A DNA stretch of 64,000 bases from Candidatus Yanofskybacteria bacterium RIFCSPHIGHO2_01_FULL_41_21 (lineage in GTDB: Bacteria; Patescibacteriota; Minisyncoccia; 2-02-FULL-40-12; GWA2-44-9): the NCBI GenBank assembly GCA_001794025.1, contig MGJA01000007.1, positions 219 through 64,218 of the forward strand, in the 5' to 3' direction. The translations under genes were made by a program, and so were the position numbers. How positions within the stretch are numbered: position 1 is the first letter of the stretch; each line of letters begins with the position of its first letter. This document shows, in pieces, positions 1 to 64,000 of the stretch. The notes under the pieces were generated by a model, which did no database searches, had not been told where the DNA came from, and saw only the letters and a program-made list of their open reading frames with translations.

Positions 1-294
1 CTCCCGAAAGATCTCGGTGAGAGGAGTGCCTTCGAGGAAACGGAGGCCCGGAGATTGAGAAATCTCAATCTCGTGCTTGGGCGGCGGTGTGGAGTCGAAA
101 AAGCCATCCAGCTCTTAGGGCAAGGATGGACTGGTACCTGTGTGGACTGCGACGGAGAAATACCCTACAAGAGGATTGAGGTCATTCCGTGGGCCACTAG
201 GTGCACGACGTGTGCCGACAAGAAGACCATGGGCCCCGTTGTCCTTCACACTCGCCGTGGACAGAAGTTTCAGGAATCACAAGTTCTTTCGTAA
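1..294 (+). CDS. DksA/TraR-family C4 zinc-finger protein (5' end outside window)
   Basis: The frame is open to the window start. The C-terminus has a CxxC...CxxC zinc finger (CVDCDGEI...CTTCADKK) typical of DksA/TraR. The segment is GC-rich, unlike the bulk of the window. Confidence 0.55.
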   Translation, partial: LPKDLGERSAFEETEARRLRNLNLVLGRRCGVEKAIQLLGQGWTGTCVDCDGEIPYKRIEVIPWATRCTTCADKKTMGPVVLHTRRGQKFQESQVLS

Positions 295-467
295 TTCTTT
301 TCCCCGCCCCCAAACCCGCTAGACACAGTGTCACGACCTCCCAGCCGTGACCTGCCCGCCTGCATCTGCAGATAACCCTTCGTCCGCTCGTCGTCGCTTG
401 TCGTCGTCGTCCGCCCGGAGGGTTTTTCTTTTCCTAGTTCATGTAGTACAATCACCATTAACACCAC

Positions 468-764
468 ATGAAACCTATTATTCTTACATCAAAAGAGATA
501 AAACTAAAATTAAAAAAGCTCCCGGGCTGGAAATTTGCCAACGATAAAATATCAAAACAATTTGAATTCAAAGATTTCATGGATTCGCTGAGATTCGTCA
601 AAAAACTCGCACCATACTTTGAATCCATGGACCACCACCCCGACACCCATATTTTATATAGTAAAGTCCTCTTTGAACTCCAACGTTTTGATGTTGGCGG
701 TAAAGTGACTGAAAAAGATATAAAGGTCGCGACCGAGATAGAAAAGAGATATAAAGAAAACTAA
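468..764 (+). CDS. pterin-4-alpha-carbinolamine dehydratase (PCD/DCoH family)
   Basis: The 98-aa protein has the conserved [E/D]xxxHHPD core (ESMDHHPD) and a size typical of PhhB/PCD. Confidence 0.75.
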   Translation: MKPIILTSKEIKLKLKKLPGWKFANDKISKQFEFKDFMDSLRFVKKLAPYFESMDHHPDTHILYSKVLFELQRFDVGGKVTEKDIKVATEIEKRYKEN

Positions 765-769
765 TTTAT

Positions 770-812
770 TGTGTTATTTTGGGCTCGTACGATACGAAAA
801 TAACACACTTTT
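770..812 (+). terminator. rho-independent terminator
   Basis: A 12-bp stem (tgtgttattttg / cgaaaataacaca) is followed by CTTTT directly after the PCD stop codon. Confidence 0.5.
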
Positions 813-877
813 AATCCTCAAGGTTCTGTTTTTAGATTCTGGAAAAAAACCGCCAAATACGGTATTATTGATACTTA

Positions 878-964
878 GGAAGCGTGGCTGAGCGGTTGAA
901 AGCACCTGATTCGAAATCAGGCATAGGGGCAACCTTATCGGAGGTTCGAATCCTCCCGCTTCCG
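878..964 (+). tRNA. tRNA-Ser (anticodon CGA)
   Basis: Hand-folded cloverleaf: acceptor ggaagcg/cgcttcc, anticodon arm cctga-ttCGAaa-tcagg, long variable arm, T-loop ggttcgaatcc. Confidence 0.85.
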
Positions 965-989
965 CAGTATCATGTTAAAAAATAATTAG

Positions 990-1078
990 GGAGGGGTCGG
1001 ATAGTGGTTCATTCCATCGCACTTGAAATGCGACGTCCCGCAAGGGACCCGTGAGTTCGAATCTCACCCCCTCCGCCA
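990..1078 (+). tRNA. tRNA-Ser (anticodon UGA), CCA encoded
   Basis: Acceptor ggagggg/cccctcc, anticodon arm tcgca-ctTGAaa-tgcga, long variable arm, T-loop gagttcgaatctc, and a 3' CCA. Confidence 0.85.
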
Positions 1079-1416
1079 TGAAAGCCACAGTCAATATTAA
1101 AACTGTTTTAGTAGGAGTACTGAAAAATAAACGGGATCAGAGAATTCTTCTTAAAAAGCACTGGTACAGAATTCCGGTCGCCCATCTACCGAAACGTAAA
1201 TTTGAATACATCGCTTTCTATCAACCTGCTGGTTTTAGAAAAACAGGTAAACAAATAAGATATTACGCGCCGATTTCCAAAAAGACAATTTCGAAAAGAA
1301 TTAATTTACTACCATATGAACCGACTCATCCCCGAGCAAACGACGATTATCTGCGAGTAGAATTTAAAAAGGTTATCAAACTTTCTCAGCCAATAAAAAA
1401 CATTATTCCGCGATGA
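1078..1416 (+). CDS. hypothetical protein
   Basis: An ATG at 1078 overlaps the last tRNA nucleotide. The reported ORF start at 1051 lies inside the tRNA and is rejected. The protein is basic (KHWYRIPVAHLPKRKFEYIAFYQP) and I do not recognise a family. Confidence 0.45.
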   Translation: MKATVNIKTVLVGVLKNKRDQRILLKKHWYRIPVAHLPKRKFEYIAFYQPAGFRKTGKQIRYYAPISKKTISKRINLLPYEPTHPRANDDYLRVEFKKVIKLSQPIKNIIPR

Positions 1417-1485
1417 ATCTCTTTTGGCTTCACTAATCTAAAGACACTGCTTTCAGCAAAAGATATTCTTCAACTCTATGGCGTA

Positions 1486-1875
1486 ATGCCGACGGAAAAA
1501 ATTATCCAAAGAGCGCTTAAGTGTTTAGGAATAAAAACCATTGCCGAATATACGATTTCAAAAAATGGCCGAAAATACCGCTTAGATTTTGCCGTATTTT
1601 GCCGGCAGGGTCAAATTGCGATTGAATGTGATAATCTTAAAGCCCACTCCACCAAAATTCAGGTCTTAAAAGACCGAGAGAAAGACAAATTTCTTAAATC
1701 CCTCGGCTGGCGGACAATACGACTGAAAGAAAAAGACATTATTGAACGACTCAATTTCTGTACCAATAAAATATCAGAACTTGTCAAAACCCTTGGTGGT
1801 CAAAAACCAATACCAAGTATGGAGGAATCCCTCAAAAAGATCTATAATGAAAACGTCTATGTCCCAAACAATTGA
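1486..1875 (+). CDS. DUF559 (Vsr-like) endonuclease domain protein
   Basis: The RLDFAV...IAIECD...H core matches the very-short-patch-repair-like DUF559 fold. Confidence 0.7.
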   Translation: MPTEKIIQRALKCLGIKTIAEYTISKNGRKYRLDFAVFCRQGQIAIECDNLKAHSTKIQVLKDREKDKFLKSLGWRTIRLKEKDIIERLNFCTNKISELVKTLGGQKPIPSMEESLKKIYNENVYVPNN

Positions 1876-2416
1876 TTTAAGAAAAAAAGAAAAAATTTCT
1901 GAACCGGAACCGATCATAGAACCGGCCATTGAAGTTAAGACCGAAATTCCTATCATACCGGAAGCATCGGATATTCGTTGGTCAACACATCTTTCCCCGC
2001 CTCATCGGCGAAAACAAGTTATATATACCACGATTGGGTTATTAATTACCGCAGGCCTTGTTGTCTATTTCACTAATGATTTTCTTTTCCCTATTGTGCT
2101 TATTTTATCTGCTGTTGTCATTAATTTAAATATGACCAGGCCCCATCGTCAAAGTGAAATTAAAGTTCATGCCACCGGTGTCTCAATTGACGATCAAAAC
2201 CACCACTATGCCGATATGAAGTCCTTCTGGATTGAATATCAGCCCAATTTAAAAGAGTTAAGCATTGAATTAAAAAAGGGTTATACCTCAAAAATTAAAG
2301 TCCCTCTAGGAGAAACGAATCCTTTGGAAATCCGCCAAGCCATGGTATCCTACGTACCAGAAAAAGAGCATGAGCAATCACTCTTGGACCACATCGTTCG
2401 ACTAATAGGAATCTAA
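1847..2416 (+). CDS. hypothetical membrane protein
   Basis: Two predicted TM helices (IYTTIGLLITAGLVVYF, FPIVLILSAVVINL). The start is set at an internal ATG, because the longer ORF overlaps the previous gene out of frame. Confidence 0.45.
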   Translation: MKTSMSQTIDLRKKEKISEPEPIIEPAIEVKTEIPIIPEASDIRWSTHLSPPHRRKQVIYTTIGLLITAGLVVYFTNDFLFPIVLILSAVVINLNMTRPHRQSEIKVHATGVSIDDQNHHYADMKSFWIEYQPNLKELSIELKKGYTSKIKVPLGETNPLEIRQAMVSYVPEKEHEQSLLDHIVRLIGI

Positions 2417-2422
2417 TACAAT

Positions 2423-2458
2423 AACTAAAACTACCACGAATTCGTGGTAGTTTTAGTT
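2423..2458. terminator. bidirectional hairpin terminator
   Basis: A perfect palindrome, aactaaaactaccacg-aa-ttcgtggtagttttagtt, between convergent genes. Confidence 0.45.
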
Positions 2459-2460
2459 AT

Positions 2461-2535
2461 TGGTGCTCTCGAGAGGAATCGAACCTCTATCATAGCGTCC
2501 GCAACGCTACGTCCTATCCGTTGAACGACGAGAGC
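2461..2535 (-). tRNA. tRNA-Arg (anticodon read as GCG; unusual, verify), CCA encoded
   Basis: Minus-strand cloverleaf: acceptor gctctcg/cgagagc, anticodon arm tagcg-ttGCGga-cgcta, T-loop gaggttcgattcctc, and a 3' CCA. Confidence 0.75.
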
Positions 2536-2631
2536 AAACTTAAAGTCCAATTACTTTAACATGTTTTTGTGGCTTTGCCCAGTTAGTTGACTCTTTATGG
2601 TTTTTAAAAAAAGAGTACAATAAGGGCCAAC

Positions 2632-4836
2632 ATGGACCTATCTCTTCCGATTGAGAAATTAAAGAATGTCGGTGCCCGCAATCTTCCCCGCCTTCATAAG
2701 TTGGGCATTAAAACCCTCCGAGATTTGTTGTGGCATATCCCCGCTCGCTATGAGGATTACAGCCAGATTATTCCTATCGCCGACTTGGTCCCCGATCAAA
2801 AAGCTACCGTTCAAGGCACCGTTGTCAAAATTAGTAGTCGACGTATCTTTCCCAGACGGTTAGTAATCATTGAGGCCATCATTGAAGACGATTCGGATAC
2901 AATTAAAGCCGTTTGGTTTAACCAACCCTACATCGCTACCACACTAGTTGAGGGCACCCGCGTTAGCTTGGCCGGAACCGTTAAACTTGATAAGCGTGGA
3001 CTATATCTGGCCAGTCCCAGCTATGAAAAGCTCCACACCGACGATTATTTCGCCTATCACCTCACTCACACCCATGGCCTTATCCCTGTTTATCCTGAAA
3101 CCGAGGGTGTCAGTTCAAAGTATCTAAGATTTTTAATTAAGCCCATTATTTCCGAGTTAGTTATTGAGGATCATCTATCCGAAGAATCCCGAATGCGGAA
3201 TGGCCTCATTGACCTAACCACTGCCCTGCAAAAAATTCATTATCCCCTCACTCTGGCCGAAGCCGAACAGGCCAAAGAACGCCTCGCCTTTGACGATTTG
3301 CTGTTATTCCAAATTAAAGCCCTCCTTGAACGAAGAAAAATAAACCAGCTCAAATCTCCCGCTATCCCGTTTGATAAGGAACTAGTCACCGACTTTATCA
3401 GACATCTTCCTTTTGAATTAACCAAAGATCAAAAAATAGCGGCTTGGGAAATATTAAAAGACCTTGAAAGGCCCTACCCCATGAATCGGCTTATGGAGGG
3501 AGATGTCGGTTCCGGCAAAACCGTCGTCGCTTTAATTGCCGCCATTCAAACCGCCCAGGATGGTTATCAAACCGTTTTCATGGCCCCGACCGAAGTCCTT
3601 GCCCACCAACATATGGAAACAATTCGCAAGCTTGTCGCTCATACCAATATTGAAGTTGGATTATTGACGAGTTCTACCGCTTGGACCACTTATAGCTTGG
3701 GCAAGAAGCCGGAAATTAAAAAACGCATTGCCCGAGGCGACACTAAAATAATCATTGGAACCCATGCCATCTTACAAAAAGACGTTGAGTTCAATAACCT
3801 TGCCCTGGTTGTCATTGATGAACAACATCGCTTTGGTGTCGCCCAACGCGCCGCCCTTGTCAAAAATAAGGAACTTGTTCCCCATTTGTTATCAATGACT
3901 GCTACACCCATCCCCCGCACTCTCGCCCTCACCATCTATGGCGACTTGGATATTTCTATCATTAAAGAAAAACCAAAGAATCGCCAAAAAATTATCACCC
4001 GCATTGTCCCCCCTTCCGGCCGACAGGAGGCCCATCAATTTATTCGTTCAGAAGCAAAAGCGAGCCGACAAGTTTTTGTCATCTGCCCGCGCATAGAGGT
4101 GAGTACTGTGACAGCAACTGGAACCTTACCCTTAAGCCCCAGTAGCGGAGGGGGTCCCTCTGGGGGAACCGCCGGGACTGGTTCCCCGGGTCTGGGGCGA
4201 GAGGGTAAGGTTTCAGTTGCCAAGCAACAAAAACTTGCTTTAGCTCAAGATATGAAAGCGGTCCAGGAGGAATACAAAAAACTATCCGAATTGGTATTCC
4301 CAGATTTAAAAGTAGGTATGCTTCACGGCAAAATGAAACCGAAAGAAAAAACGGAAATCATGAATCGTTTCAAAGAGGGTTTTACCGACATTCTCGTTTC
4401 CACATCCGTCATTGAAGTCGGCATAGATATTCCTAACGCCACCGTGATGATGATTGAAAACGCCGACCACTTCGGTCTCGCCCAACTTCATCAATTCCGA
4501 GGACGCATCGGTCGGGGCGAACATCAATCAACCTGTCTTTTGTTTACTTCCGGCGCCGAAAAAACAAGCAACCAACGATTGAAAGCTCTTGTCACAACTG
4601 ATGACGGCTTCCTTCTTGCTGAAAAAGACATGGCCATCCGCGGACCCGGCGAATTCTTCGGCACTGGCCAATCCGGCCTCCCTGACCTGGCAATGGCTGC
4701 TCTCGCCAACGTTGAACTAATTAAAAAGTCCCGCGCTGAAGCACGACTTATTCTCACCGAAGATCAGAACTTAACCAATCACCCCGAACTAAAACAACAA
4801 CTATTGAGATTCCAATCCATTATTCATTTTGAGTAA
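2632..4836 (+). CDS. recG: ATP-dependent DNA helicase RecG
   Basis: RecG wedge/N-terminal domain plus helicase motifs (GDVGSGKT, DEQHRFG, QLHQFRGRIGRG). It carries a GC-rich low-complexity insertion (GGGPSGGTAGTGSPGLG). Confidence 0.9.
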   Translation: MDLSLPIEKLKNVGARNLPRLHKLGIKTLRDLLWHIPARYEDYSQIIPIADLVPDQKATVQGTVVKISSRRIFPRRLVIIEAIIEDDSDTIKAVWFNQPYIATTLVEGTRVSLAGTVKLDKRGLYLASPSYEKLHTDDYFAYHLTHTHGLIPVYPETEGVSSKYLRFLIKPIISELVIEDHLSEESRMRNGLIDLTTALQKIHYPLTLAEAEQAKERLAFDDLLLFQIKALLERRKINQLKSPAIPFDKELVTDFIRHLPFELTKDQKIAAWEILKDLERPYPMNRLMEGDVGSGKTVVALIAAIQTAQDGYQTVFMAPTEVLAHQHMETIRKLVAHTNIEVGLLTSSTAWTTYSLGKKPEIKKRIARGDTKIIIGTHAILQKDVEFNNLALVVIDEQHRFGVAQRAALVKNKELVPHLLSMTATPIPRTLALTIYGDLDISIIKEKPKNRQKIITRIVPPSGRQEAHQFIRSEAKASRQVFVICPRIEVSTVTATGTLPLSPSSGGGPSGGTAGTGSPGLGREGKVSVAKQQKLALAQDMKAVQEEYKKLSELVFPDLKVGMLHGKMKPKEKTEIMNRFKEGFTDILVSTSVIEVGIDIPNATVMMIENADHFGLAQLHQFRGRIGRGEHQSTCLLFTSGAEKTSNQRLKALVTTDDGFLLAEKDMAIRGPGEFFGTGQSGLPDLAMAALANVELIKKSRAEARLILTEDQNLTNHPELKQQLLRFQSIIHFE

Positions 4837-5102
4837 AAGAAAAGGCCTCGACACAGGAGGCGTCACGCCATGCGTGAGACCTTCCCTGTCGAGACCTTAG
4901 AACCGAACTGGTTGTTGCTTGGGGCGGCAGCCAGTGATGGTCGAGCCGTTGCGCCGACGAAGCTTCTTCAACAAACGCCGGAAAAATCCCTCTCTCTTTT
5001 TCTTCATGCCTGTGTCCTCCTAATCATCCAATTATAACACGAAACATAGATATCTGTCAAATTTTCGGTTTTTTATCGGTCCTAAGTTCTAATTCCTAAG
5101 TC

Positions 5103-6728
5103 CTACTTTCTGCCTTTCGGTGTTACCCAGAAACCCATATACCGACCAAACATGAGACGGGTTTGGGCATCTAGGGCGGGAATGGCGCCAAAGAAAATAA
5201 AGTTGATGGGGAACAAAAGCCATTGAAGGGCCATCCAGAGCCATTTAAACCGGCCGTATTGAGGCGGTTTTTCGGGAAGTAAAATAACACTCATAATCGC
5301 CGAGGTTACGAGACCAAGCAGGGCGATGTTCATAATAGCACTGGTGATACGAGGTAAGTTATAAGAAAGAATTGATGTCGTAAAAGTTAGTCCCCCGACC
5401 CAAAGAGGAAGCCAGCTCAATAAAAAGATTATTAAAGCATTGGTTGGACTGGAATGAGTGCGTTCAACCTGAATAAGTGTTTGATGCCATTTTTGACTGG
5501 AAGGAATTTTTTTGTTCTTAATGAATCCAAACATGAAGTAAGGATTATTTTCGGCGCCATAATGCCAACGACGAATCTGTTTATATTGATTTTTTAGAGT
5601 TTGCCAGAAAGTCGGACCGACATTAGCATCCATATAGACGGGATAATACATGGGAACGGTCTGCCAGTCGCCGTCATAACGCAAGAGGCATTGCCAATAA
5701 ATACGCGAGTCCTCACTAACGACATTCTTTTGCCAGAAACCGACATCAACCAAGGCCTGAAACCCAACTGAATGAGAAGAAAAAGTAACCATCTGCTCTT
5801 TACGGGACTGCTGAATCATTTGCCAGAATGTGGTTGAGAATGCAAAAACCCGAGCAAAAGCCGGGGCTTCCCAAATATTATTGGTAAAGATTGGAATGGG
5901 CTGGAATGAAGAATGCAACGGATCCGGTGCTGTCAAATAGTACCAAGATAAGCAAGCAAAGAAATCAGCCGGCACGACGGTATCAATATCAAAAACCGAA
6001 ACAATAATTCGGTCATAAGGAATGTTCAGTATATCAATGATTTCCCTTTTAACCTGTTCCCCCGCCCAGGCCTCATTTGATCCTTTTCCTGCTAATTCTC
6101 CGGTGATATTATCGGGATGGGTCGTGACGATAAATTTAAAAAAGGCATTACCAAACTCCGCTTCGGCCTGACGGGCCAATTCAACACTATGCACACCGGC
6201 CCGAGCTTCAGTCGCCAAAACCACAATCATTTTATCTTTAGGATAGTTGCTTTTAAAAATTGCATTTAAACTATCGCGGACGATGGAATATGGCTCTTTG
6301 TATGCCGGCAAAATAATGAGATTGAAAATGTTTTCCGCGCCAATTCCTTGTAACTTTGGATTTTCAGGAACAGAAGCGAGTCGATTAGTCCAATCAACCT
6401 TCAAATTGTGCCTCATTTTTAAAAATGATGACCGAGTCAAGACAGAAAGATAAATGGTCTTAATGAGCCAATAGATATCAAAAAGGATAATAAAAAAAGT
6501 GGCAAAGACCGGTGCTTTAAAAGAAACGAGAACAACCACCGCTAAAGTAGACCAGGCCAAAAAACCTGGAAAAACTTCCAATATTCTATACAACCGGCGG
6601 TCATGCGGATCCGCCAAGTCAAAAGCATTACCAACATGAAGATAATCAAGCATCCAGGTAGTAGATCTCCCGAAGTTTAAAAATCGCCCAGGCAGTCGGG
6701 AGTTCACTACCTGGTTCAGAGTGATCAT
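5103..6728 (-). CDS. family 2 glycosyltransferase, membrane-bound (processive beta-glycosyltransferase-like)
   Basis: A GT2 catalytic core is flanked by multiple TM helices. The overall size and layout resemble cellulose-synthase-like GT2 enzymes. Confidence 0.7.
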   Translation of the reverse strand: MITLNQVVNSRLPGRFLNFGRSTTWMLDYLHVGNAFDLADPHDRRLYRILEVFPGFLAWSTLAVVVLVSFKAPVFATFFIILFDIYWLIKTIYLSVLTRSSFLKMRHNLKVDWTNRLASVPENPKLQGIGAENIFNLIILPAYKEPYSIVRDSLNAIFKSNYPKDKMIVVLATEARAGVHSVELARQAEAEFGNAFFKFIVTTHPDNITGELAGKGSNEAWAGEQVKREIIDILNIPYDRIIVSVFDIDTVVPADFFACLSWYYLTAPDPLHSSFQPIPIFTNNIWEAPAFARVFAFSTTFWQMIQQSRKEQMVTFSSHSVGFQALVDVGFWQKNVVSEDSRIYWQCLLRYDGDWQTVPMYYPVYMDANVGPTFWQTLKNQYKQIRRWHYGAENNPYFMFGFIKNKKIPSSQKWHQTLIQVERTHSSPTNALIIFLLSWLPLWVGGLTFTTSILSYNLPRITSAIMNIALLGLVTSAIMSVILLPEKPPQYGRFKWLWMALQWLLFPINFIFFGAIPALDAQTRLMFGRYMGFWVTPKGRK

Positions 6729-6741
6729 TAAACCACAAAAA

Positions 6742-7734
6742 CTAACTTAAAGCAAGCATAAACAAACCGTCTTCCAAATCACGTTTGCCCTGTTTTGTCC
6801 CCTGTTCAAGGTCAAGTATTTCTTGATAGAGACGCTTAATATCAATTAAAGAAAGACGAGCCGTTGCGGAAAGCATTTTCTTGACCACGAAAGGATGGAT
6901 GCCGGCTTTTTGAGCAATTTGGGCTGAAGAAATGTTTCTATCGGCAAAATCTTTAACCATGAGCATATTACGAAATTGGTACATTACCATTGAAAGAAGG
7001 TAGTACGGATCACGACCATGGGCAAGTTCACCACAGAGTAATGAAAAGGCCTGGGCCTTACGACCAGACCCGAGAGCATCAATAAATTCAAAAACATTTG
7101 GCTCGGTCTCGGTTTTGATTAGAAGGTCTATATCTGCAATTGAAATAGTGTTCTTGGAGTAATTAGCCAATTTATTAAGATTGTGAATCCTAGCCCAACT
7201 ATCCATTCCACCAATCGCTATAAACCTTGCCAATGCCCCTGATGCAAATGATACTCCTAGAGTAGCAACTTCTTTTTTAATCCAGGCCTGCAATTGAGCC
7301 CCTTCAAGATTTGTAAAATTACGAATTAGATTTTTTGAGTCAGAAAGAAATGCTAATAATTCTTTCGGTCTGGCTTGAGTAACAGTCCCTGAATGGGTGG
7401 CTAGGATTACAATCTCTTTACTGGTAGCGATTTTGTGTTTTGTAAAAAGTTCATGTAAATCCTTCGCCGTCTGTAAATTGCTAAAGATATTATTAATAAG
7501 AATAAGTTTTACTTCGTCAAAAAGTGAAACACTTTTGATTGCTTCCGTCACTTGAGCTATCACCGATGGTAATGCGCCCCGCCCGACTGAAGGACTCCAG
7601 TCGTTCGGGCAGGCATCAATACGAAAAAAATTAAAACCACTACCATGTTTGGCTTTATAGCTCTTAATTACGGACTCACGGTTTTCGTATAAGCGAAATG
7701 TGTCATCGCCATAAAGAAAAATAATCATTGCCAA
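6742..7734 (-). CDS. holA: DNA polymerase III delta subunit-like (HolA)
   Basis: The N-terminus (MIIFLYGDDTF...) and ~330-aa length are characteristic of HolA in small-genome bacteria. Confidence 0.6.
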   Translation of the reverse strand: MAMIIFLYGDDTFRLYENRESVIKSYKAKHGSGFNFFRIDACPNDWSPSVGRGALPSVIAQVTEAIKSVSLFDEVKLILINNIFSNLQTAKDLHELFTKHKIATSKEIVILATHSGTVTQARPKELLAFLSDSKNLIRNFTNLEGAQLQAWIKKEVATLGVSFASGALARFIAIGGMDSWARIHNLNKLANYSKNTISIADIDLLIKTETEPNVFEFIDALGSGRKAQAFSLLCGELAHGRDPYYLLSMVMYQFRNMLMVKDFADRNISSAQIAQKAGIHPFVVKKMLSATARLSLIDIKRLYQEILDLEQGTKQGKRDLEDGLFMLALS

Positions 7735-8732
7735 GTGGGGTTAATCTCTATCCAAATCTGGCCGGGCACAAATTTGATTTCATCACCGCTGGAATTATAA
7801 AAGTATAGTTTTGAATCAAGTTTCTTGGGGTCTTTCTTCCATGTCCCAGTGATTTTTATACCATTCTGATATATTTCAGCGCTCCCCTCTCCTGTCGTTT
7901 TCACCACAATATATTGATCACCTTCATACAAAATATGTGAGGTCGTATTCATAACAGCAACTACACTAGTTGTAACCTGTTGGTTGGTATTCTTATCAAT
8001 TTCCGGCTTTCCTCCACGAGAGCGAGAATATAGATTTGTACTTTGATCATATATCCATGAAACATTATTTGGATATGAATAAAGATTTACTGTCGTTGCA
8101 ACATTAGAAATATTTTTGGCGGGCATTTTATCAGCATGCGGATAGCCGACAAAATCCTTCGTTAAACTATAATAAAATGTGTTCGCCTGTTTCAAGATCA
8201 GATCCAAATTGGAAAATCCGTTATGAGGCGGTTTAACGCCCGACTTTCTATAAAATATCGTGCCGTCAAATTGAAGAGCATTGATATTATCCATAACATG
8301 ACTATCAAGTTCAGCCAAAGCACCATGTTCCCCGCCCCAATGAGCATATATAGTATTAAATCCCGCGGCTAAGGGAATAAAATCTTCCCGAGCTGAACGA
8401 ATTGAACCTATTTCTTTCGGTGTCTGACATTGATACACGCTCATAAATCGAGTTACTCCGTTGGGTGTCACCGGCATCTCAACCACTAAATCAGCTACAC
8501 CAATACCTGATAACGGTCTGGCCTCCGGGTCAGAAGCCATCATCACGGCTATTGGTCGACGTTGAGCATTTTCACAATTAAGACCAGCTATGGAACTGGG
8601 CTTTTTAGATATTTCATCAGAAGGTGATGAACCAATAGTAAAACTACGGCCAGAATTAAAAAGCCAGATTAATAATCCGAGCACTATAACAATTCCACCA
8701 ATAGTAATTTTTTTACGCTTTATCCTAATCAT
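7725..8732 (-). CDS. DUF3048 domain lipoprotein (YerB-like)
   Basis: Signal/TM anchor and the RPIAVMMASDPEARPLSGI motif characteristic of DUF3048. Confidence 0.65.
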   Translation of the reverse strand: MIRIKRKKITIGGIVIVLGLLIWLFNSGRSFTIGSSPSDEISKKPSSIAGLNCENAQRRPIAVMMASDPEARPLSGIGVADLVVEMPVTPNGVTRFMSVYQCQTPKEIGSIRSAREDFIPLAAGFNTIYAHWGGEHGALAELDSHVMDNINALQFDGTIFYRKSGVKPPHNGFSNLDLILKQANTFYYSLTKDFVGYPHADKMPAKNISNVATTVNLYSYPNNVSWIYDQSTNLYSRSRGGKPEIDKNTNQQVTTSVVAVMNTTSHILYEGDQYIVVKTTGEGSAEIYQNGIKITGTWKKDPKKLDSKLYFYNSSGDEIKFVPGQIWIEINPTWQ

Positions 8733-8751
8733 ATTAATTATTATATCATGG

Positions 8752-9630
8752 CTACTTTACCACTTGATGAACAGGACAGAAATGACCGGACCGACCGCCA
8801 AGTTTGAGACGCTTTATCACTCCCCCGTCTTTCCGACTACATTTTTCACCAGTCCGATGATACGCTTTGTGAAGATTTTGAAAATTACCTTTCGTACCTG
8901 AAGGTGTTCTGTAATCATCCATACTTGAACCCTTATGTTTGATTGCTGACTTTAAAATACTTACCATCGCCATATATATTATTTTAAGATCTTTATCATC
9001 CAAATGCTCTACCCTTGATATTGGATGCAAATTTGCCCGCCACAAAATCTCATCGGCATAGATATTACCGATACCGGCAATGAAATGTGGATCCATAATA
9101 ACCTGCTTAACTCTCCCCTTTTTATTGGTGAACAATCTTTTAAATTCTGAAAATGAAATTTCCAACGGCTCCGGGCCAAGTTCGCGAATCTCTTTTAAAT
9201 CATCAACTTTTTTGTCATCAACAAGAATAATCTTTCCGAAACGGCGCAAATCCGCCAAAGCCAACTGATAACCATTATTTAGACCCATTATCACCCTGAT
9301 ATATTGATTATTTCGGTCATCACGCAAGGGTCCCGCGATAGTGCTAGTCCATTTTTTATCTTTGAACACCCACTTACCGTACAACAAATGGCCCGACATT
9401 TTTTGGTGAATAAAGATAGTTTTCCTACCTTCAATATCTAAAACAATATATTTTGCCCGGCGGCGGACACTTAATATCTTCTTATTTCTGATTTCTTTTT
9501 TGAAACGCTCTAATCCCCCTGCCTGATGCAATGTTTTGGCCCAATCTGTCCAAGCATCTTTAAACCGCAGACCAACTAGATCCTTGCGTAATTCCCTCAC
9601 AATTGTTTCCACTTCCGGTAGTTCTGGCAT
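8752..9630 (-). CDS. mutM: formamidopyrimidine-DNA glycosylase
   Basis: The N-terminus is MPELPEVE (catalytic Pro2/Glu3). The protein contains an H2TH region and a C-terminal zinc finger. Confidence 0.9.
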   Translation of the reverse strand: MPELPEVETIVRELRKDLVGLRFKDAWTDWAKTLHQAGGLERFKKEIRNKKILSVRRRAKYIVLDIEGRKTIFIHQKMSGHLLYGKWVFKDKKWTSTIAGPLRDDRNNQYIRVIMGLNNGYQLALADLRRFGKIILVDDKKVDDLKEIRELGPEPLEISFSEFKRLFTNKKGRVKQVIMDPHFIAGIGNIYADEILWRANLHPISRVEHLDDKDLKIIYMAMVSILKSAIKHKGSSMDDYRTPSGTKGNFQNLHKAYHRTGEKCSRKDGGVIKRLKLGGRSGHFCPVHQVVK

Positions 9631-9672
9631 GATTAAATCATGCCAGAACTACGAAACCAAGTCCAATAAATT

Positions 9673-12600
9673 CTAGAACAGTTTAAAGGGGGCCTTTAGG
9701 GCGGAGAAAATATCTGAAAATAAGCTCCCCACAAAACTAAACGGACCAGCACTAGAAGCGAGGTTTGTAGATGCTAATTGGGCTTGTGACCAAATAATCA
9801 TTGCATCATCTACGGCATCAGAAAGAGACCATCCCGCTATCTTGAAACTTTCACCATTTAGTTGGGTATTGCCTCTGGGGTCATACAATTCAATATAATT
9901 AAATAATGAAGCATATTTATCACTCGTCCATCTGTCAGGCAAACACTTAACAAAATTATCTTCTGCTTCATTGTTAAGCCCTTGATTCTTTAAACCTACC
10001 GTTACCAAGGCACAAACCCTGGCCCAGACCTTATTATCAAAGAACCAATTCGGTCTTGAATAAACTCCCAACCTGGATTCTTCATTAGTAGTATAACTTG
10101 GCGTATAAACAAGATTCCCTGAACCTTGATTGTTGTTATATGCACCTAAAACAGTATTTTTCACTCTCTGGCTTGTGAAGTTGTTTGTAAGTCCTATCAT
10201 AGCCATATCTGAAAAAGTTCTATTGTCATATGAACTACCAATCTTCTGGCCACTTGTTGTTATTAACCTTGAATATCTCCCAGATGCCGGATCATAACCG
10301 TTATTTTCTATGGAATTTTTTAAATTACTGGCTCTTTGGTAATATGTACCCTGGTCAGTATAATTCATGAAAGGAATACACTTTCTGGTAGCATTATATA
10401 GAAGAGCCGAAGAATAAACTGATTCACCATGAATCAAATCTGAACCAGAAAAATGGTCTATCCAGTCACCACCTTGTGTATCTAATAATCCATTTGGCTT
10501 AATATTATTAACAAATTCATAATTTAATGCCTTTAGTATATGGTTGTAAACGGTATCCATAGAACCATTCCTGTATTGTATATTTGTTTTTAGCCAATTG
10601 GAGTTTCCCATTTTTTCTACATAGGAACACGCGGCAAAAGCCAGCCATCCAACGTTATCTGACCCCCACCCTAAGTTGTTTGACCCAATTACAGGAGGGG
10701 TATTGTCCGGCTTAGACCTGTAGCCATCAGAAAAAATATTAAGACCATATGGAATTTGACCATTAGAAAACTGGGCGCTTTCCAGATAACTTTCTATGCC
10801 CCGCCTGGCCAAATCTGGGTCCAGATATAACAACCCTAGGGCTATTTGCGAAGTATCCCTGGCATTAACGGTCTCATTGTATATCCCCATCTGGTTTAGG
10901 GTTAACTTATCAACGAACGGATCCCAGAACATAGAGGTTGAGAGGGCAGAATATCCTAAAATTCTTAATTGGGTCTGAAGCTTAGCTGTTCTTGAACTTA
11001 GTCCGGGTATATTATCTGTTGTTGTTTTATAGAGGCCCTTAGTTGAATTCAGGACTGATTTTACAGTATTTATGTCTTTATATTTAACTATCAAGGCGTC
11101 CCTCTCGGATTGACTATTAAATGTCCCGACAATAAAAGCAAATTCACGACTTTCACCTGGATTTAGTGTGATATTAACTTGACCAGCAAGAATATCATCA
11201 GAAGACGCTAGGGAGTTTGTTAAATTACCAGAAACGACTGCTTGAGGATTACCTTCCGCGCCAGACCCCAAAAATGATGCCTTGGAAGAATCATAACCAA
11301 TCATGCCTTCTGTGCTCGTCAAGAACATATTCGGACTACCAGCTATGGTCAAAGTTTTAGTTATACTATCAAATGAAGCAGTTCCATCTGGCGCCATATC
11401 CTGATAGCTGAAAAATTTAAATTGTTTTGCCGTTGAACCAATATTTTTTACATTAACAAGTTGGATAATAACCGGATCTGAATGCTTATAATCTGGAACA
11501 AAATATGTTACCGAGGTCTCTAGATTTTTATAAGTTACACCTTCTTTTACATAACCTAAGCCAACCCTTGATTCAAATTTATCTTCATTTATTCCCGGTT
11601 GATAAGGATTGTTAGACCAATATGTGCTTCCATCGTTTACATACACCACCCCGCTTCCGGAGCTGGTAGGCATTAGTTTATTTAATGGATTCAATGTGTA
11701 GGCATTATTTGATGCTAGATTTGAATATTGTCTTGCCGGACTCCAGTTTGAACCATGAACATTTCTGTAGACCTTAATTCTTTCATTACTCAACCAGATT
11801 CCCTTTCCCTGAAAAGGATCCATTGCGGTTTTATCAGTAAGAACAAATTCGTTGTTATTTGTGTCAAAGTCATAACCTGATGTAGGTCCTCCTCCACAAC
11901 TTGGGACAACAAAAGTAGCAGAAGGGCCATGTTGGCCATTAAATGCTCTAGTGTAATAAGTCCCGGGATTAAGAACTAATTGAGGAAGGGGGCCAGGATA
12001 AGAACCGAATCCTGCCGGGGCCTGTATTGAATAAGAACTTCTGGCGACCGTATCGGGAAGATTTTTATTCCAGAACGAATGAGGAAAACCAGCATCTTTT
12101 GATATATCTACATAAAAACCATAAGTAGGATTGGGAGTACCTGACCATGAAATGGTGGCATTATACAGATTACCAGAACAGGAACCGAAAACAGTTGGTT
12201 GGCCGGGAGCTGTTCCAACTGGTGGGGGTGGAGGTGGGACGGAAGAACTACCACTAAAGAATATTCCGGACAAGACAGCATTATCTCCGGACACAAGTGA
12301 AATACGGATACGAACACTTCCTAAAATATCGTAAACCAAATATTTACCGTTCACAAAACTACTAACAACTCTGGAGTCCAGAACGGCGCCCGTTGCCAAA
12401 TCAAGAATATCAACGGTCTCCCCTCGATTCTTACTATCCCAGTCCAAAAAATAAAGAGCCATTCGGTGAGAATTGTTATCTTTGGGCACTACATCAACGG
12501 TAAATGTCCTCGGTGCATAAGCTACCGCCGCAATCCTGGCACTTGAAGAGCTTTTGTTCAAAGCCCGAATATCGGTTGTATTATCGGACCAAGTCCACAA

Positions 12601-15573
12601 TGAATTTCCACTTGGAGTTACGGTAAAATTGGAGATATTTGAACTTTCATTAAAGATAACCGACCCCTCGTTACCATAATTATTTTTCCAATTTCCTTGG
12701 GTTGAAGTATCGGTCGTGACAAAGCTTGCTCTTGCCGTCGCTCCACCACAATTTGGAACATTGAATGGCGTTACTGTGCTGTGCTGGCCATTAAAGACTC
12801 GGGTGTAATAGGTGCCAGGATTAAGGACTAGGGTCGGTAAAGGCATATCGGGCGGATAATAACCAAACCCTGTTGGAGCTTCGGTAGAATAAGTGGTTCC
12901 GGAAACATTTTTATTCCAAAAGGGTTTCGGTAAATTCCCATCACTTAGCACGCTCGTTGAAATATCTACATAGAAACCAAAAGTATTGGGAGTGCCGGAC
13001 CAAGAGATGGTGGCGTTACCGGTCCCGTTTAAACATGAGACGGAGACGGTTGGTTTAGTTGGGGCCGATCCAACCGGCGATCCTGGCCCTGGTCCCGGTC
13101 CTGGAACAGGTGCCGGGGTGCCAAAATTTCGGTTAGTCGATTCTTTTATAGCAAACCCTGAATAAGATACATTGCGAAAATTGGCCACCGCAGTCGCCCC
13201 CCCATCTTCTTGCATGATATTTCCTACAATAGCAGAAGGAGAGTGAGGAATATCAATTATTAGATTTAAATTAGCACTAGCAGAAGTGATCTGAATCTTT
13301 TTACTAAATCCATCATTATAAGTTCCCAATGTGGTAACAACAATATCAGAAACTTTTTGGACATTTTCTCCGCCAAATTGGATCAAAGCATAATTAGCAA
13401 AATACTGAGAAACATTGTTTGGATTCCTTAAAATAGACACTGCTACTGTCAGTTGCCCCATATTGGCAAAAATCCAATCATGGTTTAAGGCAGTACCATT
13501 TGAAGAAACTGAAGCAGAAAACTTATTAGAGGCAACTGAGGAACTAGTAAAAGATTGACCATACTGATGATCGTTCTCGGATAAATCTTGATTTAGAGTC
13601 ACAGCATGTGAACCAAAGCTCATATTTCCACTAACTGACATTAATTGTGAATAATAACCAGGAGACACGACCGATTGAGAGACCTGTACATCCCCATGAT
13701 TAAATAATTTTTTACCAACAAACAGTCCATTAAAACTAAATCCGGGCGTGGTAATAATCACACGATCTCCACCAGCTTCCTCTGACCCTTTATAACTAAC
13801 CCCTGATCCTGTAAAAGTAACACTGAACCCTGAATTGGAAGCACTTATACTGCCAGGATACACATTGGTCGTAATAGTTCCGTTAGGAGTTCCCGTTATG
13901 ATTAATAGGGCCGATCCAAATGACGATGTTTCGCCAACTGAAAAAATTGCCCAATAACCATCACTGCTTCTCACCCAATGGTATTGCCACTCAAAAATAA
14001 TATCTAATCCGCCATAATGCCAACCTTTTTGTTGTGGCGTAAGAATTGGTGGTGTGATTATAGGCGAGGGAGTTATCGTAGGTGTAGGTGTAATAGTCGG
14101 AGTTGGAGTTGTTGTTGGGGTCGGAGTGGTGGTTGGGGTAGAGGTCGGCGTCGGTGTAGTGCAAACAGGAACAGAAAAAGAGCCGGCTTGGCTGTGTTGA
14201 CCATTAAATACTCGGGTGTAATAAGTTGTACCGGGTTGGAGAGATAGGGTTTGGTTTTGGCTTGGATATATTCCCAGAAAACCGGAAGTAGTGGTTGATG
14301 TAGCGGAACTGACATTTTTGTTGTAGAAGGAACCGAAACCTGAATCATCATCCACGTCTATATAGAATCCGTAGCTGGAATTAGGGGTGCCTGACCAAGA
14401 TATAGTGGCGTTGTAAGCGCCGGATGAACAGGCCGAAAGACCCGAAACAACAGGTTGGGAAGGAGCGGGGGTTGGAGTGGCGGTGGAAGTAGGAGAAGAA
14501 CTTTTAATAAAATCAGCCGTTCCACAAGGAATATTCTCATAACCATTACCATTCATATATACGTGAGAATAGAATTGCCCGGAATCAACTCTGCCCACTT
14601 TGTGTTTAGAAAAATCTATTGTTGCCTTCCATGTTCCATTTCCTAAATTTGATCCTTGATACCAAATAAGATCATCTTGCCCATCAACGGACGACCAAGA
14701 TGGAAAATAAACCGTAGAAGTTGACTGTACACCATAAGCATAAACATCATGGGTGGATGCGTTATATGCGATAGTTGCATTTGAAGGCCCCGCACTTGTG
14801 CAAGAAGGTTTTTCTATTATCACCGGTGTCGGAGTGGGACATATCGGTACAGAAAAAGAATTTGCGGTACTGTGCTGACCATTAAAAACTCGGGTGTAAT
14901 AAGTTATACCGGGTTGAAGAGATAGGGTTTGGTTTTGACTTGGATATATTCCCAGAAAACCGGAAGTAGTGGTTGATGTAGCGGAACTGACATTTTTGTT
15001 GTAGAAGGAACCAAAACCTGAATCATCATCTACATCTACATAGAAGCCATAACTTGGGTTAGGGGTGCCTGACCAAGAGATGGTGGCGTTGTAAGCAATA
15101 TTTGAACAAGTCGGGAGACCGCTGATTACAGGTTGAGAGGGAGCAGGAGTCGGAGTGGGGGCAGGAGCAGTACAAGCGGGAACATTAAAAGAAATACCCG
15201 GAGAACTATTTGGGTAATGGGTTCCACTCCAAACTCTAGTATAATATGTGGTACCAGGATTTAATTGAATCGCCCCAGATGGGGTTGGCTCTCCAAATTG
15301 AGAAGCCCCGAAGCCACTTATGGCTTGGGTAGACCTTGATCCCCCTGAAACCTGTTTATTCCAAAAAGTTCCAAAAGAAATATCGGGAGTCACATCAACA
15401 AAATAGCCCCAAGTCGAATCTGGGGCCACATCCCAACTTATGTCTACTGAATAAGGACCACTGGCACATACTGGTTTACCGGAGATCCAAACACTGGCAG
15501 CACTGGAATCATTAGGCAGAGATAAAACACCAAAAACTATCAGACCACAAAAAACGGAGATCTTTTTTATCAT
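9673..15573 (-). CDS. giant secreted surface protein with six repeated ~100-aa modules and a C-terminal glycoside-hydrolase-like domain
   Basis: Signal peptide MIKKISVFCGLIVFGVLS. Six copies of a C..YNATISWSGTPN...GFYVD...YYTRVFNGQHS...VPxC module. PT-rich, PGPG and PPPPPP linkers. A ~900-aa C-terminal globular domain. Confidence 0.8.
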   Translation of the reverse strand: MIKKISVFCGLIVFGVLSLPNDSSAASVWISGKPVCASGPYSVDISWDVAPDSTWGYFVDVTPDISFGTFWNKQVSGGSRSTQAISGFGASQFGEPTPSGAIQLNPGTTYYTRVWSGTHYPNSSPGISFNVPACTAPAPTPTPAPSQPVISGLPTCSNIAYNATISWSGTPNPSYGFYVDVDDDSGFGSFYNKNVSSATSTTTSGFLGIYPSQNQTLSLQPGITYYTRVFNGQHSTANSFSVPICPTPTPVIIEKPSCTSAGPSNATIAYNASTHDVYAYGVQSTSTVYFPSWSSVDGQDDLIWYQGSNLGNGTWKATIDFSKHKVGRVDSGQFYSHVYMNGNGYENIPCGTADFIKSSSPTSTATPTPAPSQPVVSGLSACSSGAYNATISWSGTPNSSYGFYIDVDDDSGFGSFYNKNVSSATSTTTSGFLGIYPSQNQTLSLQPGTTYYTRVFNGQHSQAGSFSVPVCTTPTPTSTPTTTPTPTTTPTPTITPTPTITPSPIITPPILTPQQKGWHYGGLDIIFEWQYHWVRSSDGYWAIFSVGETSSFGSALLIITGTPNGTITTNVYPGSISASNSGFSVTFTGSGVSYKGSEEAGGDRVIITTPGFSFNGLFVGKKLFNHGDVQVSQSVVSPGYYSQLMSVSGNMSFGSHAVTLNQDLSENDHQYGQSFTSSSVASNKFSASVSSNGTALNHDWIFANMGQLTVAVSILRNPNNVSQYFANYALIQFGGENVQKVSDIVVTTLGTYNDGFSKKIQITSASANLNLIIDIPHSPSAIVGNIMQEDGGATAVANFRNVSYSGFAIKESTNRNFGTPAPVPGPGPGPGSPVGSAPTKPTVSVSCLNGTGNATISWSGTPNTFGFYVDISTSVLSDGNLPKPFWNKNVSGTTYSTEAPTGFGYYPPDMPLPTLVLNPGTYYTRVFNGQHSTVTPFNVPNCGGATARASFVTTDTSTQGNWKNNYGNEGSVIFNESSNISNFTVTPSGNSLWTWSDNTTDIRALNKSSSSARIAAVAYAPRTFTVDVVPKDNNSHRMALYFLDWDSKNRGETVDILDLATGAVLDSRVVSSFVNGKYLVYDILGSVRIRISLVSGDNAVLSGIFFSGSSSVPPPPPPVGTAPGQPTVFGSCSGNLYNATISWSGTPNPTYGFYVDISKDAGFPHSFWNKNLPDTVARSSYSIQAPAGFGSYPGPLPQLVLNPGTYYTRAFNGQHGPSATFVVPSCGGGPTSGYDFDTNNNEFVLTDKTAMDPFQGKGIWLSNERIKVYRNVHGSNWSPARQYSNLASNNAYTLNPLNKLMPTSSGSGVVYVNDGSTYWSNNPYQPGINEDKFESRVGLGYVKEGVTYKNLETSVTYFVPDYKHSDPVIIQLVNVKNIGSTAKQFKFFSYQDMAPDGTASFDSITKTLTIAGSPNMFLTSTEGMIGYDSSKASFLGSGAEGNPQAVVSGNLTNSLASSDDILAGQVNITLNPGESREFAFIVGTFNSQSERDALIVKYKDINTVKSVLNSTKGLYKTTTDNIPGLSSRTAKLQTQLRILGYSALSTSMFWDPFVDKLTLNQMGIYNETVNARDTSQIALGLLYLDPDLARRGIESYLESAQFSNGQIPYGLNIFSDGYRSKPDNTPPVIGSNNLGWGSDNVGWLAFAACSYVEKMGNSNWLKTNIQYRNGSMDTVYNHILKALNYEFVNNIKPNGLLDTQGGDWIDHFSGSDLIHGESVYSSALLYNATRKCIPFMNYTDQGTYYQRASNLKNSIENNGYDPASGRYSRLITTSGQKIGSSYDNRTFSDMAMIGLTNNFTSQRVKNTVLGAYNNNQGSGNLVYTPSYTTNEESRLGVYSRPNWFFDNKVWARVCALVTVGLKNQGLNNEAEDNFVKCLPDRWTSDKYASLFNYIELYDPRGNTQLNGESFKIAGWSLSDAVDDAMIIWSQAQLASTNLASSAGPFSFVGSLFSDIFSALKAPFKLF
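14180..15090 (-). repeat. intragenic near-identical DNA repeats (~240 bp each, ~670 bp apart)
   Basis: Positions 14180-14420 and 14850-15090 share long near-identical stretches (for example cccagaaaaccggaagtagtggttgatgtagcggaactgacatttttgttgtagaagg). They encode two copies of the same protein module. Confidence 0.7.
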
Positions 15574-15620
15574 TTTAGATATATTCTCATGGTACTATAA
15601 AATAGTAAATAATTATCCAC

Positions 15621-18314
15621 TTATTTTATTTCCTCCATCTCGGACCAATTATCACCGCACTTGGCATCAACAATAATCGGAACATTGAAATGATGAGCCG
15701 ATTCCATAATTTCTTTAATTTCTTTTGAAACTTTTTCAACCAAATCTCGTCTGACCTCAAATAACAGTTCATCATGAACCTGAAGCAACATCCTGACAGC
15801 TTGTCCTGAGCCCGTCGAAGGATCATTAAAATATTTTTCATCAATAAGTTTCTGAACGTTAATCATAGCGATTTTAATAAGGTCGGCTGAAGTACCCTGA
15901 ACCGGCATATTAATGGCCATCCGTTCAGCGCTGGCCCGAAGCATTGGCATAGTTGAAAGGATATCAGGAATCGGCCGACGACGACCAAAAAGTGTTGATA
16001 CATAACCATCTTTCCGGGCCTTCTGTTTTGTTTCTTCCATAAATCTGGCCAGCCCCGAAAATTCTTTATTATAATTATCAATAAAAATCTTTGCTTCTGC
16101 CCGGCTCACACCAGACGCCCGCTGAAATCCCAGCAAGCCCATACCGTAGAGAACGCCAAAATTTAACGTCTTGGCCTGCCGGCGCATTTCTTGGGTTACG
16201 GCTGAAGCGTCAACTCCAAAAACATTAGCAGCGGTTCTGGTGTGAATATCTTCTCCCCTCTTAAAAGCATCGGTCATGTCGGGATCACCTGAAAGATGGG
16301 CGGCAACCCGTAAATCAAGTTGAGAATAATCACAAGACAACAGAACAAAATCTTTTTCTGCAATAAATGCTTTTCTGAATTCTTGGCCAATCTCGGTCCG
16401 AACAGGGATATTTTGCAGATTTGGATCTTGGCTTGATAATCGTCCGGTGGTGGTACCGGTCTGGTTATAAGTTGTATGGACCCGCCCCTCTGAATCAATC
16501 AAGGTCGGGAACGGTTCAATATAGGTTGTTTTGAGCTTCTGAAGTTCACGATACTTTAAGATAAGATTAATAATCGGATGCTCTTCAGCCAGTTTCTCAA
16601 GTTCGCCATGGGCCGTTGAAAGGGCTCCCTTGCCCGTCTTACGGACCTTGCCTTTTAAATCCAGTCCGGCAGGTGCCGGATCAAACAACACCACCGACAA
16701 TTGTTTGGGGGAATTAATGTTAAATTTTCCGCCGGCCATTTTCGAAATTTTTTCTTCAAGATTATTAAGTTCTTTCGTGATAATAATGCTAAGTTTTTCC
16801 AATCCCTTCACATCAATTTTAATCCCCGCCCGTTCCATTAAAGCCAAGATCGGACTTAACGGCAATTCTATATCGTTTAGAACTTTCGTCAGATCAAATT
16901 CCCTTAATTTCATCTCGTAGTGTTCCTTGAGCATGTCTATATATCCAAGCCGTTTGAGCGGTTCGGGCCCCATGTCCCGTCCAAATTCCAAGAAAAACAA
17001 TCTTTCCAGAAGAAAATCCTTAACCTCCGAATTCAAAAGATAGGCGGCTAACTTTGTATCAAATACAAACCCGGCGGGGGTTATTCCTTTTTCAAGTGCC
17101 CAGCGGTAAATCATCTTTATGTCATGACCAATTTTTTTAATATTCGGATTGCTTATAATTTTACCGAATTGGGTCAAAACATTTCCGTCTTTTAATATTG
17201 TTTCAGGGAACCCTTGGCTGGAAACGATGCCGTCTTTGTCTGAAAACCTAAGCAATACAATCCCCAGATGAATATCCAAAACAACTTCATCTGCAGATTC
17301 CAATTGGTGTAATATTTTTCCCACCTCGTCTGCCGAACCGGCAAAAACTGTTTTGATATCATCCTTGGGGGCATCAAATAAGCTGGCCGGCTCTGAAGTA
17401 CTCCCATTTATTTCTCCCAAACGTTTCACAATATTATACAGGGCCAAGTCCTTAAGCAGTTTCTCAAGAGCCAACTTGTCCAAGTGTTTCCGCCATTCAG
17501 TTTTCCCTAAATCAAAATCAATATCAACGTCCCGAATAATCGTCGCTAAGTGTTTAGAAAAAAACGCTTGGTCTTTGTTATCAATAAGTTTCTGAATCAG
17601 TTTTTCTGATAATTCTTTATTTTTTATCTTTGATTTTTTATCTTTGATATCTTCAATGTTTTTATATAAATTCTCTAAACTTCCAAATGTACCGATAAGC
17701 ATTGAGGCCGTCTTGTCCCCAATCCCTGGCACTCCCGGAATATTGTCGGACGGATCGCCTTTCAAACCTTTAAAATCAATGAGCTGGGACGGTTCCAAAC
17801 CGTAGCGGGCTTTAACCTCTTTTTCGTTATAAGTAACTGTATCCGTCACACCTTTACGGAGCGTGAAAACAACAACTTTGTCCCCTTCCACCAACTGAAG
17901 CGTGTCTAAATCACCGGTCATGATAATAACCTGCAAATCATCAACGGTCTTGGCTTGTTCCGCCAACGCGCCGATCAAATCATCGGCCTCAAATCCCGCC
18001 TTTTCAAAAATTGGAATACCAAACTTGGTCAAAATTTCCTTAATATACGGAATCTGCAAATAAAGTTCATCCGGTGCTTTAACACGATGACTCTTGTATT
18101 CAGCAAACTCTTCATGCCGAAAAGTCGCCCCCGGTAAATCAAAAGTGGCTACAATATAATCCGGCTTTAAATCTTTAATCATCTTGATCATCACCGACAT
18201 AAATCCGAAAATAGCGTTTGTCGGAACGCCCGTGGAAGTATTAAGTGTCGGCGGGAGAGCATGAAACGCCCGATGGACTAACGCATTGGAATCTATTAAA
18301 ACCAGCTTCTTCAT
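15621..18314 (-). CDS. polA: DNA polymerase I
   Basis: 5'-nuclease N-terminus (MKKLVLIDSNALVHRAFHALPP) and pol A motifs (DYSQLDLR, QVHDELLFE). The start is set at MKKL rather than at the longer ORF start. Confidence 0.9.
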   Translation of the reverse strand: MKKLVLIDSNALVHRAFHALPPTLNTSTGVPTNAIFGFMSVMIKMIKDLKPDYIVATFDLPGATFRHEEFAEYKSHRVKAPDELYLQIPYIKEILTKFGIPIFEKAGFEADDLIGALAEQAKTVDDLQVIIMTGDLDTLQLVEGDKVVVFTLRKGVTDTVTYNEKEVKARYGLEPSQLIDFKGLKGDPSDNIPGVPGIGDKTASMLIGTFGSLENLYKNIEDIKDKKSKIKNKELSEKLIQKLIDNKDQAFFSKHLATIIRDVDIDFDLGKTEWRKHLDKLALEKLLKDLALYNIVKRLGEINGSTSEPASLFDAPKDDIKTVFAGSADEVGKILHQLESADEVVLDIHLGIVLLRFSDKDGIVSSQGFPETILKDGNVLTQFGKIISNPNIKKIGHDIKMIYRWALEKGITPAGFVFDTKLAAYLLNSEVKDFLLERLFFLEFGRDMGPEPLKRLGYIDMLKEHYEMKLREFDLTKVLNDIELPLSPILALMERAGIKIDVKGLEKLSIIITKELNNLEEKISKMAGGKFNINSPKQLSVVLFDPAPAGLDLKGKVRKTGKGALSTAHGELEKLAEEHPIINLILKYRELQKLKTTYIEPFPTLIDSEGRVHTTYNQTGTTTGRLSSQDPNLQNIPVRTEIGQEFRKAFIAEKDFVLLSCDYSQLDLRVAAHLSGDPDMTDAFKRGEDIHTRTAANVFGVDASAVTQEMRRQAKTLNFGVLYGMGLLGFQRASGVSRAEAKIFIDNYNKEFSGLARFMEETKQKARKDGYVSTLFGRRRPIPDILSTMPMLRASAERMAINMPVQGTSADLIKIAMINVQKLIDEKYFNDPSTGSGQAVRMLLQVHDELLFEVRRDLVEKVSKEIKEIMESAHHFNVPIIVDAKCGDNWSEMEEIK

Positions 18315-18427
18315 AATTGCATAATAATTGAGAACTAACCCTTTCGCCCCAGACCCAGGAAACCAGTCCCGTCGGTTTCCCCACTGCTGTGGGTCCCCTT
18401 CCACTACTGGGTCTTAAAGGTCGGTTC

Positions 18428-18898
18428 TCAATTATTTTCTGTTATTGATATGTTTCTTGTTTGTTCCGAGACACCTGCCCGTCCAACTGGCGGGTGGTCT
18501 ATATGGATTATCCAGTGATTTTTTGGGAGAATATCCGCTACTCGTTCCGCCCATTCAATCAAAATAATCGTCCCCCGAAGATGGACAATATCTCCACCGC
18601 CAAGCGGAATCAAATCAACAGAATTATTTAATCTGTAACAATCTAGATGATAAAGAGTGTGATAATTGGGCACGTTATGTATGCCATAATGCTTCATTAA
18701 AACAAAAGTGGGACTTTTTAAATGTTTCTGCACCCCTAACGCTTCGGCAAAGGCCTGCGTAAAAGTCGTTTTGCCTGCACCAAGTTCACCTTCCAAAGCA
18801 ATGACAATTGGTTTACCGCCACCTTCCCGCGTTAATTCCAATGCCTGCTCTTTAGCAAATTTTTGAGTATCTTCAGGACTGTGAGAAATATATTGCAT
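18428..18898 (-). CDS. tsaE: tRNA threonylcarbamoyladenosine biosynthesis protein TsaE
   Basis: P-loop GELGAGKTTFTQ in a ~150-aa YjeE-family protein. Confidence 0.85.
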   Translation of the reverse strand: MQYISHSPEDTQKFAKEQALELTREGGGKPIVIALEGELGAGKTTFTQAFAEALGVQKHLKSPTFVLMKHYGIHNVPNYHTLYHLDCYRLNNSVDLIPLGGGDIVHLRGTIILIEWAERVADILPKNHWIIHIDHPPVGRAGVSEQTRNISITENN

Positions 18899-19115
18899 CC
18901 CGCTTATAATAGCTTTTTTAGGTTATTTTTCAACCCCGCCGTTGAAGAACAGTAAGACCCCACAAGAGCGAACTGAAACCTAATAGTGACTATCGGTGTT
19001 GAAATATCTCGTTACAATAAAAAATGAAACCACTGTTCTTCAACGGCGGGGCCAATAAAAAACGGCCGGCGCCTGATACCCGAAGGTATCATTCACCGGC
19101 CACGTACAACCCGCC

Positions 19116-20225
19116 TTACGACGGCTTCGTCGGAGGTGCTTCATTGGCTTCAATCTTTCTGAAGACCTTCCCCACGACCCCTACGGCGCCTTCCAGTAAA
19201 CCATTCTGACCATCGTGAAATACGAAGGTCCCGGCACCTTTACCCATCTCCAGTGCCGCCTTTGTCCTGTCGTCAATGGTCATATAGTCCGCCGCTGATT
19301 GGGATGTCCTAAGTTTTAGGGCTGGGTCTCCGTCCTTTCTCCAGCCAAAAATCTTGGCAACCTTTTGTAGGGGCGCGGCTTTGCTTTCCGCTTCAAGAAT
19401 CTCCTTCTGCTTTTGAGCTTCAGCATCCAAGATAATCTTCTGCTTCTCACCTTCAGCAGTAGTAATCTTGGCTTTCTTTTCTTGTTCAGCTGCGAGAACG
19501 CTCTGGGTAGCAGTAGCCACCAACGCCTCGCCAGCTTTCCTTGCCTCAAATGGGGCCTGGAGAACTTTCCTTACTGATTCTGGTGGAACAACTTCCTCCA
19601 TCTTGAACCATATTACCTTATCCCCCCAATGTTCCACCCCATCACTTATCCCTTCGATGATTTCGTTCTTGATGACATCAGGTTTATCAAGAATTCCTGG
19701 AATTTCTTCAGTTCCTTGAAGAGGATGCTTACCGAAGACACTTCGGATAGTACCATTGGCAATCACTTTGAGTGATTCTCGGACTGGCCCGGCAAGCGCG
19801 AAAGTACTCTTGTAAGCAGCATCGGGATCTTCTCCCATTTGATTACCAATTTGAAATTGGACTTCGGGAATCGTGATACCATCTTGGGTTATGGTGTTTT
19901 TAACGATGAAGATGCGGCTGAATATCCGGGTAGACCGAACACCTTTTGGTGTTTTCTTGTATCTTCTATCAATTCCGTCTTCTCGAATAAGTTCTACCTG
20001 CCCAGCTTCAGTTGTTGAAGTTGGCATATTCTCGGTTTCGGTCTGTCTTGAAGTTGCAATCTCTTCAATACCCCGAATCGTGAATTGAAGACCGGGGTCG
20101 AGAGTCCGGAAATATTTCCCGAAAATCGTCATCACCCAACGCTCATCTTGCGGAACCTGATTCGGCTTAGCAAAGATGATGAATAAAACCAGTAACCAAA
20201 TCACCATGTCCAGTCCTGTCATCAT
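19116..20225 (-). CDS. SPFH/band-7 (stomatin/flotillin-like) membrane protein
   Basis: N-terminal TM helix, SPFH core, and a coiled-coil rich in AEQEKKAK. Confidence 0.75.
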   Translation of the reverse strand: MMTGLDMVIWLLVLFIIFAKPNQVPQDERWVMTIFGKYFRTLDPGLQFTIRGIEEIATSRQTETENMPTSTTEAGQVELIREDGIDRRYKKTPKGVRSTRIFSRIFIVKNTITQDGITIPEVQFQIGNQMGEDPDAAYKSTFALAGPVRESLKVIANGTIRSVFGKHPLQGTEEIPGILDKPDVIKNEIIEGISDGVEHWGDKVIWFKMEEVVPPESVRKVLQAPFEARKAGEALVATATQSVLAAEQEKKAKITTAEGEKQKIILDAEAQKQKEILEAESKAAPLQKVAKIFGWRKDGDPALKLRTSQSAADYMTIDDRTKAALEMGKGAGTFVFHDGQNGLLEGAVGVVGKVFRKIEANEAPPTKPS

Positions 20226-20339
20226 AGACCTCCTAACGGGTTTCTGAAATATTATGTAAACGAGCTTTCGTCCTCTGTTTCGTATTCATACTATACTATG
20301 TTTTTTAGTATTTTGTCAAACTTTAATCGTCTTATAAAA

Positions 20340-20398
20340 ATTAAAAAACTGCGGTATCGGGTTCGCCCGATACCGCAGTCGCGTGGGCCTTTCGGCCC
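20340..20398 (-). terminator. rho-independent terminator (two consecutive hairpins)
   Basis: Minus-strand 13-bp stem ctgcggtatcggg-cgaa-cccgataccgcag followed by TTTTTT. A second hairpin is gggcc-gaaa-ggccc. Confidence 0.6.
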
Positions 20399-20402
20399 GT
20401 AC

Positions 20403-21074
20403 TTACTTTTCGTCGCCTGAAAAGCGACGGCTCATAGCAAGGGCTTCCTCAGAAGAAGTCTCTCGCATGAGCTCCCTCAAACTCTTACCGCCCTTTTGGG
20501 GCGATGGCGGAACCGACTGGCTCGAGGAGGTGGTTGGCAACGTGGCTTGTGGAACCGTCTGCTCCGGGACACAGACGTATCCCTGAGGACAACCCTGCGC
20601 CACAGTGGCCGGCGCGGCCTGTTGAGTCTCAGGAGCCACCGGAGTAGTGGCAACGACCTGCGACGTCGGCAACGTCGGGGTCGTCATATCAACGTTCGGT
20701 GCGGCCTGTCCAGCAGTCGGCGCGACGGTGGCCTTTGCCGAACCCCACCAGGAACTCGGCGACCACAGCGAGAACGACCTCGCTGTCGCCGTTGCCGCCG
20801 GCCAGAGATCCGTACTCACCCGATTGTACAGAGTCACTCCCAACAGGAGCAGTCCGACAATCAGAACGATCCGCCAGATACCGTTGAACACTCGCAAGAT
20901 AGTGGCTCGGAAGTGCCACCCCGCTCCCAGAAGGATAATTAGGATGATCCAGAACCACCACGACTTGATGTCCATGGAGGACAGGATCGAGATCATGATA
21001 CCCGCGAGAAGAAGAATCCCCCCTCGTAGATACAAAAGGCCGGGACCCAGAAGCCATGCAATAACCCTTGCCAT
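20403..21074 (-). CDS. hypothetical membrane protein (GC-rich island)
   Basis: Four TM helices, then a T/P/Q-rich tail. About 60% GC against the ~40% bulk. Confidence 0.5.
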   Translation of the reverse strand: MARVIAWLLGPGLLYLRGGILLLAGIMISILSSMDIKSWWFWIILIILLGAGWHFRATILRVFNGIWRIVLIVGLLLLGVTLYNRVSTDLWPAATATARSFSLWSPSSWWGSAKATVAPTAGQAAPNVDMTTPTLPTSQVVATTPVAPETQQAAPATVAQGCPQGYVCVPEQTVPQATLPTTSSSQSVPPSPQKGGKSLRELMRETSSEEALAMSRRFSGDEK

Positions 21075-21151
21075 AGTATCACCTCATAGAAAAGAGTTTT
21101 GTCAGGCGAGGCGGGATGCCTCGCCTGACGAGTTGTATTTCTCTACCCCAC

Positions 21152-22174
21152 CTACTGACGGCAGGGCTGCCCCTCGCACTTCGACGAGATAATCCAACCC
21201 TCCGAACCGCCCAGCGACACCCAATCCATATCGATGCCGGTGACGGGAACCGCCTGCCCGTTCTTCTGGCGATACACGAGGGCGTTGACCCCCGTGTTTC
21301 CCGCGGGGAGGATGAAAATCCTTTCCTCACCTGGCGGAACCAAGCACTGGTCAAGCGACCCGTCCTTGGCCATCAGGAGGAGATCGGACTCCCACATGTT
21401 GATGTAGATCGAACCACGCGCGACGTCCTTGACGTCGCGTGGGGTCAGGTCGTACTTGGAAAGCTGTTCCAGAAGGGTAATCCTAGTCCAGCACTTGCCA
21501 TACAGTTGCCTGGCAAGGGCCGAAACCATCAGGTTTTCCTCGGTAAAGGCCCTTTGAGGGGCCAACACCGGAGGTGCCTGCTGGTAGACCATCTCTTGAT
21601 CCGCCTGCTGGCCGGGATACGAAGACGTCTGGGACTGCTGCCCCGCCGGCATCTGCTGGACCTGCGGGTCATCCTCCATGAGGATTTCACCGCGAGGGGC
21701 TTTGGGTTCCCCTCTATACCTGGAATCGTTGGTGAGAACGGCACCTGCCGCTGCCTCTACCCAGCCCCATGGACTTCTGGGGTTGATGGCCGCTCGACGA
21801 ATACCGTCAACAACCATCACGATTCCCGCACCACGCTCAATGCGCTGACGCATGTTTGGAGGGAGATGCCGCATTTGTTCATTGTACAAAGGGAAGAACC
21901 CTCGAGGGTTACTTACCCCGTACATACGTGCCTCTTCATTCCACCCGAAATCGCTGACCACCGTCCGAATCCGGGCACGACGGTACTGATCACCCATCCG
22001 ACGGACCATCGCCAAATTGTCGGCAGTGAGCATTCCCACCTGGTCCCCACGAACCAGGTAGTACCAACCTTCAATCGACTGGGGCACGTATCCCCAACGG
22101 ATCTGCGCGTTGGCCGTGGTGGCCGACGCGAGAAGTACGAGAACAGCGAACAGCGCGAGAATCATCTTCTTCAT
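21152..22174 (-). CDS. hypothetical secreted protein (GC-rich island)
   Basis: The start is set at MKKMILALFAVLVLLASATTANA (signal peptide), with AGGAG 7 nt upstream. Q-rich linker. GC-rich. Confidence 0.5.
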   Translation of the reverse strand: MKKMILALFAVLVLLASATTANAQIRWGYVPQSIEGWYYLVRGDQVGMLTADNLAMVRRMGDQYRRARIRTVVSDFGWNEEARMYGVSNPRGFFPLYNEQMRHLPPNMRQRIERGAGIVMVVDGIRRAAINPRSPWGWVEAAAGAVLTNDSRYRGEPKAPRGEILMEDDPQVQQMPAGQQSQTSSYPGQQADQEMVYQQAPPVLAPQRAFTEENLMVSALARQLYGKCWTRITLLEQLSKYDLTPRDVKDVARGSIYINMWESDLLLMAKDGSLDQCLVPPGEERIFILPAGNTGVNALVYRQKNGQAVPVTGIDMDWVSLGGSEGWIISSKCEGQPCRQ

Positions 22175-22273
22175 GGCACTCTCCTGAAAGCCCCTGCGCA
22201 TCATGCACAAGGGCGAAAACGAACTGAACTTATTTGATTGTCAGGGTACATCCCTAACCATCTGAATACTTCT

Positions 22274-22301
22274 ATTATATCACCTTTTGATTATTTTGTA
22301 A
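22274..22301 (-). promoter_or_regulatory. sigma70-like promoter for the GC-rich operon
   Basis: On the minus strand: TTACAA, a 16-bp spacer ending in TGA (extended -10), then TATAAT. It lies ~55 nt upstream of the likely CDS start at 22174. Confidence 0.35.
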
Positions 22302-22404
22302 AGCTTGACTTTATGCCCTAAAAATGGCCTTATTTTAATCCCCTTTTGCTGTTTTTGTTTAGAATTGAAATTTTTTCTATTTCCTAATTTCTATTTCCTA
22401 AAAC

Positions 22405-22776
22405 CTATTCAATATTTTTATAGTGTCTTATTTTTGCCACTCCCCGCTCTTTCACAAAAGCAACGGCAACTACATCCATCTGCCATGGTTGATCGTCTGG
22501 ATAATGATTGTCCGAAAGGTACGTCCGAGCAATGCGAGCCATCCGATGACGCTTATCGGTATTCACTCGAAGCTCTGGTTCAAAACCCGCAATATCTTTT
22601 TTGCTGGCTTTGACTTCCACGAAAATAACTATCCCCTCTTTCTCAACAATGATATCAATTTCACCCCATGGTTTACGATAATTGTGCCCCTTGATTTCAT
22701 AACCTTTGGATTTTAAATATTCAGCCGCATAATGTTCGGCAAAAAATCCCAGTTCACTTGTTCCTCTTAATGGCAT
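22405..22776 (-). CDS. yraN: YraN-family (UPF0102) endonuclease
   Basis: A ~120-aa protein with the YLKSKGYEI...GEIDII...VFVEVK pattern. Confidence 0.75.
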   Translation of the reverse strand: MPLRGTSELGFFAEHYAAEYLKSKGYEIKGHNYRKPWGEIDIIVEKEGIVIFVEVKASKKDIAGFEPELRVNTDKRHRMARIARTYLSDNHYPDDQPWQMDVVAVAFVKERGVAKIRHYKNIE

Positions 22777-22798
22777 AGATGAAATTTAACACTTTTTT

Positions 22799-22821
22799 CT
22801 ATCCACACGGTGTGGATAGAA
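22799..22821. promoter_or_regulatory. 23-bp perfect palindrome in the divergent yraN / M23-peptidase promoter region
   Basis: tctatccacac-g-gtgtggataga. Each half resembles a DnaA box (TTATCCACA, 8/9 match). Confidence 0.3.
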
Positions 22822-22825
22822 CTGA

Positions 22826-24067
22826 TTGACCTTTGGGGGTCAAGTATGGTACCTTAGGTGTACGTTCTCGCAAGAGAATTTTTCCGTTCTTAGGCCATTT
22901 TTAGCCCCCGATCCCATTAGGACTATCCTCACAAATAAAGCTCGCAAAGTTCAAACGGCCGTTCGGCCTTTTTCGTGTCATCTCGGACGCTTTCTTAAAT
23001 CTGAAAGGAACCAGCTTGGAATAATCCTTGGAATTGCTCTCATCCTTATTATCATTAAGGGGCCGGGGAGTAACCAATCGGGTATTATCGGTAATGTCGT
23101 CCGGCATTACATAGAGGAAACATCGGCCTCTATCATCCCAACTGATAAAAACTCCCAACTAACTGACATCGGCAGTTTGATGGGTGGAAGCACTTCAATC
23201 ATTTATCCAGCTAACCCCTCAACTATTTATGAAGGTCGGGGAGGTCCTGGAGAAGATACTCCACCAGAAACATATACCATTCAAAATAGTTCTATTCAAA
23301 GTATTGATTCGGCCTCAACCGACTATCTCAACGATATCAAGCCAAACAAGATTATTGAGTACACCATCCAACCCGGAGACGCTTTATCATTTATCGCTTC
23401 CGACTATGGAGTAACCGTCAATGATATTATTTGGGCAAACAATTTAAAGGACGTGGATAGCATCAAACCGGAACAAATTATAAGGATTCCGCCGGTCTCT
23501 GGGGTTATATATAAAATCAAAAGTGGCGATACTGTAAGTTTAATCGCTAAAAAATATGGGATTGATGAAGAAAAAATCAAATCTTTCAACGATATTTCTG
23601 AAAATGGCAATTTAAATATAAACGACGAAATAATAGTACCAGGAGGCAAAATGACGACGCAACCTAAAACCAAAGTCCAGACAGCAACGTCAACATTTGC
23701 CCATTTACCCAACCTTGGTGACTATTTTGCGCTTCCAACTAAGGGCCGAATTAGCCAAGGGCTTCACGGAAGAAATGGAGTAGATATTGCGGCTTCCTGT
23801 GGTACTAGTATTTTCGCCGATGCTGATGGAACAGCAACGACAGTTGATGATACTGGATATAACGGGGGATTTGGTAAATTAATTAAATTATCTCATCCCA
23901 ATGGCACGGAATCACTTTTTGGTCATGCCAACAAACTTTTAATAACCGTCGGACAAGTAGTCATTAAAGGTCAATTAATAGCCATTATGGGCAGTACTGG
24001 CCGTTCTACTGGTTGCCACCTTCACTGGGAGGTTCATGGTGCTAAGCACCCATTATCTGGATCTTAG
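22826..24067 (+). CDS. LysM-domain M23-family metallopeptidase
   Basis: TM anchor, two LysM repeats (YTIQPGDALSFIA..., YKIKSGDTVSLIA...), and an M23 core (HxxxD...GSTGRSTGCHLHWEVH). Confidence 0.8.
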   Translation: MTFGGQVWYLRCTFSQENFSVLRPFLAPDPIRTILTNKARKVQTAVRPFSCHLGRFLKSERNQLGIILGIALILIIIKGPGSNQSGIIGNVVRHYIEETSASIIPTDKNSQLTDIGSLMGGSTSIIYPANPSTIYEGRGGPGEDTPPETYTIQNSSIQSIDSASTDYLNDIKPNKIIEYTIQPGDALSFIASDYGVTVNDIIWANNLKDVDSIKPEQIIRIPPVSGVIYKIKSGDTVSLIAKKYGIDEEKIKSFNDISENGNLNINDEIIVPGGKMTTQPKTKVQTATSTFAHLPNLGDYFALPTKGRISQGLHGRNGVDIAASCGTSIFADADGTATTVDDTGYNGGFGKLIKLSHPNGTESLFGHANKLLITVGQVVIKGQLIAIMGSTGRSTGCHLHWEVHGAKHPLSGS

Positions 24068-24104
24068 AACAGGTTCCTCGCTTTAAAAAATCAAATATTC
24101 CAAC

Positions 24105-24130
24105 AAAAAATCGCCTAAAGGCGATTTTTT
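24105..24130. terminator. bidirectional rho-independent terminator
   Basis: aaaaaatcgcc-taaa-ggcgatttttt between convergent genes. Confidence 0.6.
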
Positions 24131-24157
24131 GTTTCGGACGGAACTAATATAAAAAAC

Positions 24158-25696
24158 TTAATTACTTTCTCCCAGTAACTTCTCATTAATCTTGAGAGAA
24201 ATTGCTTCGGCAATATGATTAGGTTTGATTAATTCTGACTTATCCAAATCGGCAATTGTCCGACTAAGTTTCTTTATTTTGTGGTATGCCCGAAGAGATA
24301 ACGCCCTAGATGCCACCGCATTTTGAAGAAGTTTTTCCGCTTCCGGTTCCAATTGGCACCATTTATCAATGTTTTTATAAGATATTTCAGCATTAGTAAA
24401 TATTTTTGAATTCCTAAATCTGACAAGTTGGGTAGCCCGAGCATTAGCCACTTTTTCTCTTATTTCATTGAACTTTTTGATCGGCATTGGCTCTTGATTG
24501 ATTGTTGACGTTTCTCTCGGAACATTAATTTGAATATCAATTCTATCCAAGAGGGGACCGGAGATTTTCTTGCGATAACGGATAACATTCATGGGTGAAC
24601 AAATACAATCGGCCCTTAACTCACCATAATTACCGCACGGACAAGGATTCATTGCAGCGACAAGAGTAAATTTAGCGGGTAATTGTATTGATCCAGATGC
24701 CCTAGAGACCGTGATTAGACCCTCTTCAAGCGGTTCTCTTAAACTTTCCAGAACATGACGGGGAAATTCGGGCAATTCATCAAGAAACAAAATTCCTCTA
24801 TGAGCTAAACTAATTTCTCCTGGTTTAGGGCTGGTCCCACCACCAACCATAGCTGGAGCTGAACTTGTATGATGTGGGCTACGAAATGGACGATTAGACA
24901 TAAGGGACGAGCCATTCACAAGGCCTAGAGAACTATAAATACGAGTTACTTCAATTGCTTCAGGAAACGAAAGATTAGGCATTAAATCAACTAGGGCCTT
25001 GGCCAAAAGGGTCTTCCCAGAACCCGGGGGACCACTCATAAGAATATTATGCCCACCAGCCGCAGCCACCATTAGAGCGTGTTTGGCGGTTTCTTGACCC
25101 TTTATTAAACGGAATGCTTCACCATCATCTTCAGAGATAATTGTCTTAGGTGCTTGATATTTTGCTGGCTTCAAAGGTTTTATTCCACTCAAATGATCAA
25201 TGAGTTCAGTAATGGTACTCGCCCCAAACACATTCAAACCTTTAATAATTGAGGCCTCACCGGCATTAGTGACAGGAACAATAATCTCTTTAAATCCTAG
25301 ATTTTTAGCTAATATTGCGGCTGAAAGGACACCATTAACTGGTTTTATAGCTCCATTTAGAGACAATTCACCTAAAAACACTTTATCTGACGTATCAAAT
25401 TTTACTTGTCCTGTTTCTAAAAGGTACCCAACTGCAATAGGTAAGTCATAAGCAGGACCTTCTTTACGAATGTCGGCTGGGGCAAGATTTATGATAATTC
25501 TCTTGTGTTTTGCACTAGGAGGAATAAGGGCATTTGTCCGGATAGCCGAAGCGATTCTTTCTTTGGATTCTTGAACGGCTTTATCGGGCAAACCGACAAT
25601 ATTAAAAGCGTGTAAACCGGGAGTTGAATCAACCTCAACTTCAATCAGTTGAGCATCAATTCCGTTTATTGAGGCCGAGAATAGGCGAACAGACAC
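24158..25696 (-). CDS. comM: YifB/ComM-family Mg-chelatase-like AAA+ ATPase
   Basis: ChlI-type AAA+ motifs (GPPGSGKT, and DELPEF as Walker B) and a C-terminal ComM tail. Confidence 0.85.
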   Translation of the reverse strand: MSVRLFSASINGIDAQLIEVEVDSTPGLHAFNIVGLPDKAVQESKERIASAIRTNALIPPSAKHKRIIINLAPADIRKEGPAYDLPIAVGYLLETGQVKFDTSDKVFLGELSLNGAIKPVNGVLSAAILAKNLGFKEIIVPVTNAGEASIIKGLNVFGASTITELIDHLSGIKPLKPAKYQAPKTIISEDDGEAFRLIKGQETAKHALMVAAAGGHNILMSGPPGSGKTLLAKALVDLMPNLSFPEAIEVTRIYSSLGLVNGSSLMSNRPFRSPHHTSSAPAMVGGGTSPKPGEISLAHRGILFLDELPEFPRHVLESLREPLEEGLITVSRASGSIQLPAKFTLVAAMNPCPCGNYGELRADCICSPMNVIRYRKKISGPLLDRIDIQINVPRETSTINQEPMPIKKFNEIREKVANARATQLVRFRNSKIFTNAEISYKNIDKWCQLEPEAEKLLQNAVASRALSLRAYHKIKKLSRTIADLDKSELIKPNHIAEAISLKINEKLLGESN

Positions 25697-25719
25697 AAGA
25701 GTGGAAAGTTAAAACAAAA

Positions 25720-26076
25720 TTATCCGGCACAATCAATACAAAATTGGGCCATAGGCATAGCCAAAAGACGTTCTATGGGAATTTCTACGCCACATTTCTC
25801 ACAAATGCCGTAGTGGCCCGTTTTGAGCTTCTCCTGGGCTTTTAAAATGGCCTCTAGGTGATGTTTGAGTTCTTGTTCAAGGGCTGTATTGGTTTCCGTA
25901 ATTGTTGCTTCGCGAGCAATATCATCTTCACGAACATCTCCCTCGTAATCAGCTGGTATGGGCTGAAATCCACCTGAAGCCGGATCAGCAACTGCAACCT
26001 CTCCCAATTCTTTACGGGCTAGAATTTCTTCCTCCTTTAATAATTGGGTTAATTTTTCTAAATCTTGGGAAGTCAT
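25720..26076 (-). CDS. DksA/TraR-family zinc-finger protein
   Basis: Coiled-coil N-terminus and a C4 finger, CEKCGVEI...FCIDC. Confidence 0.7.
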   Translation of the reverse strand: MTSQDLEKLTQLLKEEEILARKELGEVAVADPASGGFQPIPADYEGDVREDDIAREATITETNTALEQELKHHLEAILKAQEKLKTGHYGICEKCGVEIPIERLLAMPMAQFCIDCAG

Positions 26077-26210
26077 AGAACTTATGTTATTCCAATGTAT
26101 AAAAAAAGCAACAAGGAGCGAAGGCGACGCAGTGCCCTGCGAGAGTACGAGCGGGTATAAACAAGAAATAAAAGAGGACCCAGATAGTCGCTTTTAAGAT
26201 TTAATTGCGA

Positions 26211-26503
26211 GTGTGACACTGAGTCCCCAAGCCCAATTTTGCCGGCGGTCCATAATTATTATCAAACCTCCAGCTACTTTCAAAGATCTATAACTGCAAC
26301 TTACCCTTACTCATCTAGTATAGTGCCATGGTGACACTGGTGTCAATGTGGATAAGTGTCACCAAAAATGTCACCAGTTTTATAAATGTCACCATCATCA
26401 AATAAATGGCTTAAACAGGTGTCTTTTAATGGTGACACGATGGTGACATTTATAAATGTCACCATGTCACTAGTGTCACCAAAAATGTCACTTAGTGACA
26501 GGA
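26211..26503. repeat. dense array of TGTCACC / GGTGACA motifs (at least 12 copies) with larger repeated units and one consensus DnaA box
   Basis: gtgtcaccaaaaatgtcac occurs twice and tttataaatgtcaccat occurs twice. TGTGGATAA at 26347-26355 is a perfect DnaA box. Confidence 0.6.
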
Positions 26504-26507
26504 TATA

Positions 26508-26543
26508 AACACCCCGCCTTTTTATAAAAAGGCGGGGTGTTTA
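26508..26543 (-). terminator. hairpin terminator
   Basis: 11-bp stem aacaccccgcc / ggcggggtgtt immediately downstream of the stop at 26566. Confidence 0.45.
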
Positions 26544-26565
26544 ATTAAAAACTATTTAAGGACTT

Positions 26566-28029
26566 CTATTTTCCTAGAACCGCGAAAGAATCGATGGTTG
26601 CAAACATTGCTTCACGAGAACCGGCAATAATCAAATAGGTCTTTCCGTTATATTGCATCAGGGCATAATCAATGGAGTGATCGGGATAAGGAAAATTCTT
26701 AAAGTGGACTGATACACCACTATAATTAGTGGTCAAAAATGGACCGATATTTTTGGCCGGTGTAATACCCATAATCCCTGCCAAATCATTGCTCATGGTT
26801 GATTCCCAACCCTGAAGAATACTGGCGGAGGAGCTGGCTATTTCACTAATTATTACAAATCGAGAACCCGGAATTGTGTTGGTGGCCGGCTGACCTTTAC
26901 TGTCAAAAGATTCTTTTTGGCCGTACAACAAGAATTTATAATTTTGACCCAGTGCTGTTTGAAATGCTGGCGGATACGATACCACAAAGCGATTTAAGAG
27001 ACCGGAAATTGTAAGGGGTTGAGCGCTACTAGAGGAAGCCCCGCTAGATATATCCATCACGACAAAGGTCTGGGAAGTTACAGGTTGGGCACCAATACTA
27101 TTGCTAAATGCAGTCGTTGGATCTCCGGATTGTGGGAGAACAATTGTTCCACCCCGAGTTGTAAATATTGTAGATAATACATCCGGGTTTGGTGTGGCGG
27201 TAGGACGGGGAGTGAAGGTAGGAATTGGGGACTCCATGGCAACTTGGTCGGTACGAATCATAAAATACCAATAAAGACCGCCGAGAAGGACTACTGCTAC
27301 AGCAATACCAACAAAGATAAGATTCCTTGAATTTGAACCGGAACCAACCGGTTTATCCTCTGTTGGTGGAACATAGAATTGATTCTTTTGATCAAATTTT
27401 GTTTCTGGCGCTCTAGTGGACGGAGTAGCTGGAGGCATAACCGGACGGGGAATTGGGGCAGGAGTTGGGGTTTTCGGTGTCTGACTTTGATTGGGAGCAG
27501 TCGACAAAGGGGCTGATTTTGTGGCCGAAGGCATACTCGCAGTTGGTCCTGATTTTGGTGACATTGGAACGGGAGTAGTCGGAACAACTGGAGTAACCGG
27601 AGCTGTTGGGATATTATCAATCTTCCTGGGAATATTAACACCTTGAGGTTGTTGACCGGCTTTAATCTTAGCCATGTCATCAGCCATTGTCCGAATAGAT
27701 GATTGGTATTCTTTTGGAACTGAAGGAGTAACTGGTGGTGTCCCGATTCCTCCCCCGACTGGAGTCGAGGGTTGAGGAATCGAGGATCCTCGACTTTGAG
27801 ACACCGACGGAGTCGGTGGTAAAGTCGGGAGAGGAGTCGGACGGGAAGGCATACTTGGAGTTAAAGGAGCCGGCGCCGGCTGTGGTATTGGTTTTGGCGC
27901 CTGATTTGGAATAGAAGAAGTTGGCCCATTAGCAGACGCAGGTGGATAATTTTGCGGACGACTTAATTCTTTAACTAAATCATCTATGTTTGATTGGGGA
28001 ACTGATGAGTTTGGACTTTTGTCGTCCAT
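26566..28029 (-). CDS. hypothetical Pro/Thr-rich membrane-anchored protein
   Basis: A long P/T/S-rich low-complexity N-terminal half, one TM helix (LIFVGIAVAVVLLGGLYWYFMI), and a C-terminal globular domain. Confidence 0.55.
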   Translation of the reverse strand: MDDKSPNSSVPQSNIDDLVKELSRPQNYPPASANGPTSSIPNQAPKPIPQPAPAPLTPSMPSRPTPLPTLPPTPSVSQSRGSSIPQPSTPVGGGIGTPPVTPSVPKEYQSSIRTMADDMAKIKAGQQPQGVNIPRKIDNIPTAPVTPVVPTTPVPMSPKSGPTASMPSATKSAPLSTAPNQSQTPKTPTPAPIPRPVMPPATPSTRAPETKFDQKNQFYVPPTEDKPVGSGSNSRNLIFVGIAVAVVLLGGLYWYFMIRTDQVAMESPIPTFTPRPTATPNPDVLSTIFTTRGGTIVLPQSGDPTTAFSNSIGAQPVTSQTFVVMDISSGASSSSAQPLTISGLLNRFVVSYPPAFQTALGQNYKFLLYGQKESFDSKGQPATNTIPGSRFVIISEIASSSASILQGWESTMSNDLAGIMGITPAKNIGPFLTTNYSGVSVHFKNFPYPDHSIDYALMQYNGKTYLIIAGSREAMFATIDSFAVLGK

Positions 28030-28094
28030 AGTGGTGAGAATTAATTTATTACTATCAGCATATCACAAGCGCAAATTATTTTATACACACCGCT

Positions 28095-28305
28095 CCACCG
28101 TTGTCATTTGTTTACGGCTTCCTCTCGGACTATTTCTGGTCGCCTCTCCTTATTTCTCCGACCGTCCGAAGCAACTTCTGTCAGGCCATGCGGCTCGCCT
28201 TTGGCGACCCGTTCCTGACATCTTCGGGCCGGTACCCGGAGAAATAACGTCGAAGCTTCCGAAATAGAACCGATTGTGCAGATGCAAACAAATGACAACG
28301 GCTTC
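28095..28305. ncRNA. candidate structured RNA or MITE-like element (rod-like nested inverted repeats, ~210 nt)
   Basis: Outer 16-bp perfect stem (aaacaaatgacaacgg and its complement), then nested helices ctatttc/gaaatag, ttatttctccg/cggagaaataa and ctgtcagg/cctgacag. There are no tRNA, tmRNA or RNase P motifs. Confidence 0.25.
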
Positions 28306-28364
28306 GCTCAATTTTAAAATTAACAAAAGACCGCCAGAAGGGCCGTCTTTTGTTAATAATTTAC

Positions 28365-30533
28365 TTAGTCCCGCGGAGATTTCATCGTTAAATTGAGACG
28401 TCCTTGGTCATCTATTTTTTTCACCCAGACGTGAACCTTCTGGCCTTCTTTTACTTTATCACTGGGGTGATTAACACGTTCATTGGCCATTTCTGAAACA
28501 TGGACCAAACCATCAATGCCCGGCAAGATTTCAACAAAAGCACCAAAATCCATTATCTTTACTACCGTGCCATCAAATTCATCACCGGGTTCGGGCTCAT
28601 AGGTGATTTGTTTGATAAGTTTCAATGCTTTATCCATACCATCCGAAGTGGCTGAAGTTACAAATACAGAACCGTCATCTTCAATATCAATTTCAGCGCC
28701 GGTCTGTTCAATAATGGCATTGATATTTTTACCTCCCGGTCCAATTAAAGCACCAATTTTGGCGGGATTAATTTTCACGGTTTGAATTCTTGGGGCGTGT
28801 GGAGAAAGATCGGACCGGTGAGTATTAATCGCCGTCGTGATAACTTTCAGTATTTCCAAACGAGCTTTGAGGGCTTGGGTTAATGTCTCTTCAACAATCT
28901 GGGGAGTAATACCTTCAATTTTCACATCCATTTGCATACCCGTCACCCCCGTAGCCGTACCGGCTACTTTCAAATCCATATCACCGTGGTGATCTTCCGG
29001 TCCTTGAATATCAGTGAGTATTTTATATTTCATTCCGCCAGAGGCGGATTTCGCTTCGCTCAACATTAATCCCATGGCAATACCGGCGGCAGGAGCTTTG
29101 ATTGGAACACCACCATCCATAAGAGCAAGAGTAGAGCCACAGACCGAAGCCATAGAAGACGAGCCATTTGAAGAGAGTATTTCCGATACCAGACGAATAG
29201 TATAAGGGAAATCTGCCCGTTCAGGAATGATAGGTTCAAGTGAACGTTCCGCCAGATAACCATGTCCAATTTCTCGTCTACCCGTCGCCCCAATCCGACC
29301 AACCTCACCAACACTGTAAGGAGGAAAACCATAGTGATGGAAGAATCGCTTTTTAGTCAAATCAATTTCCATTGATTCAAACCATTGTTCCATTCCTGGC
29401 GCGCCGAGTGTTAGAATTGATAACGCTTGAGTAGTACCGCGATTAAATAAACCTGAGCCGTGGGTGCGGGGAAGGATAGAAGTGTCAGCCGAGAGTGGGC
29501 GAAGTTCATCCATTTTTCGACCATCGGGACGCTTGTCTTCGTTAAGAATATTTTTGTGAACGGCCTGGTCAATTTCATCTTCAAAGATAATACCGGCTTC
29601 GTCCAATTTCTTTTTTAGTTCAGCATCGCCTTCATGAGCAGAGAGGTCTTTGAATTCTTCTTTAAGATAAGCCATCAATTCTTCTTTAACTTGACCCAAG
29701 CCCTCATAGAAAGCAGTTTTTTCTTTGCCAGGGGCGTATAAAGCAAGCTGAAGTTTCGGTCCGGAAAAATTCTTCACCATAGCCGACAAAGCTTCGTCAT
29801 GAACAAAAATTTCAAGTTCTTTTTTCTTCTTGCCGATTTCTCCAGCGATTTTGTTTTGTAAATCAATCAAGCCCTTAAGAGCATCAAAGCCATTGGAAAT
29901 AGCACCAGCAATATCTTTTTCGGGAATAATCTTGGCGCCGGCTTCAATCATGTTTATTTTATCGGCCGTGCCGGCAACGACAATATCAAAATCGCTGGTC
30001 GCTCGTTCCTGATAAGTCGGGTTGAGAATCAATTTACCGTCAACTCCTGCCTCGCTGGCTGGCAGGCGCCCAATACGAATACCAGCGACGGGGCCGTTGA
30101 AGGGGATATCGGAAATCATTAAGGCCAGAGAAGCGCCAAATAATGCCGGCATATCGGGATCATTAATACCATCAAACGATAAAACCGTCGCAATGACTTG
30201 GATTTCGTTGCGGATTTTATTATTGAAACGAGGACGAATTGAACGGTCAATCAGCCGGCCCGTAAGAATAGCGTCTTCAGTGGGTCGACCCTCACGTTTA
30301 ATCCATTTGGAACCTTTAATTTTACCGGCAGCGTAATACTTTTCTTCATACTCAACTTGCAACGGCATATAATCCACGGCCTTCACATGAGCGGACATGG
30401 TCGCATTAACCATAACCACGGTTTCACCATACTGAACACTAACCGTACCATTGGCCTGACCGCCAAAACGCCCAACTTCCACCGTCAGCGGTTTACCCGC
30501 AAACTCGGTAGAGTATTTTTTTACTTCTGCCAT
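28365..30533 (-). CDS. pnp: polyribonucleotide nucleotidyltransferase (PNPase)
   Basis: Two RNase PH domains, a KH domain and a C-terminal S1 domain. The N-terminus is [23 protein letters not shown]. Confidence 0.9.
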
Positions 30534-30773
30534 GTATGATTACCAACAAAAGAGAGAGCCCGCCCCGTCGTAACGATTCGGGTAAAAAACAATCCTGGCC
30601 ACACGCCTCAAATCAATTTAAGAAGTATGGCTAAAATTGCCCCATTTCGATTGCTTACTTTATACTTTTGTCGGTTGTTAATTAACTTATTGGAATTTTA
30701 GCACATAAAAGTAAAAATGCAACTGGATTGTCATTTTTAAAAATTAATACTATTCTACCGATCGGAGGACCTT

Positions 30774-31091
30774 ATGGCCGAAGAAAAAAATAAGATAAAC
30801 TCTCTCACTGAACTGCTCAAGCAACGCAACGGTTTCGTATCAATTCGTGAAGCAATTGAACTCCTTGGGCCAGAGGAATATAGTTCATGTCTCGTCGATT
30901 TGGTCACCAAGGACGAAGATGACGAAGAAAGTGCCACCTTGTTCTTTCAGAACGGTGACAGTGCCACAGGAAAACCAACTCATGTCTGCTTTTCCAGCGC
31001 ATTTATGGACTGGTTCTGTGACAAAGTTGATACTGCTCTCGAACAACAGGGAGTATTGAGCCCAAGAACGAAAGGGGTCAAGATTGTCTGA
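30774..31091 (+). CDS. hypothetical acidic protein
   Basis: GGAGG RBS 7 nt upstream. No recognisable family. Confidence 0.45.
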   Translation: MAEEKNKINSLTELLKQRNGFVSIREAIELLGPEEYSSCLVDLVTKDEDDEESATLFFQNGDSATGKPTHVCFSSAFMDWFCDKVDTALEQQGVLSPRTKGVKIV

Positions 31092-31095
31092 AAAC

Positions 31096-31113
31096 GCCGC
31101 CCTTCGGGGCGGC
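31096..31113. terminator. bidirectional hairpin terminator
   Basis: gccgccc-ttcg-gggcggc between convergent genes, flanked by A and T runs. Confidence 0.5.
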
Positions 31114-31121
31114 ACTTTCAT

Positions 31122-31634
31122 TTATTTAAGCAACACTTTGTCTTTCACTTCTTCTAGGTTGAGGAAGTTATTGGCGACCTCAATAAGACGGGCTGAAGTA
31201 GAACGTTGGAAACCGGCGACTTCCACAATGGTACCGTTAAACTTTAGATAATCAACTAGGGGTTCGTAATCACCGTCACCGGAAACAATAACCACAACGT
31301 CAACAAGTTTGGAAAGAGTAATAGCGTCAATGGCGATAGCCACGTCCCAGTCACCCTTTTTCATCCCGCCTGGAAAGATTTGGAGATCTTTGGATTTTAA
31401 TTCATAGCCCGCCTTTTCTAGGGCGCCAAAAAACGCTTTTTCTTCTTCAGTATCGGATTTAATAACGTAGGCAATGGCCCGGACTAATTCGCGATTAGCG
31501 GTGGTAAGTTTTAAAAGCTCGGCAAAATTAACTCGGGCCTTATACAGATTCTTGGCCGAATGATACATATTGGAAACATCTACGAAAATACCAACTCGGT
31601 GGTTTTTTCTTTGGGGAACTGTGAGTTTATTCAA
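31122..31634 (-). CDS. NYN-domain (LabA-like) protein
   Basis: IFVDVSNMY...VIVSGDGDY pattern of NYN/LabA PIN-like nucleases. Confidence 0.7.
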   Translation of the reverse strand: MNKLTVPQRKNHRVGIFVDVSNMYHSAKNLYKARVNFAELLKLTTANRELVRAIAYVIKSDTEEEKAFFGALEKAGYELKSKDLQIFPGGMKKGDWDVAIAIDAITLSKLVDVVVIVSGDGDYEPLVDYLKFNGTIVEVAGFQRSTSARLIEVANNFLNLEEVKDKVLLK

Positions 31635-31705
31635 AATAGCTTACTAGCTCATCAGCTTCCTAGCTTTTTAGGTTTTCCTAACAAGCTAATCAGCTAAGAA
31701 GCTAT

Positions 31706-31969
31706 TTAGAGCCCGAGCTTTTTAGTGAGGGCTGTGTGTCTCTTGGGATTGTCGCGTTTCAAAAAATCCATGAGACGTTTGCGTTTGGCTACCATTTTCA
31801 AAAGACCAAGACGAGAACTGTTGTCTTTGCCGTGCTTCTTTAAGTGTTTGGCCAGGGACTCAATCTCTTTGGTAAATAAAGCAATCTGGGCTTCGGCTGA
31901 ACCAGTATCTTTATCGTGAATCCGAACCTGTTCCAAAACTTTTGATTTTTGTTGTGTGGTAAGGGCCAT
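31706..31969 (-). CDS. rpsO: 30S ribosomal protein S15
   Basis: An 87-aa protein with the S15 signature (TGSAEAQIALFT...HLKKHGKDNSSRLGLL). Confidence 0.9.
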   Translation of the reverse strand: MALTTQQKSKVLEQVRIHDKDTGSAEAQIALFTKEIESLAKHLKKHGKDNSSRLGLLKMVAKRKRLMDFLKRDNPKRHTALTKKLGL

Positions 31970-32126
31970 TTGAAATAGTGATTAGCCAATAGCGAATAGT
32001 GGCTAGTGGCTAGCATTAAAACTGAAACTGAATGTATTCTATCACGGATTTTTATTGCTTGCAATGGTTCGTTTATCAACGAAACACGCTTATATTTTGC
32101 GACATAAAGATGTATAATATTTAGAT

Positions 32127-34313
32127 ATGGCGGACTTACGGACCCTAAAAATACAATATCTGGAACATTTGGAAATAGAAAAGAATCGATCACCTAAAAC
32201 CCTAGAAAACTATGGGCGCTATCTGGATCGTTTTCTTCAGTTCGCTAAAGTTAATAAAGCAGAAGATCTTGATGACGAACGTATCCGCCAATATCGCTTG
32301 CATTTAAATCGCCTCACCAACAAAGACGGACAACTTCTAATGAAAACAACCCAGAATTATCACATCATTGCCCTTCGTAATTTTCTGAAATATCTAGCCA
32401 AGAGGGGAGTAAAAAGCGTTTCCGCGGAAAAGATTGAATTGGGCCGAGCCGAGGATAGACACGTAACTTTTCTTGAACACACTGAATTGGACCGTCTCCT
32501 AAATGCCCCTGATGGTTCCGGATTAAATGCTTTACGAGATCGGGCTATGCTTCGGATGCTATTCTCAACCGGTATGCGTGTCTCCGAATTATGTTCAATG
32601 GATCGTAATAAGATTGACGTAAAACGAGGTGAACTATCAGTGTTGGGAAAGGGACGAAAAATTCGTTTAGTTTTTCTGTCAGATGACGCCAAAGATCACA
32701 TTGCCCAATACCTCACCAAACGGACTGATGTTGATGAGGCGTTGTTTATTCGCATTCCAAAATCAGGAAAATTTAGCAAGGACTCTGACCTTCGTCTTAC
32801 CCCCCGCTCAATTCAACGTATTGTTCAAAAATATGCCATCAAAGCCGGTATAATGGGTAAACACGTTTCGCCTCATACACTAAGACACTGTCTACATAGG
32901 GAAACTAGAATTTTCCTAAATGACAAAATCTGCTCGGCTTTGACATTGTTTCAGAACAATAATATTTATGTCAAAAGTATGGATTTTAAAAAATCTGTCA
33001 TTGGTGACAAAAAAGTGGTTCAAAAATTCAGTCACCCAGCAACACAACTTCTTCGAATACAAGCTGACGGACATGAGATAATTTGTACTCCCAAACATCG
33101 CCTTTTCACGATAGGAGCAAGTGGAATTGAAGAAATGGAGGCCCAAAATGTCCAGCTCGGAACACACCTCGCCGGTATAAAGGAAATAAAAATGAAAGGT
33201 CATAAATTTTTGAAACCAGAAGTTTGGCGACTTATTGGATATACACTAGGTGATGGAGTAATAAATGAAAGATTTAGGGGAGTTAAGATATATGACAAAG
33301 ATAAATCATTCCTTGAATTTTATAGTAATATTTTTGAAAGAAATTTCGATAAAAAACCTTTTCTAGTAAAAAGAAAGTCCGACTCTTACGAATTAATATT
33401 CTATTCAAAAAAAATGGTTTCTTTTTTAAGGAATTACATCCCGATTGGAACAGCTCCATATAAGCGTATCCCTGCCCAATTATTCCAGGCCACCAATAAG
33501 GAAATTAGACAATTTTTGGCCGGAATATATGATGCTGAGGGTAATAGCGGAACAATCAAGATGTTTTCTTCCAGTAAGGAACTCCTCAAAGATATCCAGA
33601 TGCTCCTAATAAGGCTCGGTATAGATAGTCATATCTTAGAAAGAAAACGGGTAGTAAAGCTTCCACAGGGTAAAATTATTCCCAACATAATATTTACTCT
33701 CCACGTTCTTGATCAAGACAGCCAAAGAAAGTTCAAAAAACAGATTCTCACACTCAAAAAGAATATACTTATTTGTGGTCAAAAAGAAAAAATAGAGCAT
33801 GATAAAATTCCATGCCAACCCATAATTATGAAGCTTTTAGAGTCACTCCGAATACCAGAGGGAAGGGGGTTCCACCAAAGGTTAGAAAAAGAATGCGGCA
33901 TTAAGTATTTTAAGCGTCACACTAAATTAGCACTCACAAAAAATCTTCTTTCAAAAATTCTTGCTGAACTGAAGAAATTTGATAAAGTCGGGAAATTTAA
34001 AGAATTCTATACAATCCTTAACAATATCACACGAAATAAAAATTTAATTTGGTTTCAGGTTAAGAAAATAGACCGTATCATAACTAAAGAACAGCAAGTT
34101 TTTGATTTTGGTATTAAACAAACTCATAATCTAATAACTGACGGATTTATTTCTCACAATTCCTACGCCACTGATTTATTAAGAAATGGTGCTGACATCC
34201 GTTCCGTCCAAGCCATGCTCGGACATTCCTCGGTCACCACCACCCAAATCTACACCCACGTCACTGATACCCAACTTCGGGAAATCCACAAAAAGTTTCA
34301 TGATAAGAAATAG
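32127..34313 (+). CDS. tyrosine recombinase XerC/XerD family, interrupted by a 424-aa intein
   Basis: Xer N-terminal core-binding domain. The catalytic region HTLRH|(intein)|[34 protein letters not shown] is restored by precise excision. Confidence 0.85.
32889..34160 (+). mobile_element. intein with LAGLIDADG homing-endonuclease domain inside the Xer recombinase
   Basis: Starts CLHRETRIF (block A) and ends ...GFISHN|S (block G). Two LAGLIDADG motifs are present (LIGYTLGDG and [10 protein letters not shown]). The intein DNA is more AT-rich than the exteins. Confidence 0.75.
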
Positions 34314-34408
34314 CATCTAAAAATCCTCCTTTCGGAGGATTTTTAGTGAGCGTACAATATGCTCCAAATTATTTTTTTGGTGAATGACTATCGGGCCGAC
34401 TATCAATT

Positions 34409-34660
34409 TTACTCGGCTTCAACTTTGAGGACAATCGCTCCTTCTCTAACTTTGCCAGTGGCCTGCAGACCGACGATATCGCCCTTCTTGGCCTGCTGAA
34501 CCTCTTCGTGGTCAACCTGCATTGAGCTGACTGTCTGCTCAAAATCCGAGCCGTGGCCCTCGAATTTGATTTTGTCGCCCACCTTAAGACCCGTGGCTAA
34601 CTCTACGATAGCCACCCCAATCTTATCGTAATAATGGGTAACTTTTCCGACCGGTTTCAT
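34409..34660 (-). CDS. small beta-barrel protein resembling EF-Tu domain 2 (hypothetical)
   Basis: The pattern G.V..Y.KIGV.IVEL..G.LKVGD.I.....G....TV.SM....EEV.QA.KGDIVGL resembles the translation-factor domain-2 fold. Confidence 0.4.
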   Translation of the reverse strand: MKPVGKVTHYYDKIGVAIVELATGLKVGDKIKFEGHGSDFEQTVSSMQVDHEEVQQAKKGDIVGLQATGKVREGAIVLKVEAE

Positions 34661-34759
34661 ATAGTTTAATTATATAAAAAGGGATTAGATAATGCAAGTT
34701 TATAAAAAGTTTCTTAATAAAAAACAAAACCTAGTTCGATTGCACACGATGCGATCGAA

Positions 34760-35443
34760 CTAGGTTGTCTTGACGTCGAAGTTTGCGACATCAAATGAAT
34801 CATCTATGGATTGGGGTCGGGAAGTGATTTGATACACGCAAACAGAAAGGTTTGAGCCATCCAATCGCATGTTTTTGTGCCGTACAGTAAACTCATATTG
34901 AGTTGGATCGAGCCCAAGATCAGAGAATTCCTGCTTATTGCTCGCTAACTTTTTGATCAGCCTACGAGTCAATTTGAACACACGTCGCGGTCCCTCTTTA
35001 AACTGGTAGGTTTTTATAAGTTCGGGATGAGCTTCATAAACCGCCCAGATGACACTAATGTGGAACACATAGATCTCCTGTATGTGTCCAACTAGGAACT
35101 GCCGAAGCAAACGTTTGGTCTTGCCGACCCGCATCGGCAAGTTATAATATTTACCTCTTAACCATCGACGGTTCTGATAGAACACAATTGCGTATTCACG
35201 GTCAAACTTCTCCAAGTCATCGTGGTGTTGTTGAAGCTGAATTTCTCGAATAATTGCCCCCCACTCAATCCAGATGTTTTGACCTCAGTAAACATATGGC
35301 GCCGAGCATGATAGAGATCGCCGCCCAAATGATTTGAAGCAGTTGGTTTGCCAGAACATACTTTCTGTGCGACATCGACACCAAATTGTCCGATAACGGT
35401 CAGTCGTCCATTCCACGTCCGACGAAAACTTTTCTTGGCCATG
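34760..35443 (-). pseudogene. hypothetical gene apparently split by a frameshift (ORFs 35158-35443 and 34760-35215 overlap out of frame)
   Basis: The two minus-strand ORFs overlap by ~58 nt in different frames. The downstream ORF needs a TTG start. No family recognised. Confidence 0.25.
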
Positions 35444-35537
35444 TTTTCAAAGACCTCAAACTTGATATAGCATTCATTTACAGCAAAAACAACCCCCCAC
35501 TTTTTAGTTAAAAAGTGGGGGGTTGTTTTTGATATTG

Positions 35538-35621
35538 TGCCCAGGGCCGGACTCGAACCGGCAAGCCCTTGCGGGCAAAGCATTTTAAGTGCTTCGAGGT
35601 TACCAATTTCTCCACCTGGGC
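35538..35621 (-). tRNA. tRNA-Leu (anticodon UAA)
   Basis: Acceptor gcccagg/cctgggc, anticodon arm aagca-ctTAAaa-tgctt, long variable arm, T-loop ggttcgagtcc. Confidence 0.8.
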
Positions 35622-35758
35622 AATTTTAAATTCTGAGGCCATGATGGGACTTGTCATGGCTACGCCAGATCTAGCGAAGCTATGACACCCATGAATAACG
35701 GTTTTGTCCCGCTACGCGGGATCTCCCGAAGGGAGACAGACCACTCACCGAACCTCGG

Positions 35759-35831
35759 AGGTGCAGGCGGGATTTGCACCCGCGGATAGCGGTTTTGCAG
35801 ACCGCCGTGTTAGCTACTTCACCACTGCACC
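35759..35831 (-). tRNA. tRNA-Cys (anticodon GCA)
   Basis: Acceptor ggtgcag/ctgcacc with discriminator U, short D-stem, anticodon arm gcggt-ctGCAaa-accgc. The T-loop (tgcaaat) is atypical. Confidence 0.65.
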
Positions 35832-36068
35832 ATATTTATTTTTCAATATCTCTTTTTGCTGATGATTTTTTAAGAATCTCTCATATTGAACTGCTTCACT
35901 TCTTGTTTCGAAAGAATGTGATTCTAATAATTGCCACGGTCTATATCCTTTTGTCGACCGAACTTCACCGTTGTTATGCCGTGCTAAACGAATACTAACA
36001 TTTTCAGCACTCCCGACATAAAAATCACCATTTTTTTGACTTTTTAAGACATACGTAAAATAGCTCAT
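35814..36068 (-). CDS. GIY-YIG nuclease family protein (small, YhbQ-like)
   Basis: The start is set at MSYFTYVLKSQKNGDFYVGSAENVSIRLARHNNG (GIY-YIG motif). The ORF's last 18 nt read into the 5' end of tRNA-Cys. Confidence 0.65.
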   Translation of the reverse strand: MSYFTYVLKSQKNGDFYVGSAENVSIRLARHNNGEVRSTKGYRPWQLLESHSFETRSEAVQYERFLKNHQQKEILKNKYGAVVK

Positions 36069-36151
36069 ATTTCTTTTGTCTCGCTTCGCGAGATCTGGCG
36101 AAGCCAGACAGACCGCAGCGTTTCCACTTCGCCACAGCACCTTCATTGTGA

Positions 36152-37744
36152 TTACAATGTCCTTGCGATGCTTTCTTCTTGATAGATTTCTAAAATATCG
36201 CCAACTTCAATATCAATCGCGGTCTTAGAATCAATGATATCAATTCGCATTCCGGTTTCCAATCCTTCAGCTACTTCAGGTACATCTTGTTTGGCTTGTT
36301 GAACTTGACCGACTTTCGCTATCATAACGCTTTGACCATCGCGTATAACATCACAAAAAGCGCCCCGAACCAGTTTACCGGATAAGACCCGGCCACCAAT
36401 GACTTGGGCCCGAGCATCTTTTTTAAAAACGGCGAGAATTTTGACTTTGCCTAATACTTCCCGACGAATTTCCGCATCTAATAATCCTGCCATCTTTTTA
36501 CGGATATATTCAATCAGTTCGTAAATGACATCAAATGTGGCAAGATTCACGTGTTCTTTCTCCGCCAACTTTCGGGCGGAAGTTTCAACAGAAACACGAA
36601 AACCAATCACAGAACCACCACCGGCTACAGCTGTTCGCACATCTGAATCGGAGATAGTTCCAATATCATAACTCAATACGGTATAGGCAATTTCTTCGGA
36701 TTTAATCTGTTTGAGCGCTGCTTCAATGGCCTCCAAAGAACTGGAAACATCCGTCTTGATTACTAGTTTCAAATACTTCTTTGAAGGATCCATTTGGGTA
36801 TGACTGGCTTTCAAGAAACAGAACAGGGGAGTAAGGTCAATGTTTGAAGCCGATATGTCTTGGGCCAAATCTTTAGTTAAAGCGGTCGTGAATTCACGAC
36901 CAATATCGGGAGGATTAGTCCACCCTGTAATTAATACTGGTTGGGATGGATCGGCTGTTTCAAGACGGTTGCCCGTAAAGTCCTCCATTGATTTAATCTT
37001 GCCAATTATCGTACCCGCCACAATCCAGTCGCCGACAGACAAAATACCCTTGCGAATAAGGGCGGTCGCAACATATCCTCGGCGCTTATCTAAGTTTGAT
37101 TCAATAATAACGCCGGTCGCGGGCAAGGAACGATCTTCTTTCAAGTCCTCCAATTCAGCAACAAGCAAAACCATGTCCAATAATTCATTGATGCCTCTCT
37201 TTTCTTTGGCTGATATTTCAACAACAGGCACAGTTCCACCCCAGTCCTCAACGAGAATTTCTTCACCAGCTAGATCCTGTTTAACTTTCTGGACATTTGC
37301 TCCTGGTTTATCTATTTTACTGATTGCCACGACGACAGGAATCTTTTCCTCTTTGATAATTCTAATGGCTTCTTGGGTCTGGGGTTTAACACTTTCATCA
37401 GCCGCTACAACCAGGATCGCTACATCAGCAACTTTAGTTCCCCGAGAACGAATAGCGCTAAAGGCCTCATGGCCGGGCGTATCTAAAAATGTAATCATCT
37501 TACCTTGAGTCCCTCCATCAGCGGGGTGAACGACTGCCTGATAGGCACCGATGTGTTGGGTGATACCTCCCGATTCACCGCCGGCAATATTGGCCTTGCG
37601 GACAACATCCAGCAAACTTGTCTTGCCGTGATCAACATGACCAAGCACTACCACGATTGGTGGCCGGTTTGTTGAAATAGTTTGTGGAGTAGAATTGGGC
37701 ATTAGCGTGATTAATATTTTACCAGAAAAATCATAAATTAGCAA
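36152..37744 (-). CDS. infB: translation initiation factor IF-2 (short N-terminus)
   Basis: GTPase G1-G4 motifs (GHVDHGKTSLLD, DTPGH, SKID) and IF-2 C-terminal domains. Confidence 0.9.
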   Translation of the reverse strand: MLIYDFSGKILITLMPNSTPQTISTNRPPIVVVLGHVDHGKTSLLDVVRKANIAGGESGGITQHIGAYQAVVHPADGGTQGKMITFLDTPGHEAFSAIRSRGTKVADVAILVVAADESVKPQTQEAIRIIKEEKIPVVVAISKIDKPGANVQKVKQDLAGEEILVEDWGGTVPVVEISAKEKRGINELLDMVLLVAELEDLKEDRSLPATGVIIESNLDKRRGYVATALIRKGILSVGDWIVAGTIIGKIKSMEDFTGNRLETADPSQPVLITGWTNPPDIGREFTTALTKDLAQDISASNIDLTPLFCFLKASHTQMDPSKKYLKLVIKTDVSSSLEAIEAALKQIKSEEIAYTVLSYDIGTISDSDVRTAVAGGGSVIGFRVSVETSARKLAEKEHVNLATFDVIYELIEYIRKKMAGLLDAEIRREVLGKVKILAVFKKDARAQVIGGRVLSGKLVRGAFCDVIRDGQSVMIAKVGQVQQAKQDVPEVAEGLETGMRIDIIDSKTAIDIEVGDILEIYQEESIARTL

Positions 37745-37781
37745 CTAAAAATGACTCGTGTTTAAGCCATTTTTACACATG

Positions 37782-37870
37782 CGGAGAGGGCGAGATTCGA
37801 ACTCGCGAGGGGCTTTAAGACCCCTCCGACTTTAGCAAAGTCGGACGATAGACCACTCTGACACCTCTCC
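37782..37870 (-). tRNA. tRNA-Ser (anticodon GCU)
   Basis: Acceptor ggagagg/cctctcc, anticodon arm cgact-ttGCTaa-agtcg, long variable arm, T-loop gcgagttcgaatctcgc. Confidence 0.85.
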
Positions 37871-37887
37871 CGCAAATAACCACGTTA

Positions 37888-38895
37888 CTATATCACGGCT
37901 TTATACCTTTTTAAATGTTTGGGATTGTGTGAACCGATTATTTTAAAATATCTTTCTACATCTGGCCTACTATTTAATCTTACATGTATGCCATTAACGG
38001 AAGGGGTCATTCCTAAGTCCCTCAAGATGCTAATCATGGATTCTCTAAGAGGTGCTGACGCGCTGGCAAAATCAATTTTCTTATAAGAGTACTGCTTATT
38101 ATTTACTTTATACCTATTAGTGAAAACGCAACCATCAGTATCAATGAGACCTCGAACACATGCCTTGGTAAAGTTAGGATCAATTTTTATCCATCGGGGA
38201 ATATCTAACTGCTGTTTTATCTTGTTGCCAATAACTATACCGAGCGAATGAAGATATGTTACTAGGCCAGTCCTAGAAACTTCTATTTTATTTATTGATT
38301 TCGAAGAAACATGAGTTACACTCGGAATAACTTTAAAAAGTTTTTCTATGAGTTTTACTACGTAGTGACAATACTCTAGGTCATCAATATGATGGAGTGT
38401 TATGGAAATCTGTCGTGAAGTCATCCCGCCGTCACCCATCATAATTCCAAAAAATTCAGCGAGTTCAGACGATGGCTTAGGATTTCGGAAGGGGAGTGAA
38501 ACATTGGGAATGGAATTAGGGTCGAAACGACCTACACGTTCCCACCATTGTCTCCATTTTTCTTTTCGGTATTCCGGGTCTACGGGGACTCGGCCATATT
38601 TACGAATTAGAGAACGCCCTCCTTTCTTGGCTCCTTTGGAAATATACCAGAATTGATCTTTAATTTTTATATTGGAAGGCATAGAGAGTCCCGCTCTTTT
38701 GCAAAGCTTTCTAAGAGCGCCGAAAGTTATAAGGAACTTCTCTCGCCTCCAATCAGTGACTGTTCTCCGATGAACACCCACGAGTCTAGCAAGGTCGTTT
38801 GCACCCAAGCTTGTCTTTTTTTGTACAGACAAGATAAACTTATTTTGGAAGCCCTTTGAGAATTCTACCCTTTTACTATTAACCGGCTCAGCCAT
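37888..38895 (-). CDS. free-standing LAGLIDADG homing endonuclease with N-terminal HTH domain
   Basis: Two LAGLIDADG motifs, FFGIMMGDGGM and VRGLIDTDGCV. The basic N-terminal region is HTH-like. Confidence 0.8.
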   Translation of the reverse strand: MAEPVNSKRVEFSKGFQNKFILSVQKKTSLGANDLARLVGVHRRTVTDWRREKFLITFGALRKLCKRAGLSMPSNIKIKDQFWYISKGAKKGGRSLIRKYGRVPVDPEYRKEKWRQWWERVGRFDPNSIPNVSLPFRNPKPSSELAEFFGIMMGDGGMTSRQISITLHHIDDLEYCHYVVKLIEKLFKVIPSVTHVSSKSINKIEVSRTGLVTYLHSLGIVIGNKIKQQLDIPRWIKIDPNFTKACVRGLIDTDGCVFTNRYKVNNKQYSYKKIDFASASAPLRESMISILRDLGMTPSVNGIHVRLNSRPDVERYFKIIGSHNPKHLKRYKAVI

Positions 38896-38962
38896 ATCTC
38901 CATAATAGCACAGGTGGGGTCTGGTTTTATCAACAAATGAATGCTAAACTAATCAAAGAGTT

Positions 38963-39052
38963 GGAGAAGTTCCGGAGCGGTTTAACGGAGCAATCTACTA
39001 AATTGCCAAGCTCGCAAGAGCTTCGTGGGTTCGAATCCCACCTTCTCCGCCA
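38963..39052 (+). tRNA. type-II tRNA with Ser-like D-arm; anticodon read as ACU (atypical, verify); CCA encoded
   Basis: Acceptor ggagaag/cttctcc, D-arm ccggagcggtttaacgg (Ser-like), anticodon arm gcaat-ctACTaa-attgc, long variable arm, T-loop tgggttcgaatccca, and CCA. Confidence 0.65.
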
Positions 39053-39107
39053 AGTTTTACAGACATGAATATGTTTTAGTAAATTAATATTTTGTTATAA
39101 TAACAAT

Positions 39108-39779
39108 ATGATTGACCCACAAATACTTGATTATGTTAACCAGCAAATAACTGCTGGCATCAGTGTAGAAGAAATTAGGAAATCTCTTCTAAGTTCCGGA
39201 TGGCAAGAAGGGGATATTAATGATGCCCTAAGTCGGGCTAATTCATTTTCAGTCACAACTAATCCGACGAGGGCAAATCGTGAACTAAACAGAAAACTTT
39301 TAATATTAATATTGGCTGGGATTTTGATTATTGGGGGAAGCGCTCTTGGTTATTTTTATTACAGTAAAAATAATGCAGTAACGCTTAGCCCCACACCAAC
39401 CGAAATGCCGACCCCAACAATGACTCCCTCCACTACGCAACCGGTGCCAACACCGACTCAAAGCCCAAATCCTAAAACGGTTTCTGATGTTGTGGCTGAT
39501 AATTTGAGAGTTGCGCGAGCTAAAAGCATTCAGACTGGGTTTAAACAAGATATAAACAATAATAAGATAGCTCAAGCCACTGGAGAGAACGTTCCGGACT
39601 GGCAGTATCCAAGCACATTAGGCAATTCCACGAGTGTGTCTGACCCGGTTACTGGGAAGTCCTTTGAATATAAGGTAGATAGTGATGGTAAAGATTATAT
39701 ATTATGTATTACTCTTAGTGTAAAAGGGGAAATCTGTGGTAAAAGTGATATGAACTGGTCACTATATATCACTAAATAA
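39108..39779 (+). CDS. hypothetical membrane-anchored protein with PT-rich linker
   Basis: N-terminal helical domain, one TM helix (LLILILAGILIIGGSALGYFYY), a TPTEMPTPTMTPSTTQPVPTPTQSP linker, and a C-terminal domain. Confidence 0.5.
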   Translation: MIDPQILDYVNQQITAGISVEEIRKSLLSSGWQEGDINDALSRANSFSVTTNPTRANRELNRKLLILILAGILIIGGSALGYFYYSKNNAVTLSPTPTEMPTPTMTPSTTQPVPTPTQSPNPKTVSDVVADNLRVARAKSIQTGFKQDINNNKIAQATGENVPDWQYPSTLGNSTSVSDPVTGKSFEYKVDSDGKDYILCITLSVKGEICGKSDMNWSLYITK

Positions 39780-39922
39780 TTCTAATCAATCTTCGCCGAG
39801 CCAATAGATAAGCTTGGTATAAACAAAGACACAAGACAGGTCATCCAACCCTCCTTCGCGTAAAGCTTCGGATGGGCGAAGTAGGTTCTAAATATCGTCC
39901 ACTACCCTCCGCAACCACCTTA

Positions 39923-39944
39923 AAACCGGCCTAGGCCGGTTTTA
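39923..39944. terminator. bidirectional hairpin terminator
   Basis: Perfect palindrome aaaaccggcc-tag-ggccggtttt. Confidence 0.5.
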
Positions 39945-39962
39945 GATTGGGGCTCGTTTTCG

Positions 39963-40094
39963 TTATGTCAGCATCTTAAAGATGAAGACAATTAGAGCTA
40001 TTACGAGCAAGGTATGAATCAGGCCACCACCAACCTTGAAACTATACCCAAGGAGCCAAAGAACTACCAAAATTATGACAATTGTTTCAAGCAT
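39963..40094 (-). CDS. small membrane protein (lmo0937/DUF5670-like, 43 aa)
   Basis: MLETIVIILVVLWLLGYSFKVGGGLIHTLLVIALIVFIFKMLT. It is below the ORF-track length cutoff and was found by hand translation. Confidence 0.45.
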   Translation of the reverse strand: MLETIVIILVVLWLLGYSFKVGGGLIHTLLVIALIVFIFKMLT

Positions 40095-40226
40095 ATGTTT
40101 ATATTACTCATTACAATAGTATATGTCGTACAGAACGTTATTCCATTACAAGAGTATCACAAAAATAGAATTAACCCTCTGTAACATATAAGAGGGAAGA
40201 TCGTCATCATAAGTAAGAAACATTAA

Positions 40227-40631
40227 ATGTTCTATCCTCCTCTGCCAAGCGTGGGGCAGGATAGAAATCAACATATGGATTCATACAATTCGCCCAGTAC
40301 AAAGCCACTATTTAAAGGCACCCAGATTGTCTGGTACGTTCTTTCGGTTCTAGAGGTAATACTTCTTTTTCGTTTTCTATTAAAACTAACGGGAGCAAAT
40401 GCCGGAGCCGGATTTACAAGTTTCATCTATGGACTTAGCCAGCCATTTATAGCTCCCTTTGCGGCGGTTTTCCAAAAGACCAATATCCAAGGCAGTGTTT
40501 TTGAATGGACTACGCTCTTGGCAATGATTGTGTACTGGATTGTGGCGGTAGGTATTATCCGACTATTTCTAATGAGTAAGACAGTGTCAACACCTGAAGC
40601 CGCAGCCAAATTAGATGAAAATGATTCTTAA
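40227..40631 (+). CDS. hypothetical integral membrane protein
   Basis: Three predicted TM helices. Confidence 0.45.
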   Translation: MFYPPLPSVGQDRNQHMDSYNSPSTKPLFKGTQIVWYVLSVLEVILLFRFLLKLTGANAGAGFTSFIYGLSQPFIAPFAAVFQKTNIQGSVFEWTTLLAMIVYWIVAVGIIRLFLMSKTVSTPEAAAKLDENDS

Positions 40632-40642
40632 ATAAAACAAAA

Positions 40643-41038
40643 ATGTTTCGGTCCATAATCACAAAACTGCAAAATCTTAAACTCCAGCAAGATATGCGGG
40701 ATGTGGTTGAATATATAGACCTTCGGTACCATGAGCGGTCTTTGTTTACGTTAGGTGTCTCGCTTTTGGCAATTATTGTTTTTACTGGAGGATTATTTTT
40801 CTGGTCTTCTCAACTCAGTTTTGTCTTTGGAAGAAATTATAATCAAAACGAACTAGCAGTAGCCAGATCTGGTTTACAAACCATAAAACGAATGGTGGGG
40901 GACCAACAGGCCTGGTCAAAAAGCATTCAAGAAGAATACAATAGGATTTTTGTGGGCAATACTACAAAGATGCAACCAATTAGTTATGGCGAAAGCTTCA
41001 TTGGGGATGAACATTCAACTAACATGTCCCTAGAATGA
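40643..41038 (+). CDS. hypothetical membrane protein
   Basis: One TM helix (LGVSLLAIIVFTGGLFFW). No recognisable family. Confidence 0.4.
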   Translation: MFRSIITKLQNLKLQQDMRDVVEYIDLRYHERSLFTLGVSLLAIIVFTGGLFFWSSQLSFVFGRNYNQNELAVARSGLQTIKRMVGDQQAWSKSIQEEYNRIFVGNTTKMQPISYGESFIGDEHSTNMSLE

Positions 41039-41066
41039 GGTGTCCGAACGAGTGATCTCCCCTTGT

Positions 41067-41600
41067 TTATTTAGAAGCGTATAACAACTTAAGTTTCTCA
41101 AGGCCCCTGTGTAACTGGACAGCGATGGTGTTTTTTGATTTTCCAGTAATGAGAGAAATTTCTTTAAGTGACAGATCTTGTACATAACGCATTCGCATCA
41201 CTTTTTGATACATTTTTGGAAGACGCTGAATTAAAAACAGGGCGGCCTTTCCGTCTAAAATATTGTGGAGACGCCCGGAATCGTCAGAGCTTGGTTCAAA
41301 TCCTTTTTCCAACAGAACATCAAGTGAAACTGTTTTGTGTTTTCTATATTCATCCACAATAAGGTTATTGAGAACGTGAAAGAGGAAGGCCTTCATTAAG
41401 TCAATTTTCCCGCCTTTGACCAAATAGGCCCATGTTTTTACAAAAGTGTCTTGTACTAAATCCTCACCCAAAGCGTGATTGTGGATCTTAAAAAAGGCAT
41501 ATAAATTAAGAGATTTTTCAAAATCATGATGGGCTTTAGTTAGAACTTTCTGTTGTTGTGCTTCTTTTTTTGATGCTATCATAAATCTTGACCGAAGCAT
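41067..41600 (-). CDS. RNA polymerase sigma-70 factor, ECF subfamily
   Basis: Region 2 (DLVQDTFVKTW...) and region 4 HTH (LSLKEISLITGKSKNTIAVQLHRG). Confidence 0.8.
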   Translation of the reverse strand: MLRSRFMIASKKEAQQQKVLTKAHHDFEKSLNLYAFFKIHNHALGEDLVQDTFVKTWAYLVKGGKIDLMKAFLFHVLNNLIVDEYRKHKTVSLDVLLEKGFEPSSDDSGRLHNILDGKAALFLIQRLPKMYQKVMRMRYVQDLSLKEISLITGKSKNTIAVQLHRGLEKLKLLYASK

Positions 41601-41661
41601 GACACACTAAATACACTATGGCAAGGTGTAATAATTATGATTTTATTACGGCTTTACTAGT

Positions 41662-42243
41662 ATGAAAAAAATTAAAAAAACCACAAAAAAGACCTCCAAA
41701 CACGTTGGGACTGATTTTGTTGGACATTTATGGCAAGAAAGTTGGACCTACATCAAAACAGTGGTTGATGTAGTACGAGAACCGATTTTAATTCTTGACC
41801 AGGACCTTCGTGTAATGACCGCTAACGAATCTTTCTACCGAATGTTTCAAGTTGAACCCAAAGACACCGAAAATAAGGTTGTCTACGAACTTGGGAACGG
41901 ACAATGGAATATCCCTTCTCTCCGAAAACTTCTGGAAAATATTCTACCTAAAAACACATTTTTTAAGGGTTTTGAAGTTGCCCATGAGTTTCCTTCCATC
42001 GGACGCAAAGTTATGATTTTAAATGCCCGCCAAATTCACCCCAAAGAGGATAAGGTTTCCGGAATATTTCCCCCTATTATTCTTTTGGCAATAGAGGATG
42101 TCAGTGATATGATGGTCATCGCCGAAACCCTTGCCGGTCATGTAAACCAGCTGGAAGCCAAGCATACGGACCGAACTAAAAAATTAGAAATTCATATCGG
42201 TAAATTACATAAAGAAATCAGCAAACTCAAAAAAAGGCCGTAA
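41662..42243 (+). CDS. PAS-domain protein
   Basis: PAS-fold pattern (ILILDQDLRVMTANESFYRMFQVEP...VVYEL). Confidence 0.55.
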   Translation: MKKIKKTTKKTSKHVGTDFVGHLWQESWTYIKTVVDVVREPILILDQDLRVMTANESFYRMFQVEPKDTENKVVYELGNGQWNIPSLRKLLENILPKNTFFKGFEVAHEFPSIGRKVMILNARQIHPKEDKVSGIFPPIILLAIEDVSDMMVIAETLAGHVNQLEAKHTDRTKKLEIHIGKLHKEISKLKKRP

Positions 42244-42252
42244 AAATATCTT

Positions 42253-42960
42253 TCACCCTCGCGCAATGGCCAGGGCAATGACCGATACCGCGCCCGCGTC
42301 TTTCAAGACGCGGGCGCATTCGTTGAGGGTGGCACCGGTTGTACAGACATCATCAACCAAAATTACATGACGATCCTTGAAAACTTCGGGCTTTTTACAT
42401 TTATACAGTCCTTGGACATTTAAAAGACGCTTGGGCCTGTTTTCAAGTTTGGCTTGAGGGATACTATCAACGGAACGAACTAATCCCTCGCCAATATCCA
42501 GACGATAATGACGAGCAATCAACCGAGCTAATAATTCGGCCTGATTAAATCCCCGCCAATATTCACGCTTTTTATGGAGCGGAACCGGGACCAATAGGGG
42601 ATTATTTTGAGCCATGGAAAAATGGTCCCGTTTAGCAAGGTGGTCTAGATATTTAAAAGATAACTGACTAAGAGGTTGGGCTAAATCATGCAAAAAATGA
42701 TACTTAAAAAGTTTAATAGTAGAAGCAACTGCGGGGTTTTTAAAATCACTTGCCACCAAGAGTTGATCTACGGCATATGAGTCCCGACAAAAGGTGCAGG
42801 TCTTACCTAAAGGCGTCGGACGTTGACAACCGATACATTCATTTTGTTTTTTGATGGGTAAAGAATTAAAACAAGAACGACAAAAATATTCATGATTCAA
42901 ATATTTTCCACAAACGATACATCGATAAGGAAAGACAAGGTCAATAAACCATTTAAACAT
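42253..42960 (-). CDS. comF: ComF-family protein (double zinc ribbon + phosphoribosyltransferase domain)
   Basis: N-terminal CxxC pairs and the C-terminal PRTase motif VILVDDVCTTGATL. Confidence 0.8.
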   Translation of the reverse strand: MFKWFIDLVFPYRCIVCGKYLNHEYFCRSCFNSLPIKKQNECIGCQRPTPLGKTCTFCRDSYAVDQLLVASDFKNPAVASTIKLFKYHFLHDLAQPLSQLSFKYLDHLAKRDHFSMAQNNPLLVPVPLHKKREYWRGFNQAELLARLIARHYRLDIGEGLVRSVDSIPQAKLENRPKRLLNVQGLYKCKKPEVFKDRHVILVDDVCTTGATLNECARVLKDAGAVSVIALAIARG

Positions 42961-43065
42961 AGTCGGGTAGTGGGCTCACTTTCATACTTATACGAAAGTA
43001 TGGGGATAAATCATGACATTGACAAAAGATTCTTGTGATATACTTGATTTAGTTAATCTCTCTGT

Positions 43066-44133
43066 ATGTTTAATCTTTTTGGATCAAAAAGCAAACTCGG
43101 TATTGATATAGGTACCGCTTCGATTAAAATCGTTGAGCTTGAAACCAATAGTAATCGCTTCACGCTTAAAAACTATGGTCTGTTTGAAATGAAGAACAAC
43201 AAGAATGCCAACAATAGTCCGACTGCTCAAGCGGGGGAGCAAAGTATTTTAAAACTTCCTGACAGTGAAATTATTTGGGGGATTAAAGAAGTTCTTAGTA
43301 AGTCCAAAATATCCGGCCGTGATGTTGTTGCCTCTATCCCGGCTTTCTCAACTTTTGCTACCGTCATTCAAATGCCATATCTGTCCGAAGATGAGCTGGC
43401 TAAAGCCATTCCATTTGAGGCCCGTAAATATGTACCCATTCCTCTTGAAGAAGTTATATTGGACTGGTCTATTATTGGTGTTACCGGTGAAAGCACTAAA
43501 CCAACGGTAGAAATCTTTCTTGCCGCCGTTCCTAAAGATGAAACGGCCCGCTATCAAGGCATAATGGCTGGCGCCGGATTAAATTTAAAAGCGCTGGAAT
43601 TGGAAAACTCCTCTCTTATCCGAGCCCTTCTTGGTAATGACCTCGCCCCAACAGCAATCGTAAATATCGGGGGACGAAGTACGTCAATCGTCATCGTTAG
43701 TAAGGGTTACGAACGTCTTTCCCATAATTACGAAGTTGGCGGATTTGAAATCACCAAGAGTATCTCCCGTTCCCTAAATATCAGCATTGAAAAAGCCGAC
43801 GAACTCAAAAAACGTCTGGGAATGAAACCGAACGATGAAAATATTATCAATGAAGCCATGAGCGCCCTTATTGATATGATGGCTTTTGAAACCAAAAAAA
43901 CCATAAGTTCGTTTGAAAATTCCCGAGGCGAGAAAGTGGCCCGCATATTATTGGTCGGGGGAATGGTCAACATGCCCAATTTCCTGAATTATTTTAAACA
44001 AAAACTTGGCCAAGAAGTATTCGCCGGAAATGCTTTTGCCCGAATCGTCTATCCCCAAGGTCTTGCCCCGGCAATTGGAGAACTGGCCAGTACTTTTGCT
44101 GTAGCCGCGGGTCTGGCAATGCGAGATATATAA
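43066..44133 (+). CDS. pilM: type IV pilus assembly protein PilM
   Basis: Actin-like ATPase fold with the PilM N-terminus (GIDIGTASIKIVELE). Confidence 0.85.
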   Translation: MFNLFGSKSKLGIDIGTASIKIVELETNSNRFTLKNYGLFEMKNNKNANNSPTAQAGEQSILKLPDSEIIWGIKEVLSKSKISGRDVVASIPAFSTFATVIQMPYLSEDELAKAIPFEARKYVPIPLEEVILDWSIIGVTGESTKPTVEIFLAAVPKDETARYQGIMAGAGLNLKALELENSSLIRALLGNDLAPTAIVNIGGRSTSIVIVSKGYERLSHNYEVGGFEITKSISRSLNISIEKADELKKRLGMKPNDENIINEAMSALIDMMAFETKKTISSFENSRGEKVARILLVGGMVNMPNFLNYFKQKLGQEVFAGNAFARIVYPQGLAPAIGELASTFAVAAGLAMRDI

Positions 44134-44412
44134 GTAGCCGTCCAAGAGCAAAGCGATTGGTAACGGGTACTTACCCGCCTCTGGCGGGTCCAACAAATAA
44201 ACATGTTGACAACAAAAGACACGAAAGTGAAATAGTGGGATATAATATATAAAAGAATCGATTTAATTTTTATAAATGGCCGGGTAGTGAAAATTCGACT
44301 GGTTTTCTTTAGTGCCATTCGTAATACTACATCCGATCATAATAATCTAGATATTCGTACATTGTAGCTAACCTAAGAAAACGCTAGCGCAAGTCGAATT
44401 TCTACTATCCCG

Positions 44413-44967
44413 GTGGCCGATAAAGGCGGACTACAATTACTCCCCGAGACCAGAAAGAAGATAGACATTAAAATTCCCGGAGAAAATAGATTGATTCTCA
44501 TAGGCATTGGTCTTGTTGTTTTGGTATTACTATTTGCTGGAGGGTTGTGGATGTATAGCAATAATCTCACTGACCAAATCAGTACCGCCGACAAACAACT
44601 CGCCGACCTGGAGGCCCAGCGCGATAAAAAAGTTGAACAAAATTTAGTCACCCTTTCCAAACAAATTGTTTTAACTAGTCGGATTCTTGAAGATCATATC
44701 TATTGGTCTACGGGATTCTCTAAAATTGAATCTGCCCAACAAAGTAACGTTCAGTTTAAATCACTTTCGGCCGTCTTAGGCGAGAAAAGTATCCGTGTCA
44801 GAGCCCTTAGTGATAACTACACCACTATCGCCAGACAATTGGCCGCCTTTGTGGCTGATAATTCAGTTAAAGATGTCTCTCTTGATAGTGTCAGCACGCT
44901 TACATCCGGTAAACTGGACTTCAATATCAAGATTAAGTTTGATGAGACCAAATTCTTAAAAAATTAA
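44413..44967 (+). CDS. pilN: PilN-like pilus assembly protein
   Basis: Single N-terminal TM helix, then a coiled-coil and periplasmic domain. Position is immediately after pilM. Confidence 0.6.
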   Translation: MADKGGLQLLPETRKKIDIKIPGENRLILIGIGLVVLVLLFAGGLWMYSNNLTDQISTADKQLADLEAQRDKKVEQNLVTLSKQIVLTSRILEDHIYWSTGFSKIESAQQSNVQFKSLSAVLGEKSIRVRALSDNYTTIARQLAAFVADNSVKDVSLDSVSTLTSGKLDFNIKIKFDETKFLKN

Positions 44968-45085
44968 TTCATCCCGTTAGAAGTGAGCCCTACAAATAAA
45001 ATTATGAAAATCATTAAATCACACATATGTAATTTGCCACCACTACAATATGGTGGACAATTCGTAACACTTCTAACGGGATGAA
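44968..45085 (+). promoter_or_regulatory. intercistronic inverted-repeat element (18-bp perfect arms) enclosing the pilO start codon
   Basis: ttcatcccgttagaagtg ...(inner hairpin ccacca/tggtgg)... cacttctaacgggATGaa. The left arm begins right after the pilN stop and the right arm contains the pilO ATG. Confidence 0.6.
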
Positions 45086-45611
45086 TTTATACAGAACATA
45101 CATTGGAGCCACCCTCGTTGCCATCGCCGGAATTATTTTCTGGACAATGGTTGTGCCGGCTTATGATGATATCCTTGTTAAACGCGACGCTATCGCGGAG
45201 AGAACCGATATCATTAAGACCAGAAGCGATATTTTATCCAATATTAAGGCCTTGAGTTTAGAATATTCCAATAAAGCCACGGATATAACCCGTTTTGCAT
45301 CCATGGTACCCGAAAAAAAGGGCGTACCGGAACTTCTTTCTTCTATTCAAGCCCTTGCCACTCAAAATGGACTCCAACTCACAACAATTGCTTTAAGTGA
45401 AAATAGTAATCCTGGAGCAGCAGATTATCAAACACAATTAATTGACCTTGGTCTTAATGGTGGCTATCTGGCCTTTAAATCTTTCCTAATGGCTCTTGAA
45501 AGAAACATCCGTCTCATTGATATTATATCTATAAGTGCCAGTCCGGTTTCTGAAGATTCTCCGATTATAAATTTTAGTATTAAGGGGAATGCTTATTATT
45601 TAAAACAATGA
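45081..45611 (+). CDS. pilO: PilO-like pilus assembly protein
   Basis: N-terminal TM helix, then a coiled-coil and periplasmic domain, placed after pilN. Confidence 0.6.
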   Translation: MNLYRTYIGATLVAIAGIIFWTMVVPAYDDILVKRDAIAERTDIIKTRSDILSNIKALSLEYSNKATDITRFASMVPEKKGVPELLSSIQALATQNGLQLTTIALSENSNPGAADYQTQLIDLGLNGGYLAFKSFLMALERNIRLIDIISISASPVSEDSPIINFSIKGNAYYLKQ

Positions 45612-45883
45612 CACCCTCACAATCATCTTCAAAACTTTATATTGCCCTCATTGTCCTAGTCGGACTTATCGGTGGTTATATTATTTACAGTCAATGGATA
45701 AAACCTACCGAGGCGATGATACCGCCACCAACTGTCGGAAGTCAGGATGGCTTGTCAACGCTTAAAAATCTAAAAATAGATTTCAAGGTCCTTGATAATT
45801 CCACCTACAAAGGGCTTATCACCTCCGGTGAATCACCCGTCAATCCCGGGATAACCGGCAAGAAAGACATCTTTGCACCATAA
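45608..45883 (+). CDS. hypothetical small membrane protein in pilus operon
   Basis: One TM helix. Overlaps the pilO stop by 4 nt. Confidence 0.4.
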   Translation: MTPSQSSSKLYIALIVLVGLIGGYIIYSQWIKPTEAMIPPPTVGSQDGLSTLKNLKIDFKVLDNSTYKGLITSGESPVNPGITGKKDIFAP

Positions 45884-46000
45884 GCTTTTGTCCAAGAACG
45901 CGGTGATTGGTTACAAAAGTTTACCCCCTCACTCTTTTCAGCTTGAGTGAGGGGGTGACAAGTTTCTAGCAACTCAGCGTCGCAGCAACTGCTCGCTTCG

Positions 46001-47770
46001 TTGAGAAACATAGTCATGCCTCAACAAATACCCACGACTCTATTCCAAGAACTCATCAGGACCAAGATTATTACTCCTGAACAGGGTGAAAATATTCAAG
46101 ATATAGCCAAGAAAGAGGGGGGGGACTTGGGTCAAATTTTAATTGGACAAGAAATTATATCCGATGAAGATCTCGCCACCCTTAAATCAAAACTCTACCG
46201 ACTGCCAATTATGCATCTCGCGGATATTGAGCTTAGCCACGAGGCCCTCAAAGACGTCGGGGAAAACGTGGTCAATTTTTACAAAATCACGCCTTTTGGA
46301 AAAGAAAACTCGGTTCTTAGGGTTGGTGTTCTAAACCCGGAAGACGTTGAGGCCTTGGAAGCCCTAAAATTTGTCGCTGCCGATAAGGGTCTTACTCTTG
46401 AGAAATACGTCATTACTTACAAGGACTTCAATGCCATCACAAGAAACTATCGGACTCTTTCCGGAGAAGTCGGAAAAGCGATTGAATCACTCAATGAAGA
46501 ATTTGATAAAAAAGTTACGGTTGCCCCCGGCCAAGGTCTAGAAGAAATAACCGCTGAAGCGCCGGTTACCAAAATCGTGGCGGTCGTTATTCGTCACGCC
46601 GTTGAATCACGGGCTTCGGATATCCATATTGAACCCTTTGAGGACCGAGTTCGGGTCAGGTTTCGTATTGACGGCATTCTTGTTATCGCTCTCACTCTCC
46701 CCAAAAACCTGGCCTCGGCCGTGGTTACGCGTATCAAGATTTTATCAGACCTAAAAATTGATGAGACCCGGTTGGCCCAAGACGGCCGATTCTCTACCCG
46801 CCTCAATGACCGCAAGGTTGACTTTCGTGTCTCAACTTTTCCCACCAAAAATGGAGAAAAAGTCGTGATGCGTATTTTAGATCCGCTTTCCGGTTCAATT
46901 GATTTGCCTGATTTGGGTCTTGATGGACGTTCTTTGGAAGTTGTTGTTAGGGCTATGGCTAAACCATTCGGTTCCATTCTTATTACCGGCCCGACTGGTT
47001 CCGGTAAATCAACCACGCTTGCCGGAATGCTCAAACGTATCAACACTGATGATTTAAATATTGTTACGCTTGAAGACCCGATTGAGTATTATGTAGATGG
47101 TGTCAACCAATCCCAGATTCATGAAGAAATCGGATATACTTTTGCTTCAGGATTACGCCACATTCTTCGTCAGGACCCTGACGTCATTATGGTGGGAGAG
47201 ATCAGAGACAAGGAAACGGCTTCTTTGGCCACCCAGGCCGCTTTGACGGGCCACATCGTGCTTTCTACACTCCACACCAATGACGCTATTGGTGTCGTAC
47301 CCCGTCTTATTGATATGGGTGTTGAGAAATATCTTATTCCCTCCACATTAAACGTCGCGGCCGCTCAACGTCTATTACGTCGATTATGTACGGAATGCAA
47401 ACTAAAGGTTAAGGCCAACCCGGCCGAGACGGTTATCATTGAGACCGCCCTAAAAGATATGCCCGCTTCTTATCAAAAAGAATTTTTATCAAAAAATGGT
47501 TATGAAATCCATAAACCCAACCTTGAAAATCCCTGTAAGGTCTGTGGCGGTAAGGCCTTCAAAGGACGATTGGGTATTTTTGAAATGATGGAAATGACAA
47601 CCGAGTTTGAAAAGATAATTCTGGGGAATATTTCCGAATCGGATATGCGCGCCGAGGCTAAGCGTCAAGAAATGATAACGATGTTTCAGGATGGCATTTT
47701 AAAAGTACTGAAAGGTGTAGTATCATTAGAGGAACTACTGGAAGTCGCTCAAGCGGGGGAGAGCGCCTAA
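46001..47770 (+). CDS. pilB: type IV pilus assembly ATPase PilB (GspE family)
   Basis: GSPII_E N-terminal domain, Walker A GPTGSGKSTT, Asp and His boxes, and a tetracysteine motif. Confidence 0.9.
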   Translation: MRNIVMPQQIPTTLFQELIRTKIITPEQGENIQDIAKKEGGDLGQILIGQEIISDEDLATLKSKLYRLPIMHLADIELSHEALKDVGENVVNFYKITPFGKENSVLRVGVLNPEDVEALEALKFVAADKGLTLEKYVITYKDFNAITRNYRTLSGEVGKAIESLNEEFDKKVTVAPGQGLEEITAEAPVTKIVAVVIRHAVESRASDIHIEPFEDRVRVRFRIDGILVIALTLPKNLASAVVTRIKILSDLKIDETRLAQDGRFSTRLNDRKVDFRVSTFPTKNGEKVVMRILDPLSGSIDLPDLGLDGRSLEVVVRAMAKPFGSILITGPTGSGKSTTLAGMLKRINTDDLNIVTLEDPIEYYVDGVNQSQIHEEIGYTFASGLRHILRQDPDVIMVGEIRDKETASLATQAALTGHIVLSTLHTNDAIGVVPRLIDMGVEKYLIPSTLNVAAAQRLLRRLCTECKLKVKANPAETVIIETALKDMPASYQKEFLSKNGYEIHKPNLENPCKVCGGKAFKGRLGIFEMMEMTTEFEKIILGNISESDMRAEAKRQEMITMFQDGILKVLKGVVSLEELLEVAQAGESA

Positions 47771-47804
47771 TCAATTCCTAAGTCCTAATTTCTAATTCCT
47801 AATA

Positions 47805-48875
47805 ATGAACGATCCACAAAAGTATCTTGAAGAATTAATGGCAACCGCCACCCAAAATGGTGCCTCGGATTTACATCTTTCACCTTCAGTTCATCCAACA
47901 ATCCGGGTGGACAGTCGTCTTGTCCCTCTCGTAAATCACGAAATTTTAAGTTCAGAAAATTTAAAAGAAATCATCTCCGCCCTTCTTGGCCCAAACCGTT
48001 TGGCTCGTTTCGTTTCAGAAAAAGAATTGGACTTCTCAATTGAGATGAACAGAAACCGTTATCGTGTTAACGCTTATCAGACCAAGGGATCCTACGCAGC
48101 CACTCTTCGACTTATTCCAACCCAGATTAAGACCTTAGCCGAACTTAATCTGCCTCCGATACTAAACATATTTACTAAACTTTCCCAAGGATTTGTCCTT
48201 GTTGTTGGCCCAAACGGTCAAGGCAAATCAACAACTCTGGCCAGCATGCTTAGTACCATCAACAAAGAAAGAGGCGAAAAAATAATCACTATTGAAGATC
48301 CCATTGAATATATTTTCACACCGGAAAAAAGTATTGTGGACCAACGGGAAATTGATCAAGATACACTTTCTTTTGATAAGGCCATTCGGGCTTCATTAAG
48401 AGAAAATGTTAACGTCCTTTTGTTAAGTGATATGAGGGATTATGAGACCATGAGCGCGGCCATTACCGCTGCCGAGACCGGCCATCTAGTTTTTGCCACT
48501 TTACATACCAATAGTGCTTCTCAAACGGTTGAACGAATCATCGGAAGCTTCCCACCAAATCAACAGGCACAAATTAGAAGCCAACTCGCTTCTACTATCT
48601 CCGGAGTTATATCCCAACGTCTCATTCCCAGAATTCAGGGTGGCCTTATTCCGGCAGTGGAAGTCATGATTGCCACCTCCGCGATTCGGACTATTATTAG
48701 AGACAACAAGCCCAGACAGCTTGATCAAACCATTGAAACCAGTCAAAACGTCGGCATGATATCGTTAGATAAATCACTGGCTGATTTAGTCAGAAGAAAA
48801 GAGATAAGCTTGGAGCGGGCTGAATTCTATTCTATAAACCCGGAACTCATGCGAACCTATAATCAAAATCAATAG
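47805..48875 (+). CDS. pilT: twitching motility ATPase PilT
   Basis: Walker A GPNGQGKSTT and the PilT-type C-terminal region. Confidence 0.9.
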   Translation: MNDPQKYLEELMATATQNGASDLHLSPSVHPTIRVDSRLVPLVNHEILSSENLKEIISALLGPNRLARFVSEKELDFSIEMNRNRYRVNAYQTKGSYAATLRLIPTQIKTLAELNLPPILNIFTKLSQGFVLVVGPNGQGKSTTLASMLSTINKERGEKIITIEDPIEYIFTPEKSIVDQREIDQDTLSFDKAIRASLRENVNVLLLSDMRDYETMSAAITAAETGHLVFATLHTNSASQTVERIIGSFPPNQQAQIRSQLASTISGVISQRLIPRIQGGLIPAVEVMIATSAIRTIIRDNKPRQLDQTIETSQNVGMISLDKSLADLVRRKEISLERAEFYSINPELMRTYNQNQ

Positions 48876-48967
48876 AATAGCCCTCCTACGCTAAAGCTTC
48901 GGACGGGCACTTCTTCGCTCACCAGCAAGAAATGCCTGCACTTCGAAGCTCCAGCAGGAGCGAAGAA

Positions 48968-50170
48968 GTGGAGTATAAATACCAAACCAAAAATGCAGAC
49001 GGTCAGATTGTGGAGGGGATTATAGACGCGCCATCAGAAGATAGCGCTATTTCTATTCTTCACAGCAAACAAGTCGTTGTTTTATCACTTGAAGAATTTA
49101 AGAAAGACGTTTTTTCTAAAGACCTGAACCAGGTTTTATCAAGAACAACAACAAAAGATATTGTTGTGTTCACACGTCAAATGGCGACACTCATTGAGGC
49201 CGATATGCCCCTCGCCGAAGGTCTTCGTACTCTTGCTCAACAAACCGAGAAACCGGGATTAAAAAAGATAGTCATGGATGTTGCCAAAAATGTTGAAGGG
49301 GGTTCTTCATTGTCATCGGCCCTAAGCAACCACCCCAAGGTATTTACCACTTTCTATATTAAACTGGTCCAATCCGGAGAGGTCTCCGGTAAACTTCAGG
49401 CATCATTATCATATCTGGCTGATTACCTTGAACGCAGTCAAAGTATTAATTCCAAAATAAGAGGAGCGTTAATTTATCCGGCCTTTGTGGTCTCGGCCAT
49501 GATTATCGTTATGCTGATTATGGGCGTCTACGTTTTACCCCAATTGCTTTCAATATTTGAGGACTCGGGCATCACCGAATTACCAATCACGACCAGAATA
49601 CTGATGGCCGGTACGGACTTTCTTAATAATTACCTCTATTACATCTTACTGGTCTTAATCGTTGGGGGCTTTCTAACCGTCCGATTCTTAAAAACAACTA
49701 AAGGTAAGATTTGGCGAGACAACTTCTTAGTCACTATGCCTAGTTTGGGAAAAGTTATTCAAAATCTTTACTTGGCTCGCGTATCCGAGAGTTTGTCTAC
49801 CCTCATTAAGTCGGGGCTACCAATTCTTGATGCTTTGCATATAGCATCCGACCTTGTTGGCAATGAAAACTATAGAAGAATCATTATCGCGGCCGAGGAA
49901 AATGTTCGAAATGGCGGTAATATATCCGAAATTCTTAGCCAATATGCCGAAATGCCACCATTGTTCAGCTCTATGGTCGCCATCGGGGAAAGGACGGGCA
50001 AGCTTGACTACATGCTTGAACACGTCTCTAAATTTTATAAGTCCGAGTCCGAAACAGCCATTGGAAGCATCACCCAGTTAATTGAGCCAATACTGGTCCT
50101 CGTCCTTGGTTTCGGTGTCGCCATCTTGGTTTCCAGTATTTTGTTGCCAATTTATAGTATGGTGGGTTAA
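48968..50170 (+). CDS. pilC: type IV pilus platform protein PilC (GspF family)
   Basis: Two GspF repeats. The start is set at GTG with AGGAG 7 nt upstream (MEYKYQTKNADGQIVEG...). The longer ATG ORF would run through an upstream repeat element. Confidence 0.8.
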   Translation: MEYKYQTKNADGQIVEGIIDAPSEDSAISILHSKQVVVLSLEEFKKDVFSKDLNQVLSRTTTKDIVVFTRQMATLIEADMPLAEGLRTLAQQTEKPGLKKIVMDVAKNVEGGSSLSSALSNHPKVFTTFYIKLVQSGEVSGKLQASLSYLADYLERSQSINSKIRGALIYPAFVVSAMIIVMLIMGVYVLPQLLSIFEDSGITELPITTRILMAGTDFLNNYLYYILLVLIVGGFLTVRFLKTTKGKIWRDNFLVTMPSLGKVIQNLYLARVSESLSTLIKSGLPILDALHIASDLVGNENYRRIIIAAEENVRNGGNISEILSQYAEMPPLFSSMVAIGERTGKLDYMLEHVSKFYKSESETAIGSITQLIEPILVLVLGFGVAILVSSILLPIYSMVG

Positions 50171-50181
50171 TTTTAGTGTTG

Positions 50182-50471
50182 ACACTCACACCTAGTCGGC
50201 TTTATGTATTATTTTTATATTCTGAAAAATGATGAAGGGGGTCTTTATTTTGGTTATACATCAGATTTAAAAAAGAGGATTGAGCAACACAATTCTTCAA
50301 CAACAAGAACAACAGCGGGTAAGCATTGGAAAGTTATATATTATGAAGCTTATTATTCTCAATCCGACGCAAAACACAGAGAATATAGTATAAAGTTGCG
50401 TGGAAATGCTTACCTTCAACTGAAAAGAAGAATTAAGAATTGTGTTGCTGAAGCCGACTAGGTGTGAGTGT
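50182..50471 (+). mobile_element. mini selfish element: GIY-YIG ORF bounded by 21-bp perfect terminal inverted repeats, inserted between pilC and pilA
   Basis: Left inverted repeat acactcacacctagtcggctt at 50182-50202, right inverted repeat aagccgactaggtgtgagtgt at 50451-50471. The ORF fills the interior and its stop codon lies inside the right inverted repeat. Confidence 0.6.
50204..50461 (+). CDS. GIY-YIG nuclease family protein (85 aa)
   Basis: MYYFYILKNDEGGLYFGYTSDLKKRIEQHN has the GIY...YIG motif. Confidence 0.65.
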   Translation: MYYFYILKNDEGGLYFGYTSDLKKRIEQHNSSTTRTTAGKHWKVIYYEAYYSQSDAKHREYSIKLRGNAYLQLKRRIKNCVAEAD

Positions 50472-50541
50472 TGATATCTTAACTTGTACTTTCTAATGAA
50501 CGGCTCATAATAGAGCTAATAAACTAATCTAATTTTCAACC

Positions 50542-51066
50542 GTGTCTATTAAAAAACACTTTCGTCTCTCTAGAGGTTTTACGTTAGTTGAATTGTTGGT
50601 CGTTATCGCTATTATCGGTATTTTGGCGACCTTACTTCTTCTGCAATTAGGTGTCGCTCGTCAACGCGCTAGAGACGTCAAGCGTATTGCTGATGTTAAT
50701 CAGTTAAGAACTTCTGTGGAACTCTACTATGATGATAATGGTTCATATCCGGCCGATATTACTAATACCGAATTAAGTAAATACATGGTTCGGGTTCCAA
50801 CCGACCCATTAGTTGCTGCTACTACTTACGGCTACAAAACAAAAACCGCTGCTAAATTACAGTACCAGGTCTGGACCGAACTTGAACAAAAAGCTCTTGG
50901 TGCTCTTAATGCCGATGCCGACATTAATGCTAGTGCATGGGCTGGACCAGGTAACGCCAGGGGAGGCGTTGATGGCAGAGGGGAAGCCCCGGGTGTCGCT
51001 GAGGCCTGCGCAAACAGTGATACAACAGATAACGAATGTGTCTACGACCAAGGTCAAAATATGTAA
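50542..51066 (+). CDS. pilA: type IV major pilin (prepilin-type N-terminal cleavage/methylation domain)
   Basis: Leader ...RLSRG|FTLVELLVVIAIIGILA with Glu at +5, and two Cys in the C-terminal region. Confidence 0.85.
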   Translation: MSIKKHFRLSRGFTLVELLVVIAIIGILATLLLLQLGVARQRARDVKRIADVNQLRTSVELYYDDNGSYPADITNTELSKYMVRVPTDPLVAATTYGYKTKTAAKLQYQVWTELEQKALGALNADADINASAWAGPGNARGGVDGRGEAPGVAEACANSDTTDNECVYDQGQNM

Positions 51067-51128
51067 CCTCTTATCATAACAATATAAAAACCCCCGCTAA
51101 GTCAGGGGTTTTTATATTGTTATGATAT
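51067..51128 (+). terminator. very long perfect hairpin (~27-bp stem) after pilA
   Basis: cttatcataacaatataaaaaccccc-gctaagtca-ggggtttttatattgttatgatat. T-run only partly present. Confidence 0.55.
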
Positions 51129-51138
51129 AATTCAACCA

Positions 51139-51891
51139 ATGATACTTTTAATAATTCTGGCTGTTCTGGGTGGTCTTATTTATGGCAGTTTTTTAAATGT
51201 TCTTTTGTGGCGCTTACCCGAAGGAAAAGGGATTGGAGGACGTTCTCATTGTCGTGCCTGTCATCACCAATTGGCCTGGTATGACCTAATCCCAGTTTTA
51301 AGTTTCATAATACTTAGAGGGCGGTGTCGGTATTGTCATACAACAATCCATATCAGATATCCGATTGTGGAAATAAGTACTGCTATCGTCCTGGCTTTTT
51401 TCTTCGCTTTGCGTCAACCGCCACTAGGTCTTGAATCAGTAGTAACCGTTTTCGCTCTGCTTGTTTTAGTAAGTTTACTGTTTTTTGATTTATTTTATTT
51501 AATATTACCCGACATAATCCTTCTGCCGACTATTGTCATTTTCACAATTTACGACATCACCAAAACCCAAAACCCACTTTCATACTTCTTAACAGCATTA
51601 CTCTCGGCCAGTTTTTTTGCTATACTTTACGCAGTATCCAAGGGTAAAAATCTGGGTTTTGGCGACGTAAAATTAGCCCTTCTTATTGGTCTAATTCTCT
51701 GCTACCCATTAGGGTTCCTGGCGATTATTGGAGGAGTGTGGTCAGCCACAATTGTAGCGGTCATTCTCCTGATATTAGGAAGGGTTGGACTCAAAGACAA
51801 AATACCTCTAGGTTCGTTTTTGGCTATTTCCACTATTATTTCCGTCATTTTTTATCATGAAATACTCCCACTCACGACATTTTTCCGATAA
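51139..51891 (+). CDS. pilD: prepilin peptidase PilD (A24 family)
   Basis: N-terminal Cys-rich motif CRAC...CRYC and multiple TM helices. Confidence 0.85.
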   Translation: MILLIILAVLGGLIYGSFLNVLLWRLPEGKGIGGRSHCRACHHQLAWYDLIPVLSFIILRGRCRYCHTTIHIRYPIVEISTAIVLAFFFALRQPPLGLESVVTVFALLVLVSLLFFDLFYLILPDIILLPTIVIFTIYDITKTQNPLSYFLTALLSASFFAILYAVSKGKNLGFGDVKLALLIGLILCYPLGFLAIIGGVWSATIVAVILLILGRVGLKDKIPLGSFLAISTIISVIFYHEILPLTTFFR

Positions 51892-52501
51892 GAGAGGGCC
51901 TGTCCCGCCGTTGAAGAGTCGTGCTACTAGTAGACACGCTAATTTAAATTTTTTAAAAAAATACGACTCTTCAACGGCGGGGTTCACTCTAGTTGAAATA
52001 CTGGTCGTCGCAGCAATTATTGGATTTTTAAGCACTTCTCTTATCCTCAATTTTTCTAGGAGTCGGATTAATATTGAGCAGAATGCTAATCTTGTTATGG
52101 CGACCATCCGTGAAGCCCAATCAAAAACCGTTTCCAGTACGATTTATAACGGTTATAATCCATGCGGTTACGGCGTTCATTATATTAGTCCAACTCAACT
52201 GGCTATCTATGTTGGACCAGACGCCGCCACCGCAGACCCAAGTTGTGCGACTATGGATAAACGTTATAACGCTAACCGAGATTCTATTTTAATAACCAGG
52301 ACTTTCATTGATTCCCGTGTTGAAATGAAAAACCCATTTTTAGACATCTTCTTTCTGCCACCGGACCCAAAAACATATTTGGATAATGATGCTTCATTAA
52401 ATGGCTCACCAATTAGTATCCAAATAGGTGTTGCCGGAGAGGCCTGTTCCCAAAATTGCCGAACCATATCCATAGACCCATCCGGAAAAATAGAATATTG
52501 A
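51857..52501 (+). CDS. minor pilin-like protein (prepilin-type N-terminal domain; start uncertain)
   Basis: G|FTLVEILVVAAIIGFL is preceded by an unusually long leader (~40 aa from the ATG). A 19-bp perfect inverted repeat lies inside the leader region. Confidence 0.6.
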   Translation: MKYSHSRHFSDKRGPVPPLKSRATSRHANLNFLKKYDSSTAGFTLVEILVVAAIIGFLSTSLILNFSRSRINIEQNANLVMATIREAQSKTVSSTIYNGYNPCGYGVHYISPTQLAIYVGPDAATADPSCATMDKRYNANRDSILITRTFIDSRVEMKNPFLDIFFLPPDPKTYLDNDASLNGSPISIQIGVAGEACSQNCRTISIDPSGKIEY

Positions 52502-52618
52502 TAATCCCGTTAGAAGTTAACTCAAACATGAATAACATTTTAAATAATATGAAACCTCCTAAACTTGCCACCATTTTGAAGCGGTGGACGTTCGGTAGAA
52601 CTTCTAACGGGATGAAAT
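52502..52618 (+). promoter_or_regulatory. second copy of the pilus-locus inverted-repeat element enclosing a pilin start codon
   Basis: atcccgttagaagtt ...(inner hairpin ccacc/ggtgg)... aacttctaacgggATGaa. It begins 1 nt after the upstream stop codon. Confidence 0.6.
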
Positions 52619-53085
52619 TCCAAAAGGGTTTTACTCTAGTTGAAACCCTTGTTTCACTGGTAATCTTAACGGTTGTCCTTATCCCGATTCTTAACCTTTC
52701 CGATTCTATAACAAGAGTTAATGCTTCTCTCCAAGACAACTTGATTGCCGCTGGTTTAGCCCAAGAGGGGCTTGAAGTTGTTCGGGCTATTCGAGACACT
52801 AATTGGTTCAATAGTCGGGCTTTTGACTCTGGTTTAAACGACGGTACTTACCAAATTGAATGGAATTCAAATACACTACTTTCACTTAACGGCAACCCGG
52901 TACTTAAATTAGACAATGGAAGATATAATTATTCTACCGGCACATCCACAAAATTCAGTAGAGCTATAACAATCACAAAAATTAACACGGGCGAACTCAA
53001 AATTGTTAGCGCTGTAACGTGGACCAGTCGCGGAAGTATAAACAAAAGTATTGATGCCGAATTGCATCTCTTTAACTGGAAATGA
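52612..53085 (+). CDS. minor pilin (prepilin-type; PilV/FimT-like)
   Basis: Classical leader MKFQKG|FTLVETLVSLVILTVVL. The start is set at 52612 rather than at the upstream ORF start. Confidence 0.75.
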   Translation: MKFQKGFTLVETLVSLVILTVVLIPILNLSDSITRVNASLQDNLIAAGLAQEGLEVVRAIRDTNWFNSRAFDSGLNDGTYQIEWNSNTLLSLNGNPVLKLDNGRYNYSTGTSTKFSRAITITKINTGELKIVSAVTWTSRGSINKSIDAELHLFNWK

Positions 53086-53708
53086 TTAATAATTTTCAAA
53101 ATAAATCAGCAAAAAACCAAAGTGGGTTTATCCCGCACATAAAGAACCGCTTTGGAATCAAGCCACGAAGTGGCTACGGTTCATTATGTGCGGGGTTTAC
53201 GATTATTGAGGTTTTGGTCTCGGCCTTTGTTTTTTCAATTATCGCAATCGTCGTTGGCGGTTTATTTGTGCAGATTCTCGCCTCCGAACGCCGAGCTTTT
53301 GCTTCTCAAAAAATTCAGGAAAACGGCCTCTTTATTATGGAACTGATGTCGCGAGAGATACGAGTTAGCCAAATAATGGACAGCGATCAAAATCCATCAG
53401 GGGATTCACCAAATTGTACACTAACCGAATTGACTATCCGACATCCGGTCAATGGTGTTATAAAATACAATCTTCTGAATGATGTTCTTCAGCGTATTAG
53501 TGTTGATGAAAGCGCCACAACTGATTTAAGTTCTTCAACTGTGTCTTTTTCCCGTTTGAATTTTTGCCTTTTAGGTTCTGACCCAGACGATAATCAGCAA
53601 GCTCGGGTCGCTATTCTTACATCAATTCAAAATAAAACCGGTAAAGAAATCGTAACCGCTAACCTAGAGACCGCCGTCTCTTCCCGTGATGTTCAAATTG
53701 AATTCTAA
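53082..53708 (+). CDS. minor pilin-like protein (long leader)
   Basis: G|FTIIEVLVSAFVFSIIAIVVG prepilin core with a ~33-aa leader. The leader region contains a 17/18-bp inverted repeat. Confidence 0.6.
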   Translation: MINNFQNKSAKNQSGFIPHIKNRFGIKPRSGYGSLCAGFTIIEVLVSAFVFSIIAIVVGGLFVQILASERRAFASQKIQENGLFIMELMSREIRVSQIMDSDQNPSGDSPNCTLTELTIRHPVNGVIKYNLLNDVLQRISVDESATTDLSSSTVSFSRLNFCLLGSDPDDNQQARVAILTSIQNKTGKEIVTANLETAVSSRDVQIEF

Positions 53709-54093
53709 TTTACCCCGGCCAGCAGGCGGGGACCAACAAGGATCCGTAATTATATTTACGCTTTTAATATTGGGGAGTATGCTGGCCATAACCCTAGCTC
53801 TGGCAACTATTTACTTGCCAAGAATTAGAGTAATAAGTGACGCCGGAGCCGGTTCAGCCGGTGCCATATATGCCGCTGATAGCGCTATTGAATGGTGTCT
53901 CTATACCTACCGGGAAAATCCACCATTACCGTCACCGGCCATGCCAGTTATGTCCAACGGCGCTACCTACACACTTATACCGCCAACAGGATGTGAGCCC
54001 TCGGCTACACCCGCACCCCTTAGTGTTCAAGCGGTTGGCACATATAACAGCGTCAGTCGTTCTCTACAGGTAAATGTTCAGATAACGCCGTAG
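53686..54093 (+). CDS. pilin-like membrane-anchored protein (PilX-like; no Glu+5)
   Basis: N-terminal hydrophobic helix VIIFTLLILGSMLAITLALATIYL. The gene is last in the pilin-gene run. Confidence 0.45.
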   Translation: MMFKLNSNLPRPAGGDQQGSVIIFTLLILGSMLAITLALATIYLPRIRVISDAGAGSAGAIYAADSAIEWCLYTYRENPPLPSPAMPVMSNGATYTLIPPTGCEPSATPAPLSVQAVGTYNSVSRSLQVNVQITP

Positions 54094-54200
54094 AAGTAGA
54101 CGGAAATTTACAATTACCAATTCACAATTTCCAATGATTGAATAACTGATCAATTGATTCATTGATAATTTATTGAAAATTGAAAACTGTAAATTGATAA

Positions 54201-56243
<2,043 letters not shown>

Positions 56244-56284
56244 CAGTGTTTGATTCCAAAGCTCTTATAATATATAATAAAATT

Positions 56285-56488
56285 ATGACGTATTTAACAG
56301 TTATTCACAAAAGCAAACATGGTTATGACGTACACGTTCCAGCCCTTCCCGGTTGTCATAGTCAAGGCAAGACAAAAAAAGAAGCATTAAGCAATATTCA
56401 AGACGCTATCCTTGCATATCTCTTCATGTCTCAAGATGAACTTAAGGGATCAGAAGTAAAAGAAGTCACGGTTGCCCTCCCTTCTTAA
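56285..56488 (+). CDS. hicB: HicB-family antitoxin
   Basis: YDVHVPALPGCHSQGKTKKEALSNIQDAILAYL matches the HicB core. The start is set at the internal Met. Confidence 0.65.
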   Translation: MTYLTVIHKSKHGYDVHVPALPGCHSQGKTKKEALSNIQDAILAYLFMSQDELKGSEVKEVTVALPS

Positions 56489-56490
56489 GT

Positions 56491-56706
56491 ATGCTGTTCA
56501 CCGACTTATCTGAAAAGCGAGTTGTAACGGCCCTTCAAAAGGGCGGTTTTTGGATTGCAAAAACATTTGGAAAGAAACACGTCGGTATGACAAACGGTAC
56601 AAGAAAAATTATTATACCTCGGACTACAAGAGTTAACCCCTACACATTGAAGGGTATCATTCGAGATGCAGGTTTAACAGACGAAGAATTCAAAAAACTT
56701 TTATAA
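56491..56706 (+). CDS. hicA: HicA-family mRNA interferase toxin
   Basis: GKKHVGMTNGTRKIIIPRTT...LKGIIRDAGLTDEEFKKLL matches the HicA/YcfA pattern. Confidence 0.7.
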   Translation: MLFTDLSEKRVVTALQKGGFWIAKTFGKKHVGMTNGTRKIIIPRTTRVNPYTLKGIIRDAGLTDEEFKKLL

Positions 56707-57721
56707 GCTCCTGTAACTTATTGGCATTGCCATGACTTAATAAACCAAAGTACGACTGAAGGGTTGCTTTGTTATTTTTACGCTCTTTAATACGTTTAAA
56801 CATTCTTCGTTTGGTTGCGGCTCGTAAGACCCGATGATTGGGAAAATGCACCCAACCCAGAAAATCTTCACCGGAGGCAATAGTCCGGATTGAGACCTTA
56901 TTTGGATGAATACTCAGTCCCAATTCTTCAGACAAAAAATCTCCTATTTTCGGCAGAAGTTCTTGAAGCCAATATTTATCATGTGATACTACCACAAAAT
57001 CATCAGCGTATCTGATATAATATTTCGCTTTCATACTATGTTTCATAAACTGGTCAAACTTATTCATGTATATATTTACAAATAATTGGGAGGTGAGATT
57101 GCCGAGTGGCAAGCCGATAGTCGGCTTTATAGAATGGAAACTGCTAATAATCTGATTTATCAGCCATCGTACATCTTGGTCACTTATATAACTGTCAAGT
57201 ATTTGCATAAGCGCAACCTTGTTAACTGAAGCAAAAAACTTTCTGATATCACATTTCAAAACCCAAACGGTTTTGGTATTATTGTAGCTATCTTGATTTA
57301 CAAATAACTGAAAACGATTCAAGGGCTTATGGCTCCCTTTTCCAATCCGGCAAGAATATGAGTCATAAATAAATGTTCGGTCAAAAAATGGATATAAGAT
57401 ACGGTAAATGGCATGATGAAGTAGTCGGTCTCGAACGCTTGCCTTGTGGATACTTCGAGGTTTGGGGTCGGAAATTTTAAAGGCCTCATACCCGCCATGC
57501 CGATATGTTTTGGCCGCGAGATCGCGATGCAGTAAAATAATATTGCTCATCAAGTTTTGTTCAAATTCTTGAACATCTTTGCGTTTTCTTTTTCCGACCC
57601 GAAATTCCTTCCACGCCTCAAGGAGATTTTCAAGAGATATGATATTATCGTAACTATGAGTGAATTTAATTCTCACAAAAATTATGACCCTGTAAGCCCC
57701 CCCCCCCACGGCTTCTGCCAC
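56690..57721 (-). CDS. diversity-generating retroelement reverse transcriptase
   Basis: RT motifs including YIRYADDFVV (YxDD). The DGR-specific motif-4 variant LGNLTSQ (I/LGxxxSQ) is present in place of the QGxxxSP form. A TR/VR pair lies 0.4-1 kb upstream on the same strand. Confidence 0.85.
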   Translation of the reverse strand: MAEAVGGGAYRVIIFVRIKFTHSYDNIISLENLLEAWKEFRVGKRKRKDVQEFEQNLMSNIILLHRDLAAKTYRHGGYEAFKISDPKPRSIHKASVRDRLLHHAIYRILYPFFDRTFIYDSYSCRIGKGSHKPLNRFQLFVNQDSYNNTKTVWVLKCDIRKFFASVNKVALMQILDSYISDQDVRWLINQIISSFHSIKPTIGLPLGNLTSQLFVNIYMNKFDQFMKHSMKAKYYIRYADDFVVVSHDKYWLQELLPKIGDFLSEELGLSIHPNKVSIRTIASGEDFLGWVHFPNHRVLRAATKRRMFKRIKERKNNKATLQSYFGLLSHGNANKLQELIKVF

Positions 57722-57732
57722 TTTTACAGGAA

Positions 57733-58089
57733 GTGAAGATGGCTTACTTGCTCTGGTTTGAATATTACCAAACCATACCTAAAGCGCACAGGCACACCCT
57801 TGGCCAGCAAATAGATAATCTTTGGATTGAAATTATAAAAACACTCGCTGTCGCGAGTTTTTTACCGCGTCAAGAAAAACTGCCTTATGTCCGCTCAACA
57901 ATCCAAAAAGTTGATACATTGAAAATATTGCTGATGATCCTGTGGGAAGCGGGCTCTCTCCAAAACCAAAAATATATCGCACTCTCACTAAAGATTGAAA
58001 TCATCGGTAAAATGTTAGGTGGTTGGAACGGTCAGCTTATAAAACAAAACTCCTCCGAATCTGCCGCTCGGCAATCGAAGGAGAAATGA
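57733..58089 (+). CDS. small helical protein between the reverse transcriptase and template repeat; possible Avd-like accessory protein
   Basis: 118 aa, predicted helical, positioned between the reverse transcriptase gene and the template repeat. Its orientation is opposite to the reverse transcriptase, so assignment is tentative. Confidence 0.3.
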   Translation: MKMAYLLWFEYYQTIPKAHRHTLGQQIDNLWIEIIKTLAVASFLPRQEKLPYVRSTIQKVDTLKILLMILWEAGSLQNQKYIALSLKIEIIGKMLGGWNGQLIKQNSSESAARQSKEK

Positions 58090-58095
58090 AGAGAG

Positions 58096-58218
58096 TTGCG
58101 AGCACGGCGGACGGGTTGTTGACGTTCCAGTCATTGTCGAGCCAGTTGTAGTTCCAGTTCCACGCACCGTCGTTGAAGTAGAAGTACAGGACGTAACGGT
58201 TGCCGTTCGGACTGCGTT
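58096..58218 (-). repeat. DGR template repeat
   Basis: A 123-nt repeat about 99/123 identical to 58580-58702. All 24 mismatches fall at positions that are A on the minus strand of this copy. Read in the variable-repeat frame, these positions give Asn (AAC) codons (NDGAWNWNYNWLDNDWNVNN). Confidence 0.85.
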
Positions 58219-58565
58219 GTGTGAAATGCCTTCTTTGTCCCTGCCCCCTTTGAAGGCCCACGCCGATCTTGGGTTCTATTGTCTTCGGCATCGTAATGCC
58301 CTAGCATCCCACACCAAGTATCTTCAATTTTTGAAGTTTCTGCATACACCGCGCTATCTCAAACACATGGTCGGAAATATTCTGGATGTATGGATACTGG
58401 CTTCGGTAGCGAGAAACCATGGTCGCCCGCATATTCACCTGGTGCCAGTTTTATTATATCAAGATTTTTTGGATAAAAATATCCCTGATGGGCTACGCGT
58501 CAGACGCGTAGCCCATCAGGGCAGAGATCAAAGATCCCGAGAGCCAGAACTTAGTGCCCCAGAAC

Positions 58566-59291
58566 CTAGGCCTGATTACTTGCGAGCACGGCGGACGGGC
58601 GGCCGACGCCCCAGTCATCGCCGAGCCAGCGGCAGCGCCAGCTCCACGCACCGTCGAAGAAGTAGAAGCACAGGACGCAACGGAAGCCGCGCGGACTGCG
58701 CAACACCGTGCCGTCGCAGTAGATGTACGTCGTGTTGCCGTTCGTCTTCTCCTTGAAGCGAGCCGGGAGCAACTCACGATTGTCCCACAGCGCTTTGAAA
58801 GCGCCAGCGTCCAAACGAATCTCGCCCGACACCTTGAGACGCTTCAGCTTTTCTTCTCCACCGACGGCGGTCTCGCCCGGCTTGAGTGTGCTCTTCAGCA
58901 CAATCGCGCTCAAGTCAATCTGGGCAAGGGCGAGCGAACGCAGATCCTGTTCTTCGTCACCCGAGAGACCATCGCCGTCTGCCGGACCCCGCCAGATTGT
59001 CCACCCCGCGCCGATAAATTCGGCGGGATTGAACGGCTTGGACCGGTCAATCGGGATGATTCTCGGCTCTCCGACGATGACCCGCGCGCCGTTACGCAGG
59101 AAGGTGGTGAACTGCTGACCCGCTCCCGCCATGTCACGCATGACTCGGTCTTGCAGTCCCGCGCCATCAAAATCGATGGTGGACCAGTCAGTGTTCGTGG
59201 CAAGAGCCGCCATGATTGCGTGGGATTGGTCGAGAGTGATTTTCCCCATTGCCGTCTCCATTCTGAGATGTCCGCTTACTATTGGTCCCAC
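58566..59291 (-). CDS. DGR target (variable) protein, GC-rich
   Basis: A 241-aa ORF whose C-terminus (YIYCDGTVLRSPRGFRCVLCFYFFDGAWSWRCRWLGDDWGVGRPSAV) is encoded by the variable repeat. About 60% GC. Confidence 0.7.
   Translation of the reverse strand: MGPIVSGHLRMETAMGKITLDQSHAIMAALATNTDWSTIDFDGAGLQDRVMRDMAGAGQQFTTFLRNGARVIVGEPRIIPIDRSKPFNPAEFIGAGWTIWRGPADGDGLSGDEEQDLRSLALAQIDLSAIVLKSTLKPGETAVGGEEKLKRLKVSGEIRLDAGAFKALWDNRELLPARFKEKTNGNTTYIYCDGTVLRSPRGFRCVLCFYFFDGAWSWRCRWLGDDWGVGRPSAVLASNQA
58580..58702 (-). repeat. DGR variable repeat in the 3' end of the target gene
   Basis: The counterpart of the template repeat, carrying C/G/T substitutions at every template-repeat adenine position. It encodes the last ~45 residues of the ORF at 58566-59291. 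Confidence 0.85.
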
Positions 59292-59485
59292 GTCATGCGA
59301 GATTTAAGTAAACGACCTACGGTTTTTTACCGCAGAATATAAATGCCATTTATATAGCCGCTATATTCTGCGGTAATCCTTAAAAACAGGTTAATAAAGT
59401 ACTATTTAATTACTTCTTAAGTATACGCCTAATTCTAACAAAAGTCAATGGTGGCAAAGAAGGTCAAATATGATATTTTTAGGAT

Positions 59486-59791
59486 ATGCTAAGCGATTCT
59501 GAACTAGACCATATTGCAAAATTGGCGCGAGTAACGGTGGCGCCGGAGAAGAGGGAACAGCTGAAGAAAGACCTGTCGGCGATTTTGGGTTACATTGAAA
59601 AACTAAATAAGGCCGACACAAGTTCAGTAGAACCGCTTTATCAAACCACGGGACTGGTAAATGCAACCCGTAGCGATGAACCGCGTGGAGAATTTCCAAT
59701 GACCGAAAAACTGGAAGAATTGCTTATCGGCCAAGCTCCAACTCGCAAAGAAAGGTTCGTTAAAGTGCGCTCAATCTTGAACAAGAAGTAG
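59486..59791 (+). CDS. gatC: Asp-tRNA(Asn)/Glu-tRNA(Gln) amidotransferase subunit C
   Basis: A ~100-aa protein with the GatC pattern (IAKLARV...EKL.KDL..IL.YIE.L...DT..VEP). Confidence 0.85.
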
Positions 59792-59822
59792 GAATTATGA
59801 ATTAGGAATCAGGCCAGCAAAA

Positions 59823-61250
59823 ATGAATAAAAATTACACTATTAAGACAGCTCGGGAAGATTTAGATAAAGGTAAAATTTCTACCGAAGAGCTTTTTAAT
59901 TATTACCGAGACAAAATTAATGCGGAAAATAAAAATCTAAACGCGTATCTCTCAGTTTTTGATTTCCCTAATTCCAAATTCCTAATTCCTAATTCCTTGC
60001 TCTCCGGAATTCCGGTTGCCGTAAAGGACAACATGCTCATTGAGGGAACCCGTACAACTGCCGGTTCAAAGATTCTTGAAAATTATATCGCTTCGTATGA
60101 TGCAACGGTAATTAAAAAACTTCGTAATGCTGGGGTTACATTTCTCGGAAAAACAAACTTAGATGAATTTGCGATGGGCACATCTACCGAAAACTCCGCT
60201 TATGGTCCAACTAAAAATCCTTTGGATGTTTCTCGCATCCCTGGTGGGTCATCAGGTGGTTCCGCAGCGGCCGTCGCCGGAGATCTTTGTGTCTTCGCGC
60301 TTGGTTCCGATACAGGCGGTTCCGTTCGCCAACCCGCCGCTATGTGTGGCATTGTGGGATTAAAACCAACCTATGGGCGTGTATCACGTCATGGTTTGAT
60401 TGCTATGGCATCATCGTTTGATCAAATTGGTCCGCTGACTAAAACCGTTGAGGATTCAGCTATTGTTCTCAATGCACTCTGTGGTCATGATATTTTTGAT
60501 TCCACAACCGTAAATGACGAAGTGCCAGATTTCACGACCACACTCAATGATTCTATAAAAGGATTGACTGTCGGCGTTCCGAAAGAATTTTTTGCCATGC
60601 CTACCGGCAGGCAGGGCACCGGACTTTCTGCAGAGGTCTCTGAGCGGGTGCAAGCTGGAATTACAAAACTCAAAGATCTTGGTTGTAAAATTAAAGAAAT
60701 CTCTCTTCCTAATTTTGAATATGCGTTATCTGCCTACTATGTCGCTGTGCCCAGTGAGGTTTCGGCGAACTTAGCTCGTTTTGATGGTGTCCGTTACGGT
60801 CATTCCGCAAAAGACGGAGAAAATCTGATTGATACTTATTTTAAATCCCGAACTGAAGGCCTAGGTCCGGAACCAGTCCGTCGAATCATGCTTGGCGCTT
60901 ATGCATTGTCGTCAGGTTATTACGATGCCTATTATCTTAAAGCCCAAAAAGTTCGCGCCCTTATTAAAAAGGACTTTGATGATGCCTTTAAAGATGTTGA
61001 CATTATCGTCGGACCAGCTACACCCAACACCGCTTTCAAGATAGGGGAGAAGGTTTCCGACCCACTTGCGTTATACTTAGAGGACATCTATACCGTCCCT
61101 TTGAATCTAGCCGGACTACCAGGTATTTCAATCCCGTGTGGCCTTGGTTCAACCAGCAAGATGCCCGTTGGATTCCAGATCATCGCTAAATCGTTTGATG
61201 AGACCACTTTACTTCGTGTCGCTCACCAATTAGAACAAGCACTATTATAA
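59823..61250 (+). CDS. gatA: Glu-tRNA(Gln) amidotransferase subunit A (amidase family)
   Basis: Amidase signature [12 protein letters not shown] and the catalytic Ser/Lys context. Contains the in-frame [11 protein letters not shown] segment derived from a dispersed repeat. Confidence 0.9.
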
Positions 61251-61252
61251 AA

Positions 61253-61834
61253 ATGATTGAAGAATTTTTTAATCAACTTCTAATCGCATTTCATCAATGG
61301 ACTTCATTCCAAGTCGGGAGTTTTAATATGGCTGATATGGTTATCAATTTGCAGAGTGCGTTTTTGGATTCTTCATTCGTGTTTGTTTTGAAAATTATTT
61401 CTGTCCTCATAACGATCGTCTTGGGCGCAGCAACCGTATTTTTGATAATTAAACGAAAAGAGTTTGACACCAAATTGGCAAGCCAGGAAGTGTTGGTGGC
61501 GGAAGCCGTTGGAGCAGGTCCACTCCAAGAACAATGGAATGATATTTTACGTCACATTGATTCCATCCGCGAAGGTGAATGGAAATTTGCCGTGATTGAA
61601 GCCGATACGATTGTAGATAATGTTTTAAGAAATTATTTTCCGGGCGACACAATGGGGGAACGTTTAATGAATATAGATAAAACCAAACTTCTTTCTATTG
61701 ACGATCTTTGGGAGGCCCATAAAATCCGCAACCACCTAGCCCATGACTCTAATTATTTTCTTCGTCATGCCGAAGCCCTTCGCGCCATCCGCCTTTTTGA
61801 ATCCACTCTAAAAGAACTCGGGGCGATAGAATAA
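61253..61834 (+). CDS. hypothetical membrane-anchored protein
   Basis: One TM helix (FVFVLKIISVLITIVLGAATVFLII) and a C-terminal soluble domain. Confidence 0.45.
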   Translation: MIEEFFNQLLIAFHQWTSFQVGSFNMADMVINLQSAFLDSSFVFVLKIISVLITIVLGAATVFLIIKRKEFDTKLASQEVLVAEAVGAGPLQEQWNDILRHIDSIREGEWKFAVIEADTIVDNVLRNYFPGDTMGERLMNIDKTKLLSIDDLWEAHKIRNHLAHDSNYFLRHAEALRAIRLFESTLKELGAIE

Positions 61835-61941
61835 AGACAAAACGCCAACTGTTGTACCGGGTGGGGCAACACGCTGGCGTTCTTCCGGAATGAATTCCGG
61901 GGAAGGTGTATACTCATGTAACACTCCTGTTGTGGGCGGAT

Positions 61942-62199
61942 CTACTCCGCTTCTGGAAAAGCATCAAGAAGATCATTTTCAATCTTCATGACCATTTCCG
62001 TTGATTCGGGATGAGCGAACCTAAAATCCTCAAGCTCTTTAAGCAAATCCGCTACATCCCCGAGCAATTTCTCGGAACGCGGATCTGGCTTGCCGTCTTT
62101 ATGGGTCACTTTGACCCTGACAAGCGAAACCTTCCGATCACGAAGCTCCCTTAACCCAGGCGGAGGCGAAACCTCCGAACCTTTAAAAATTACTCGCAT
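61942..62199 (-). CDS. hypothetical small protein
   Basis: The start is set at the internal ATG, which has AGGAGG 9 nt upstream. No family recognised. Confidence 0.4.
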   Translation of the reverse strand: MRVIFKGSEVSPPPGLRELRDRKVSLVRVKVTHKDGKPDPRSEKLLGDVADLLKELEDFRFAHPESTEMVMKIENDLLDAFPEAE

Positions 62200-62258
62200 A
62201 CAACTAACCTCCTGTATTTTCTTAATATTATAAAAGATGACTTTTGTCAATTATAAAT

Positions 62259-62282
62259 AAAAACCGCCGAATGGCGGTTTTT
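62259..62282. terminator. bidirectional rho-independent terminator
   Basis: aaaaaccgcc-gaat-ggcggttttt. Confidence 0.5.
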
Positions 62283-62288
62283 ATTTAT

Positions 62289-62362
62289 TGGTGGACCTAC
62301 CGGGAATCGAACCCGGCCCTCATCCATGCCATGGATGCGTAATACCGATTTACTATAGGCCC
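62289..62362 (-). tRNA. tRNA-Ala (anticodon GGC), CCA encoded
   Basis: Acceptor gggccta/taggtcc with a G3:U70 wobble (Ala identity element). Anticodon arm catcc-atGGCat-ggatg, T-loop ggttcgattcc. Confidence 0.8.
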
Positions 62363-62432
62363 AAAAAATATTATTTTCGTTTGAAAATTTACCATAAAAA
62401 TGGTATTGTGGCAAGAATTAAAACTATTAAAA

Positions 62433-62508
62433 GCCCTTGTAGTTCAATGGATAAGAACAGTCCCGTCCTAAGGGATAGATGTAGGTTCGATTCCTACTGA
62501 GGGCACCA
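62433..62508 (+). tRNA. tRNA-Arg (anticodon CCU), CCA encoded
   Basis: Acceptor gcccttg/tgagggc (two G-U pairs), D-stem gttc/gaac, anticodon arm gtccc-gtCCTaa-gggat, T-loop gtaggttcgattcctac. Confidence 0.75.
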
Positions 62509-63973
62509 CAATCAAACTTTCCGATTTTTGCCCGACCGATTCGGCCGCGCGAAGCGCGGAAAGGTATGGAAGCACTGGCTCGCCGCGCACGGCGCGGCTC
62601 GCCAAGCGCAGGTTCGAGCCAAAGATTTCTTTGGCAGCAACCTTCTTCGCAAGAAGGTTGCTATCCCTTGCGATTTTGACGAGGGTTAAAGCGACTTTTA
62701 TCCAGTTTTGGAACGGTTCGAGCCAATCATTCTGCTTTTGTTCAATCCGCGCCATTTTCTCCTCCAGCGACTTCTTTTCCAAAAGGAGTTTTGTTTTTTG
62801 TTCGCGGTAGATTTCTCGCTCAATGTCCTGCTCTAAATAGCCGTCCAGAAGTCGCTGGAGCTTCGTTTGTATGGCGCGGATTTTGATTTGAGATTCAAGA
62901 ACAAAAGCAGAAACGGATTGGGCGGATACCGCTTTGTCTTTTTCTGCCATTGCTAACAATTTTTCCGCCCAATCCGGTCGCAAAGAAACTTTTTGAATAA
63001 GAGATGATAACTGCCGATCCAATTCTTCCTCGCGGGCATAAGGTTGAGAACATTTGATTTTCTTTTTGGTACAGCGGTAGTAAATATGTCCTTTCTGTTT
63101 TTCGGCAGTTATCATCATCCCGCACTCGGCGCAAGAGATAAGGCCGCAAAATGCTTGCGGTTCATTCTTTTGCTTATACCTCGGCTTTCCTCGTTGGTGT
63201 AAAATCTCTTGCGCCATATCAAAAAGTTTCTTTGTGATGATTGGCTCGTACTTTCCTTCGTGGAGTTCACCGCCATATTTGAATAATCCGGTGTAGAACG
63301 GATTGGAAAGGATAAAAGTCGCCCTCGTCTTGTGGATTCTCTTTCCGCCGCGGGAGAATATCCCGCGTTGCGCCAAAAAGTTTGAAATATCCTCTAACCG
63401 CGAATTTCCTTTTGCGTACAGCTCAAACGCTTGGCGAATAATCCGAGCTTTCTTGCGGTCAACAACGATAGATTTAGTTCGTACATCATTTATGTAGCCG
63501 ATAGGCGCAACGCTCGGATATTCGCCCCGTCTCACTTTTTGGCGCAAACCACGCTTCGTGTTTTCGGAAAGAGAATCCACATAGTATTTGCTTTGCCCAA
63601 AAGCGATATTCAACATAAATTTTCCTTGCGGCGTTGGCTCAAACCAGAATTGAGGGAATTTCAACGCTGCAATATGCCCGCAATCAATGAGATAAATGAT
63701 TTGTCCACCATCTACAGAATTGCGCGCCAATCTGTCCGGATGCCAAGCCAAAATTCCGTCCGCCTCGCCATGTTCAATTCTTTTCAGCATTTTGCCAAAT
63801 ATCGGACGGCCCGGAATTTTGGCTGATTGTTTCTCTACAAATTCCTCTACCATATAGAGATTATTTTGCTTGGCAAAAGCGCGCAATTCTGTGATCTGCG
63901 CTTCAATACTCAAAACTTGTTTATCCTCAACATCTGTTGATTTGCGGGCGTAGAGAAAAAATTTGTTGTTCAT
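62468..63973 (-). CDS. large serine recombinase (resolvase/invertase N-domain + recombinase domain + zinc ribbon)
   Basis: N-terminal catalytic Ser context (LYARKSTDVEDKQVLSIEAQ), a recombinase domain, a Cys4 zinc ribbon (CAECG...CTKKKIKC) and a coiled-coil. The ORF's 3' end reads into tRNA-Arg (...VGIEPTSIP). Confidence 0.85.
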   Translation of the reverse strand: MNNKFFLYARKSTDVEDKQVLSIEAQITELRAFAKQNNLYMVEEFVEKQSAKIPGRPIFGKMLKRIEHGEADGILAWHPDRLARNSVDGGQIIYLIDCGHIAALKFPQFWFEPTPQGKFMLNIAFGQSKYYVDSLSENTKRGLRQKVRRGEYPSVAPIGYINDVRTKSIVVDRKKARIIRQAFELYAKGNSRLEDISNFLAQRGIFSRGGKRIHKTRATFILSNPFYTGLFKYGGELHEGKYEPIITKKLFDMAQEILHQRGKPRYKQKNEPQAFCGLISCAECGMMITAEKQKGHIYYRCTKKKIKCSQPYAREEELDRQLSSLIQKVSLRPDWAEKLLAMAEKDKAVSAQSVSAFVLESQIKIRAIQTKLQRLLDGYLEQDIEREIYREQKTKLLLEKKSLEEKMARIEQKQNDWLEPFQNWIKVALTLVKIARDSNLLAKKVAAKEIFGSNLRLASRAVRGEPVLPYLSALRAAESVGQKSESLIVVPSVGIEPTSIP

Positions 63974-64000
63974 AAATTTATGTTGTTAGTTTTTAATTGG

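Follow-up and report, generated by a model that had tools for sequence, protein, structure and literature searches.

A 728-amino-acid open reading frame plus stop (32127..34313; this and all features below lie on the + strand) in the window, the whole 64,000-nucleotide stretch of DNA that we analyzed, encodes a Xer tyrosine recombinase interrupted by 424 amino acids, raising the question of whether the insert is a genuine intein and whether it is mobile. Our analysis supports, with a probability that we put at roughly 0.88, an insert that is a genuine, canonical class 1 intein with a resident two-motif LAGLIDADG endonuclease in box II of a Xer-type (XerA-like) recombinase. The precursor is 100% identical to a public protein (P0001) from Candidatus Yanofskybacteria bacterium RIFCSPHIGHO2_01_FULL and is composed of an N-extein (32127..32888; aa 1-254), the putative class 1 intein (Cys1 to a terminal His-Asn; 32889..34160; 1272 nt, 424 aa, aa 255-678), and a C-extein (34161..34310; aa 679-728). 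The insert begins in frame directly after HTLRH (aa 250-254), starts with CLHRET, and finishes with FISHN, followed by Ser679; the boundaries given in a preliminary description of this DNA, which had placed 424 amino acids between HTLRH and a Ser and had them end in SHN, proved exact. That description had also proposed that removing the insert restores a canonical Xer catalytic region. Bearing this out, excision in silico yielded a 304-amino-acid protein with the junction HTLRH-SYATDLL, whose 915-nt coding sequence was colinear with that of the intein-less 304-amino-acid orthologue P0123 (also 915 nt; 91% amino acid and 76% nucleotide identity), and the window and this orthologue share a syntenic NYN-rpsO-xer-EFTuD2-infB context. 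At the intein-less xer site of locus L002 (the P0123 allele), ...CCTCACACTTTGCGCCAC is directly followed by AGCTACGCCACCGATCTTCTC... across the insertion point. In a six-frame translation of the window searched with HMMs made from Xer inteins and exteins, only the 32127-34313 open reading frame matched, and we found no second intein or Xer gene. Rfam matches in the whole window were limited to seven tRNAs, with no structured RNA at the xer locus.

The N-extein contains a SAM-like core-binding domain and the initial portion of the catalytic domain, with Pfam matches to Phage_int_SAM_1 and Phage_integrase (profile positions 2-135). Alignment to E. coli XerD (1A0P) placed Arg I (R151; 32577-32579), Lys (K175; 32649-32651), and His II and Arg II (H250 and R253, both in HTLRH; 32874-32888) in the N-extein and His III (H700; 34224-34226) and the catalytic Tyr (Y709; 34251-34253) in the C-extein. 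All six residues were invariant in 41 homologues, and the host protein thus has the catalytic R-K-H-R-H-Y set as well as the two-domain architecture. The same alignment narrowed the earlier placement of the insert, in the catalytic region of the recombinase, to box II, one residue past the catalytic Arg II. Because the active site is split between the two exteins, the unspliced precursor must be inactive and recombinase activity must depend on splicing. Foldseek matched the exteins to XerA (5HXY/4A8E) and XerD (1A0P). Since the spliced extein exceeded the NCBIfam cut-off for XerA (NF040815; 232.9 against 220) and missed those for XerD (241 against 329.6) and XerC (240.5 against 335), the NCBI naming model classifies the host protein as XerA-like.

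Intein blocks A, B, F, and G, on which the preliminary description had left its intein call to be judged, were all intact. Block A (32889..32927) provides the predicted N-terminal nucleophile, Cys255, which is present as Cys1 in 168/168 homologues, and the NCBIfam intein_Nterm profile (TIGR01445) matched residues 1-74 (28.4 against a cut-off of 24.5). Block B (33069..33110) contains T321-x-x-H324 in the form TPKH, with Thr or Ser at the first position and His at the last in all 168 homologues; Cys320, adjoining the block-B Thr, was conserved in 136/168. In block F (34095..34142), D660 was found in every one of the 168 homologues, and H667, a His in the window copy, was variable (His in 70/168). 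Block G (GFISHN) together with the +1 residue Ser679, the first of the C-extein, spans 34143..34163 and exceeded the NCBIfam intein_Cterm (TIGR01443) cut-off (17.5-19.3 against 15.6). His677 and Asn678 were each present in 168/168 homologues, and among 115 +1 residues, 110 were Ser and 5 were Cys. Pfam Intein_splicing (PF14890) scored 69 bits against a cut-off of 35.8. As sequence-profile matches, these scores are far beyond chance. The AlphaFold (AF2) model, whose pLDDT averages 82 overall and is about 90 within the intein, has a Hint fold that matched solved inteins in Foldseek with E values down to 3e-22, the best matches being the TliVMA intein (7QSS; E 3e-22), PI-PfuI, PI-TkoII, and PI-SceI; by sequence, the closest PDB entry to the intein was PI-PfuI (1DQ3; E 4e-9). 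Intein length ranged from 410 to 430 amino acids across the 168 homologues, among which we did not detect a mini-intein or degenerate form.

The two LAGLIDADG motifs claimed earlier were confirmed within an endonuclease core (33216..33746; aa 364-540) that matched Pfam LAGLIDADG_3 (PF14528) in two stretches with 61 bits against a cut-off of 22.5. Motif 1 (33228-33263; aa 368-379) ends in LGD376G and motif 2 (33513-33548; aa 463-474) in YDAE471G, so that both catalytic acidic residues are present, as is the block-D Lys (K391; 33297-33299). Among the homologues, the motif-1 Asp was conserved in 165/168 and both the motif-2 Glu/Asp and the block-D Lys in 168/168. The core was modeled with a pLDDT of about 90 and matched PI-PfuI, the TliVMA intein, I-DmoI, and I-Tsp061I in Foldseek. 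Mean pairwise identity over the 168 homologues was 0.48 for the endonuclease core, compared with 0.38 for Hint-N. Between the core and the C-terminal splicing region lies a helical insert (33747..34040; aa 541-638) with five helices in the AF2 model, which was the least conserved part of the element (mean pairwise identity of 0.285 versus 0.48 for the endonuclease core) and is possibly a DNA-binding accessory domain.

From these intact residues and established intein chemistry, we infer a conventional order of splicing steps. Cys255 would undergo an N-S acyl shift assisted by the block-B residues Thr321 and His324, Ser679 would attack the resulting thioester, and Asn678 would cyclize with assistance from His677 and the block-F Asp660. 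An O-N shift would then join HTLRH to SYATDLL, releasing an active 304-amino-acid Xer and a free 424-amino-acid endonuclease. In xer alleles that lack the intein, the endonuclease would cut where PHTLRH/SYATDLL is encoded (the slash marking the insertion point), and repair off the intein-bearing copy would spread the element by homing.

Comparison with close relatives revealed the signature of such homing, empty sites in close relatives together with an intein history discordant with that of the host gene. The closest extein relatives (120 among the matches listed, with 74-93% identity) were without the intein; the match list holds intein-less proteins only, P0001 itself being missing, and provides no unbiased estimate of frequency. 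Relative to the window, the protein P0010 of locus L006 had a 91.6% identical extein and a 59.4% identical intein, and the order was reversed in P0008 (70.7% extein, 80.7% intein) and P0020 (51.4% extein, 68.9% intein). In other relatives, intein and extein identities were the same (82/82% for P0002) or roughly equal (71/72% for L003). At the DNA level, the window and L006 shared 77-87% identity over flanks and exteins, with a fall to 55-65% that coincided exactly with the intein. The absence of the intein from close relatives and the discordant intein and extein identities indicate that the element is mobile, and they indirectly support the preliminary view of an active or recently active homing endonuclease. 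Homing would have been repeated and recent among Yanofskybacteria and other CPR lineages. The preliminary description had also noted that the intein is more AT-rich than its extein, which held as a measurement (GC of 0.336 for the insert, 0.420 and 0.464 for the exteins, and 0.427 for the whole window). We rejected AT-richness as a sign of recent import: the intein was AT-richer than its own extein in 56/60 loci, and a family-wide trait is silent on when the window copy arrived.

At least 249 clusters of public proteins have the same intein at the same site, as do all 66 GTDB loci that carry it. These cases include many Patescibacteria (CPR), XerA of DPANN archaea, and one IMG/VR viral contig (UViG_3300025015_000021, 93.9 kb). 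In no Xer homologue examined did we find a non-intein domain at the insertion site, and comparison with the Xer proteins of relatives defined this site as the preliminary description had anticipated. We verified contig L033 as archaeal because it encodes L18e and archaeal-type L13 and S9. Locus L032, labeled Chloroflexi, has an extein that clusters with the archaeal XerA sequences, and we treated it as putatively archaeal. Records labeled Gammaproteobacteria, Pseudomonadales, or Nevskiaceae were rejected as evidence of spread beyond CPR, since their exteins share 75-91% identity with Microgenomates/Woesebacteria Xer and the records are probably mislabeled.

In neighbor-joining (NJ) trees, archaeal exteins formed one bipartition in 100/100 bootstraps and archaeal inteins in 0/100, the inteins falling into 3-5 groups in every bootstrap. 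A further transfer of the intein, to the XerA of DPANN archaea and to a virus-like element, is probable. Intein identity levels off near 0.40 for all distant pairs, so the argument for transfer between domains could partly reflect saturation. Deep intein relationships were poorly resolved and no mixed archaeal-bacterial intein clade exceeded 53% bootstrap, and we therefore claim no direction of transfer. A broader reading, which we hold tentatively and at less than even odds, is that one intein lineage specialized for the HxLRH/S junction of Xer/XerA circulates as a trans-domain selfish element, with an intact endonuclease everywhere, by horizontal movement between CPR bacteria, DPANN archaea, and the viruses or plasmids of these groups, its splicing possibly acting also as a switch for the chromosome-dimer resolvase. 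If so, the circulating Xer intein would mark gene flow between two groups of ultra-small episymbionts.

Other explanations of the locus have to be weighed against a splicing and homing intein. The intein might still splice while its endonuclease no longer homes in the window lineage, so that it is a vertical passenger whose patchiness reflects repeated precise losses. The roughly equal intein and extein identities in P0002 and L003 and the AT-richness shared across the family agree with this. However, loss alone cannot yield a 59% identical intein in a 92% identical extein, or 81% in 71%, and it leaves unexplained why DNA identity between the window and L006 falls sharply in the intein alone. 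The strong constraint on the endonuclease core and its catalytic residues across 168 copies, with the motif-1 Asp in 165, likewise argues against it, and we consider this explanation unlikely. Slightly less likely still is a domesticated intein in which conditional splicing (for example, in response to redox, temperature, or DNA damage) gates Xer and the endonuclease domain persists because it binds DNA or serves the host in some other way. The inactive precursor with its split active site would suit such a role, Cys320 (136/168) could pair with Cys1, and conditional splicing has been documented in other inteins of DNA metabolism such as that of RadA (cited in 10.1101/2024.01.08.574615). The total lack of mini-inteins or decayed endonucleases in 168 copies also favors it and counts against a simple homing cycle, which does not predict it. 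However, most close extein relatives among the matches listed manage without the intein, the intein family moves horizontally, and nothing in our data points to conditionality.

That the inserted Hint/LAGLIDADG domain does not splice, or that the gene is a disrupted pseudogene, is a formal possibility with nothing specific in its favor, and we regard it as very improbable. The reading frame is uninterrupted, the splicing residues do not vary among 168 copies, and the catalytic residues of the exteins to either side are invariant as well, which would not be expected of a dead gene. Since the source is a metagenome-assembled genome, we also considered an assembly or binning chimera of a Xer gene and an unrelated intein. 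We ruled this out, as the least probable of these explanations, because at least 249 clusters and 66 independently assembled genomes from many studies share this architecture, with the insert at an identical codon; in addition, the flanks are syntenic with those of relatives.

The splicing and homing intein that we favor is not a mechanistically new kind of element but an ordinary one in a host protein for which we found no published description as an intein host. Its best fold matches (E 3e-22 to 1e-19), PI-PfuI of the Pyrococcus furiosus ribonucleotide reductase (1DQ3) and the TliVMA/PhoVMA inteins of the V-ATPase (7QSS, 7QST), likewise have class 1 chemistry and a Hint domain into which a two-motif LAGLIDADG endonuclease is set. 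They differ from the Xer intein in their hosts and share only about 18% identity with it in structural alignment, and the helical insert that follows its endonuclease core is a different one. The nearest non-Xer relatives among 1.84 billion representative proteins were archaeal MCM, RadA, aRF1, and radical-SAM inteins, which are LAGLIDADG_3-type and similar over their full length (24-31% identity) but reside in other hosts at other insertion sites. A score gap (about 145 bits versus at most 126 bits) sets the Xer family apart (29 clusters at 50% identity, E<1e-30). PI-SceI, the yeast VMA1 intein, is the textbook homing intein. It is also a splicing and LAGLIDADG homing element and was matched in fold (1VDE/1LWS), but its host is eukaryotic, its identity to the Xer intein is about 11%, and it recognizes DNA through a region of its own.

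The Mycobacterium RecA and DnaB inteins likewise lie in conserved catalytic motifs of enzymes of recombination or replication, with a different host family, and such placement is described as a general rule by Novikova et al. (2016; PMC4760082). The text of that intein census does not mention integrase, Xer, or tyrosine recombinase, and full-text searches of the openly accessible literature yielded no published description of a natural intein in a Xer or tyrosine recombinase. The preliminary remark that Xer is an unusual intein host therefore holds for the literature but not for public sequence databases, which contain hundreds of such proteins, some already labeled "XerD/intein/homing endonuclease" by JGI auto-annotation. 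Tyrosine recombinases (Xer/XerA) would thus join the list of natural intein hosts. Because the family is large, always has a full-length endonuclease, is exchanged between close relatives, and is common to CPR bacteria and DPANN archaea, it may serve conveniently to track how uncultivated ultra-small organisms exchange DNA. The family could also be a source of new LAGLIDADG endonucleases and self-splicing modules. Synthetic biology has made the activity of phiC31 integrase and Cre splicing dependent with engineered split inteins (PMC6868429, PMC3973285); these are artificial trans-splicing constructs, whereas the Xer intein is natural and predicted to splice in cis, and it would be a natural precedent for such intein-gated recombinases.

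The xer gene of the window encodes an uninterrupted ORF of 728 aa (32127-34313, + strand) in which HTLRH (aa 250-254) is immediately followed by an insert of 424 residues (aa 255-678; 1,272 nt at 32889-34160, + strand) that starts with CLHRET and ends with FISHN, with Ser679 as the next residue. These coordinates and sequence landmarks are exactly those of the full-length LAGLIDADG intein proposed in the preliminary description. With the 1,272 nt removed, box II and the C-terminal catalytic region became continuous in a protein of 304 aa. The precursor matched Pfam Phage_integrase (127 bits) and a SAM-like N-terminal domain, and the insert matched Intein_splicing (69 bits; cut-off of 35.8) and, in two stretches, LAGLIDADG_3 (61 bits). 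The NCBIfam N- and C-terminal intein splicing models both exceeded their cut-offs on the insert, and the spliced extein passed the XerA model (232.9>220) without reaching the XerC and XerD equivalog cut-offs. By sequence, the closest solved structure was the archaeal intein endonuclease PI-PfuI (1DQ3; E value of 4e-9). The AlphaFold2 model computed for the precursor from 41 aligned sequences had a mean pLDDT of 82 (about 90 for the intein), and its top Foldseek matches in the PDB were the homing-endonuclease-bearing inteins TliVMA (7QSS; E value of 3e-22), PI-PfuI, PI-TkoII, and PI-SceI, with XerA (5HXY and 4A8E) and XerD (1A0P) matching the extein parts. Within the 64-kb window, this was the sole Xer gene, and its intein the sole member of the family, that we detected.

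When the spliced sequence was aligned to E. coli XerD, whose catalytic residue numbering we take as established, the insertion point fell between the equivalents of H248 and A249, one residue past catalytic Arg II. The insertion therefore divides the catalytic set: the N-extein keeps R151, K175, H250, and R253, the C-extein holds H700 and Y709, and the precursor would presumably be unable to work as a recombinase before splicing. The anatomy and conservation of the intein were observed directly; its splicing, by analogy with established class-1 intein biochemistry, would begin with an N-S acyl shift at His254-Cys255, followed by transesterification onto Ser679, cyclization of Asn678, and an O-N shift that would complete mature Xer and set the LAGLIDADG enzyme free.

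The precursor was 100% identical to a "hypothetical protein" from a CPR/Patescibacteria genome, Candidatus Yanofskybacteria bacterium RIFCSPHIGHO2_01_FULL. The intein was absent from the close relatives listed, as none of the best 120 proteins found for the spliced-extein query (74-93% identical, 303-332 aa, several from Yanofskybacteria) had intein domains in Pfam annotation. One of these, the 332-aa P0185, covers 83% of the query and comes from a 1.2-kb contig; it may be a truncated fragment of an intein-bearing protein. Another of the listed proteins, the intein-less P0123, is encoded within the gene order seen in the window (PNPase, small ORF, NYN, rpsO, xer, EFTu-D2-like ORF, and infB). 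Its gene equals the spliced window gene in length (915 nt) and shares 76% DNA identity with it, which shows that the insert was added with codon precision to an otherwise orthologous gene.

With the precursor as query, we recovered at least 249 clusters (90% identity) of the same architecture, 705-770 aa in length, from Yanofsky-, Kaiser-, Azam-, Wolfe-, Brenner-, and Woesebacteria, candidate division Kazan, and others. A GTDB scan of one genome per species found 66 loci, and every locus complete enough to read had the intein at H-x-x-R-H|C ... S-H-N|S/C-F/Y-A. The 168 full-length copies (410-430 aa) retained the key residues of blocks A, B, F, and G, which bore out the proposed intein assignment upon alignment: Cys1, the block-B His (with Thr or Ser three residues ahead), the block-D Lys, the block-F Asp, and the terminal His-Asn were invariant. 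We rejected a non-splicing insert or pseudogene on account of the invariant residues on both sides, and an assembly chimera on account of hundreds of independent assemblies. An intein-only search of 1.84 billion representative proteins returned the Xer inteins as a distinct top group (29 representatives, E<1e-30), followed at 24-31% identity by inteins of archaeal MCM, RadA, aRF1, and a radical-SAM protein. The +1 residue, Ser679 in the window (34161-34163), is Cys (SHN|CFA) in roughly 10% of intein-bearing alleles (L026, L029, L043, L051, L054, L057, L061, and L065 among the loci compared); it was Ser in 108/108 intein-less relatives where the motif was found, and Cys may be an intein-driven extein change.

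Comparative signatures suggest that the endonuclease homes into DNA coding for PHTLRH|SYATDLL, whose first and second codon positions are conserved in bacteria and archaea alike. Relative to the window, the extein and intein were 91.6% and 59.4% identical, respectively, in P0010 (locus L006), 70.7% and 80.7% in P0008, and 51.4% and 68.9% in P0020. The histories of intein and extein thus disagree, which, alongside the lack of the intein in close relatives, is evidence that it is mobile. DNA identity between the window and L006 was 77-87% across upstream genes and both exteins, dropped to 55-65% exactly from 32894 to 34087, and returned to 82% in the C-extein. Homing, whether as an independent invasion or as a replacement, produces such a mosaic, which vertical descent combined with loss cannot explain. 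An intein that splices but no longer homes, persisting as a passenger, is disfavored by these discordant identities, by the confinement of the L006 identity drop to the intein, and by conservation of the endonuclease residues and core. The first LAGLIDADG acidic residue was Asp in 165/168 copies and the second Glu or Asp in 168/168, and mean pairwise identity was higher in the endonuclease core (0.48) than in the N-terminal splicing region (0.38); loose conservation was confined to a helical insert past the core (0.285). The AT-richness noted in the preliminary description was real (GC of 0.336 for the insert, 0.420 and 0.464 for the flanking exteins, and 0.427 for the window) but not peculiar to this copy. 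The intein was AT-richer than its own extein in 56/60 loci (mean gap of 7 points, 11 at third codon positions), partly following host GC, and this family-wide bias therefore provides no clock for the window copy.

Frequent degeneration is expected from the classical homing cycle, yet we saw no mini-intein or visibly decayed endonuclease among the 168 copies, a pattern that the cycle does not explain. This complete absence of decayed forms hints at a less likely alternative, a domesticated intein whose conditional splicing would act as a switch on Xer, as does Cys320 (intein residue 66, 33084-33086), which directly precedes the block-B Thr and is conserved in 136/168 copies; a Cys320-Cys1 disulfide could form a redox-controlled splicing switch. 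Against a regulatory role, most relatives lack the intein.

Short XerA-type exteins occurred at nine GTDB loci, eight labeled Nano-, Woese-, or Pacearchaeota or "archaeon" and one (L032) Chloroflexi. The L033 contig is truly archaeal because genes for L18e (97.9>85), archaeal/eukaryotic-type L13 (113>98.9), and archaeal-type S9 adjoin its xer gene. Mean archaeal-bacterial extein identity was 32%, versus 56% within bacteria, and mean archaeal-bacterial intein identity (41%) was like that of bacterial inteins among themselves (42%). In neighbor-joining bootstraps, a single archaeal bipartition was recovered in 100/100 replicates for exteins and 0/100 for inteins, with archaeal inteins always falling into 3-5 groups. 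These patterns favor at least one inter-domain intein transfer, but bootstrap support for mixed archaeal-bacterial clades did not exceed 53%, and saturation could contribute because intein identity levels off near 0.40 for all distant pairs.

We did not take records titled Gammaproteobacteria, Pseudomonadales, or Nevskiaceae as a sign that the intein extends beyond CPR. The MAG records so titled (L015, L018, L019, L025, L035, L059, and L068) have Microgenomates-like exteins (75-91% identical to Microgenomates/Woesebacteria proteins), and the L032 extein groups with the archaeal XerA set; these records are probably mistitled or made up of mis-binned contigs. A contig classed as viral (L069; IMG/VR UViG_3300025015_000021, 93.9 kb, viewed over 11 kb) encodes a divergent Xer-like recombinase (4266-6425) interrupted by this intein at the shared insertion site, beside genes for a replication initiator, a DnaB/RadA-like ATPase, an HNH-like protein, and a DNA methyltransferase. 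Its extein was ≤49% identical to any other in the set and its intein 53-54% identical to CPR inteins, and this putative virus may be a vehicle for intein spread.

Inteins favor catalytic motifs in DNA-metabolism enzymes, which makes Xer a sensible host. In the open full-text literature, the recombinases linked to inteins were engineered split-intein constructs, other papers named both only in unrelated contexts, and no natural tyrosine-recombinase intein turned up; the main text of a 2016 intein census mentions no integrase, Xer, or tyrosine recombinase. The sequences are already public and partly auto-annotated, with some named "site-specific recombinase XerD/intein/homing endonuclease" by the JGI pipeline. 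The element itself is canonical, and its host and insertion site appear undescribed; the CPR/DPANN/virus distribution and an endonuclease intact throughout the family would be of moderate interest to a specialist.

Between the xer/EFTuD2-like ORF and infB, the window contains a block (34760-36150) that is not in the syntenic intein-less locus L002 and may be a small mobile insertion. It includes a 151-aa ORF (34760-35215, - strand), tRNA-Leu(taa) (35537-35621), and tRNA-Cys(gca) (35757-35831), whose end is overlapped by a GIY-YIG nuclease ORF (35814-36146, - strand; Pfam score of 54 bits). In L006 (4480-7225), a 352-aa ORF is inserted directly past the xer stop, and farther downstream are a 209-aa homologue of the 151-aa ORF and a 130-aa ORF with an FFDGDGSVY LAGLIDADG-type motif. 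The stretch downstream of xer seems to be a hot spot for mobile genes of the nuclease type.

Follow-up and report, generated by a model that had tools for sequence, protein, structure and literature searches.

Palindromic hairpins at pilus gene starts of a patescibacterium as probable copies of a CPR-wide, MITE-like mobile element

The window, that is, the whole 64-kb stretch of Candidatus Yanofskybacteria DNA that was analysed, contains a pilus operon in which long inverted-repeat hairpins lie between pilN and pilO, at the start of pilC, and in or beside the pilin-like genes named here pilin1, pilin2 and pilin3 (Table 1). Four of them (E1 to E4) had been described in an earlier note and are all present in the sequence; the hairpin at the start of pilC and a copy outside the pilus locus (E5) are additions to that description. 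In total, the window holds 5-7 copies with perfect arms of 15-20 nt and loops of 27-82 nt, and three arm variants occur among them (CCCGTTAGAAG, CCCGCCGTTGAAGA and CCCGCACATAA). The arms of E3 and E4, including the inner hairpin of the latter, agree with the first description. The inverted repeat of E1 also stands, with arms of 20 nt instead of the 18 bp initially given, and the hairpin of E2 is real but begins two nucleotides after the upstream stop rather than one. Its right arm had been placed 1 nt before the pilin2 ATG, whereas the last two bases of the arm, AT, are in fact the first two of that codon. At pilC, the 27-nt stretch preceding the palindrome ends in CTTCGGACGGG and looks, from its sequence, like a remnant of an E1/E2-type element, while the palindrome itself differs from the E1/E2 type. 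The window also carries a serine recombinase gene.

Table 1. Palindromic elements and related insertions in the window (z, RNA fold compared with shuffles).
Feature	Position	Strand	Description	Arms and core	RNA fold
E1	44966..45087	+	CCCGTTAGAAG-type palindromic element, spacer between pilN stop (TAA, 44965-44967) and pilO start (ATG, 45081-45083)	Perfect, 20 nt: 44966-44985 and 45068-45087; core CCCG...CGGG 44973-45080	dG -42.5, z -7.8
E2	52504..52613	+	CCCGTTAGAAG-type element, between pilin1 stop (TGA, 52499-52501) and pilin2 ATG (52612-52614)	52504-52518 and 52599-52613; core 52506-52611	z -4.2
E3	51904..51981	+	78-nt CCCGCCGTTGAAGA-type element in pilin1 leader, immediately 5' of G↓FTLVE codons	Perfect, 19 nt: 51904-51922 and 51963-51981	z -7.7
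E4	53132..53194	+	63-nt CCCGCACATAA-type element in pilin3 leader, immediately 5' of G↓FTIIE	Match 17/18: 53132-53149 and 53177-53194; inner hairpin AGCCAC-GAA-GTGGCT	z -7.2
pilC-start composite insertion	48881..48970	+	27-nt stretch (48881-48907), then 63-nt palindrome (48908-48970)	CACTTCTTCGCTC and GAGCGAAGAAGTG (palindrome)	z -4.6
Mini-palindrome	53713..53731	+	CCCCGGCC-AGCA-GGCGGGG, in 24-nt in-frame insertion, gene after pilin3		
E5	18935..19050		E3-type copy, intergenic spacer near tsaE, outside pilus locus	CCCCGCCGTTGAAGAACAGT	z -6.6

These hairpins are strongly non-random. Counting perfect arms of at least 11 nt with loops of 3-170 nt, the window contains 46 inverted repeats, compared with 1-7 in 20 shuffles; it also contains six CCCG...CGGG hairpins, compared with 0-2 in shuffles, and E1-E4 fold far better than their shuffled counterparts (z -4 to -8). 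Up to 10 contigs assembled independently from the same population carry the elements in identical form, which shows that they are not assembly artefacts. When the window was scanned with Rfam 15, tRNAs alone reached the gathering threshold, and permissive settings returned only plant miRNA-precursor models, far below threshold.

The presence or absence of the elements was compared in the syntenic pilus loci of relatives (mainly L131, L132 and L133), in which the orthologous sites are either empty or filled by other subfamilies. The pilN/pilO junction occupied by E1 is empty in L131 ('ttaATGAATtta') and L133, and carries in L132 a copy, flanked by a perfect ATGAAT repeat, whose sequence, read by eye, has 36 codons without a stop between one ATGA and the other; examples of empty sites include the pilN/pilO sequence 'TAATGAAT' and pilin leaders ending in KG↓FT. 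L131 and L133 have no insertion at the E2 site, and the sister copies of E2 in L116 and L132 (12494-12600) contain the same outward-reading ORF. The E3 site is empty in L133 ('gccggcTTTACG') and occupied in L131 and, with a TTCA duplication on its two sides, in L132. At the E4 site, L132 and L133 lack an insertion, and L131 carries an E3-type element. Likewise, pilT and pilC simply overlap, without an insertion, in L131 and L133, and are separated by a 107-nt E1/E2-like element in L132. The mini-palindrome had been listed as a weak fifth candidate; L131 shares its 24-nt insertion, L133 lacks it, and L132 has a full-length E2-like element at that site. The mini-palindrome may be what a deletion has left of an element. 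Different relatives thus hold different subfamilies at the same pilin sites, and these differently filled sites, together with the empty ones, indicate that the element is mobile. Spread among the paralogous pilin genes could nevertheless be due to gene conversion instead of transposition, as copies in different pilins share the left flank GGGCTTGC.

Outside this locus, the pattern CCCGTTAGAAG-N70-100-CTTCTAACGGG matches more than 120 loci in very diverse CPR/Patescibacteria genomes. Family counts were made on 123 copies among the matches listed, whose terminal motif is that of two of the window hairpins. Genomes of phylum-level lineages share the 11-nt arm core (an exact match to it was a condition of the search pattern), and a terminal stem of 13-14 bp (Y-CCCGTTAGAAG-Y and its complement) is conserved in all 123 copies among the matches listed. 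Positions -1 and 12 of the arm, outside the core, are variable and yet form Watson-Crick pairs in 121/123 and 119/123 of these listed copies, respectively. The elements are about 60-120 nt long, with terminal inverted repeats starting with Y-CCCG and ending with CGGG-R and a variable, A/T-rich interior that often has a small hairpin near one end; their coding content is limited to mini-ORFs of about 40 codons or fewer, without any transposase gene. Near-identical copies occur at different genes of one genome (for example two copies in L052, and L060), and single MAGs such as CAZLXA01, MFWK01 and JAMCZC01 have at least 3-4 copies on separate contigs. Neither an autonomous copy nor a transposase with these terminal repeats was detected in the 8-kb flanks inspected or in viral contigs. 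The 8-kb loci contain no arm pairs at the distance expected of an insertion sequence, and two arms that seemed solitary proved to be ordinary copies.

A direct repeat that differs from locus to locus flanks the copies and is best read as a target-site duplication (TSD) of 4 bp, sometimes 5, mostly T-N-N-A. The repeat appears in a single sharp register, with frequencies of matches per position of.58,.82,.75,.75,.76 and.43 against approximately.25 in other registers, and the two flanks agree in all of the central 4 nt in 75/123 copies among the matches listed, compared with 6-8% for the flanks of different copies. It also surrounds non-coding copies. In the window, the only clean duplication is that of E4 (GTTTAT, 53126-53131, and GTTTAC, 53195-53200); that of E1 is partial, its left copy being the reverse complement, and those of E2 and E3 are degraded. 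Two thirds of the sampled copies (82/123 among the matches listed) adjoin the start codon of an outward-reading gene, mostly a housekeeping gene (topA, ssb, tig, aminoacyl-tRNA synthetases, mreB, rpsB, pgk and tpi are among them), and the conserved stem ends exactly at the ATG in all 82 of these listed gene-adjacent copies. The polarity relative to the adjoining gene is fixed (55:2, p = 2e-14, among the matches listed), although these statistics are inflated because the copies are phylogenetically non-independent. Among the matches listed, approximately 90% of the copies with T...A termini lie on start codons, a proportion for which a generic T-N-N-A target is insufficient, so that the element must either prefer an extended ATGRA target or be of benefit to its host. 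The proposal of pilus-specific regulation therefore fails, as the same element, with its target-site duplications, recurs at numerous unrelated loci in many genomes; that of a miniature mobile element targeting pilin starts is supported for the mobile element and not for pilin genes as such, the actual targets being short sequences that pilus genes incidentally contain, namely ATGRA starts and TTYA in the G-F-T codons.

The sequestration of ribosome-binding sites by the hairpins, also proposed at first, does not fit these genomes because Shine-Dalgarno motifs are rare in them (4/40 ORF starts in the window organism and 15/291, or 5%, in other CPR loci). An internal ORF starting with ATG, of at least 15 codons and ending at the TAA of the arm, is present in 36/82 copies among the matches listed, compared with 2-7/82 in five control frames; relative to interior shuffles, 39 listed copies contain an internal mini-ORF that extends, in whichever frame, to the right arm (14.4±3.4 expected) and 13 can be read through from the upstream ATG copy (5.2±2.1 expected). 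A TATAAT-like box lies 4-9 nt 5' of the upstream ATG copy in 23/53 listed cases, compared with 11% of random ATGs. In the window, E1 contains an ORF of 26 codons, from the ATG at 45004 to a TGA (45082-45084) that overlaps the pilO ATG, and both E2 and the pilC-start insertion have an internal ATG (52528 and 48932) in frame with their gene, pilin2 and pilC (GTG at 48968), respectively. The unusually long leaders noted for two of the pilins are real, as the pilin1 and pilin3 ORFs read through E3 and E4, whose net inserts of 84 and 69 nt keep the frame and are without stops solely in the observed orientation and frame. The same stop-free orientation is found in 5/5 E3-type copies within pilins in metagenomes, four more read-through copies lie inside ORFs elsewhere, and in-gene copies always keep the frame without stops.

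Together, these observations suggest, with a probability of roughly 0.7, that the hairpins are a non-autonomous, MITE-like palindromic mobile element, distributed CPR-wide and inserted where genes stay translatable, and not a pilus-specific regulator. The family combines terminal inverted repeats, a locus-specific TSD of fixed length, small size, dispersed copies and presence/absence polymorphism, as miniature inverted-repeat transposable elements do, and is best labelled a new MITE-like superfamily, presumably moved by a transposition enzyme. Its clustering in the pilus operon would be due to the two types of target that this operon offers, in both of which insertion may be harmless. In the first, A↓TGRA starts, the duplicated TG and the terminal A of the element would rebuild an ATG right after the right arm, leaving the protein unchanged (pilO, pilin2 and pilC). 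In the second, TTYA within GGN-TTY-ACN, which encodes the G↓F-T at which prepilins are cleaved (pilin1 and pilin3), the insert would fall in the leader peptide, which PilD removes, and lengths of 78+6 and 63+6 nt keep the frame without stops in one orientation only.

The host genomes appear to lean on leaderless starts and overlapping stop/start coupling, rarely on Shine-Dalgarno motifs, and copies would therefore persist only where ribosomes still reach the gene. Such a translational relay could take three paths, in each of which an ORF opens at an internal ATG or at the upstream copy of the ATG and continues through the right arm: it could end 5 nt short of the gene's ATG, at the TAA that the arm itself supplies, stop at an ATGA overlap (E1), or join the gene in frame (E2 and pilC). 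The fixed polarity would likewise be explained if such a translational path is under selection. Nevertheless, no ORF path is obvious in 19/54 of the copies that keep the upstream ATG copy among the matches listed, and the relay cannot account for everything.

These 19 listed copies need another mechanism, and they are one reason to consider a domesticated RNA module, perhaps arrived by transposition and kept for expression, a reading that we regard as possible but unlikely. The stem would be a putative processing or 'punctuation' site, cut at its base by an endoribonuclease and leaving the downstream cistron with a 5'-terminal AUG as a leaderless mRNA, or else a structural bridge that, once folded, brings the upstream stop or leaderless start beside the real ATG. 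The exact end of the stem at the ATG in the 82 listed gene-adjacent copies, the presence of copies on essential genes, the fixed polarity, and genomes poor in Shine-Dalgarno motifs and rich in leaderless starts are all consistent with it, and there is a precedent in the Correia elements, which RNase III cleaves at their terminal repeats (PMC10969869). The arm core shared by phylum-level lineages (exact by the search pattern) and the covariation of the outer arm positions also agree with a functional RNA, but terminal repeats bound by a transposase predict both equally. Moreover, the elements have no Rfam match, the sense RNA is barely more stable than the antisense (-1.1 kcal/mol, p = 0.03), E3 and E4, being located in ORFs, are evidently translated, and close relatives have no elements at the same junctions, where the genes simply overlap, which argues that the elements are dispensable. 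By extension, the elements across CPR, whose lineages mostly do without Shine-Dalgarno initiation, could be portable gene-start modules, with the stem as the point of cleavage or bridging through which the downstream gene would receive either a 5'-terminal AUG or a ribosome that is terminating. The closest analogy is the tRNA punctuation of mitochondrial transcripts, and we consider this extension more doubtful still; if true, a mobile element would now be part of translation start, within operons and on essential genes.

Programmed translational bypass, with take-off at the upstream duplicated codons, landing on their downstream copy and skipping of the hairpin, is highly improbable. Matched codons (ATG-RAT...ATG-RAN, GGG-TTT...GGG-TTT) do flank a stable hairpin, as in T4 gene 60 and the mitochondrial 'byp' elements, which also place a hairpin-forming insert between matched codons in a coding region. 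However, the matched codons here are fully accounted for by the target-site duplication, which is also present around non-coding copies, and no stop codon consistently follows the take-off site. Bypassing would not need the in-gene copies to be in frame and stop-free, as they always are, and this, unlike in gene 60 and 'byp', points to ordinary translation, as does the enrichment of ORFs inside the elements.

An inverton, in which the inverted repeats would be recombinase sites and the A/T-rich interior a flipping promoter for pilus genes, is scarcely tenable, even though repeats of 13-20 bp surround A/T-rich segments of 40-90 bp beside surface-structure genes in a window with a serine recombinase gene. 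The interior sequence and its orientation are identical in the up to 10 independent assemblies, the polarity of the listed matches holds across genomes (55:2), copies lie inside ORFs and on housekeeping genes, and flanking duplications are foreign to invertons; an internal promoter is not supported either (17/55 compared with 23-28% in controls, with the same outcome from a scan). Finally, ordinary terminators or attenuators, suggested by stable stem-loops between genes, or chance palindromes can practically be dismissed, given two elements inside ORFs, loops of 27-82 nt, and the same sequence, strongly non-random against shuffles, at more than 120 loci.

Among known classes, intrinsic terminators were rejected (the terminator scan gives no call and no T-tract follows the stems 3'), as were the RAYT-mobilised REP/BIME elements, imperfect palindromes of 20-40 nt with GTAG/CGTC heads, since the heads here are Y-CCCG on elements of 63-121 nt with long loops. 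Integron attC sites (inverse core RYYYAAC 5', core GTTRRRY 3') were rejected as well, the order here being reversed (5' ...GTTAGAAG ... CTTCTAAC... 3') and the R/Y positions misfitting.

The MITE-like family is closer in character to the Correia (NEMIS, Neisseria) and ERIC (enterobacteria) elements, which are also small and non-autonomous, with terminal inverted repeats, TSD and many copies per genome, and form long hairpins between genes of one transcript. Their terminal repeats are unrelated in sequence to those found here, each is confined to a genus or family whereas the present family spans phylum-level CPR lineages, and Correia elements duplicate TA in place of the 4-5 bp T-N-N-A. Unlike them, two thirds of the copies sampled here sit on a start codon and rebuild it with fixed polarity, and we know of no description of such behaviour for Correia or ERIC elements. 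The term 'start codon' does not occur in a review of these elements (PMC10969869), according to which both alter downstream expression, in the case of ERIC in an orientation-dependent manner.

The Rickettsia palindromic elements (RPEs) are selfish, in-frame, stop-free inserts at positions tolerated by the protein (PMC10969869). E3 and E4 in the pilin leaders and a family B copy in recG resemble them in behaviour. RPEs are about 150 bp long, encode conserved peptides, unlike the elements here, and are not known to have clear duplications. Also unlike RPEs, the in-gene copies here occupy one site, where the prepilin cleavage motif is encoded, so that the extra residues are removed with the leader, and most copies of the family lie at start codons and not inside genes, in a CPR host. 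Regarding the origin of the family, piggyBac duplicates TTAA and IS1380 makes duplications of 4-5 bp, similar to the 4-bp T-N-N-A. The piggyBac end CCCTAGAAAG resembles CCCGTTAGAAG, with repeats starting with CC(C), although the resemblance is short and could be due to chance; by this analogy, DDE transposons of the piggyBac / IS1380 superfamily may be relatives and are a lead.

If the mobile-element reading holds, one small palindromic family is common to a whole bacterial superphylum and points to a new transposition system in CPR bacteria. It would occupy essential genes exactly at their start codons and leave them functional, and repeatedly hit the cleaved pilin leader at G↓FT, where extra residues get discarded. 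The family also offers a testable handle on how CPR translation starts without Shine-Dalgarno motifs, by way of leaderless starts and stop/start coupling, to which relay ORFs or RNA processing may be added. In practice, the elements break CPR genome assemblies, and gene callers extend or misplace starts at them, as seen in the inflated pilin leaders and in pilin2, called with 185 aa instead of 157.

The pilus locus of the window is a type IV pilus operon (pilM-N-O, pilB, pilT, pilC, the major pilin, pilD and four minor pilin-like genes), and its four hairpins, E1 between pilN and pilO, E2 at the pilin2 ATG, and E3 and E4 in the pilin1 and pilin3 leaders, are not chance hairpins. With perfect arms set at 11 nt or longer and loops at 3-170 nt, 46 inverted repeats were counted in the window, compared with 1-7 in 20 shuffles, hairpins of the form CCCG...CGGG occur six times, compared with 0-2 in shuffles, and the RNA folding z-scores were -7.8 (E1), -4.2 (E2), -7.7 (E3) and -7.2 (E4). 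Moreover, E1-E4 are base-for-base identical in up to ten contigs from independent assemblies of Rifle-type groundwater metagenomes. The inverted repeats described in the earlier note do exist, with corrections of detail: the E1 arms are 20 nt long and the E2 arm enters the pilin2 ATG. The two long pilin leaders said to coincide with hairpins were recovered as well, the pilin1 and pilin3 ORFs running through E3 and E4. Two contigs of the same population (L005 and L010) end inside or just after E3 (window about 51900-51980); repeated hairpin elements seem to interrupt short-read assemblies of these genomes.

Hairpin elements and other mobile or repeated features (window positions)
Feature	Position	Description
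Family B palindrome	4114-4220	in frame within recG (ORF 2632-4836)
Family B palindrome	18323-18436	exactly between tsaE stop and polA start
E3-type copy	18935-19050	near tsaE, outside the pilus locus
E1	44966-44985 / 45068-45087	20-nt perfect arms; between pilN stop TAA (44965-44967) and pilO ATG (45081), the ATG lying within the right arm
GIY-YIG cassette	50183-50470	about 288 bp; 85-aa GIY-YIG ORF 50204-50461; between pilC and major pilin
pilD	51139-51891	
E3	51904-51981	within pilin1 ORF, which stays open through it in frame
E2	52504-52518 / 52599-52613	15-nt arms; final AT forms the first two bases of pilin2 ATG
E4	53132-53194	within pilin3 ORF, which stays open through it in frame
HicB-like antitoxin and HicA-like toxin pair (Pfam)	56246-56706	directly after ligA, between pilus operon and DGR
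Candidate DGR (diversity-generating retroelement)	56690-58089	reverse transcriptase 56690-57721 (minus strand); adjacent bAvd accessory gene 57733-58089
G+C-rich region	about 58200-59350	after DGR
tRNA-Arg	62433-62508	adjoins serine recombinase gene
Large serine recombinase gene	62468-63973	501 aa

Each junction was compared with the syntenic pilus loci of three relatives, reached through PilD homologues of 90% (L131), 72% (L132) and 70% (L133) identity. This comparison, proposed in the earlier note, showed that presence and absence of the elements differ among the four loci. Empty sites, together with different subfamilies at one and the same site, are the pattern of a mobile element and not of a conserved regulator. 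In L132, the internal ATG of the E2-like element now supplies the start codon of the gene after pilin3. Copies in different pilin genes have a common left flank, GGGCTTGC, and part of the spread among pilin paralogues may be due to gene conversion.

Pilus-locus junctions in the window and in three relatives
Junction	Window	L131	L132	L133
pilN/pilO	E1	empty 'ttaATGAATtta', stop/start overlap	divergent element built alike, with perfect ATGAAT/ATGAAT flanks	empty 'ccaATGAACtta'
pilT/pilC	27-nt apparent remnant, then another, unlike palindrome of 63 nt	overlapping, empty	107-nt E1/E2-like element	overlapping, empty
pilC/major pilin	GIY-YIG cassette	135-nt E4-type hairpin (L131 9198-9332)		uninterrupted 'cctAGTGTTGATATCTT'
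pilin1 leader	E3-type	E3-type	E3-type, flanks TTCA/TTCA	empty (...NSAG↓FTLVE, 'ggcTTTACG')
pilin2	E2 at ATG	E3-type in leader	E3-type in leader	empty (...FQKG↓FTLVE)
pilin3 leader	E4-type, flanks GTTTAT/GTTTAC	E3-type	empty	empty
Gene after pilin3	24-nt in-frame mini-palindrome	24-nt in-frame mini-palindrome	full E2-like element	empty

The family extends far beyond this operon. A scan of one genome per GTDB species with the pattern CCCGTTAGAAG-N70-100-CTTCTAACGGG matched at least 120 stretches, and the matches listed come nearly all from the Candidate Phyla Radiation (CPR, Patescibacteria), across many lineages (Saccharibacteria, Kaiser-, Nomura-, Zambryski-, Moran-, Falkow-, Levy-, Kerfeld- and Komeilibacteria, Kazan), and a few from bins that carry the label Planctomycetota, Deltaproteobacteria or Clostridia. 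The copies whose termini are C...G and whose interiors are rich in G+C (L018, L026, L035, L062, L065, L069, L087, L113 and L121) bear the bin labels Planctomycetota, Syntrophobacter, Clostridia, Deltaproteobacteria, Bdellovibrionales and Pirellulales; such copies reflect either mis-binned CPR contigs or a range of the element beyond the CPR. Several genomes among the matches listed hold at least three copies, some near-identical. The genes downstream of start-codon copies are, among these matches, ordinary and often essential (including topoisomerase I, SSB, trigger factor, aminoacyl-tRNA synthetases, MreB, ribosomal protein S2, PGK, TIM and Pth), with PilC represented three times and a PilB/PilT-type ATPase once. 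With copies at so many unrelated loci and genomes, the pilus-specific regulation suggested by the earlier note is not upheld. No Rfam family matched the hairpins at gathering or permissive thresholds, and the element pattern had no match in viral contigs.

The anatomy of the element was derived from 123 copies among the matches listed, in which stem positions 1-11 are fixed by the search pattern. The conserved stem measures 13-14 bp; its position 12 (T-A in 68 copies, C-G in 47) and the pair just outside the core (T-A in 85, C-G in 35) are variable yet kept paired. The six bases flanking the CCCG/CGGG core on each side are directly repeated, with a single sharp register (identity per position.58,.82,.75,.75,.76 and.43, compared with about.25 in other registers), and the central four are identical in 75 of these 123 copies, compared with 6-8% when flanks of different copies are paired. 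Since the terminal Y and R of the element itself account for the outer two positions, this register is best read as an element Y-CCCG...CGGG-R that duplicates 4 bp, occasionally 5 bp, of its target site, mostly T-N-N-A (TGAA, TGGA, TTTA, TCAA, TTCA, TATA and others).

Among the same matches, 82/123 copies lie immediately against the start codon of an outward-reading ORF of at least 50 codons, eight more may supply the start codon through in-frame fusion, and four lie in frame inside ORFs. Start-codon copies are typically flanked by ATG-R-A-T upstream and ATG-R-A-N downstream; an original A↓TGRA would therefore have been duplicated, the terminal A of the element and the duplicated TG rebuilding the ATG. 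The polarity of the interior relative to the gene is fixed, an asymmetry motif adjacent to the arm being gene-proximal in 55 copies and gene-distal in two (p = 2e-14), and a small inner hairpin lying in the gene-proximal half in 24/30 copies; these matches listed are not phylogenetically independent copies, which bears on these and the later counts and p-values.

The main explanation, to which we assign a probability of about 70%, is a mobile palindromic element of the CPR resembling a MITE (miniature inverted-repeat transposable element). Terminal inverted repeats, target duplication, small size, multiple copies and insertion polymorphism were all found, and the mobile reading, one of several offered in the earlier note, gains support from the spread, the duplications and the empty or differently filled orthologous sites. 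No parent insertion sequence with the same ends was found within the limited DNA examined, nor any autonomous copy, the solitary arms in L021 and L055 being ordinary or degraded copies. The 4-bp T-N-N-A duplication and CCC-initial ends are reminiscent of piggyBac/IS1380. As hairpins inside operon transcripts, the elements resemble Correia and ERIC elements, and E3 and E4, as in-frame selfish DNA, resemble Rickettsia palindromic elements. Searches of the literature on the motif, on CPR MITEs or palindromes and on start-codon MITEs retrieved no description of the element. Its spread across the CPR, its systematic start-codon placement with ATG rebuilding, fixed polarity and an outward-reading mini-ORF, and the repeated use of prepilin cleavage-site codons as a safe harbour appear to be new.

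The processing site encoded by type IV pilin genes is in every case G↓F-T. The corresponding GGN-TTY-ACN codons contain TTYA, a preferred target, and an insertion there would land in the leader, to be removed by the prepilin peptidase of the adjacent pilD, with G↓FT restored by the GGG of the right arm followed by the duplicated TTYA. The insertion lengths of E3 (78+6 nt) and E4 (63+6 nt) are divisible by three, both are stop-free solely in the observed orientation and in the frame set by the site, and their in silico excision leaves canonical short leaders (MKYSHSRHFSDKRG↓FTLVE and MINNFQNKSAKNQSG↓FTIIE). E3-type copies in pilins in JGI metagenomes are all in the stop-free orientation (5/5) and all from the window's own lineage (5/5). 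A pilin specificity of the E3 type gained no independent support: half of the metagenome copies lie in pilins, but all of those come from that one lineage and are not independent. The remaining pilus genes have ATGAA or ATGGA starts overlapping their upstream neighbours, which is the other preferred target context.

Shine-Dalgarno-like motifs precede ORF starts at background level (window 4/40, CPR loci of the scan 15/291), and a TATAAT-like box lies 4-9 nt before the ATG in 9/40 and 92/291, respectively, compared with 11% for random ATGs. Given these rare motifs and frequent boxes, leaderless starts and stop/start overlaps inside operons seem to be how these bacteria mainly initiate translation. 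Overlaps between operon genes span 1-11 nt, and a TATAAT-like box precedes 23/53 upstream ATG copies among the matches listed. The proposal that the hairpins sequester ribosome-binding sites is not supported, the arms and left flank being without a Shine-Dalgarno site; among start-codon copies such a site was found upstream in 5/82 and in the arm in 0/82 (about 5% genome-wide).

A gene with an insertion at its start codon would be expected to lose the link to its initiation signal, unless ribosomes can still get to it. In the right arm (CTTC-TAA-CGGG-ATG) a TAA lies 5 nt before the start, and an ORF that begins with ATG and spans 15 or more codons ends at this TAA in 36/82 copies among the matches listed, compared with 2-7/82 in five control frames. 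With all three frames counted, an internal mini-ORF reaches the right arm in 39 copies (14.4±3.4 expected from interior shuffles), and 13 copies are read through from the upstream ATG copy to the arm (5.2±2.1 expected). Every pilus-operon copy in the window has a translational path: E1 contains a 26-codon ORF whose stop TGA overlaps the pilO ATG, the ATG inside E2 and the one inside the pilC palindrome each share the frame of their gene, and E3 and E4 keep the frame of theirs. The pilN/pilO copy of L132 likewise has 36 open codons between its two ATGA overlaps. We propose that copies persist where translation can run or relay through them, a selection that would also fix polarity. An upstream ATG or GTG is kept in 54 copies among the matches listed, of which 19 have no evident path.

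The serious rival is a candidate RNA-processing or bridging site, in which the co-opted hairpin would deliver a 5'-terminal AUG. It would account for the stem ending exactly at the ATG, the one universal feature, and for the one third of the 54 copies without an ORF path, and it has a precedent in the cleavage of Correia elements by RNase III (PMC10969869). However, close relatives do without elements at the same sites, and the sense RNA is barely more stable than the antisense (-1.1 kcal/mol, 48:34, p = 0.03), a difference too weak to use. The hairpin element may have been domesticated for some RNA role, and a gene-start or punctuation module operating CPR-wide seems improbable. Translational bypass, an inverton (invertible segment) and a terminator are disfavoured, respectively, by in-gene copies that keep the frame, by an interior invariant in ten assemblies and by stems followed by no T-tract. 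An internal promoter driving a leaderless mini-ORF was not supported, with a -10-like box before 17/55 internal ATGs compared with 23-28% of other ATGs in the same elements; a sigma-70 scan of the locus found no enrichment (34, compared with 27±5 in shuffles). Judged from the sequence, the elements are not attC sites, REP elements, CRISPR repeats, DNA-uptake sequences or terminators.

Other mobile or repeated features surround the locus. The GIY-YIG cassette has 18-bp terminal inverted repeats (CACTCACACCTAGTCGGC / GCCGACTAGGTGTGAGTG) with TTGA on both sides, and looks like a small mobile cassette with a T-N-N-A-type duplication as in the hairpin elements. The family B palindromes, unrelated to the CCCG...CGGG family, share the core ...CCTTAAGCCCCAG...CTGGGGCGAGAGGG..., and the recG copy inserts about 36 residues, rich in Gly, Ser and Pro, behind the CPRIE motif. 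The candidate DGR is conserved in the syntenic L131 and L132, and the G+C-rich region after it may carry the template and variable repeats. Finally, the serine recombinase coding sequence holds at least eight perfect inverted-repeat pairs of 14-19 nt, some nested, 70-220 nt apart, far above chance.

Follow-up and report, generated by a model that had tools for sequence, protein, structure and literature searches.

A repeat-bracketed GIY-YIG nuclease gene at a pilC-pilin junction, its relatives in CPR genomes and their likeness to rRNA intervening sequences

The junction between pilC and the downstream pilin gene in the window (the whole 64-kb stretch of DNA analysed here) is occupied by a small unit that consists of two inverted repeats and a single GIY-YIG gene. 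We consider it probable that a minimal selfish cassette, resembling the intervening sequences (IVSs) of bacterial rRNA genes, inserted here fairly recently; its ends would be DNA sites for the encoded nuclease, and the RNA stem would make the insertion harmless. Filled and empty alleles of this one site both exist among related genomes, and the target of the insertion is duplicated. In the wider family the terminal repeat covaries and is conserved, the protein is under purifying selection, the orientation of the cassettes relative to their neighbors is strongly biased, and ORF-less derivatives occur that share the same ends. The window unit is one of a large family, most of whose members come from Patescibacteria (CPR) and the rest from several other phyla, and this family appears to be the GIY-YIG-coding counterpart of the rRNA intervening sequences.

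Architecture of the cassette

The two arms of the repeat are 21 nt each, complementary over 100% of their length and separated by a gap of 248 nt; no third site resembling the 21-mer with at most three mismatches occurs in the 64-kb window, and none was matched in 100 shuffles. Between the arms lies a single sizeable ORF, whose ATG begins on the second base past the left arm (the spacer being the one base at 50203) and whose TAG stop (50459-50461) falls within the right arm. The features of the locus, with their coordinates in the window, are as follows.

45923-45956, no strand assigned: ORF-less hairpin of 34 nt, ACCCCCTCACTC...GAGTGAGGGGGT, with the end motif of GIY-YIG elements of other genomes (L029, L041, L057)
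48932-50170, + strand: pilC (T2SSF, E=4e-58), the upstream host gene
50175-50182, no strand assigned: left copy of the target duplication, AGTGTTGA, 8 bp, whose last base doubles as the first base of the left arm
50182-50202, + strand: left repeat arm, ACACTCACACCTAGTCGGCTT; intrinsic core at 50185-50202 (CTCACACCTAGTCGGCTT), the outer 3 nt pairing with target-derived TGT
50183-50474, + strand: inserted DNA of 292 bp, that is, a 284-bp element and one 8-bp duplication copy, from alignment to empty sites
50204-50461, + strand: stand-alone gene for a predicted GIY-YIG nuclease of 85 aa, UPF0213 / bacterial Slx1-like (Pfam, PDB, model)
50283-50297, + strand: 5' arm of an internal helix, AGCAACACAATTCTT, codons EQHNSS (fold and subfamily conservation)
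50435-50449, + strand: 3' arm of the internal helix, AAGAATTGTGTTGCT, codons KNCVA, stacking directly beneath the terminal stem
50451-50471, + strand: right repeat arm, AAGCCGACTAGGTGTGAGTGT, which codes for the last three codons and the stop
50467-50474, no strand assigned: right copy of the target duplication, AGTGTTGA, running on into the native pilA upstream motif (AGTGTTGATATCTTAACTTG)
50542-51066, + strand: pilin gene with N-terminal methylation motif, downstream and co-oriented, with a prepilin peptidase gene next
53132-53194, no strand assigned: ORF-less repeat element of 63 nt, CCCGCACATAA...TTATGTGCGGG, with the end of the 137-nt ORF-less element of L091

A preliminary description of this DNA had reported perfect 21-bp inverted repeats that enclose only an 85-aa GIY-YIG ORF and lie between pilC and pilA, and all of this holds: the arms are fully complementary and unique in the window, the ORF list and the match to PF01541 agree on the gene and on the placement of its ATG and stop, and the flanking genes match T2SSF/PilC on the 5' side and an N-methyl pilin on the 3' side. 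The identical arrangement was assembled in 24 contigs from different samples, which rules out an assembly artefact.

At the RNA level the terminal stem, with G-U pairs admitted, grows to 28 bp (50176-50203 / 50450-50477) and leads on into a second helix of 15 bp, and the fold has an MFE of -99.5 kcal/mol (z = -8.8). The second, internal helix pairs nt 80-94 of the ORF with nt 232-246; it is kept in all nine of nine members of the subfamily formed by the window element and its tRNA-Glu relatives (scores of 12-16 vs a shuffle maximum of 10), and analogues made of other sequences occur in two further subfamilies. Comparison with the tRNA-Glu relatives shows that 18 bp of the terminal repeat (CTCACACCTAGTCGGCTT) are intrinsic to the element and that the outer 3 bp (ACA/TGT) arise at the target junction, the three extra pairs being accounted for by one C-to-A change and by the native target bases TGT. 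An origin of these outer bases as P-nucleotides or through hairpin opening was rejected, since the junction is not a perfect palindrome.

Promoter-like sites are no more frequent in the element than expected by chance, so that the gene presumably relies on read-through from pilB/pilC, of which pilC is probably the immediate supplier; no terminator was found in the element. Rfam returned no match for positions 50100-50560 even at E<=10 and tRNAs only for the whole 64-kb window. Given this null result and an interior that is almost all coding, a group I or group II intron, or a ribozyme, was rejected.

The encoded protein scores 53.8 bits (E=2.5e-14) with the Pfam GIY-YIG family PF01541, whose cut-off is 22.6, and a profile search of PDB sequences recovered the UPF0213 proteins BH0048 (1zg2, E=2.9e-12) and EF2693 (1ywl, E=7e-9), followed by an Slx1 homologue; NCBIfam holds no family for it. 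There are 117 close cluster representatives, mostly of 87 aa. Across 42 sequences there is no variation at Y15, G17, R25, H29, E48, or E60 and almost none at Y5 or N30, and the expected catalytic residues are all there (the Tyr of GIY, the Tyr-x-Gly of YIG, the Arg, the His/Tyr, and the metal-binding Glu). An AlphaFold2 model (pLDDT 87.7; strands at 2-9, 14-19, and 42-50, helices at 22-30, 53-64, and 68-84) has the beta-beta-alpha-beta-alpha(-alpha) topology of GIY-YIG domains, and its top fold matches are 1zg2, 1ywl, and Slx1 (6seh_C; TM 0.63, rmsd 2.4), the last from a complex of Slx1 with branched DNA. Pfam, the alignment, and the model reveal no DNA-binding extension, the 85 aa being the catalytic domain alone, and the protein is predicted to be a minimal nuclease of the Slx1/UPF0213 type. 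Among relatives dN/dS is 0.01-0.16 at pS of 0.45-0.85, which is near saturation, and these values indicate purifying selection on the protein. A minimal, stand-alone Slx1-like branch of the GIY-YIG superfamily has been described by Dunin-Horkawicz et al. (PMC1564403).

Insertion at the pilC-pilin junction

A metagenome scan with the C-terminal half of PilC as query yielded 47 related loci (55-97% identity). The GIY-YIG gene is absent from the pilC-pilin junction in all 47, none of which carries it as a normal member of the operon, and a pilin gene follows pilC in every locus that reaches far enough downstream. At least eight of these loci (L093-L098, L100, and L118) contain the empty site TAGTGTTGATATC once: (TA)GTGTTGATATC stands a single time directly after pilC, and the short pilC-pilin spacer holds (TA)GTGTTGATATCTTGACTTG once. 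In its fuller form the empty site reads TTTTAGTGTTGATATCTT. For the species of the window the empty junction would read GGTTAATTTTAGTGTTGATATCTTAAC.

In the window the same motif is split by 292 bp, with AGTGTTGA on each side and the right copy joined to the pilA-proximal part, although the boundaries of the insert are ambiguous within the repeat. As AGTGTTGA is present in a single copy in empty sites, this comparison identifies it as a true target duplication, and the short direct repeat noted at both ends in the preliminary description thereby acquires an explanation. The insertion point lies upstream of the conserved pilA upstream motif, which is intact on the pilA side. The description of the element as interrupting the pilus operon holds only loosely: the insert sits in a spacer and leaves that motif whole.

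The pilC-pilin point is a hot spot of insertion. In one related locus (L091), whose DNA is 89-92% identical to that of the window, an ORF-less element of 137 nt, its arms 19 bp long (TCCCGCACATAACAAGCGC / GCGCTTGTTATGTGCGGGA), lies only a few nucleotides away; another (L092) has a 28-nt palindrome (CCCCCACACTCATG followed by CATGAGTGTGGGGG) at the pilC-pilin site, and both elements are within about 10 nt of the point. Within the species no empty allele was seen: ten contigs that encode the exact protein are identical across the element, which is invariant in the sampled population.

These comparisons bear on whether the unit could be a feature of the host, namely an intercistronic RNA element that sets the pilC:pilA ratio, with a domesticated repair protein inside it. 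Purifying selection on the protein, fixation and invariance in the sampled population, and the existence of further long stems between pil genes would all sit well with such a role. Yet a regulator of pilus genes should hardly be missing from all 47 related pil loci or lie in a duplicated target, and rRNA helices, tRNA leaders, and unrelated operons carry this cassette too; we regard this explanation as very improbable indeed.

A family of repeat-bracketed GIY-YIG genes

Scanning species-representative genomes produced 518 relatives of the protein, the best 80 of which were examined with their flanking DNA. In this best-80-of-518 set a bracketing stem that scores at least 13 and measures 13-22 bp is present in 70 of 81 loci, laid out as in the window, with the left arm ending 0-25 nt 5' of the ATG and the right arm overlapping or adjoining the stop. 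The earlier suspicion of a minimal selfish insertion is thus borne out by many copies of the same architecture in other genomes, as well as by the eight or more empty loci among relatives. The preliminary description had missed that the repeat is family-wide and strongly selected, and also the overlap with rRNA intervening sequences. One MAG holds three GIY-YIG loci (L038, L045, and L079). No relatives were found in viral contigs, and phage vectors for the family were rejected on this ground.

The repeat was analyzed for covariation in 67 non-identical loci, anchored on an almost invariant CAC. Watson-Crick pairs occupy 93% of stem positions vs 49% with permuted partners, and none of 500 permutations reached as high a value. 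From position -4 to +13 of the stem pairing is Watson-Crick in 84-100% of loci (at least 91% up to +10); C predominates at -4 to -2, and three or four pair types occur at each position from +3 to +13. Inside the stems of the 67 loci G-U pairs make up 0-1% at most positions, and the mismatches within stems (15 G-U, 9 A-C, and 9 other) amount to a weak G-U excess that is not decisive between RNA and DNA. A further G-U excess just outside the stems stems from recurrent TTG...TGA flanks and not from RNA selection. The near absence of G-U pairs fits pairing at the DNA level, or recognition by a protein, better than a stem selected purely as RNA.

Conservation of the repeat is equally strict. Pairs of loci whose third codon positions are only 45-70% identical have repeats that are 95-100% identical, even where the flanks are unrelated, and in pairs near synonymous saturation the repeats are identical or differ by one compensated change. 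With a repeat that changes far less than synonymous sites do and a dN/dS this low, both the protein and the entire repeat sequence are functionally constrained. Flanks are conserved within L006/L011/L018 and within L029/L041, and in some subfamilies the cassettes may have been handed down vertically at orthologous sites for a long time.

The cassettes occupy three kinds of site. Among the best 80 of the 518 relatives, 16 lie inside rRNA genes (eleven in 23S and five in 16S), always in the sense orientation. In covariance-model alignments of L040 (LSU model positions 1207-1226, helix 45) and L027 (SSU helix 6) the repeat takes the place of the native hairpin and prolongs its helix. A further rRNA group, with flanks CAAGCAGTGGGAG and TGACCGCGT, lies in what we take, from the E. 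coli 23S sequence, to be helix 25. On this assignment, L040 and L010/L015/L024/L049 occupy helix-tip sites of the classical IVS type, which include helices 25 and 45 (PMC4990558).

Nine of the same 80 loci are flush with the 5' end of a tRNA, the right arm overlapping nt 1-3 of the tRNA. Each of the four homologues nearest to the window protein (70-72% identity) lies directly 5' of tRNA-Glu(CTC), and its repeat is CCCTCACACCTACTCAGCTT or a doubly compensated variant of it. To the left of the element the start of the genome's own tRNA is repeated, over the first 7 nt in the Glu subfamily and over 9-11 nt in the Ala/Val/Ile subfamily, and the duplications at tRNA sites always start at tRNA nt +1. 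Partial tRNA 5' fragments are stacked together with ORF-less hairpins at L001, L037, and L079. Elsewhere, 36 of 39 cassettes (36:3) share the orientation of the ORF next downstream. One copy of the family is located just 5' of an L10 leader.

At 27% of loci, vs 0.9% of controls, a direct repeat of 6 nt or more extends across the right end and adjoins the left arm. The target duplications are 6-13 nt long; they are lacking at rRNA sites, and over half of the loci have none, and with duplications so variable and so often missing, no known transposition chemistry fits.

ORF-less relatives accompany these cassettes. In 455 kb of DNA we found 36 inverted-repeat elements that end in the C-rich/CAC motif but enclose no ORF (arms of 10 nt or longer; overall length typically about 100-135 nt), where shuffled sequences gave 0-1; ORF-less hairpins with shared ends exceed chance about 100-fold. 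At five loci (L010, L023, L038, L065, and L075) 9-17 outer nt are common to ORF-less elements and the resident GIY-YIG element: two such elements lie in the same rRNA operon as the GIY-YIG element at L010, two lie in the 23S gene at L023, and one at L038 has 17 nt in common with the resident. Tandem arrays are present in L014 and L062.

The sites, the duplications, and the ORF-less copies together speak to the label "homing-type" that the preliminary description had attached to the element, and which they do not support. As a classical free-standing homing gene, the element would have its empty site cut and would be copied by recombination repair, the repeat only dampening or timing expression. 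Empty and filled alleles do exist, the closest subfamily is always at one tRNA-Glu site, and rRNA and tRNA genes are typical homing targets. Classical homing, however, produces no target duplication and requires a long, sequence-specific target, whereas the window element is flanked by an 8-bp duplication and encodes 85 aa without a DNA-binding extension, and proteins that are 45-70% identical are found at many unrelated sites. Moreover, ORF-less elements with the same ends have spread, and the flanks of related copies are unrelated, which leaves no homology for recombinational copying. Although GIY-YIG is a classical homing endonuclease family (PMC1564403), we judge homing to be distinctly improbable as the origin of this locus.

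Mechanism, precedents, and implications

The element inserted, with an 8-bp duplication, into a conserved motif (TAGTGTTGATATC) just 5' of the pilin gene. We hypothesize that the outermost 8-13 nt of each arm, which are conserved (C-rich, then CAC), are cis sites for the element's own structure-specific nuclease, which would act there on DNA and spread the element itself and, in trans, its ORF-less relatives. GIY-YIG enzymes are hydrolytic nucleases and are not known as strand-transferases, so that host repair would have to finish any insertion. Such a role of the ends would explain why they are common to ORF-bearing and ORF-less copies, why the whole repeat is conserved, why G-U pairs are scarce, and why the protein has the fold of a structure-specific nuclease. 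The arms would pair in the host transcript into a stem of at least 20 bp that hides the start codon and serves as a substrate of the RNase III type, and processing would render insertions in rRNA, tRNA leaders, and operons phenotypically silent, while the gene, having no promoter, would ride host transcription. Pairing and processing at the RNA level would explain why rRNA helices, tRNA leaders, and operons tolerate the cassette only in sense; the element would then exemplify a harmless route of entry into highly expressed stable-RNA genes and operons. There is precedent for this part of the proposal: RNase III cuts the 23S IVS of Coxiella, an ORF-carrying insert whose terminal repeats form a 28-bp stem, and processing of the RNase III type has been experimentally demonstrated for IVSs of Coxiella, Salmonella, and Leptospira (PMC4990558).

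Many of the same observations could be accommodated by a new DNA transposon, in which the Slx1-like GIY-YIG protein is the transposase and the repeat matters only as DNA, the RNA stem being a by-product. The arms would then pair with each other where DNA is single-stranded, either at replication forks or along the non-template strand of genes under heavy transcription, the nuclease would cut the base of the stem and structured targets (helix tips, the base of the tRNA acceptor stem), and host repair would close the product, leaving variable duplications. Strict Watson-Crick pairing with hardly any G-U, conservation of the whole repeat far beyond synonymous sites, an outer motif common to distant subfamilies and to ORF-less copies in the same genome, and target duplications validated by the empty site are all in line with this account, as is the fold match to Slx1, a branched-DNA nuclease; tRNA duplications that start from nt +1 and rRNA inserts at helix tips both suggest that structure is recognized. 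However, no transposase with a GIY-YIG domain is known, nor any strand-transfer chemistry of that domain, duplications vary in length and are often missing, the sense bias (36:3, with all rRNA and tRNA hosts sense) needs an extra explanation, and insertions in rRNA need tolerance at the RNA level anyway, all of which leads us to consider a purely DNA-level transposon unlikely. We would still raise, tentatively but as having a substantial chance of being right, the possibility that the family constitutes an unrecognized class of prokaryotic transposable elements, whose sole protein, an Slx1-like GIY-YIG nuclease, recognizes its own hairpin ends and structured targets while host repair completes the reaction. 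Should this be true, it would provide for the first time a mobility enzyme and a mechanism for rRNA IVSs and for many hairpin repeats of CPR genomes.

Since about 1990 bacterial rRNA IVSs have been recognized as "selfish" inserts that end in repeats; as far as we are aware, their movement has never been explained, and most of them carry no enzyme. The ORF-bearing 23S IVSs of Coxiella burnetii and Leptospira (helix 45, S23p ORF) resemble the present family in having a terminal stem of 20-28 bp and one small ORF, and 23S IVSs in general resemble it in their helix-tip sites (25, 45) and their sporadic distribution (PMC4990558). They differ in that the protein is the four-helix S23p there and a GIY-YIG nuclease here, and in that they are confined to rRNA, whereas the window copy (in an mRNA spacer) and most of its relatives lie outside rRNA; target duplications and ORF-less derivatives with shared ends are, in this comparison, features seen in the GIY-YIG family. 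Of the hallmarks of an IVS the window copy has the terminal stem, and the helix-tip location in rRNA is absent. An IVS architecture that comes with a nuclease gene, an empty site, and a duplication makes the mobility of IVSs testable with an 85-aa protein and a 20-bp repeat.

GIY-YIG ORFs in rRNA insertions of CPR bacteria, which are not introns, have been reported and judged to lie outside homing by Tsurumaki et al. 2024 (PMC11270868), who credit their first mention to Brown et al. 2015. Those insertions and the cassettes described here share the protein family, the host group, and the absence of a group I or group II intron. That study concerns rRNA genes only, and the term "inverted repeat" is absent from its main text; what the present analysis adds is the repeat around the gene, the location at tRNA genes and in operons, the duplicated target, and the relatives without an ORF.

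Free-standing GIY-YIG homing genes (phage T4 Seg, the I-TevI family) are likewise small selfish nuclease genes in spacers and next to tRNAs, and the translation start of I-TevI is sequestered by RNA structure. Unlike the cassettes, however, they have a large DNA-binding domain and long specific sites, with no duplication and no terminal repeats, and they belong to the HEase/UvrC branch whereas the window protein belongs to the Slx1/UPF0213 branch. REP/REPIN-RAYT systems and IS200/IS605 elements also place a small nuclease gene between inverted hairpin repeats and have many ORF-less copies, a layout that suggests action in trans on structured DNA ends; the likeness is in logic only, as their enzyme is an HUH Y1 transposase and REP sequences are not known to lie in sense within rRNA or tRNA units. 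By the features of insertion sequences and MITEs, terminal inverted repeats and a target duplication are present in the window, and an ORF for a DDE, HUH, or serine/tyrosine recombinase is absent.

The closest proteins by sequence and fold, UPF0213 (BH0048, EF2693, and E. coli YhbQ) and eukaryotic Slx1, consist of the same minimal domain and are treated as chromosomal proteins of the repair type (PMC1564403). No repeat-bracketed mobile context for UPF0213/Slx1 is described in the searchable literature, and the searchable full texts, which mostly exclude subscription journals, likewise contain no description of repeat-bracketed GIY-YIG cassettes outside rRNA. The cassettes have apparently gone undescribed as a family.

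Mobility of this kind would explain some of the insertions and hairpin repeats that burden CPR/Patescibacteria genomes to an unusual degree. The cassettes also have practical consequences for genome analysis: they break assemblies, many loci stopping at contig edges, and they inflate ORF calls, as in extended pilin leaders.

Inverted-repeat elements and flanking motifs

Inverted-repeat elements of the window, at 51904-51981 and 53132-53194 and also at 52504-52613, lie inside or just upstream of minor pilin gene 5' ends. In two of these minor pilin cases, the glycine of the prepilin cleavage motif, G|FT(L/I), is the exact end of the element's right arm, and the annotated minor pilin leaders are therefore lengthened by the element. 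The window also contains two other element families bounded by repeats (approximately 80-120 nt, two copies each), which lack both the CAC motif (the conserved outer end of the inverted repeats in the GIY-YIG family) and an associated ORF:

18934-19051 and 51904-51981: two window copies, ends CCCGCCGTTGAAGA
44966-45087 and 52504-52613: two window copies, ends ATCCCGTTAGAAGT

The motif TAGTGTTGATATCTTGACTTG, found at 50467-50487 in the window, is the insertion hot spot; eight or more relatives conserve it 5' of pilA (among the metagenome pilC-pilin loci L093-L100 and L118, at about 2270-2300). At three fetched loci with related GIY-YIG ORFs (L006, L018, and L078), TGTGGATAA comes after the right arm; taken as its reverse complement, this sequence reads as a DnaA box.

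GIY-YIG and serine-recombinase-like ORFs beside tRNA genes

The window encodes a second GIY-YIG ORF of 84 aa, a distant relative of the main one, at a tRNA-Cys gene:

35657-36146 (- strand): second GIY-YIG ORF and tRNA-Cys region
36068-35814 (- strand): second GIY-YIG ORF
35831-35757 (- strand): intact tRNA-Cys
36106-36083 and 35680-35657: 24-nt, 92% inverted repeat

A diverged tRNA-Cys copy (nt 1-33) lies 5' of this ORF; the last codons of the ORF enter the intact tRNA, and the inverted repeat brackets ORF and tRNA together. The double-hairpin unit TCTGGCTTCGCCAGATCTCGCGAAGCGAGACAAAAG of this region is seen again after the tRNA, with compensated changes.

A serine-recombinase-like ORF of 501 aa (62468-63973, - strand) adjoins tRNA-Arg, and its DNA carries numerous nested perfect inverted repeats of 12-17 nt. 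The folding z of 62680-63330 within this ORF, -15.5, is extraordinary for coding sequence. Rfam gave no match for 62468-63973.

ORF-less elements and ribozyme matches at other GIY-YIG loci

The 16S or 23S genes of both non-CPR and CPR genomes contain ORF-less elements of approximately 100 nt, which share their ends with a GIY-YIG insert in the same operon at three fetched loci:

L010, 1531-1636 and 5604-5709: first 11-13 nt in common
L023, 211-309 and 1243-1340: first 11-13 nt in common
L040, 1209-1313: end motif in common

Group II intron domains (3832-4145 and 5590-5660) lie just 3' of the 23S/5S operon of L023, which also holds the GIY-YIG insert, and a type III hammerhead ribozyme match occurs close to one GIY-YIG locus (L051, 1459-1514, - strand).

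Hairpin richness and contig edges

Across all loci and the window (455 kb), perfect inverted repeats of 10 nt or more within 220 nt numbered 454, versus 74-101 in shuffles; hairpin richness is a general trait of these mostly CPR genomes. Many GIY-YIG loci end at contig edges, which suggests assembly breaks induced by repeats.

Follow-up and report, generated by a model that had tools for sequence, protein, structure and literature searches.

The analysis revealed that the window, a stretch of 64,000 nucleotides, very probably carries a chromosomal diversity-generating retroelement (DGR) of the Patescibacteria/CPR type with architecture B3, which would work as the Bordetella phage DGR does. Every DGR part is present and intact in the stretch, and the claim of a complete element with reverse transcriptase (RT), template repeat (TR), variable repeat (VR) and target gene, made in a preliminary description, was borne out, as every named component was found and the independent tests were passed. 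Along the minus strand, the target (59249-58566) is followed by the TR (58218-58096), by avd, which lies on the plus strand (57739-58089), and by the RT (57676-56690). This core order of TR, reverse-strand avd and RT, with the target upstream, is the one that defines B3, 'TR-(avd)-RT', which makes up 90% of the CPR set in Wu et al. 2018 (PMC5758913), and the same architecture is kept in ~22 related CPR loci. As a class, the element is ordinary: DGRs of this type are already known as common in CPR bacteria, where they are enriched and where this layout is standard, so that as a DGR it adds little, and its value is that of a reference locus that is clean and intact and for which an informative close relative exists. 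The contig, which comes from a Candidatus Yanofskybacteria genome from Rifle, is absent from Table S3 of Handa et al. (bioRxiv 10.1101/2023.10.23.563531). The genes, repeats and tract of the locus are:

56285..56706, plus strand: hicB-hicA toxin-antitoxin pair, convergent with the RT and overlapping its 3′ end
56690..57676, minus strand: DGR reverse transcriptase, 328 aa
57697..57707, no strand assigned: homopolymer tract, C11 on the plus strand and G11 on the RT strand, between the avd and RT starts
57739..58089, plus strand: accessory gene avd, 116 aa, on the other strand from RT, TR and target
58096-58218, minus strand: TR, with A at all 24 variable sites
58566..59249, minus strand: DGR target gene, 227 aa, helical in its N-terminal region and with the VR in its C-terminal domain
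58580-58702, minus strand: VR, a 123-nt repeat of the TR whose differences all lie at TR adenines

The ungapped alignment of TR and VR, at an offset of 484, covers 123 nt with 99 identical and 24 different positions, in agreement with the counts first reported for these repeats. All of the differences (24/24) occur at a T on the plus strand of the TR, which is an A on the minus strand, so the adenine-only pattern reported earlier was reproduced when the mismatches were tabulated by TR base, and the A-bearing copy was correctly taken as the template and the other as the VR. On the minus strand, the changes from TR to VR comprise 15 A>G, 5 A>T and 4 A>C; 24 of the 32 TR adenines are changed, while C, G or T positions changed number zero (hypergeometric P = 5e-19 for 24 differences all within 32 adenines). 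An independent repeat search returned the pair as 121 nt with 82% identity, and the boundary is doubtful only at the two outermost A sites, 58217-58218. With N placed at each TR adenine, a pattern search of the 64-kb stretch matched only TR and VR (shuffles 0); the search for extra VR copies suggested in the preliminary description thus returned no further copy or remote target within this stretch. Codon positions 1 or 2 hold 30 of the 32 TR adenines, ten TR codons are AAY, a stop is reachable by mutation from none of the TR codons, and the 18 variable codons correspond to ~4e16 protein variants. The VR forms the last ~41 codons of the target, ahead of the final 4 residues (C-terminus ...PSAVLASNQA).

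A GC-rich block of 20 nt, identical in TR and VR, was observed at their 3′ ends, after which the sequences diverge, the VR running from ...GCAA into GTAATCAGG and the TR from ...GCAA into CTCTCTTCATTT, and the flanks on the VR side and the TR side are each conserved across relatives. Since the block is identical in both repeats, it can only be the common GC-rich part of a putative IMH. The IMH/IMH* pair proposed earlier therefore stands as regards a shared GC-rich 3′ block and falls as regards the block itself being the discriminating pair; the discriminating sequence of the putative IMH/IMH* is predicted to begin directly after the 20 nt.

The VR had been placed at the C-terminal end of a 241-aa target ORF, and its position was confirmed with a corrected length: the ORF is open back to a GTG at 59291, and the most likely start is not 59291 but the ATG at 59249, which gives the 227 aa of GenBank OGM97901.1. 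No signal peptide was evident by eye in the target, which is small and has no recognisable domain or membrane anchor, a lack of recognisable domains being the norm among published CPR targets. The GC content of the target is ~0.61 and its GC3 0.75, against 0.38-0.44 in RT, avd and neighbours (RT 0.38, flanks ~0.42). Identity to the syntenic relative L078 also differs by module, with the core block at ~95% (93-99%), the flanks at ~86%, the target outside the VR at 77% and the target N-terminus at 55-60%, while relative to L075, another member of the family, the core block is a clean indel. These observations favor a recent chimera, in which a GC-rich target and TR/VR from a high-GC donor were joined to a host-like AT-rich RT. 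We consider such an origin unlikely, however, as the GC excess is a trait of the family: in 50 of 63 loci, its target genes exceed their own flanks in GC content (mean excess +7 to +10 points), the excess scales with host GC (r = 0.42), and the GC-rich target is therefore no one-off acquisition. The same gatCA/ligA site holds a GC-rich target in two related lineages besides the present one, with flanks 13-32% diverged across the three, which argues that no amelioration took place over that time, and the TR lies inside the AT-rich core block, not alongside the target. Of the earlier suggestion that the GC contrast reflects a chimeric or acquired history, the contrast itself is real and the modules do differ in divergence history, so that 'chimeric' is partly right, but GC content does not prove acquisition where the excess is so widespread. 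Coding-strand adenine avoidance was rejected as the source of the GC-richness, as both A3 (0.10) and T3 (0.17) are depleted outside the VR, and a second GC-rich island (20.4-22.2 kb) was rejected as a second target, its ORFs being unrelated and without family match.

The locus of L078 is 87.5% identical to the present one overall, and the two TRs are identical at 122 of 123 positions. The single TR difference is a non-adenine C/T change, for which the VR of each lineage carries the base of its own TR, and the remaining 16 VR differences are all at TR-adenine sites. Since the TR change is mirrored in the lineages' own VRs and is accompanied by 16 differences at adenine sites, retrohoming occurred after the lineages separated, and TR-to-VR transfer postdates the split from the closest available relative. 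The comparison with L078 thus provides direct evidence of TR-to-VR transfer, and L075, from which exactly TR-avd-RT-hicAB was lost, provides a case of precise core loss. In clusters of relatives' proteins formed at 90% identity (those of P0007, P0018 and P0025), all variation lies within the VR, and the 90% identity cluster of the present target has one member.

It is quite improbable that the element is a fossil, with an adenine pattern written in the past, a DGR now dead and a VR that is a frozen allele. Such a state might be suggested by the metagenome contig scans, which gave no same-population copy of the locus: an exact pattern built from the VR 3′ half with N at the adenine sites had no match in the contigs, and a protein-seeded scan of them returned only relatives at ≤73% identity. 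Core loss is common in the family, where, besides the loss in L075, neither RT nor avd is present within 6 kb of many target genes and several core-less loci (L075-77, L068, L060 and L015) retain just a truncated 5′ leader piece, and the VR of a relative is identical in several assemblies. However, the ORFs of RT, avd and target are full-length, the catalytic motifs are present, the core block is better conserved against L078 than the flanks, the one TR change was copied into the VR, and the leader and hairpin are intact.

The RT ORF is open back to 57721, and its start is most likely the GTG at 57676 (328 aa), not 57721. It matches Pfam RVT_1 (1.6e-21) and PHROG 1423 (6e-110), and its top match in the PDB is 8UB7_A (E 5.5e-47, 164 bits), the bRT enzyme from the DGR of the Bordetella phage. 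The next best PDB matches, group II intron RTs, score 74 bits, a value that no group II, retron-type or Cas-linked RT exceeds, and the NCBIfam group II, retron and Drt models are all far below their cut-offs. Both motifs reported for this co-oriented RT were found in the ORF, as LPLGNLTSQ and YIRYADDFVV, which are DGR signatures ([LIV]GxxxSQ in motif 4 and YxDD in motif 5), and the profile and structure-sequence check of its class gave the same answer. Its sequence thus assigns the RT to the DGR lineage and not to group II introns, retrons or defence systems. An RT of one of the latter kinds beside an unrelated 123-nt duplication, to which the best NCBIfam model might point (group II intron RT/maturase, 141.7 bits, in a library without a DGR RT model), is refuted by the adenine-only mismatches and the bRT match, since that score is far under the model cut-off of 300, an Rfam search found no intron RNA or retron family, and an unrelated duplication would not confine every difference to one base.

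The start of avd is most likely the ATG at 57739 (116 aa). The small helical ORF on the opposite strand had been suggested to be Avd-like, and it was identified as Avd by three libraries, namely Pfam bAvd (E 2.3e-9, 38.1 bits, cut-off 40), PHROG 'Avd protein of DGR' (7.6e-12) and NCBIfam DivGenRetAVD (1.2e-13, 51 bits, cut-off 80), with matches that are significant in all three, yet below the curated cut-offs of Pfam and NCBIfam. No match was obtained among PDB sequences. The reversed orientation, raised earlier as a reservation, is no anomaly but the CPR norm, and the position and orientation of avd are the same in the ~22 related loci.

Beyond the genes and repeats, the following RNA elements were located around the TR:

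58041..58083, minus strand: post-TR hairpin (58050-58083) and UUUUGUUUU (58041-58049), antisense in the last ~15 avd codons
58084..58095, minus strand: pyrimidine-rich 12-nt linker CUCUCUUCAUUU after the TR, conserved in 21 loci
58219..58441, minus strand: conserved structured leader RNA of ~225 nt, directly 5′ of the TR
58219-58314, minus strand: leader helix domain P3, with a 12-bp closing helix abutting the first TR base
58321-58329, minus strand: single-stranded leader segment AAUUGAAGA, able to pair with the linker 3′ of the TR
58343-58392, minus strand: leader helix domain P2, from the 21-locus alignment
58405-58439, minus strand: leader helix domain P1, from the 21-locus alignment
58453..58461, minus strand: extended -10-like box TGATATAAT, putative promoter of the TR RNA, read from sequence
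58483..58521, minus strand: hairpin with a perfect 19-bp stem, located 59 nt beyond the VR and continuing into ATATTTTTAT

RNAalifold on the 21-locus alignment of the leader predicted 57 pairs, 40 with compensatory changes (-64 kcal/mol), and 97.2% of the alignment cells are paired, compared with 85.1% in shuffles (0/500 as high as observed) and 34-49% in slid controls; the strand of the leader is fixed by the conservation of G-U pairs. With this alignment, nhmmer found the leader in every locus having the DGR core, while no Rfam family matched the leader at E≤1. The last 9 nt of the linker, which on its opposite strand also includes the stop codon of avd, are complementary to leader positions 58321-58329, and 179 of 189 leader:linker pairs are canonical across the 21 loci, a value reached by permuted partners in 3 of 2000 cases, with co-changes of G-C<->A-U, A-U<->C-G and A-U<->U-A. 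The post-TR hairpin and its U-run were found in all loci (21/21), pairs 1-7 of the stem are canonical in 20-21 of the 21 with several pair types, and the arms contain 175/189 paired positions against 138 ± 4 when permuted. This hairpin corresponds to the 'putative Avd-binding stem-loop' described by Handa et al. and has the form of an intrinsic terminator too; CPR DGR hairpins of such a kind are given in their Table S3. A BPP-1-like structured RNA 3′ of the post-TR hairpin was not found in the TR-to-RT interval (-1.5 kcal/mol, 11 pairs).

The hairpin after the VR resembles an intrinsic terminator, which would serve the target gene, and it could also be an inverted repeat as observed downstream of the IMH in other DGRs; L075 has a hairpin of different sequence at the same place after the VR, as do other family members. 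The box at 58453..58461 was not picked up by a two-hexamer promoter scan. Relatives have a comparable A/T-rich -10-like box at a constant distance ahead of the conserved TAGGTG with which the leader starts, consistent with a putative promoter of the TR RNA.

Compared with the CPR DGRs of architecture B3, the element has the same gene order and the same reversed avd, a target that is likewise small and without recognisable domain or membrane anchor, and a hairpin just 3′ of the TR; like them, it is chromosomal in a groundwater CPR genome, and there is no defining difference. Another of the nearest systems is DGR clade 2, which Roux et al. 2021 (PMC8144416) found restricted to Patescibacteria and to which the present RT would be expected to belong. 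With the BPP-1 prototype it shares Avd, a C-terminal VR in the target, adenine-specific mutagenesis, a GC-rich 3′ end common to TR and VR, a stem-loop directly after the TR and an RT homologous over residues 24-312, both enzymes being 328 aa. The BPP-1 layout is mtd-avd-TR-brt, whereas here an inverted avd separates the TR from the RT. Unlike the prototype, the present element does not reside in a phage, and its target is no tail fibre. BPP-1 has a ~140-nt structured RNA (Sp, Rfam motif RT-10) 3′ of the TR and needs ~20 nt 5′ of it, whereas the present element has its conserved structure 5′ of the TR and only a linker and one hairpin 3′ of it; no RT-motif match was found in Rfam at E≤1 in 55500-60000 on both strands. 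Also among the closest known systems are two DGR variable proteins whose solved structures have a C-type lectin fold, Treponema TvpA (2Y3C) and Bordetella Mtd (1YU0).

By homology with the Bordetella phage DGR, we infer that a TR-containing RNA would be transcribed from the minus strand and that the RT, with Avd, would copy it into cDNA with misincorporation opposite template adenines. The cDNA would then replace the VR at the 3′ end of the target gene, recoding up to 18 codons on a probably C-type-lectin-like ligand-binding surface. The comparative structure suggests that the TR RNA might be a separate ~410-nt transcript, with predicted limits near 58447 and 58041, beginning after the terminator of the target and comprising the structured leader, the TR and the linker that pairs back to the leader, and that it would end at the hairpin and U-tract embedded antisense in the avd tail. 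With a separate transcript of this kind, the inverted avd would not be transcribed antisense.

For DGR specialists, these comparative by-products may outweigh the DGR itself. To our knowledge, biochemistry exists only for the Bordetella phage DGR, where the essential RNA structure all lies 3′ of the template, and the CPR clade has avd inverted exactly where BPP-1 has this structure. A tentative and, with all its parts taken jointly, rather doubtful proposal is that the CPR clade uses a rearranged DGR RNA, in which the elements for RT-Avd recruitment and cDNA priming would lie in the 5′ leader and not in a 3′ spacer. In this proposal, leader AAAUGAAGA (58329-58321) would pair with the linker just 3′ of the TR, putting the conserved adenosine 58321 where BPP-1 has the cis-priming Sp A56, and the P3 helix abutting the TR 5′ end would act as a cDNA stop. 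An RNA end hidden antisense in the avd tail would explain the tolerance of an inverted avd, and a hypermutable poly-G tract between avd and RT could switch the system on or off. The strongly covarying 5′ leader and the leader-to-linker duplex offer a concrete, testable model of how these DGRs assemble and prime. No mention of a structured 225-nt leader, a leader:linker pairing or a poly-G tract was found in the available DGR literature.

The poly-G tract sits in the 62-nt gap that separates the divergent start codons of avd and RT, and it is the longest G/C run in the 64-kb stretch. Of 20 related loci, 15 have a run of G8-G12 in the corresponding position, L078 having G10, and nearly all of the 25 G/C runs ≥8 in 721 kb of related loci are in the avd/RT gap. 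In the literature searched, no report linking DGRs with homopolymer phase variation was found. Both the conserved tract and the family-wide GC excess of the target are regularities that can be checked in existing metagenomic reads.

The hicBA pair was recognised by Pfam matches to HicB_lk_antitox (4e-9) and HicA_toxin (3e-6). As a regular partner of this DGR clade it was rejected, being present only in this stretch and in the closest relative. The pair lies inside the block 56228-58550, which is 93-99% identical to L078, and is missing with TR-avd-RT in L075; it is not DGR machinery, but a member of the same co-conserved, indel-prone block.

The realignment of the two repeats in an ungapped register (offset 484) revealed 99 identical and 24 different positions out of 123, the same positions and counts as in the preliminary description of a complete diversity-generating retroelement (DGR). 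At all 24 differences the first copy (58096-58218), the template repeat (TR), carries T on the plus strand and hence A on the minus strand, and the minus-strand changes toward the variable repeat (VR, 58580-58702) comprise 15 A>G, 5 A>T and 4 A>C. The TR contains 32 adenines, 24 of which are changed, and its C, G and T positions are all unchanged, so the confinement of the differences to TR adenines claimed earlier holds at 24 of 24 (P = 5e-19 for all of them landing on the 32 adenine sites by chance). When further VR copies were searched for in the window, using the TR pattern with N at every adenine, only the TR and the VR matched, and shuffles gave zero copies. In the target frame, 30 of the 32 TR adenines occupy codon positions 1 or 2, ten TR codons are AAY and none is able to mutate to a stop, with 18 variable codons giving about 4e16 protein variants. 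This pattern is the textbook DGR signature.

The locus is unannotated as a DGR in GenBank, and its parts are as follows:

ATG 59249, minus strand: start of the target, 227 aa, identical to GenBank OGM97901.1
58580-58702, minus strand: VR, at the 3′ end of the target gene
58096-58218, minus strand: TR
57733-58089, plus strand: avd ORF, start ATG 57739 with AGGAAG just upstream, matched by profiles in three libraries
57697-57707: homopolymer of C11 on the plus strand (G11 on the RT strand), inside the 62-nt gap between avd and RT, longer than any other G/C run in the window
56690-57721, minus strand: reverse transcriptase (RT) ORF, an RVT_1 protein of 328 aa with the start placed at GTG 57676

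The RT start was chosen by comparing the start regions among relatives. The top RT match among all PDB sequences was 8UB7 chain A (E 5.5e-47, 164 bits, residues 24-312), from the complex of the Bordetella phage DGR reverse transcriptase (bRT) with Avd and RNA, and group II intron RTs came next with 74 bits, followed by retron-type, Cas-linked and Drt RTs, which bears out the earlier assignment of this RT to the DGR type and not to group II introns or retrons. The group II, retron and Drt models of NCBIfam, a library that has no DGR RT model, all scored far under their cut-offs against it. The small opposite-strand ORF, proposed to be Avd-like, was indeed matched by the Avd profiles of Pfam (bAvd, 2.3e-9), PHROG ('Avd protein of DGR', 7.6e-12) and NCBIfam (DivGenRetAVD, 1.2e-13), with scores under the curated cut-offs, a shortfall that is expected for a divergent CPR protein. 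OGM97901.1 is annotated as hypothetical and comes from a Rifle Candidatus Yanofskybacteria genome; profile searches with the target gave no family annotation, and its 246 homologs of ~225 aa come nearly all from CPR genomes.

A total of 62 genome loci encoding target relatives were compared, and about 22 of them have the layout of the window, namely the target, a ~350-nt spacer, the TR, an opposite-strand avd that stops a few bases past the TR, and then an RT diverging from avd. The TR/VR differences in these loci again fall overwhelmingly at adenines. This layout is architecture B3, 'TR-(avd)-RT', as defined by Wu et al. 2018 (PMC5758913). The opposite-strand avd is therefore no anomaly, and the element belongs to an already described class as an ordinary member. 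One DGR clade is restricted to Patescibacteria, and the targets of that clade are typically without transmembrane or other recognisable domains (Roux et al. 2021, PMC8144416). The locus is a complete DGR of known CPR type that is probably functional, and the preliminary description was correct in its finding and supported in its interpretation.

No contigs from the same population were found for the target locus among the metagenome contigs scanned. A closely related genome (L078, represented by three other assemblies as well) is collinear with the window, with 87.5% identity over 8.5 kb, and the window and L078 have the gene order gatA-gatC-target-TR-avd-RT-hicA-hicB-ligA in common. Their TRs differ at only one of 123 positions, a C/T difference at a non-adenine site where the VR of each lineage bears the base of its own TR, and the two VRs show 16 further differences, all 16 at TR adenines. 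The TR-specific base in each VR, together with these adenine-site differences, indicates that at least one retrohoming event postdates the split of the two lineages. Among more distant relatives, the proteins in the 90%-identity clusters of P0007, P0018 and P0025 vary inside the VR only and never in the first ~170 residues; the other 90%-identity clusters are invariant.

The comparison of related loci also revealed conserved RNA features around the TR, all on the minus strand:

58521-58483: terminator-like hairpin of the target, upstream of the -10-like box
58461-58453: extended -10-like box TGATATAAT, at a conserved distance upstream of the leader
58441-58219: leader, ~225 nt directly 5′ of the TR, from a 21-locus alignment (L001-L047, L078 and others)
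58083-58050 and 58049-58041: post-TR hairpin and U-tract, from the 21-locus comparison

The TR/VR homology ends with ...CTCGCAA and is followed by a conserved 12-nt linker, CTCTCTTCATTT, and then by the hairpin and TTTTGTTTT in 21 of 21 loci. Stem positions 1-7 form canonical pairs, of several types, in 20-21 loci, and 175 paired cells were observed against 138 ± 4 with the arms permuted. The hairpin lies antisense inside the last ~15 codons of avd, past the stretch matched by the Avd profiles, and together with the U-tract it has the form of a putative intrinsic terminator. Such hairpins in CPR DGRs are listed as putative Avd-binding stem-loops (Handa et al., bioRxiv 10.1101/2023.10.23.563531), so the feature is already known.

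The leader is conserved in every related locus having the RT/avd core. RNAalifold predicted a three-domain fold of 57 pairs (-64 kcal/mol), and compensatory changes occur in 40 of these pairs. The pair cells are 97.2% paired, compared with 85.1% after shuffling, where 0 of 500 shuffles came up to the real alignment, and 34-49% when the partners are slid. Invariant G-U pairs fix its strand as that of the TR, and the third domain is closed by a 12-bp helix that reaches to 58219, one base short of the TR. The Rfam search on the leader matched no family, including the RT-10 motif, which corresponds to the spacer RNA (Sp) 3′ of the TR in the Bordetella phage prototype BPP-1, and the 350 nt from the post-TR hairpin to the RT gave no conserved structure (-1.5 kcal/mol, 11 pairs). 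Before the third domain, most loci carry AAAUGAAGA (AAUUGAAGA in the window, 58329-58321), a segment complementary to the linker UCUUCAUUU (58092-58084). Across the 21 loci, 179 of 189 cells of this leader:linker pairing are canonical, with co-changes in which G-C is replaced by A-U in three loci and A-U by C-G or by U-A in one locus each, and permuted partners reach the observed count in 3 of 2000 trials. The duplex would close the TR into a loop, joining both of its ends, and would set a conserved A beside the template 3′ end, similar to BPP-1, where the TR:Sp and avd:Sp duplexes likewise bring the TR ends together. The hairpin, the leader, the duplex and the -10-like box with the preceding terminator-like hairpin together suggest a separate TR RNA of ~410 nt, in which, in contrast to the BPP-1 prototype, the structured region that recruits proteins would precede the template. 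Such an RNA is undescribed in the literature examined, which included the bioRxiv version of the Handa work. Blocks conserved among relatives were also observed between the VR end and the target terminator hairpin (58522-58579, minus strand), with GCAAGT..AG directly past the VR and a CTTTGA.CTTTGC-like motif ~45 nt downstream, and these are possibly the discriminating part of the IMH or a target-recognition element.

A chimeric or acquired history had been proposed from the GC contrast between target and RT. The target has a GC content of 0.61, compared with 0.37-0.46 in RT, avd, hicAB and the flanking housekeeping genes, and a GC3 of 0.75 against ~0.38 in its surroundings. In 50 of 63 loci, however, the target exceeds the remainder of its locus by >5 points of GC, with a mean excess of 7-10 points that scales with host GC (r = 0.42), and the adjoining RT and avd show no enrichment. 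The same GC-rich target lies between gatC and ligA in three lineages with flanks that differ by 13-32%, and thus has not drifted toward host composition. Adenine avoidance was ruled out as the cause, since A3 and T3 are both depleted in the target outside the VR. Across these loci, the GC excess is a trait of the target family, and module divergence partly supports a chimeric history, which the GC argument does not. Relative to L078, identity is 93-99% in the block running from hicB to the VR-TR spacer (56228-58550), compared with ~86% in the housekeeping flanks, 77% in the target outside the VR and 55-60% in the target N-terminal 200 nt. Another relative (L075, with the corresponding stretch at 5681-5948) is 79% identical in the target and 66-69% in the flanks, and is without exactly 56231-58350, which contains the TR, avd, RT and hicAB; it retains the target with its terminator plus the initial ~90 nt of the leader, and its VR still shows the adenine-only pattern against the window TR. 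Shortened leader remnants beside RT-less targets were also observed at L068, L060, L015 and L066, and loss of the core while the target stays seems frequent. Identity to L078 falls to just 55-70% over the N-terminal ~50 target codons and the region upstream of them (59077-59430), and the N-terminal type of the window also occurs in a more distant relative (P0002/P0004), which suggests that this helical module has been swapped. The sole other region of ~60% GC in the window (20400-22250) holds two minus-strand ORFs without family match. The 223-aa product of one is a membrane and low-complexity protein, the 352-aa product of the other has a hydrophobic segment at its N terminus, and neither is related to the DGR target.

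The 62 nt that contain the C11/G11 homopolymer separate the start codons of the divergently oriented avd and RT. Of 20 related loci, 15 have a G8-G12 run on the RT strand in the equivalent position. In 721 kb of related sequence, 25 G/C runs reach ≥8 nt, and nearly all of them are located there. The tract is G10 in L078 and G11 in the window, although homopolymer lengths in assemblies are error-prone. It looks like, and could be, a slipped-strand (phase-variation) switch on RT or avd expression. The leader, the leader:linker duplex, the poly-G tract and the family-wide GC excess of the targets provide testable leads on how DGRs with an inverted avd work.

Beside the DGR, a 29-nt inverted repeat (59785-59813/59967-59995) of AGGAATTA-type units lies across the gatC-gatA junction and the gatA start, and tandem CCTAATTCC units occur within gatA. 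Genes for tRNA-Ala(GGC) and tRNA-Arg(CCT) were located at 62289-62362 and 62433-62508, respectively, and the latter is overlapped by the 3′ end of a 501-aa large serine recombinase ORF (62468-63973; Resolvase, Recombinase and zinc-ribbon domains). This region, ~3 kb from the DGR, may mark one border of an integrated element.
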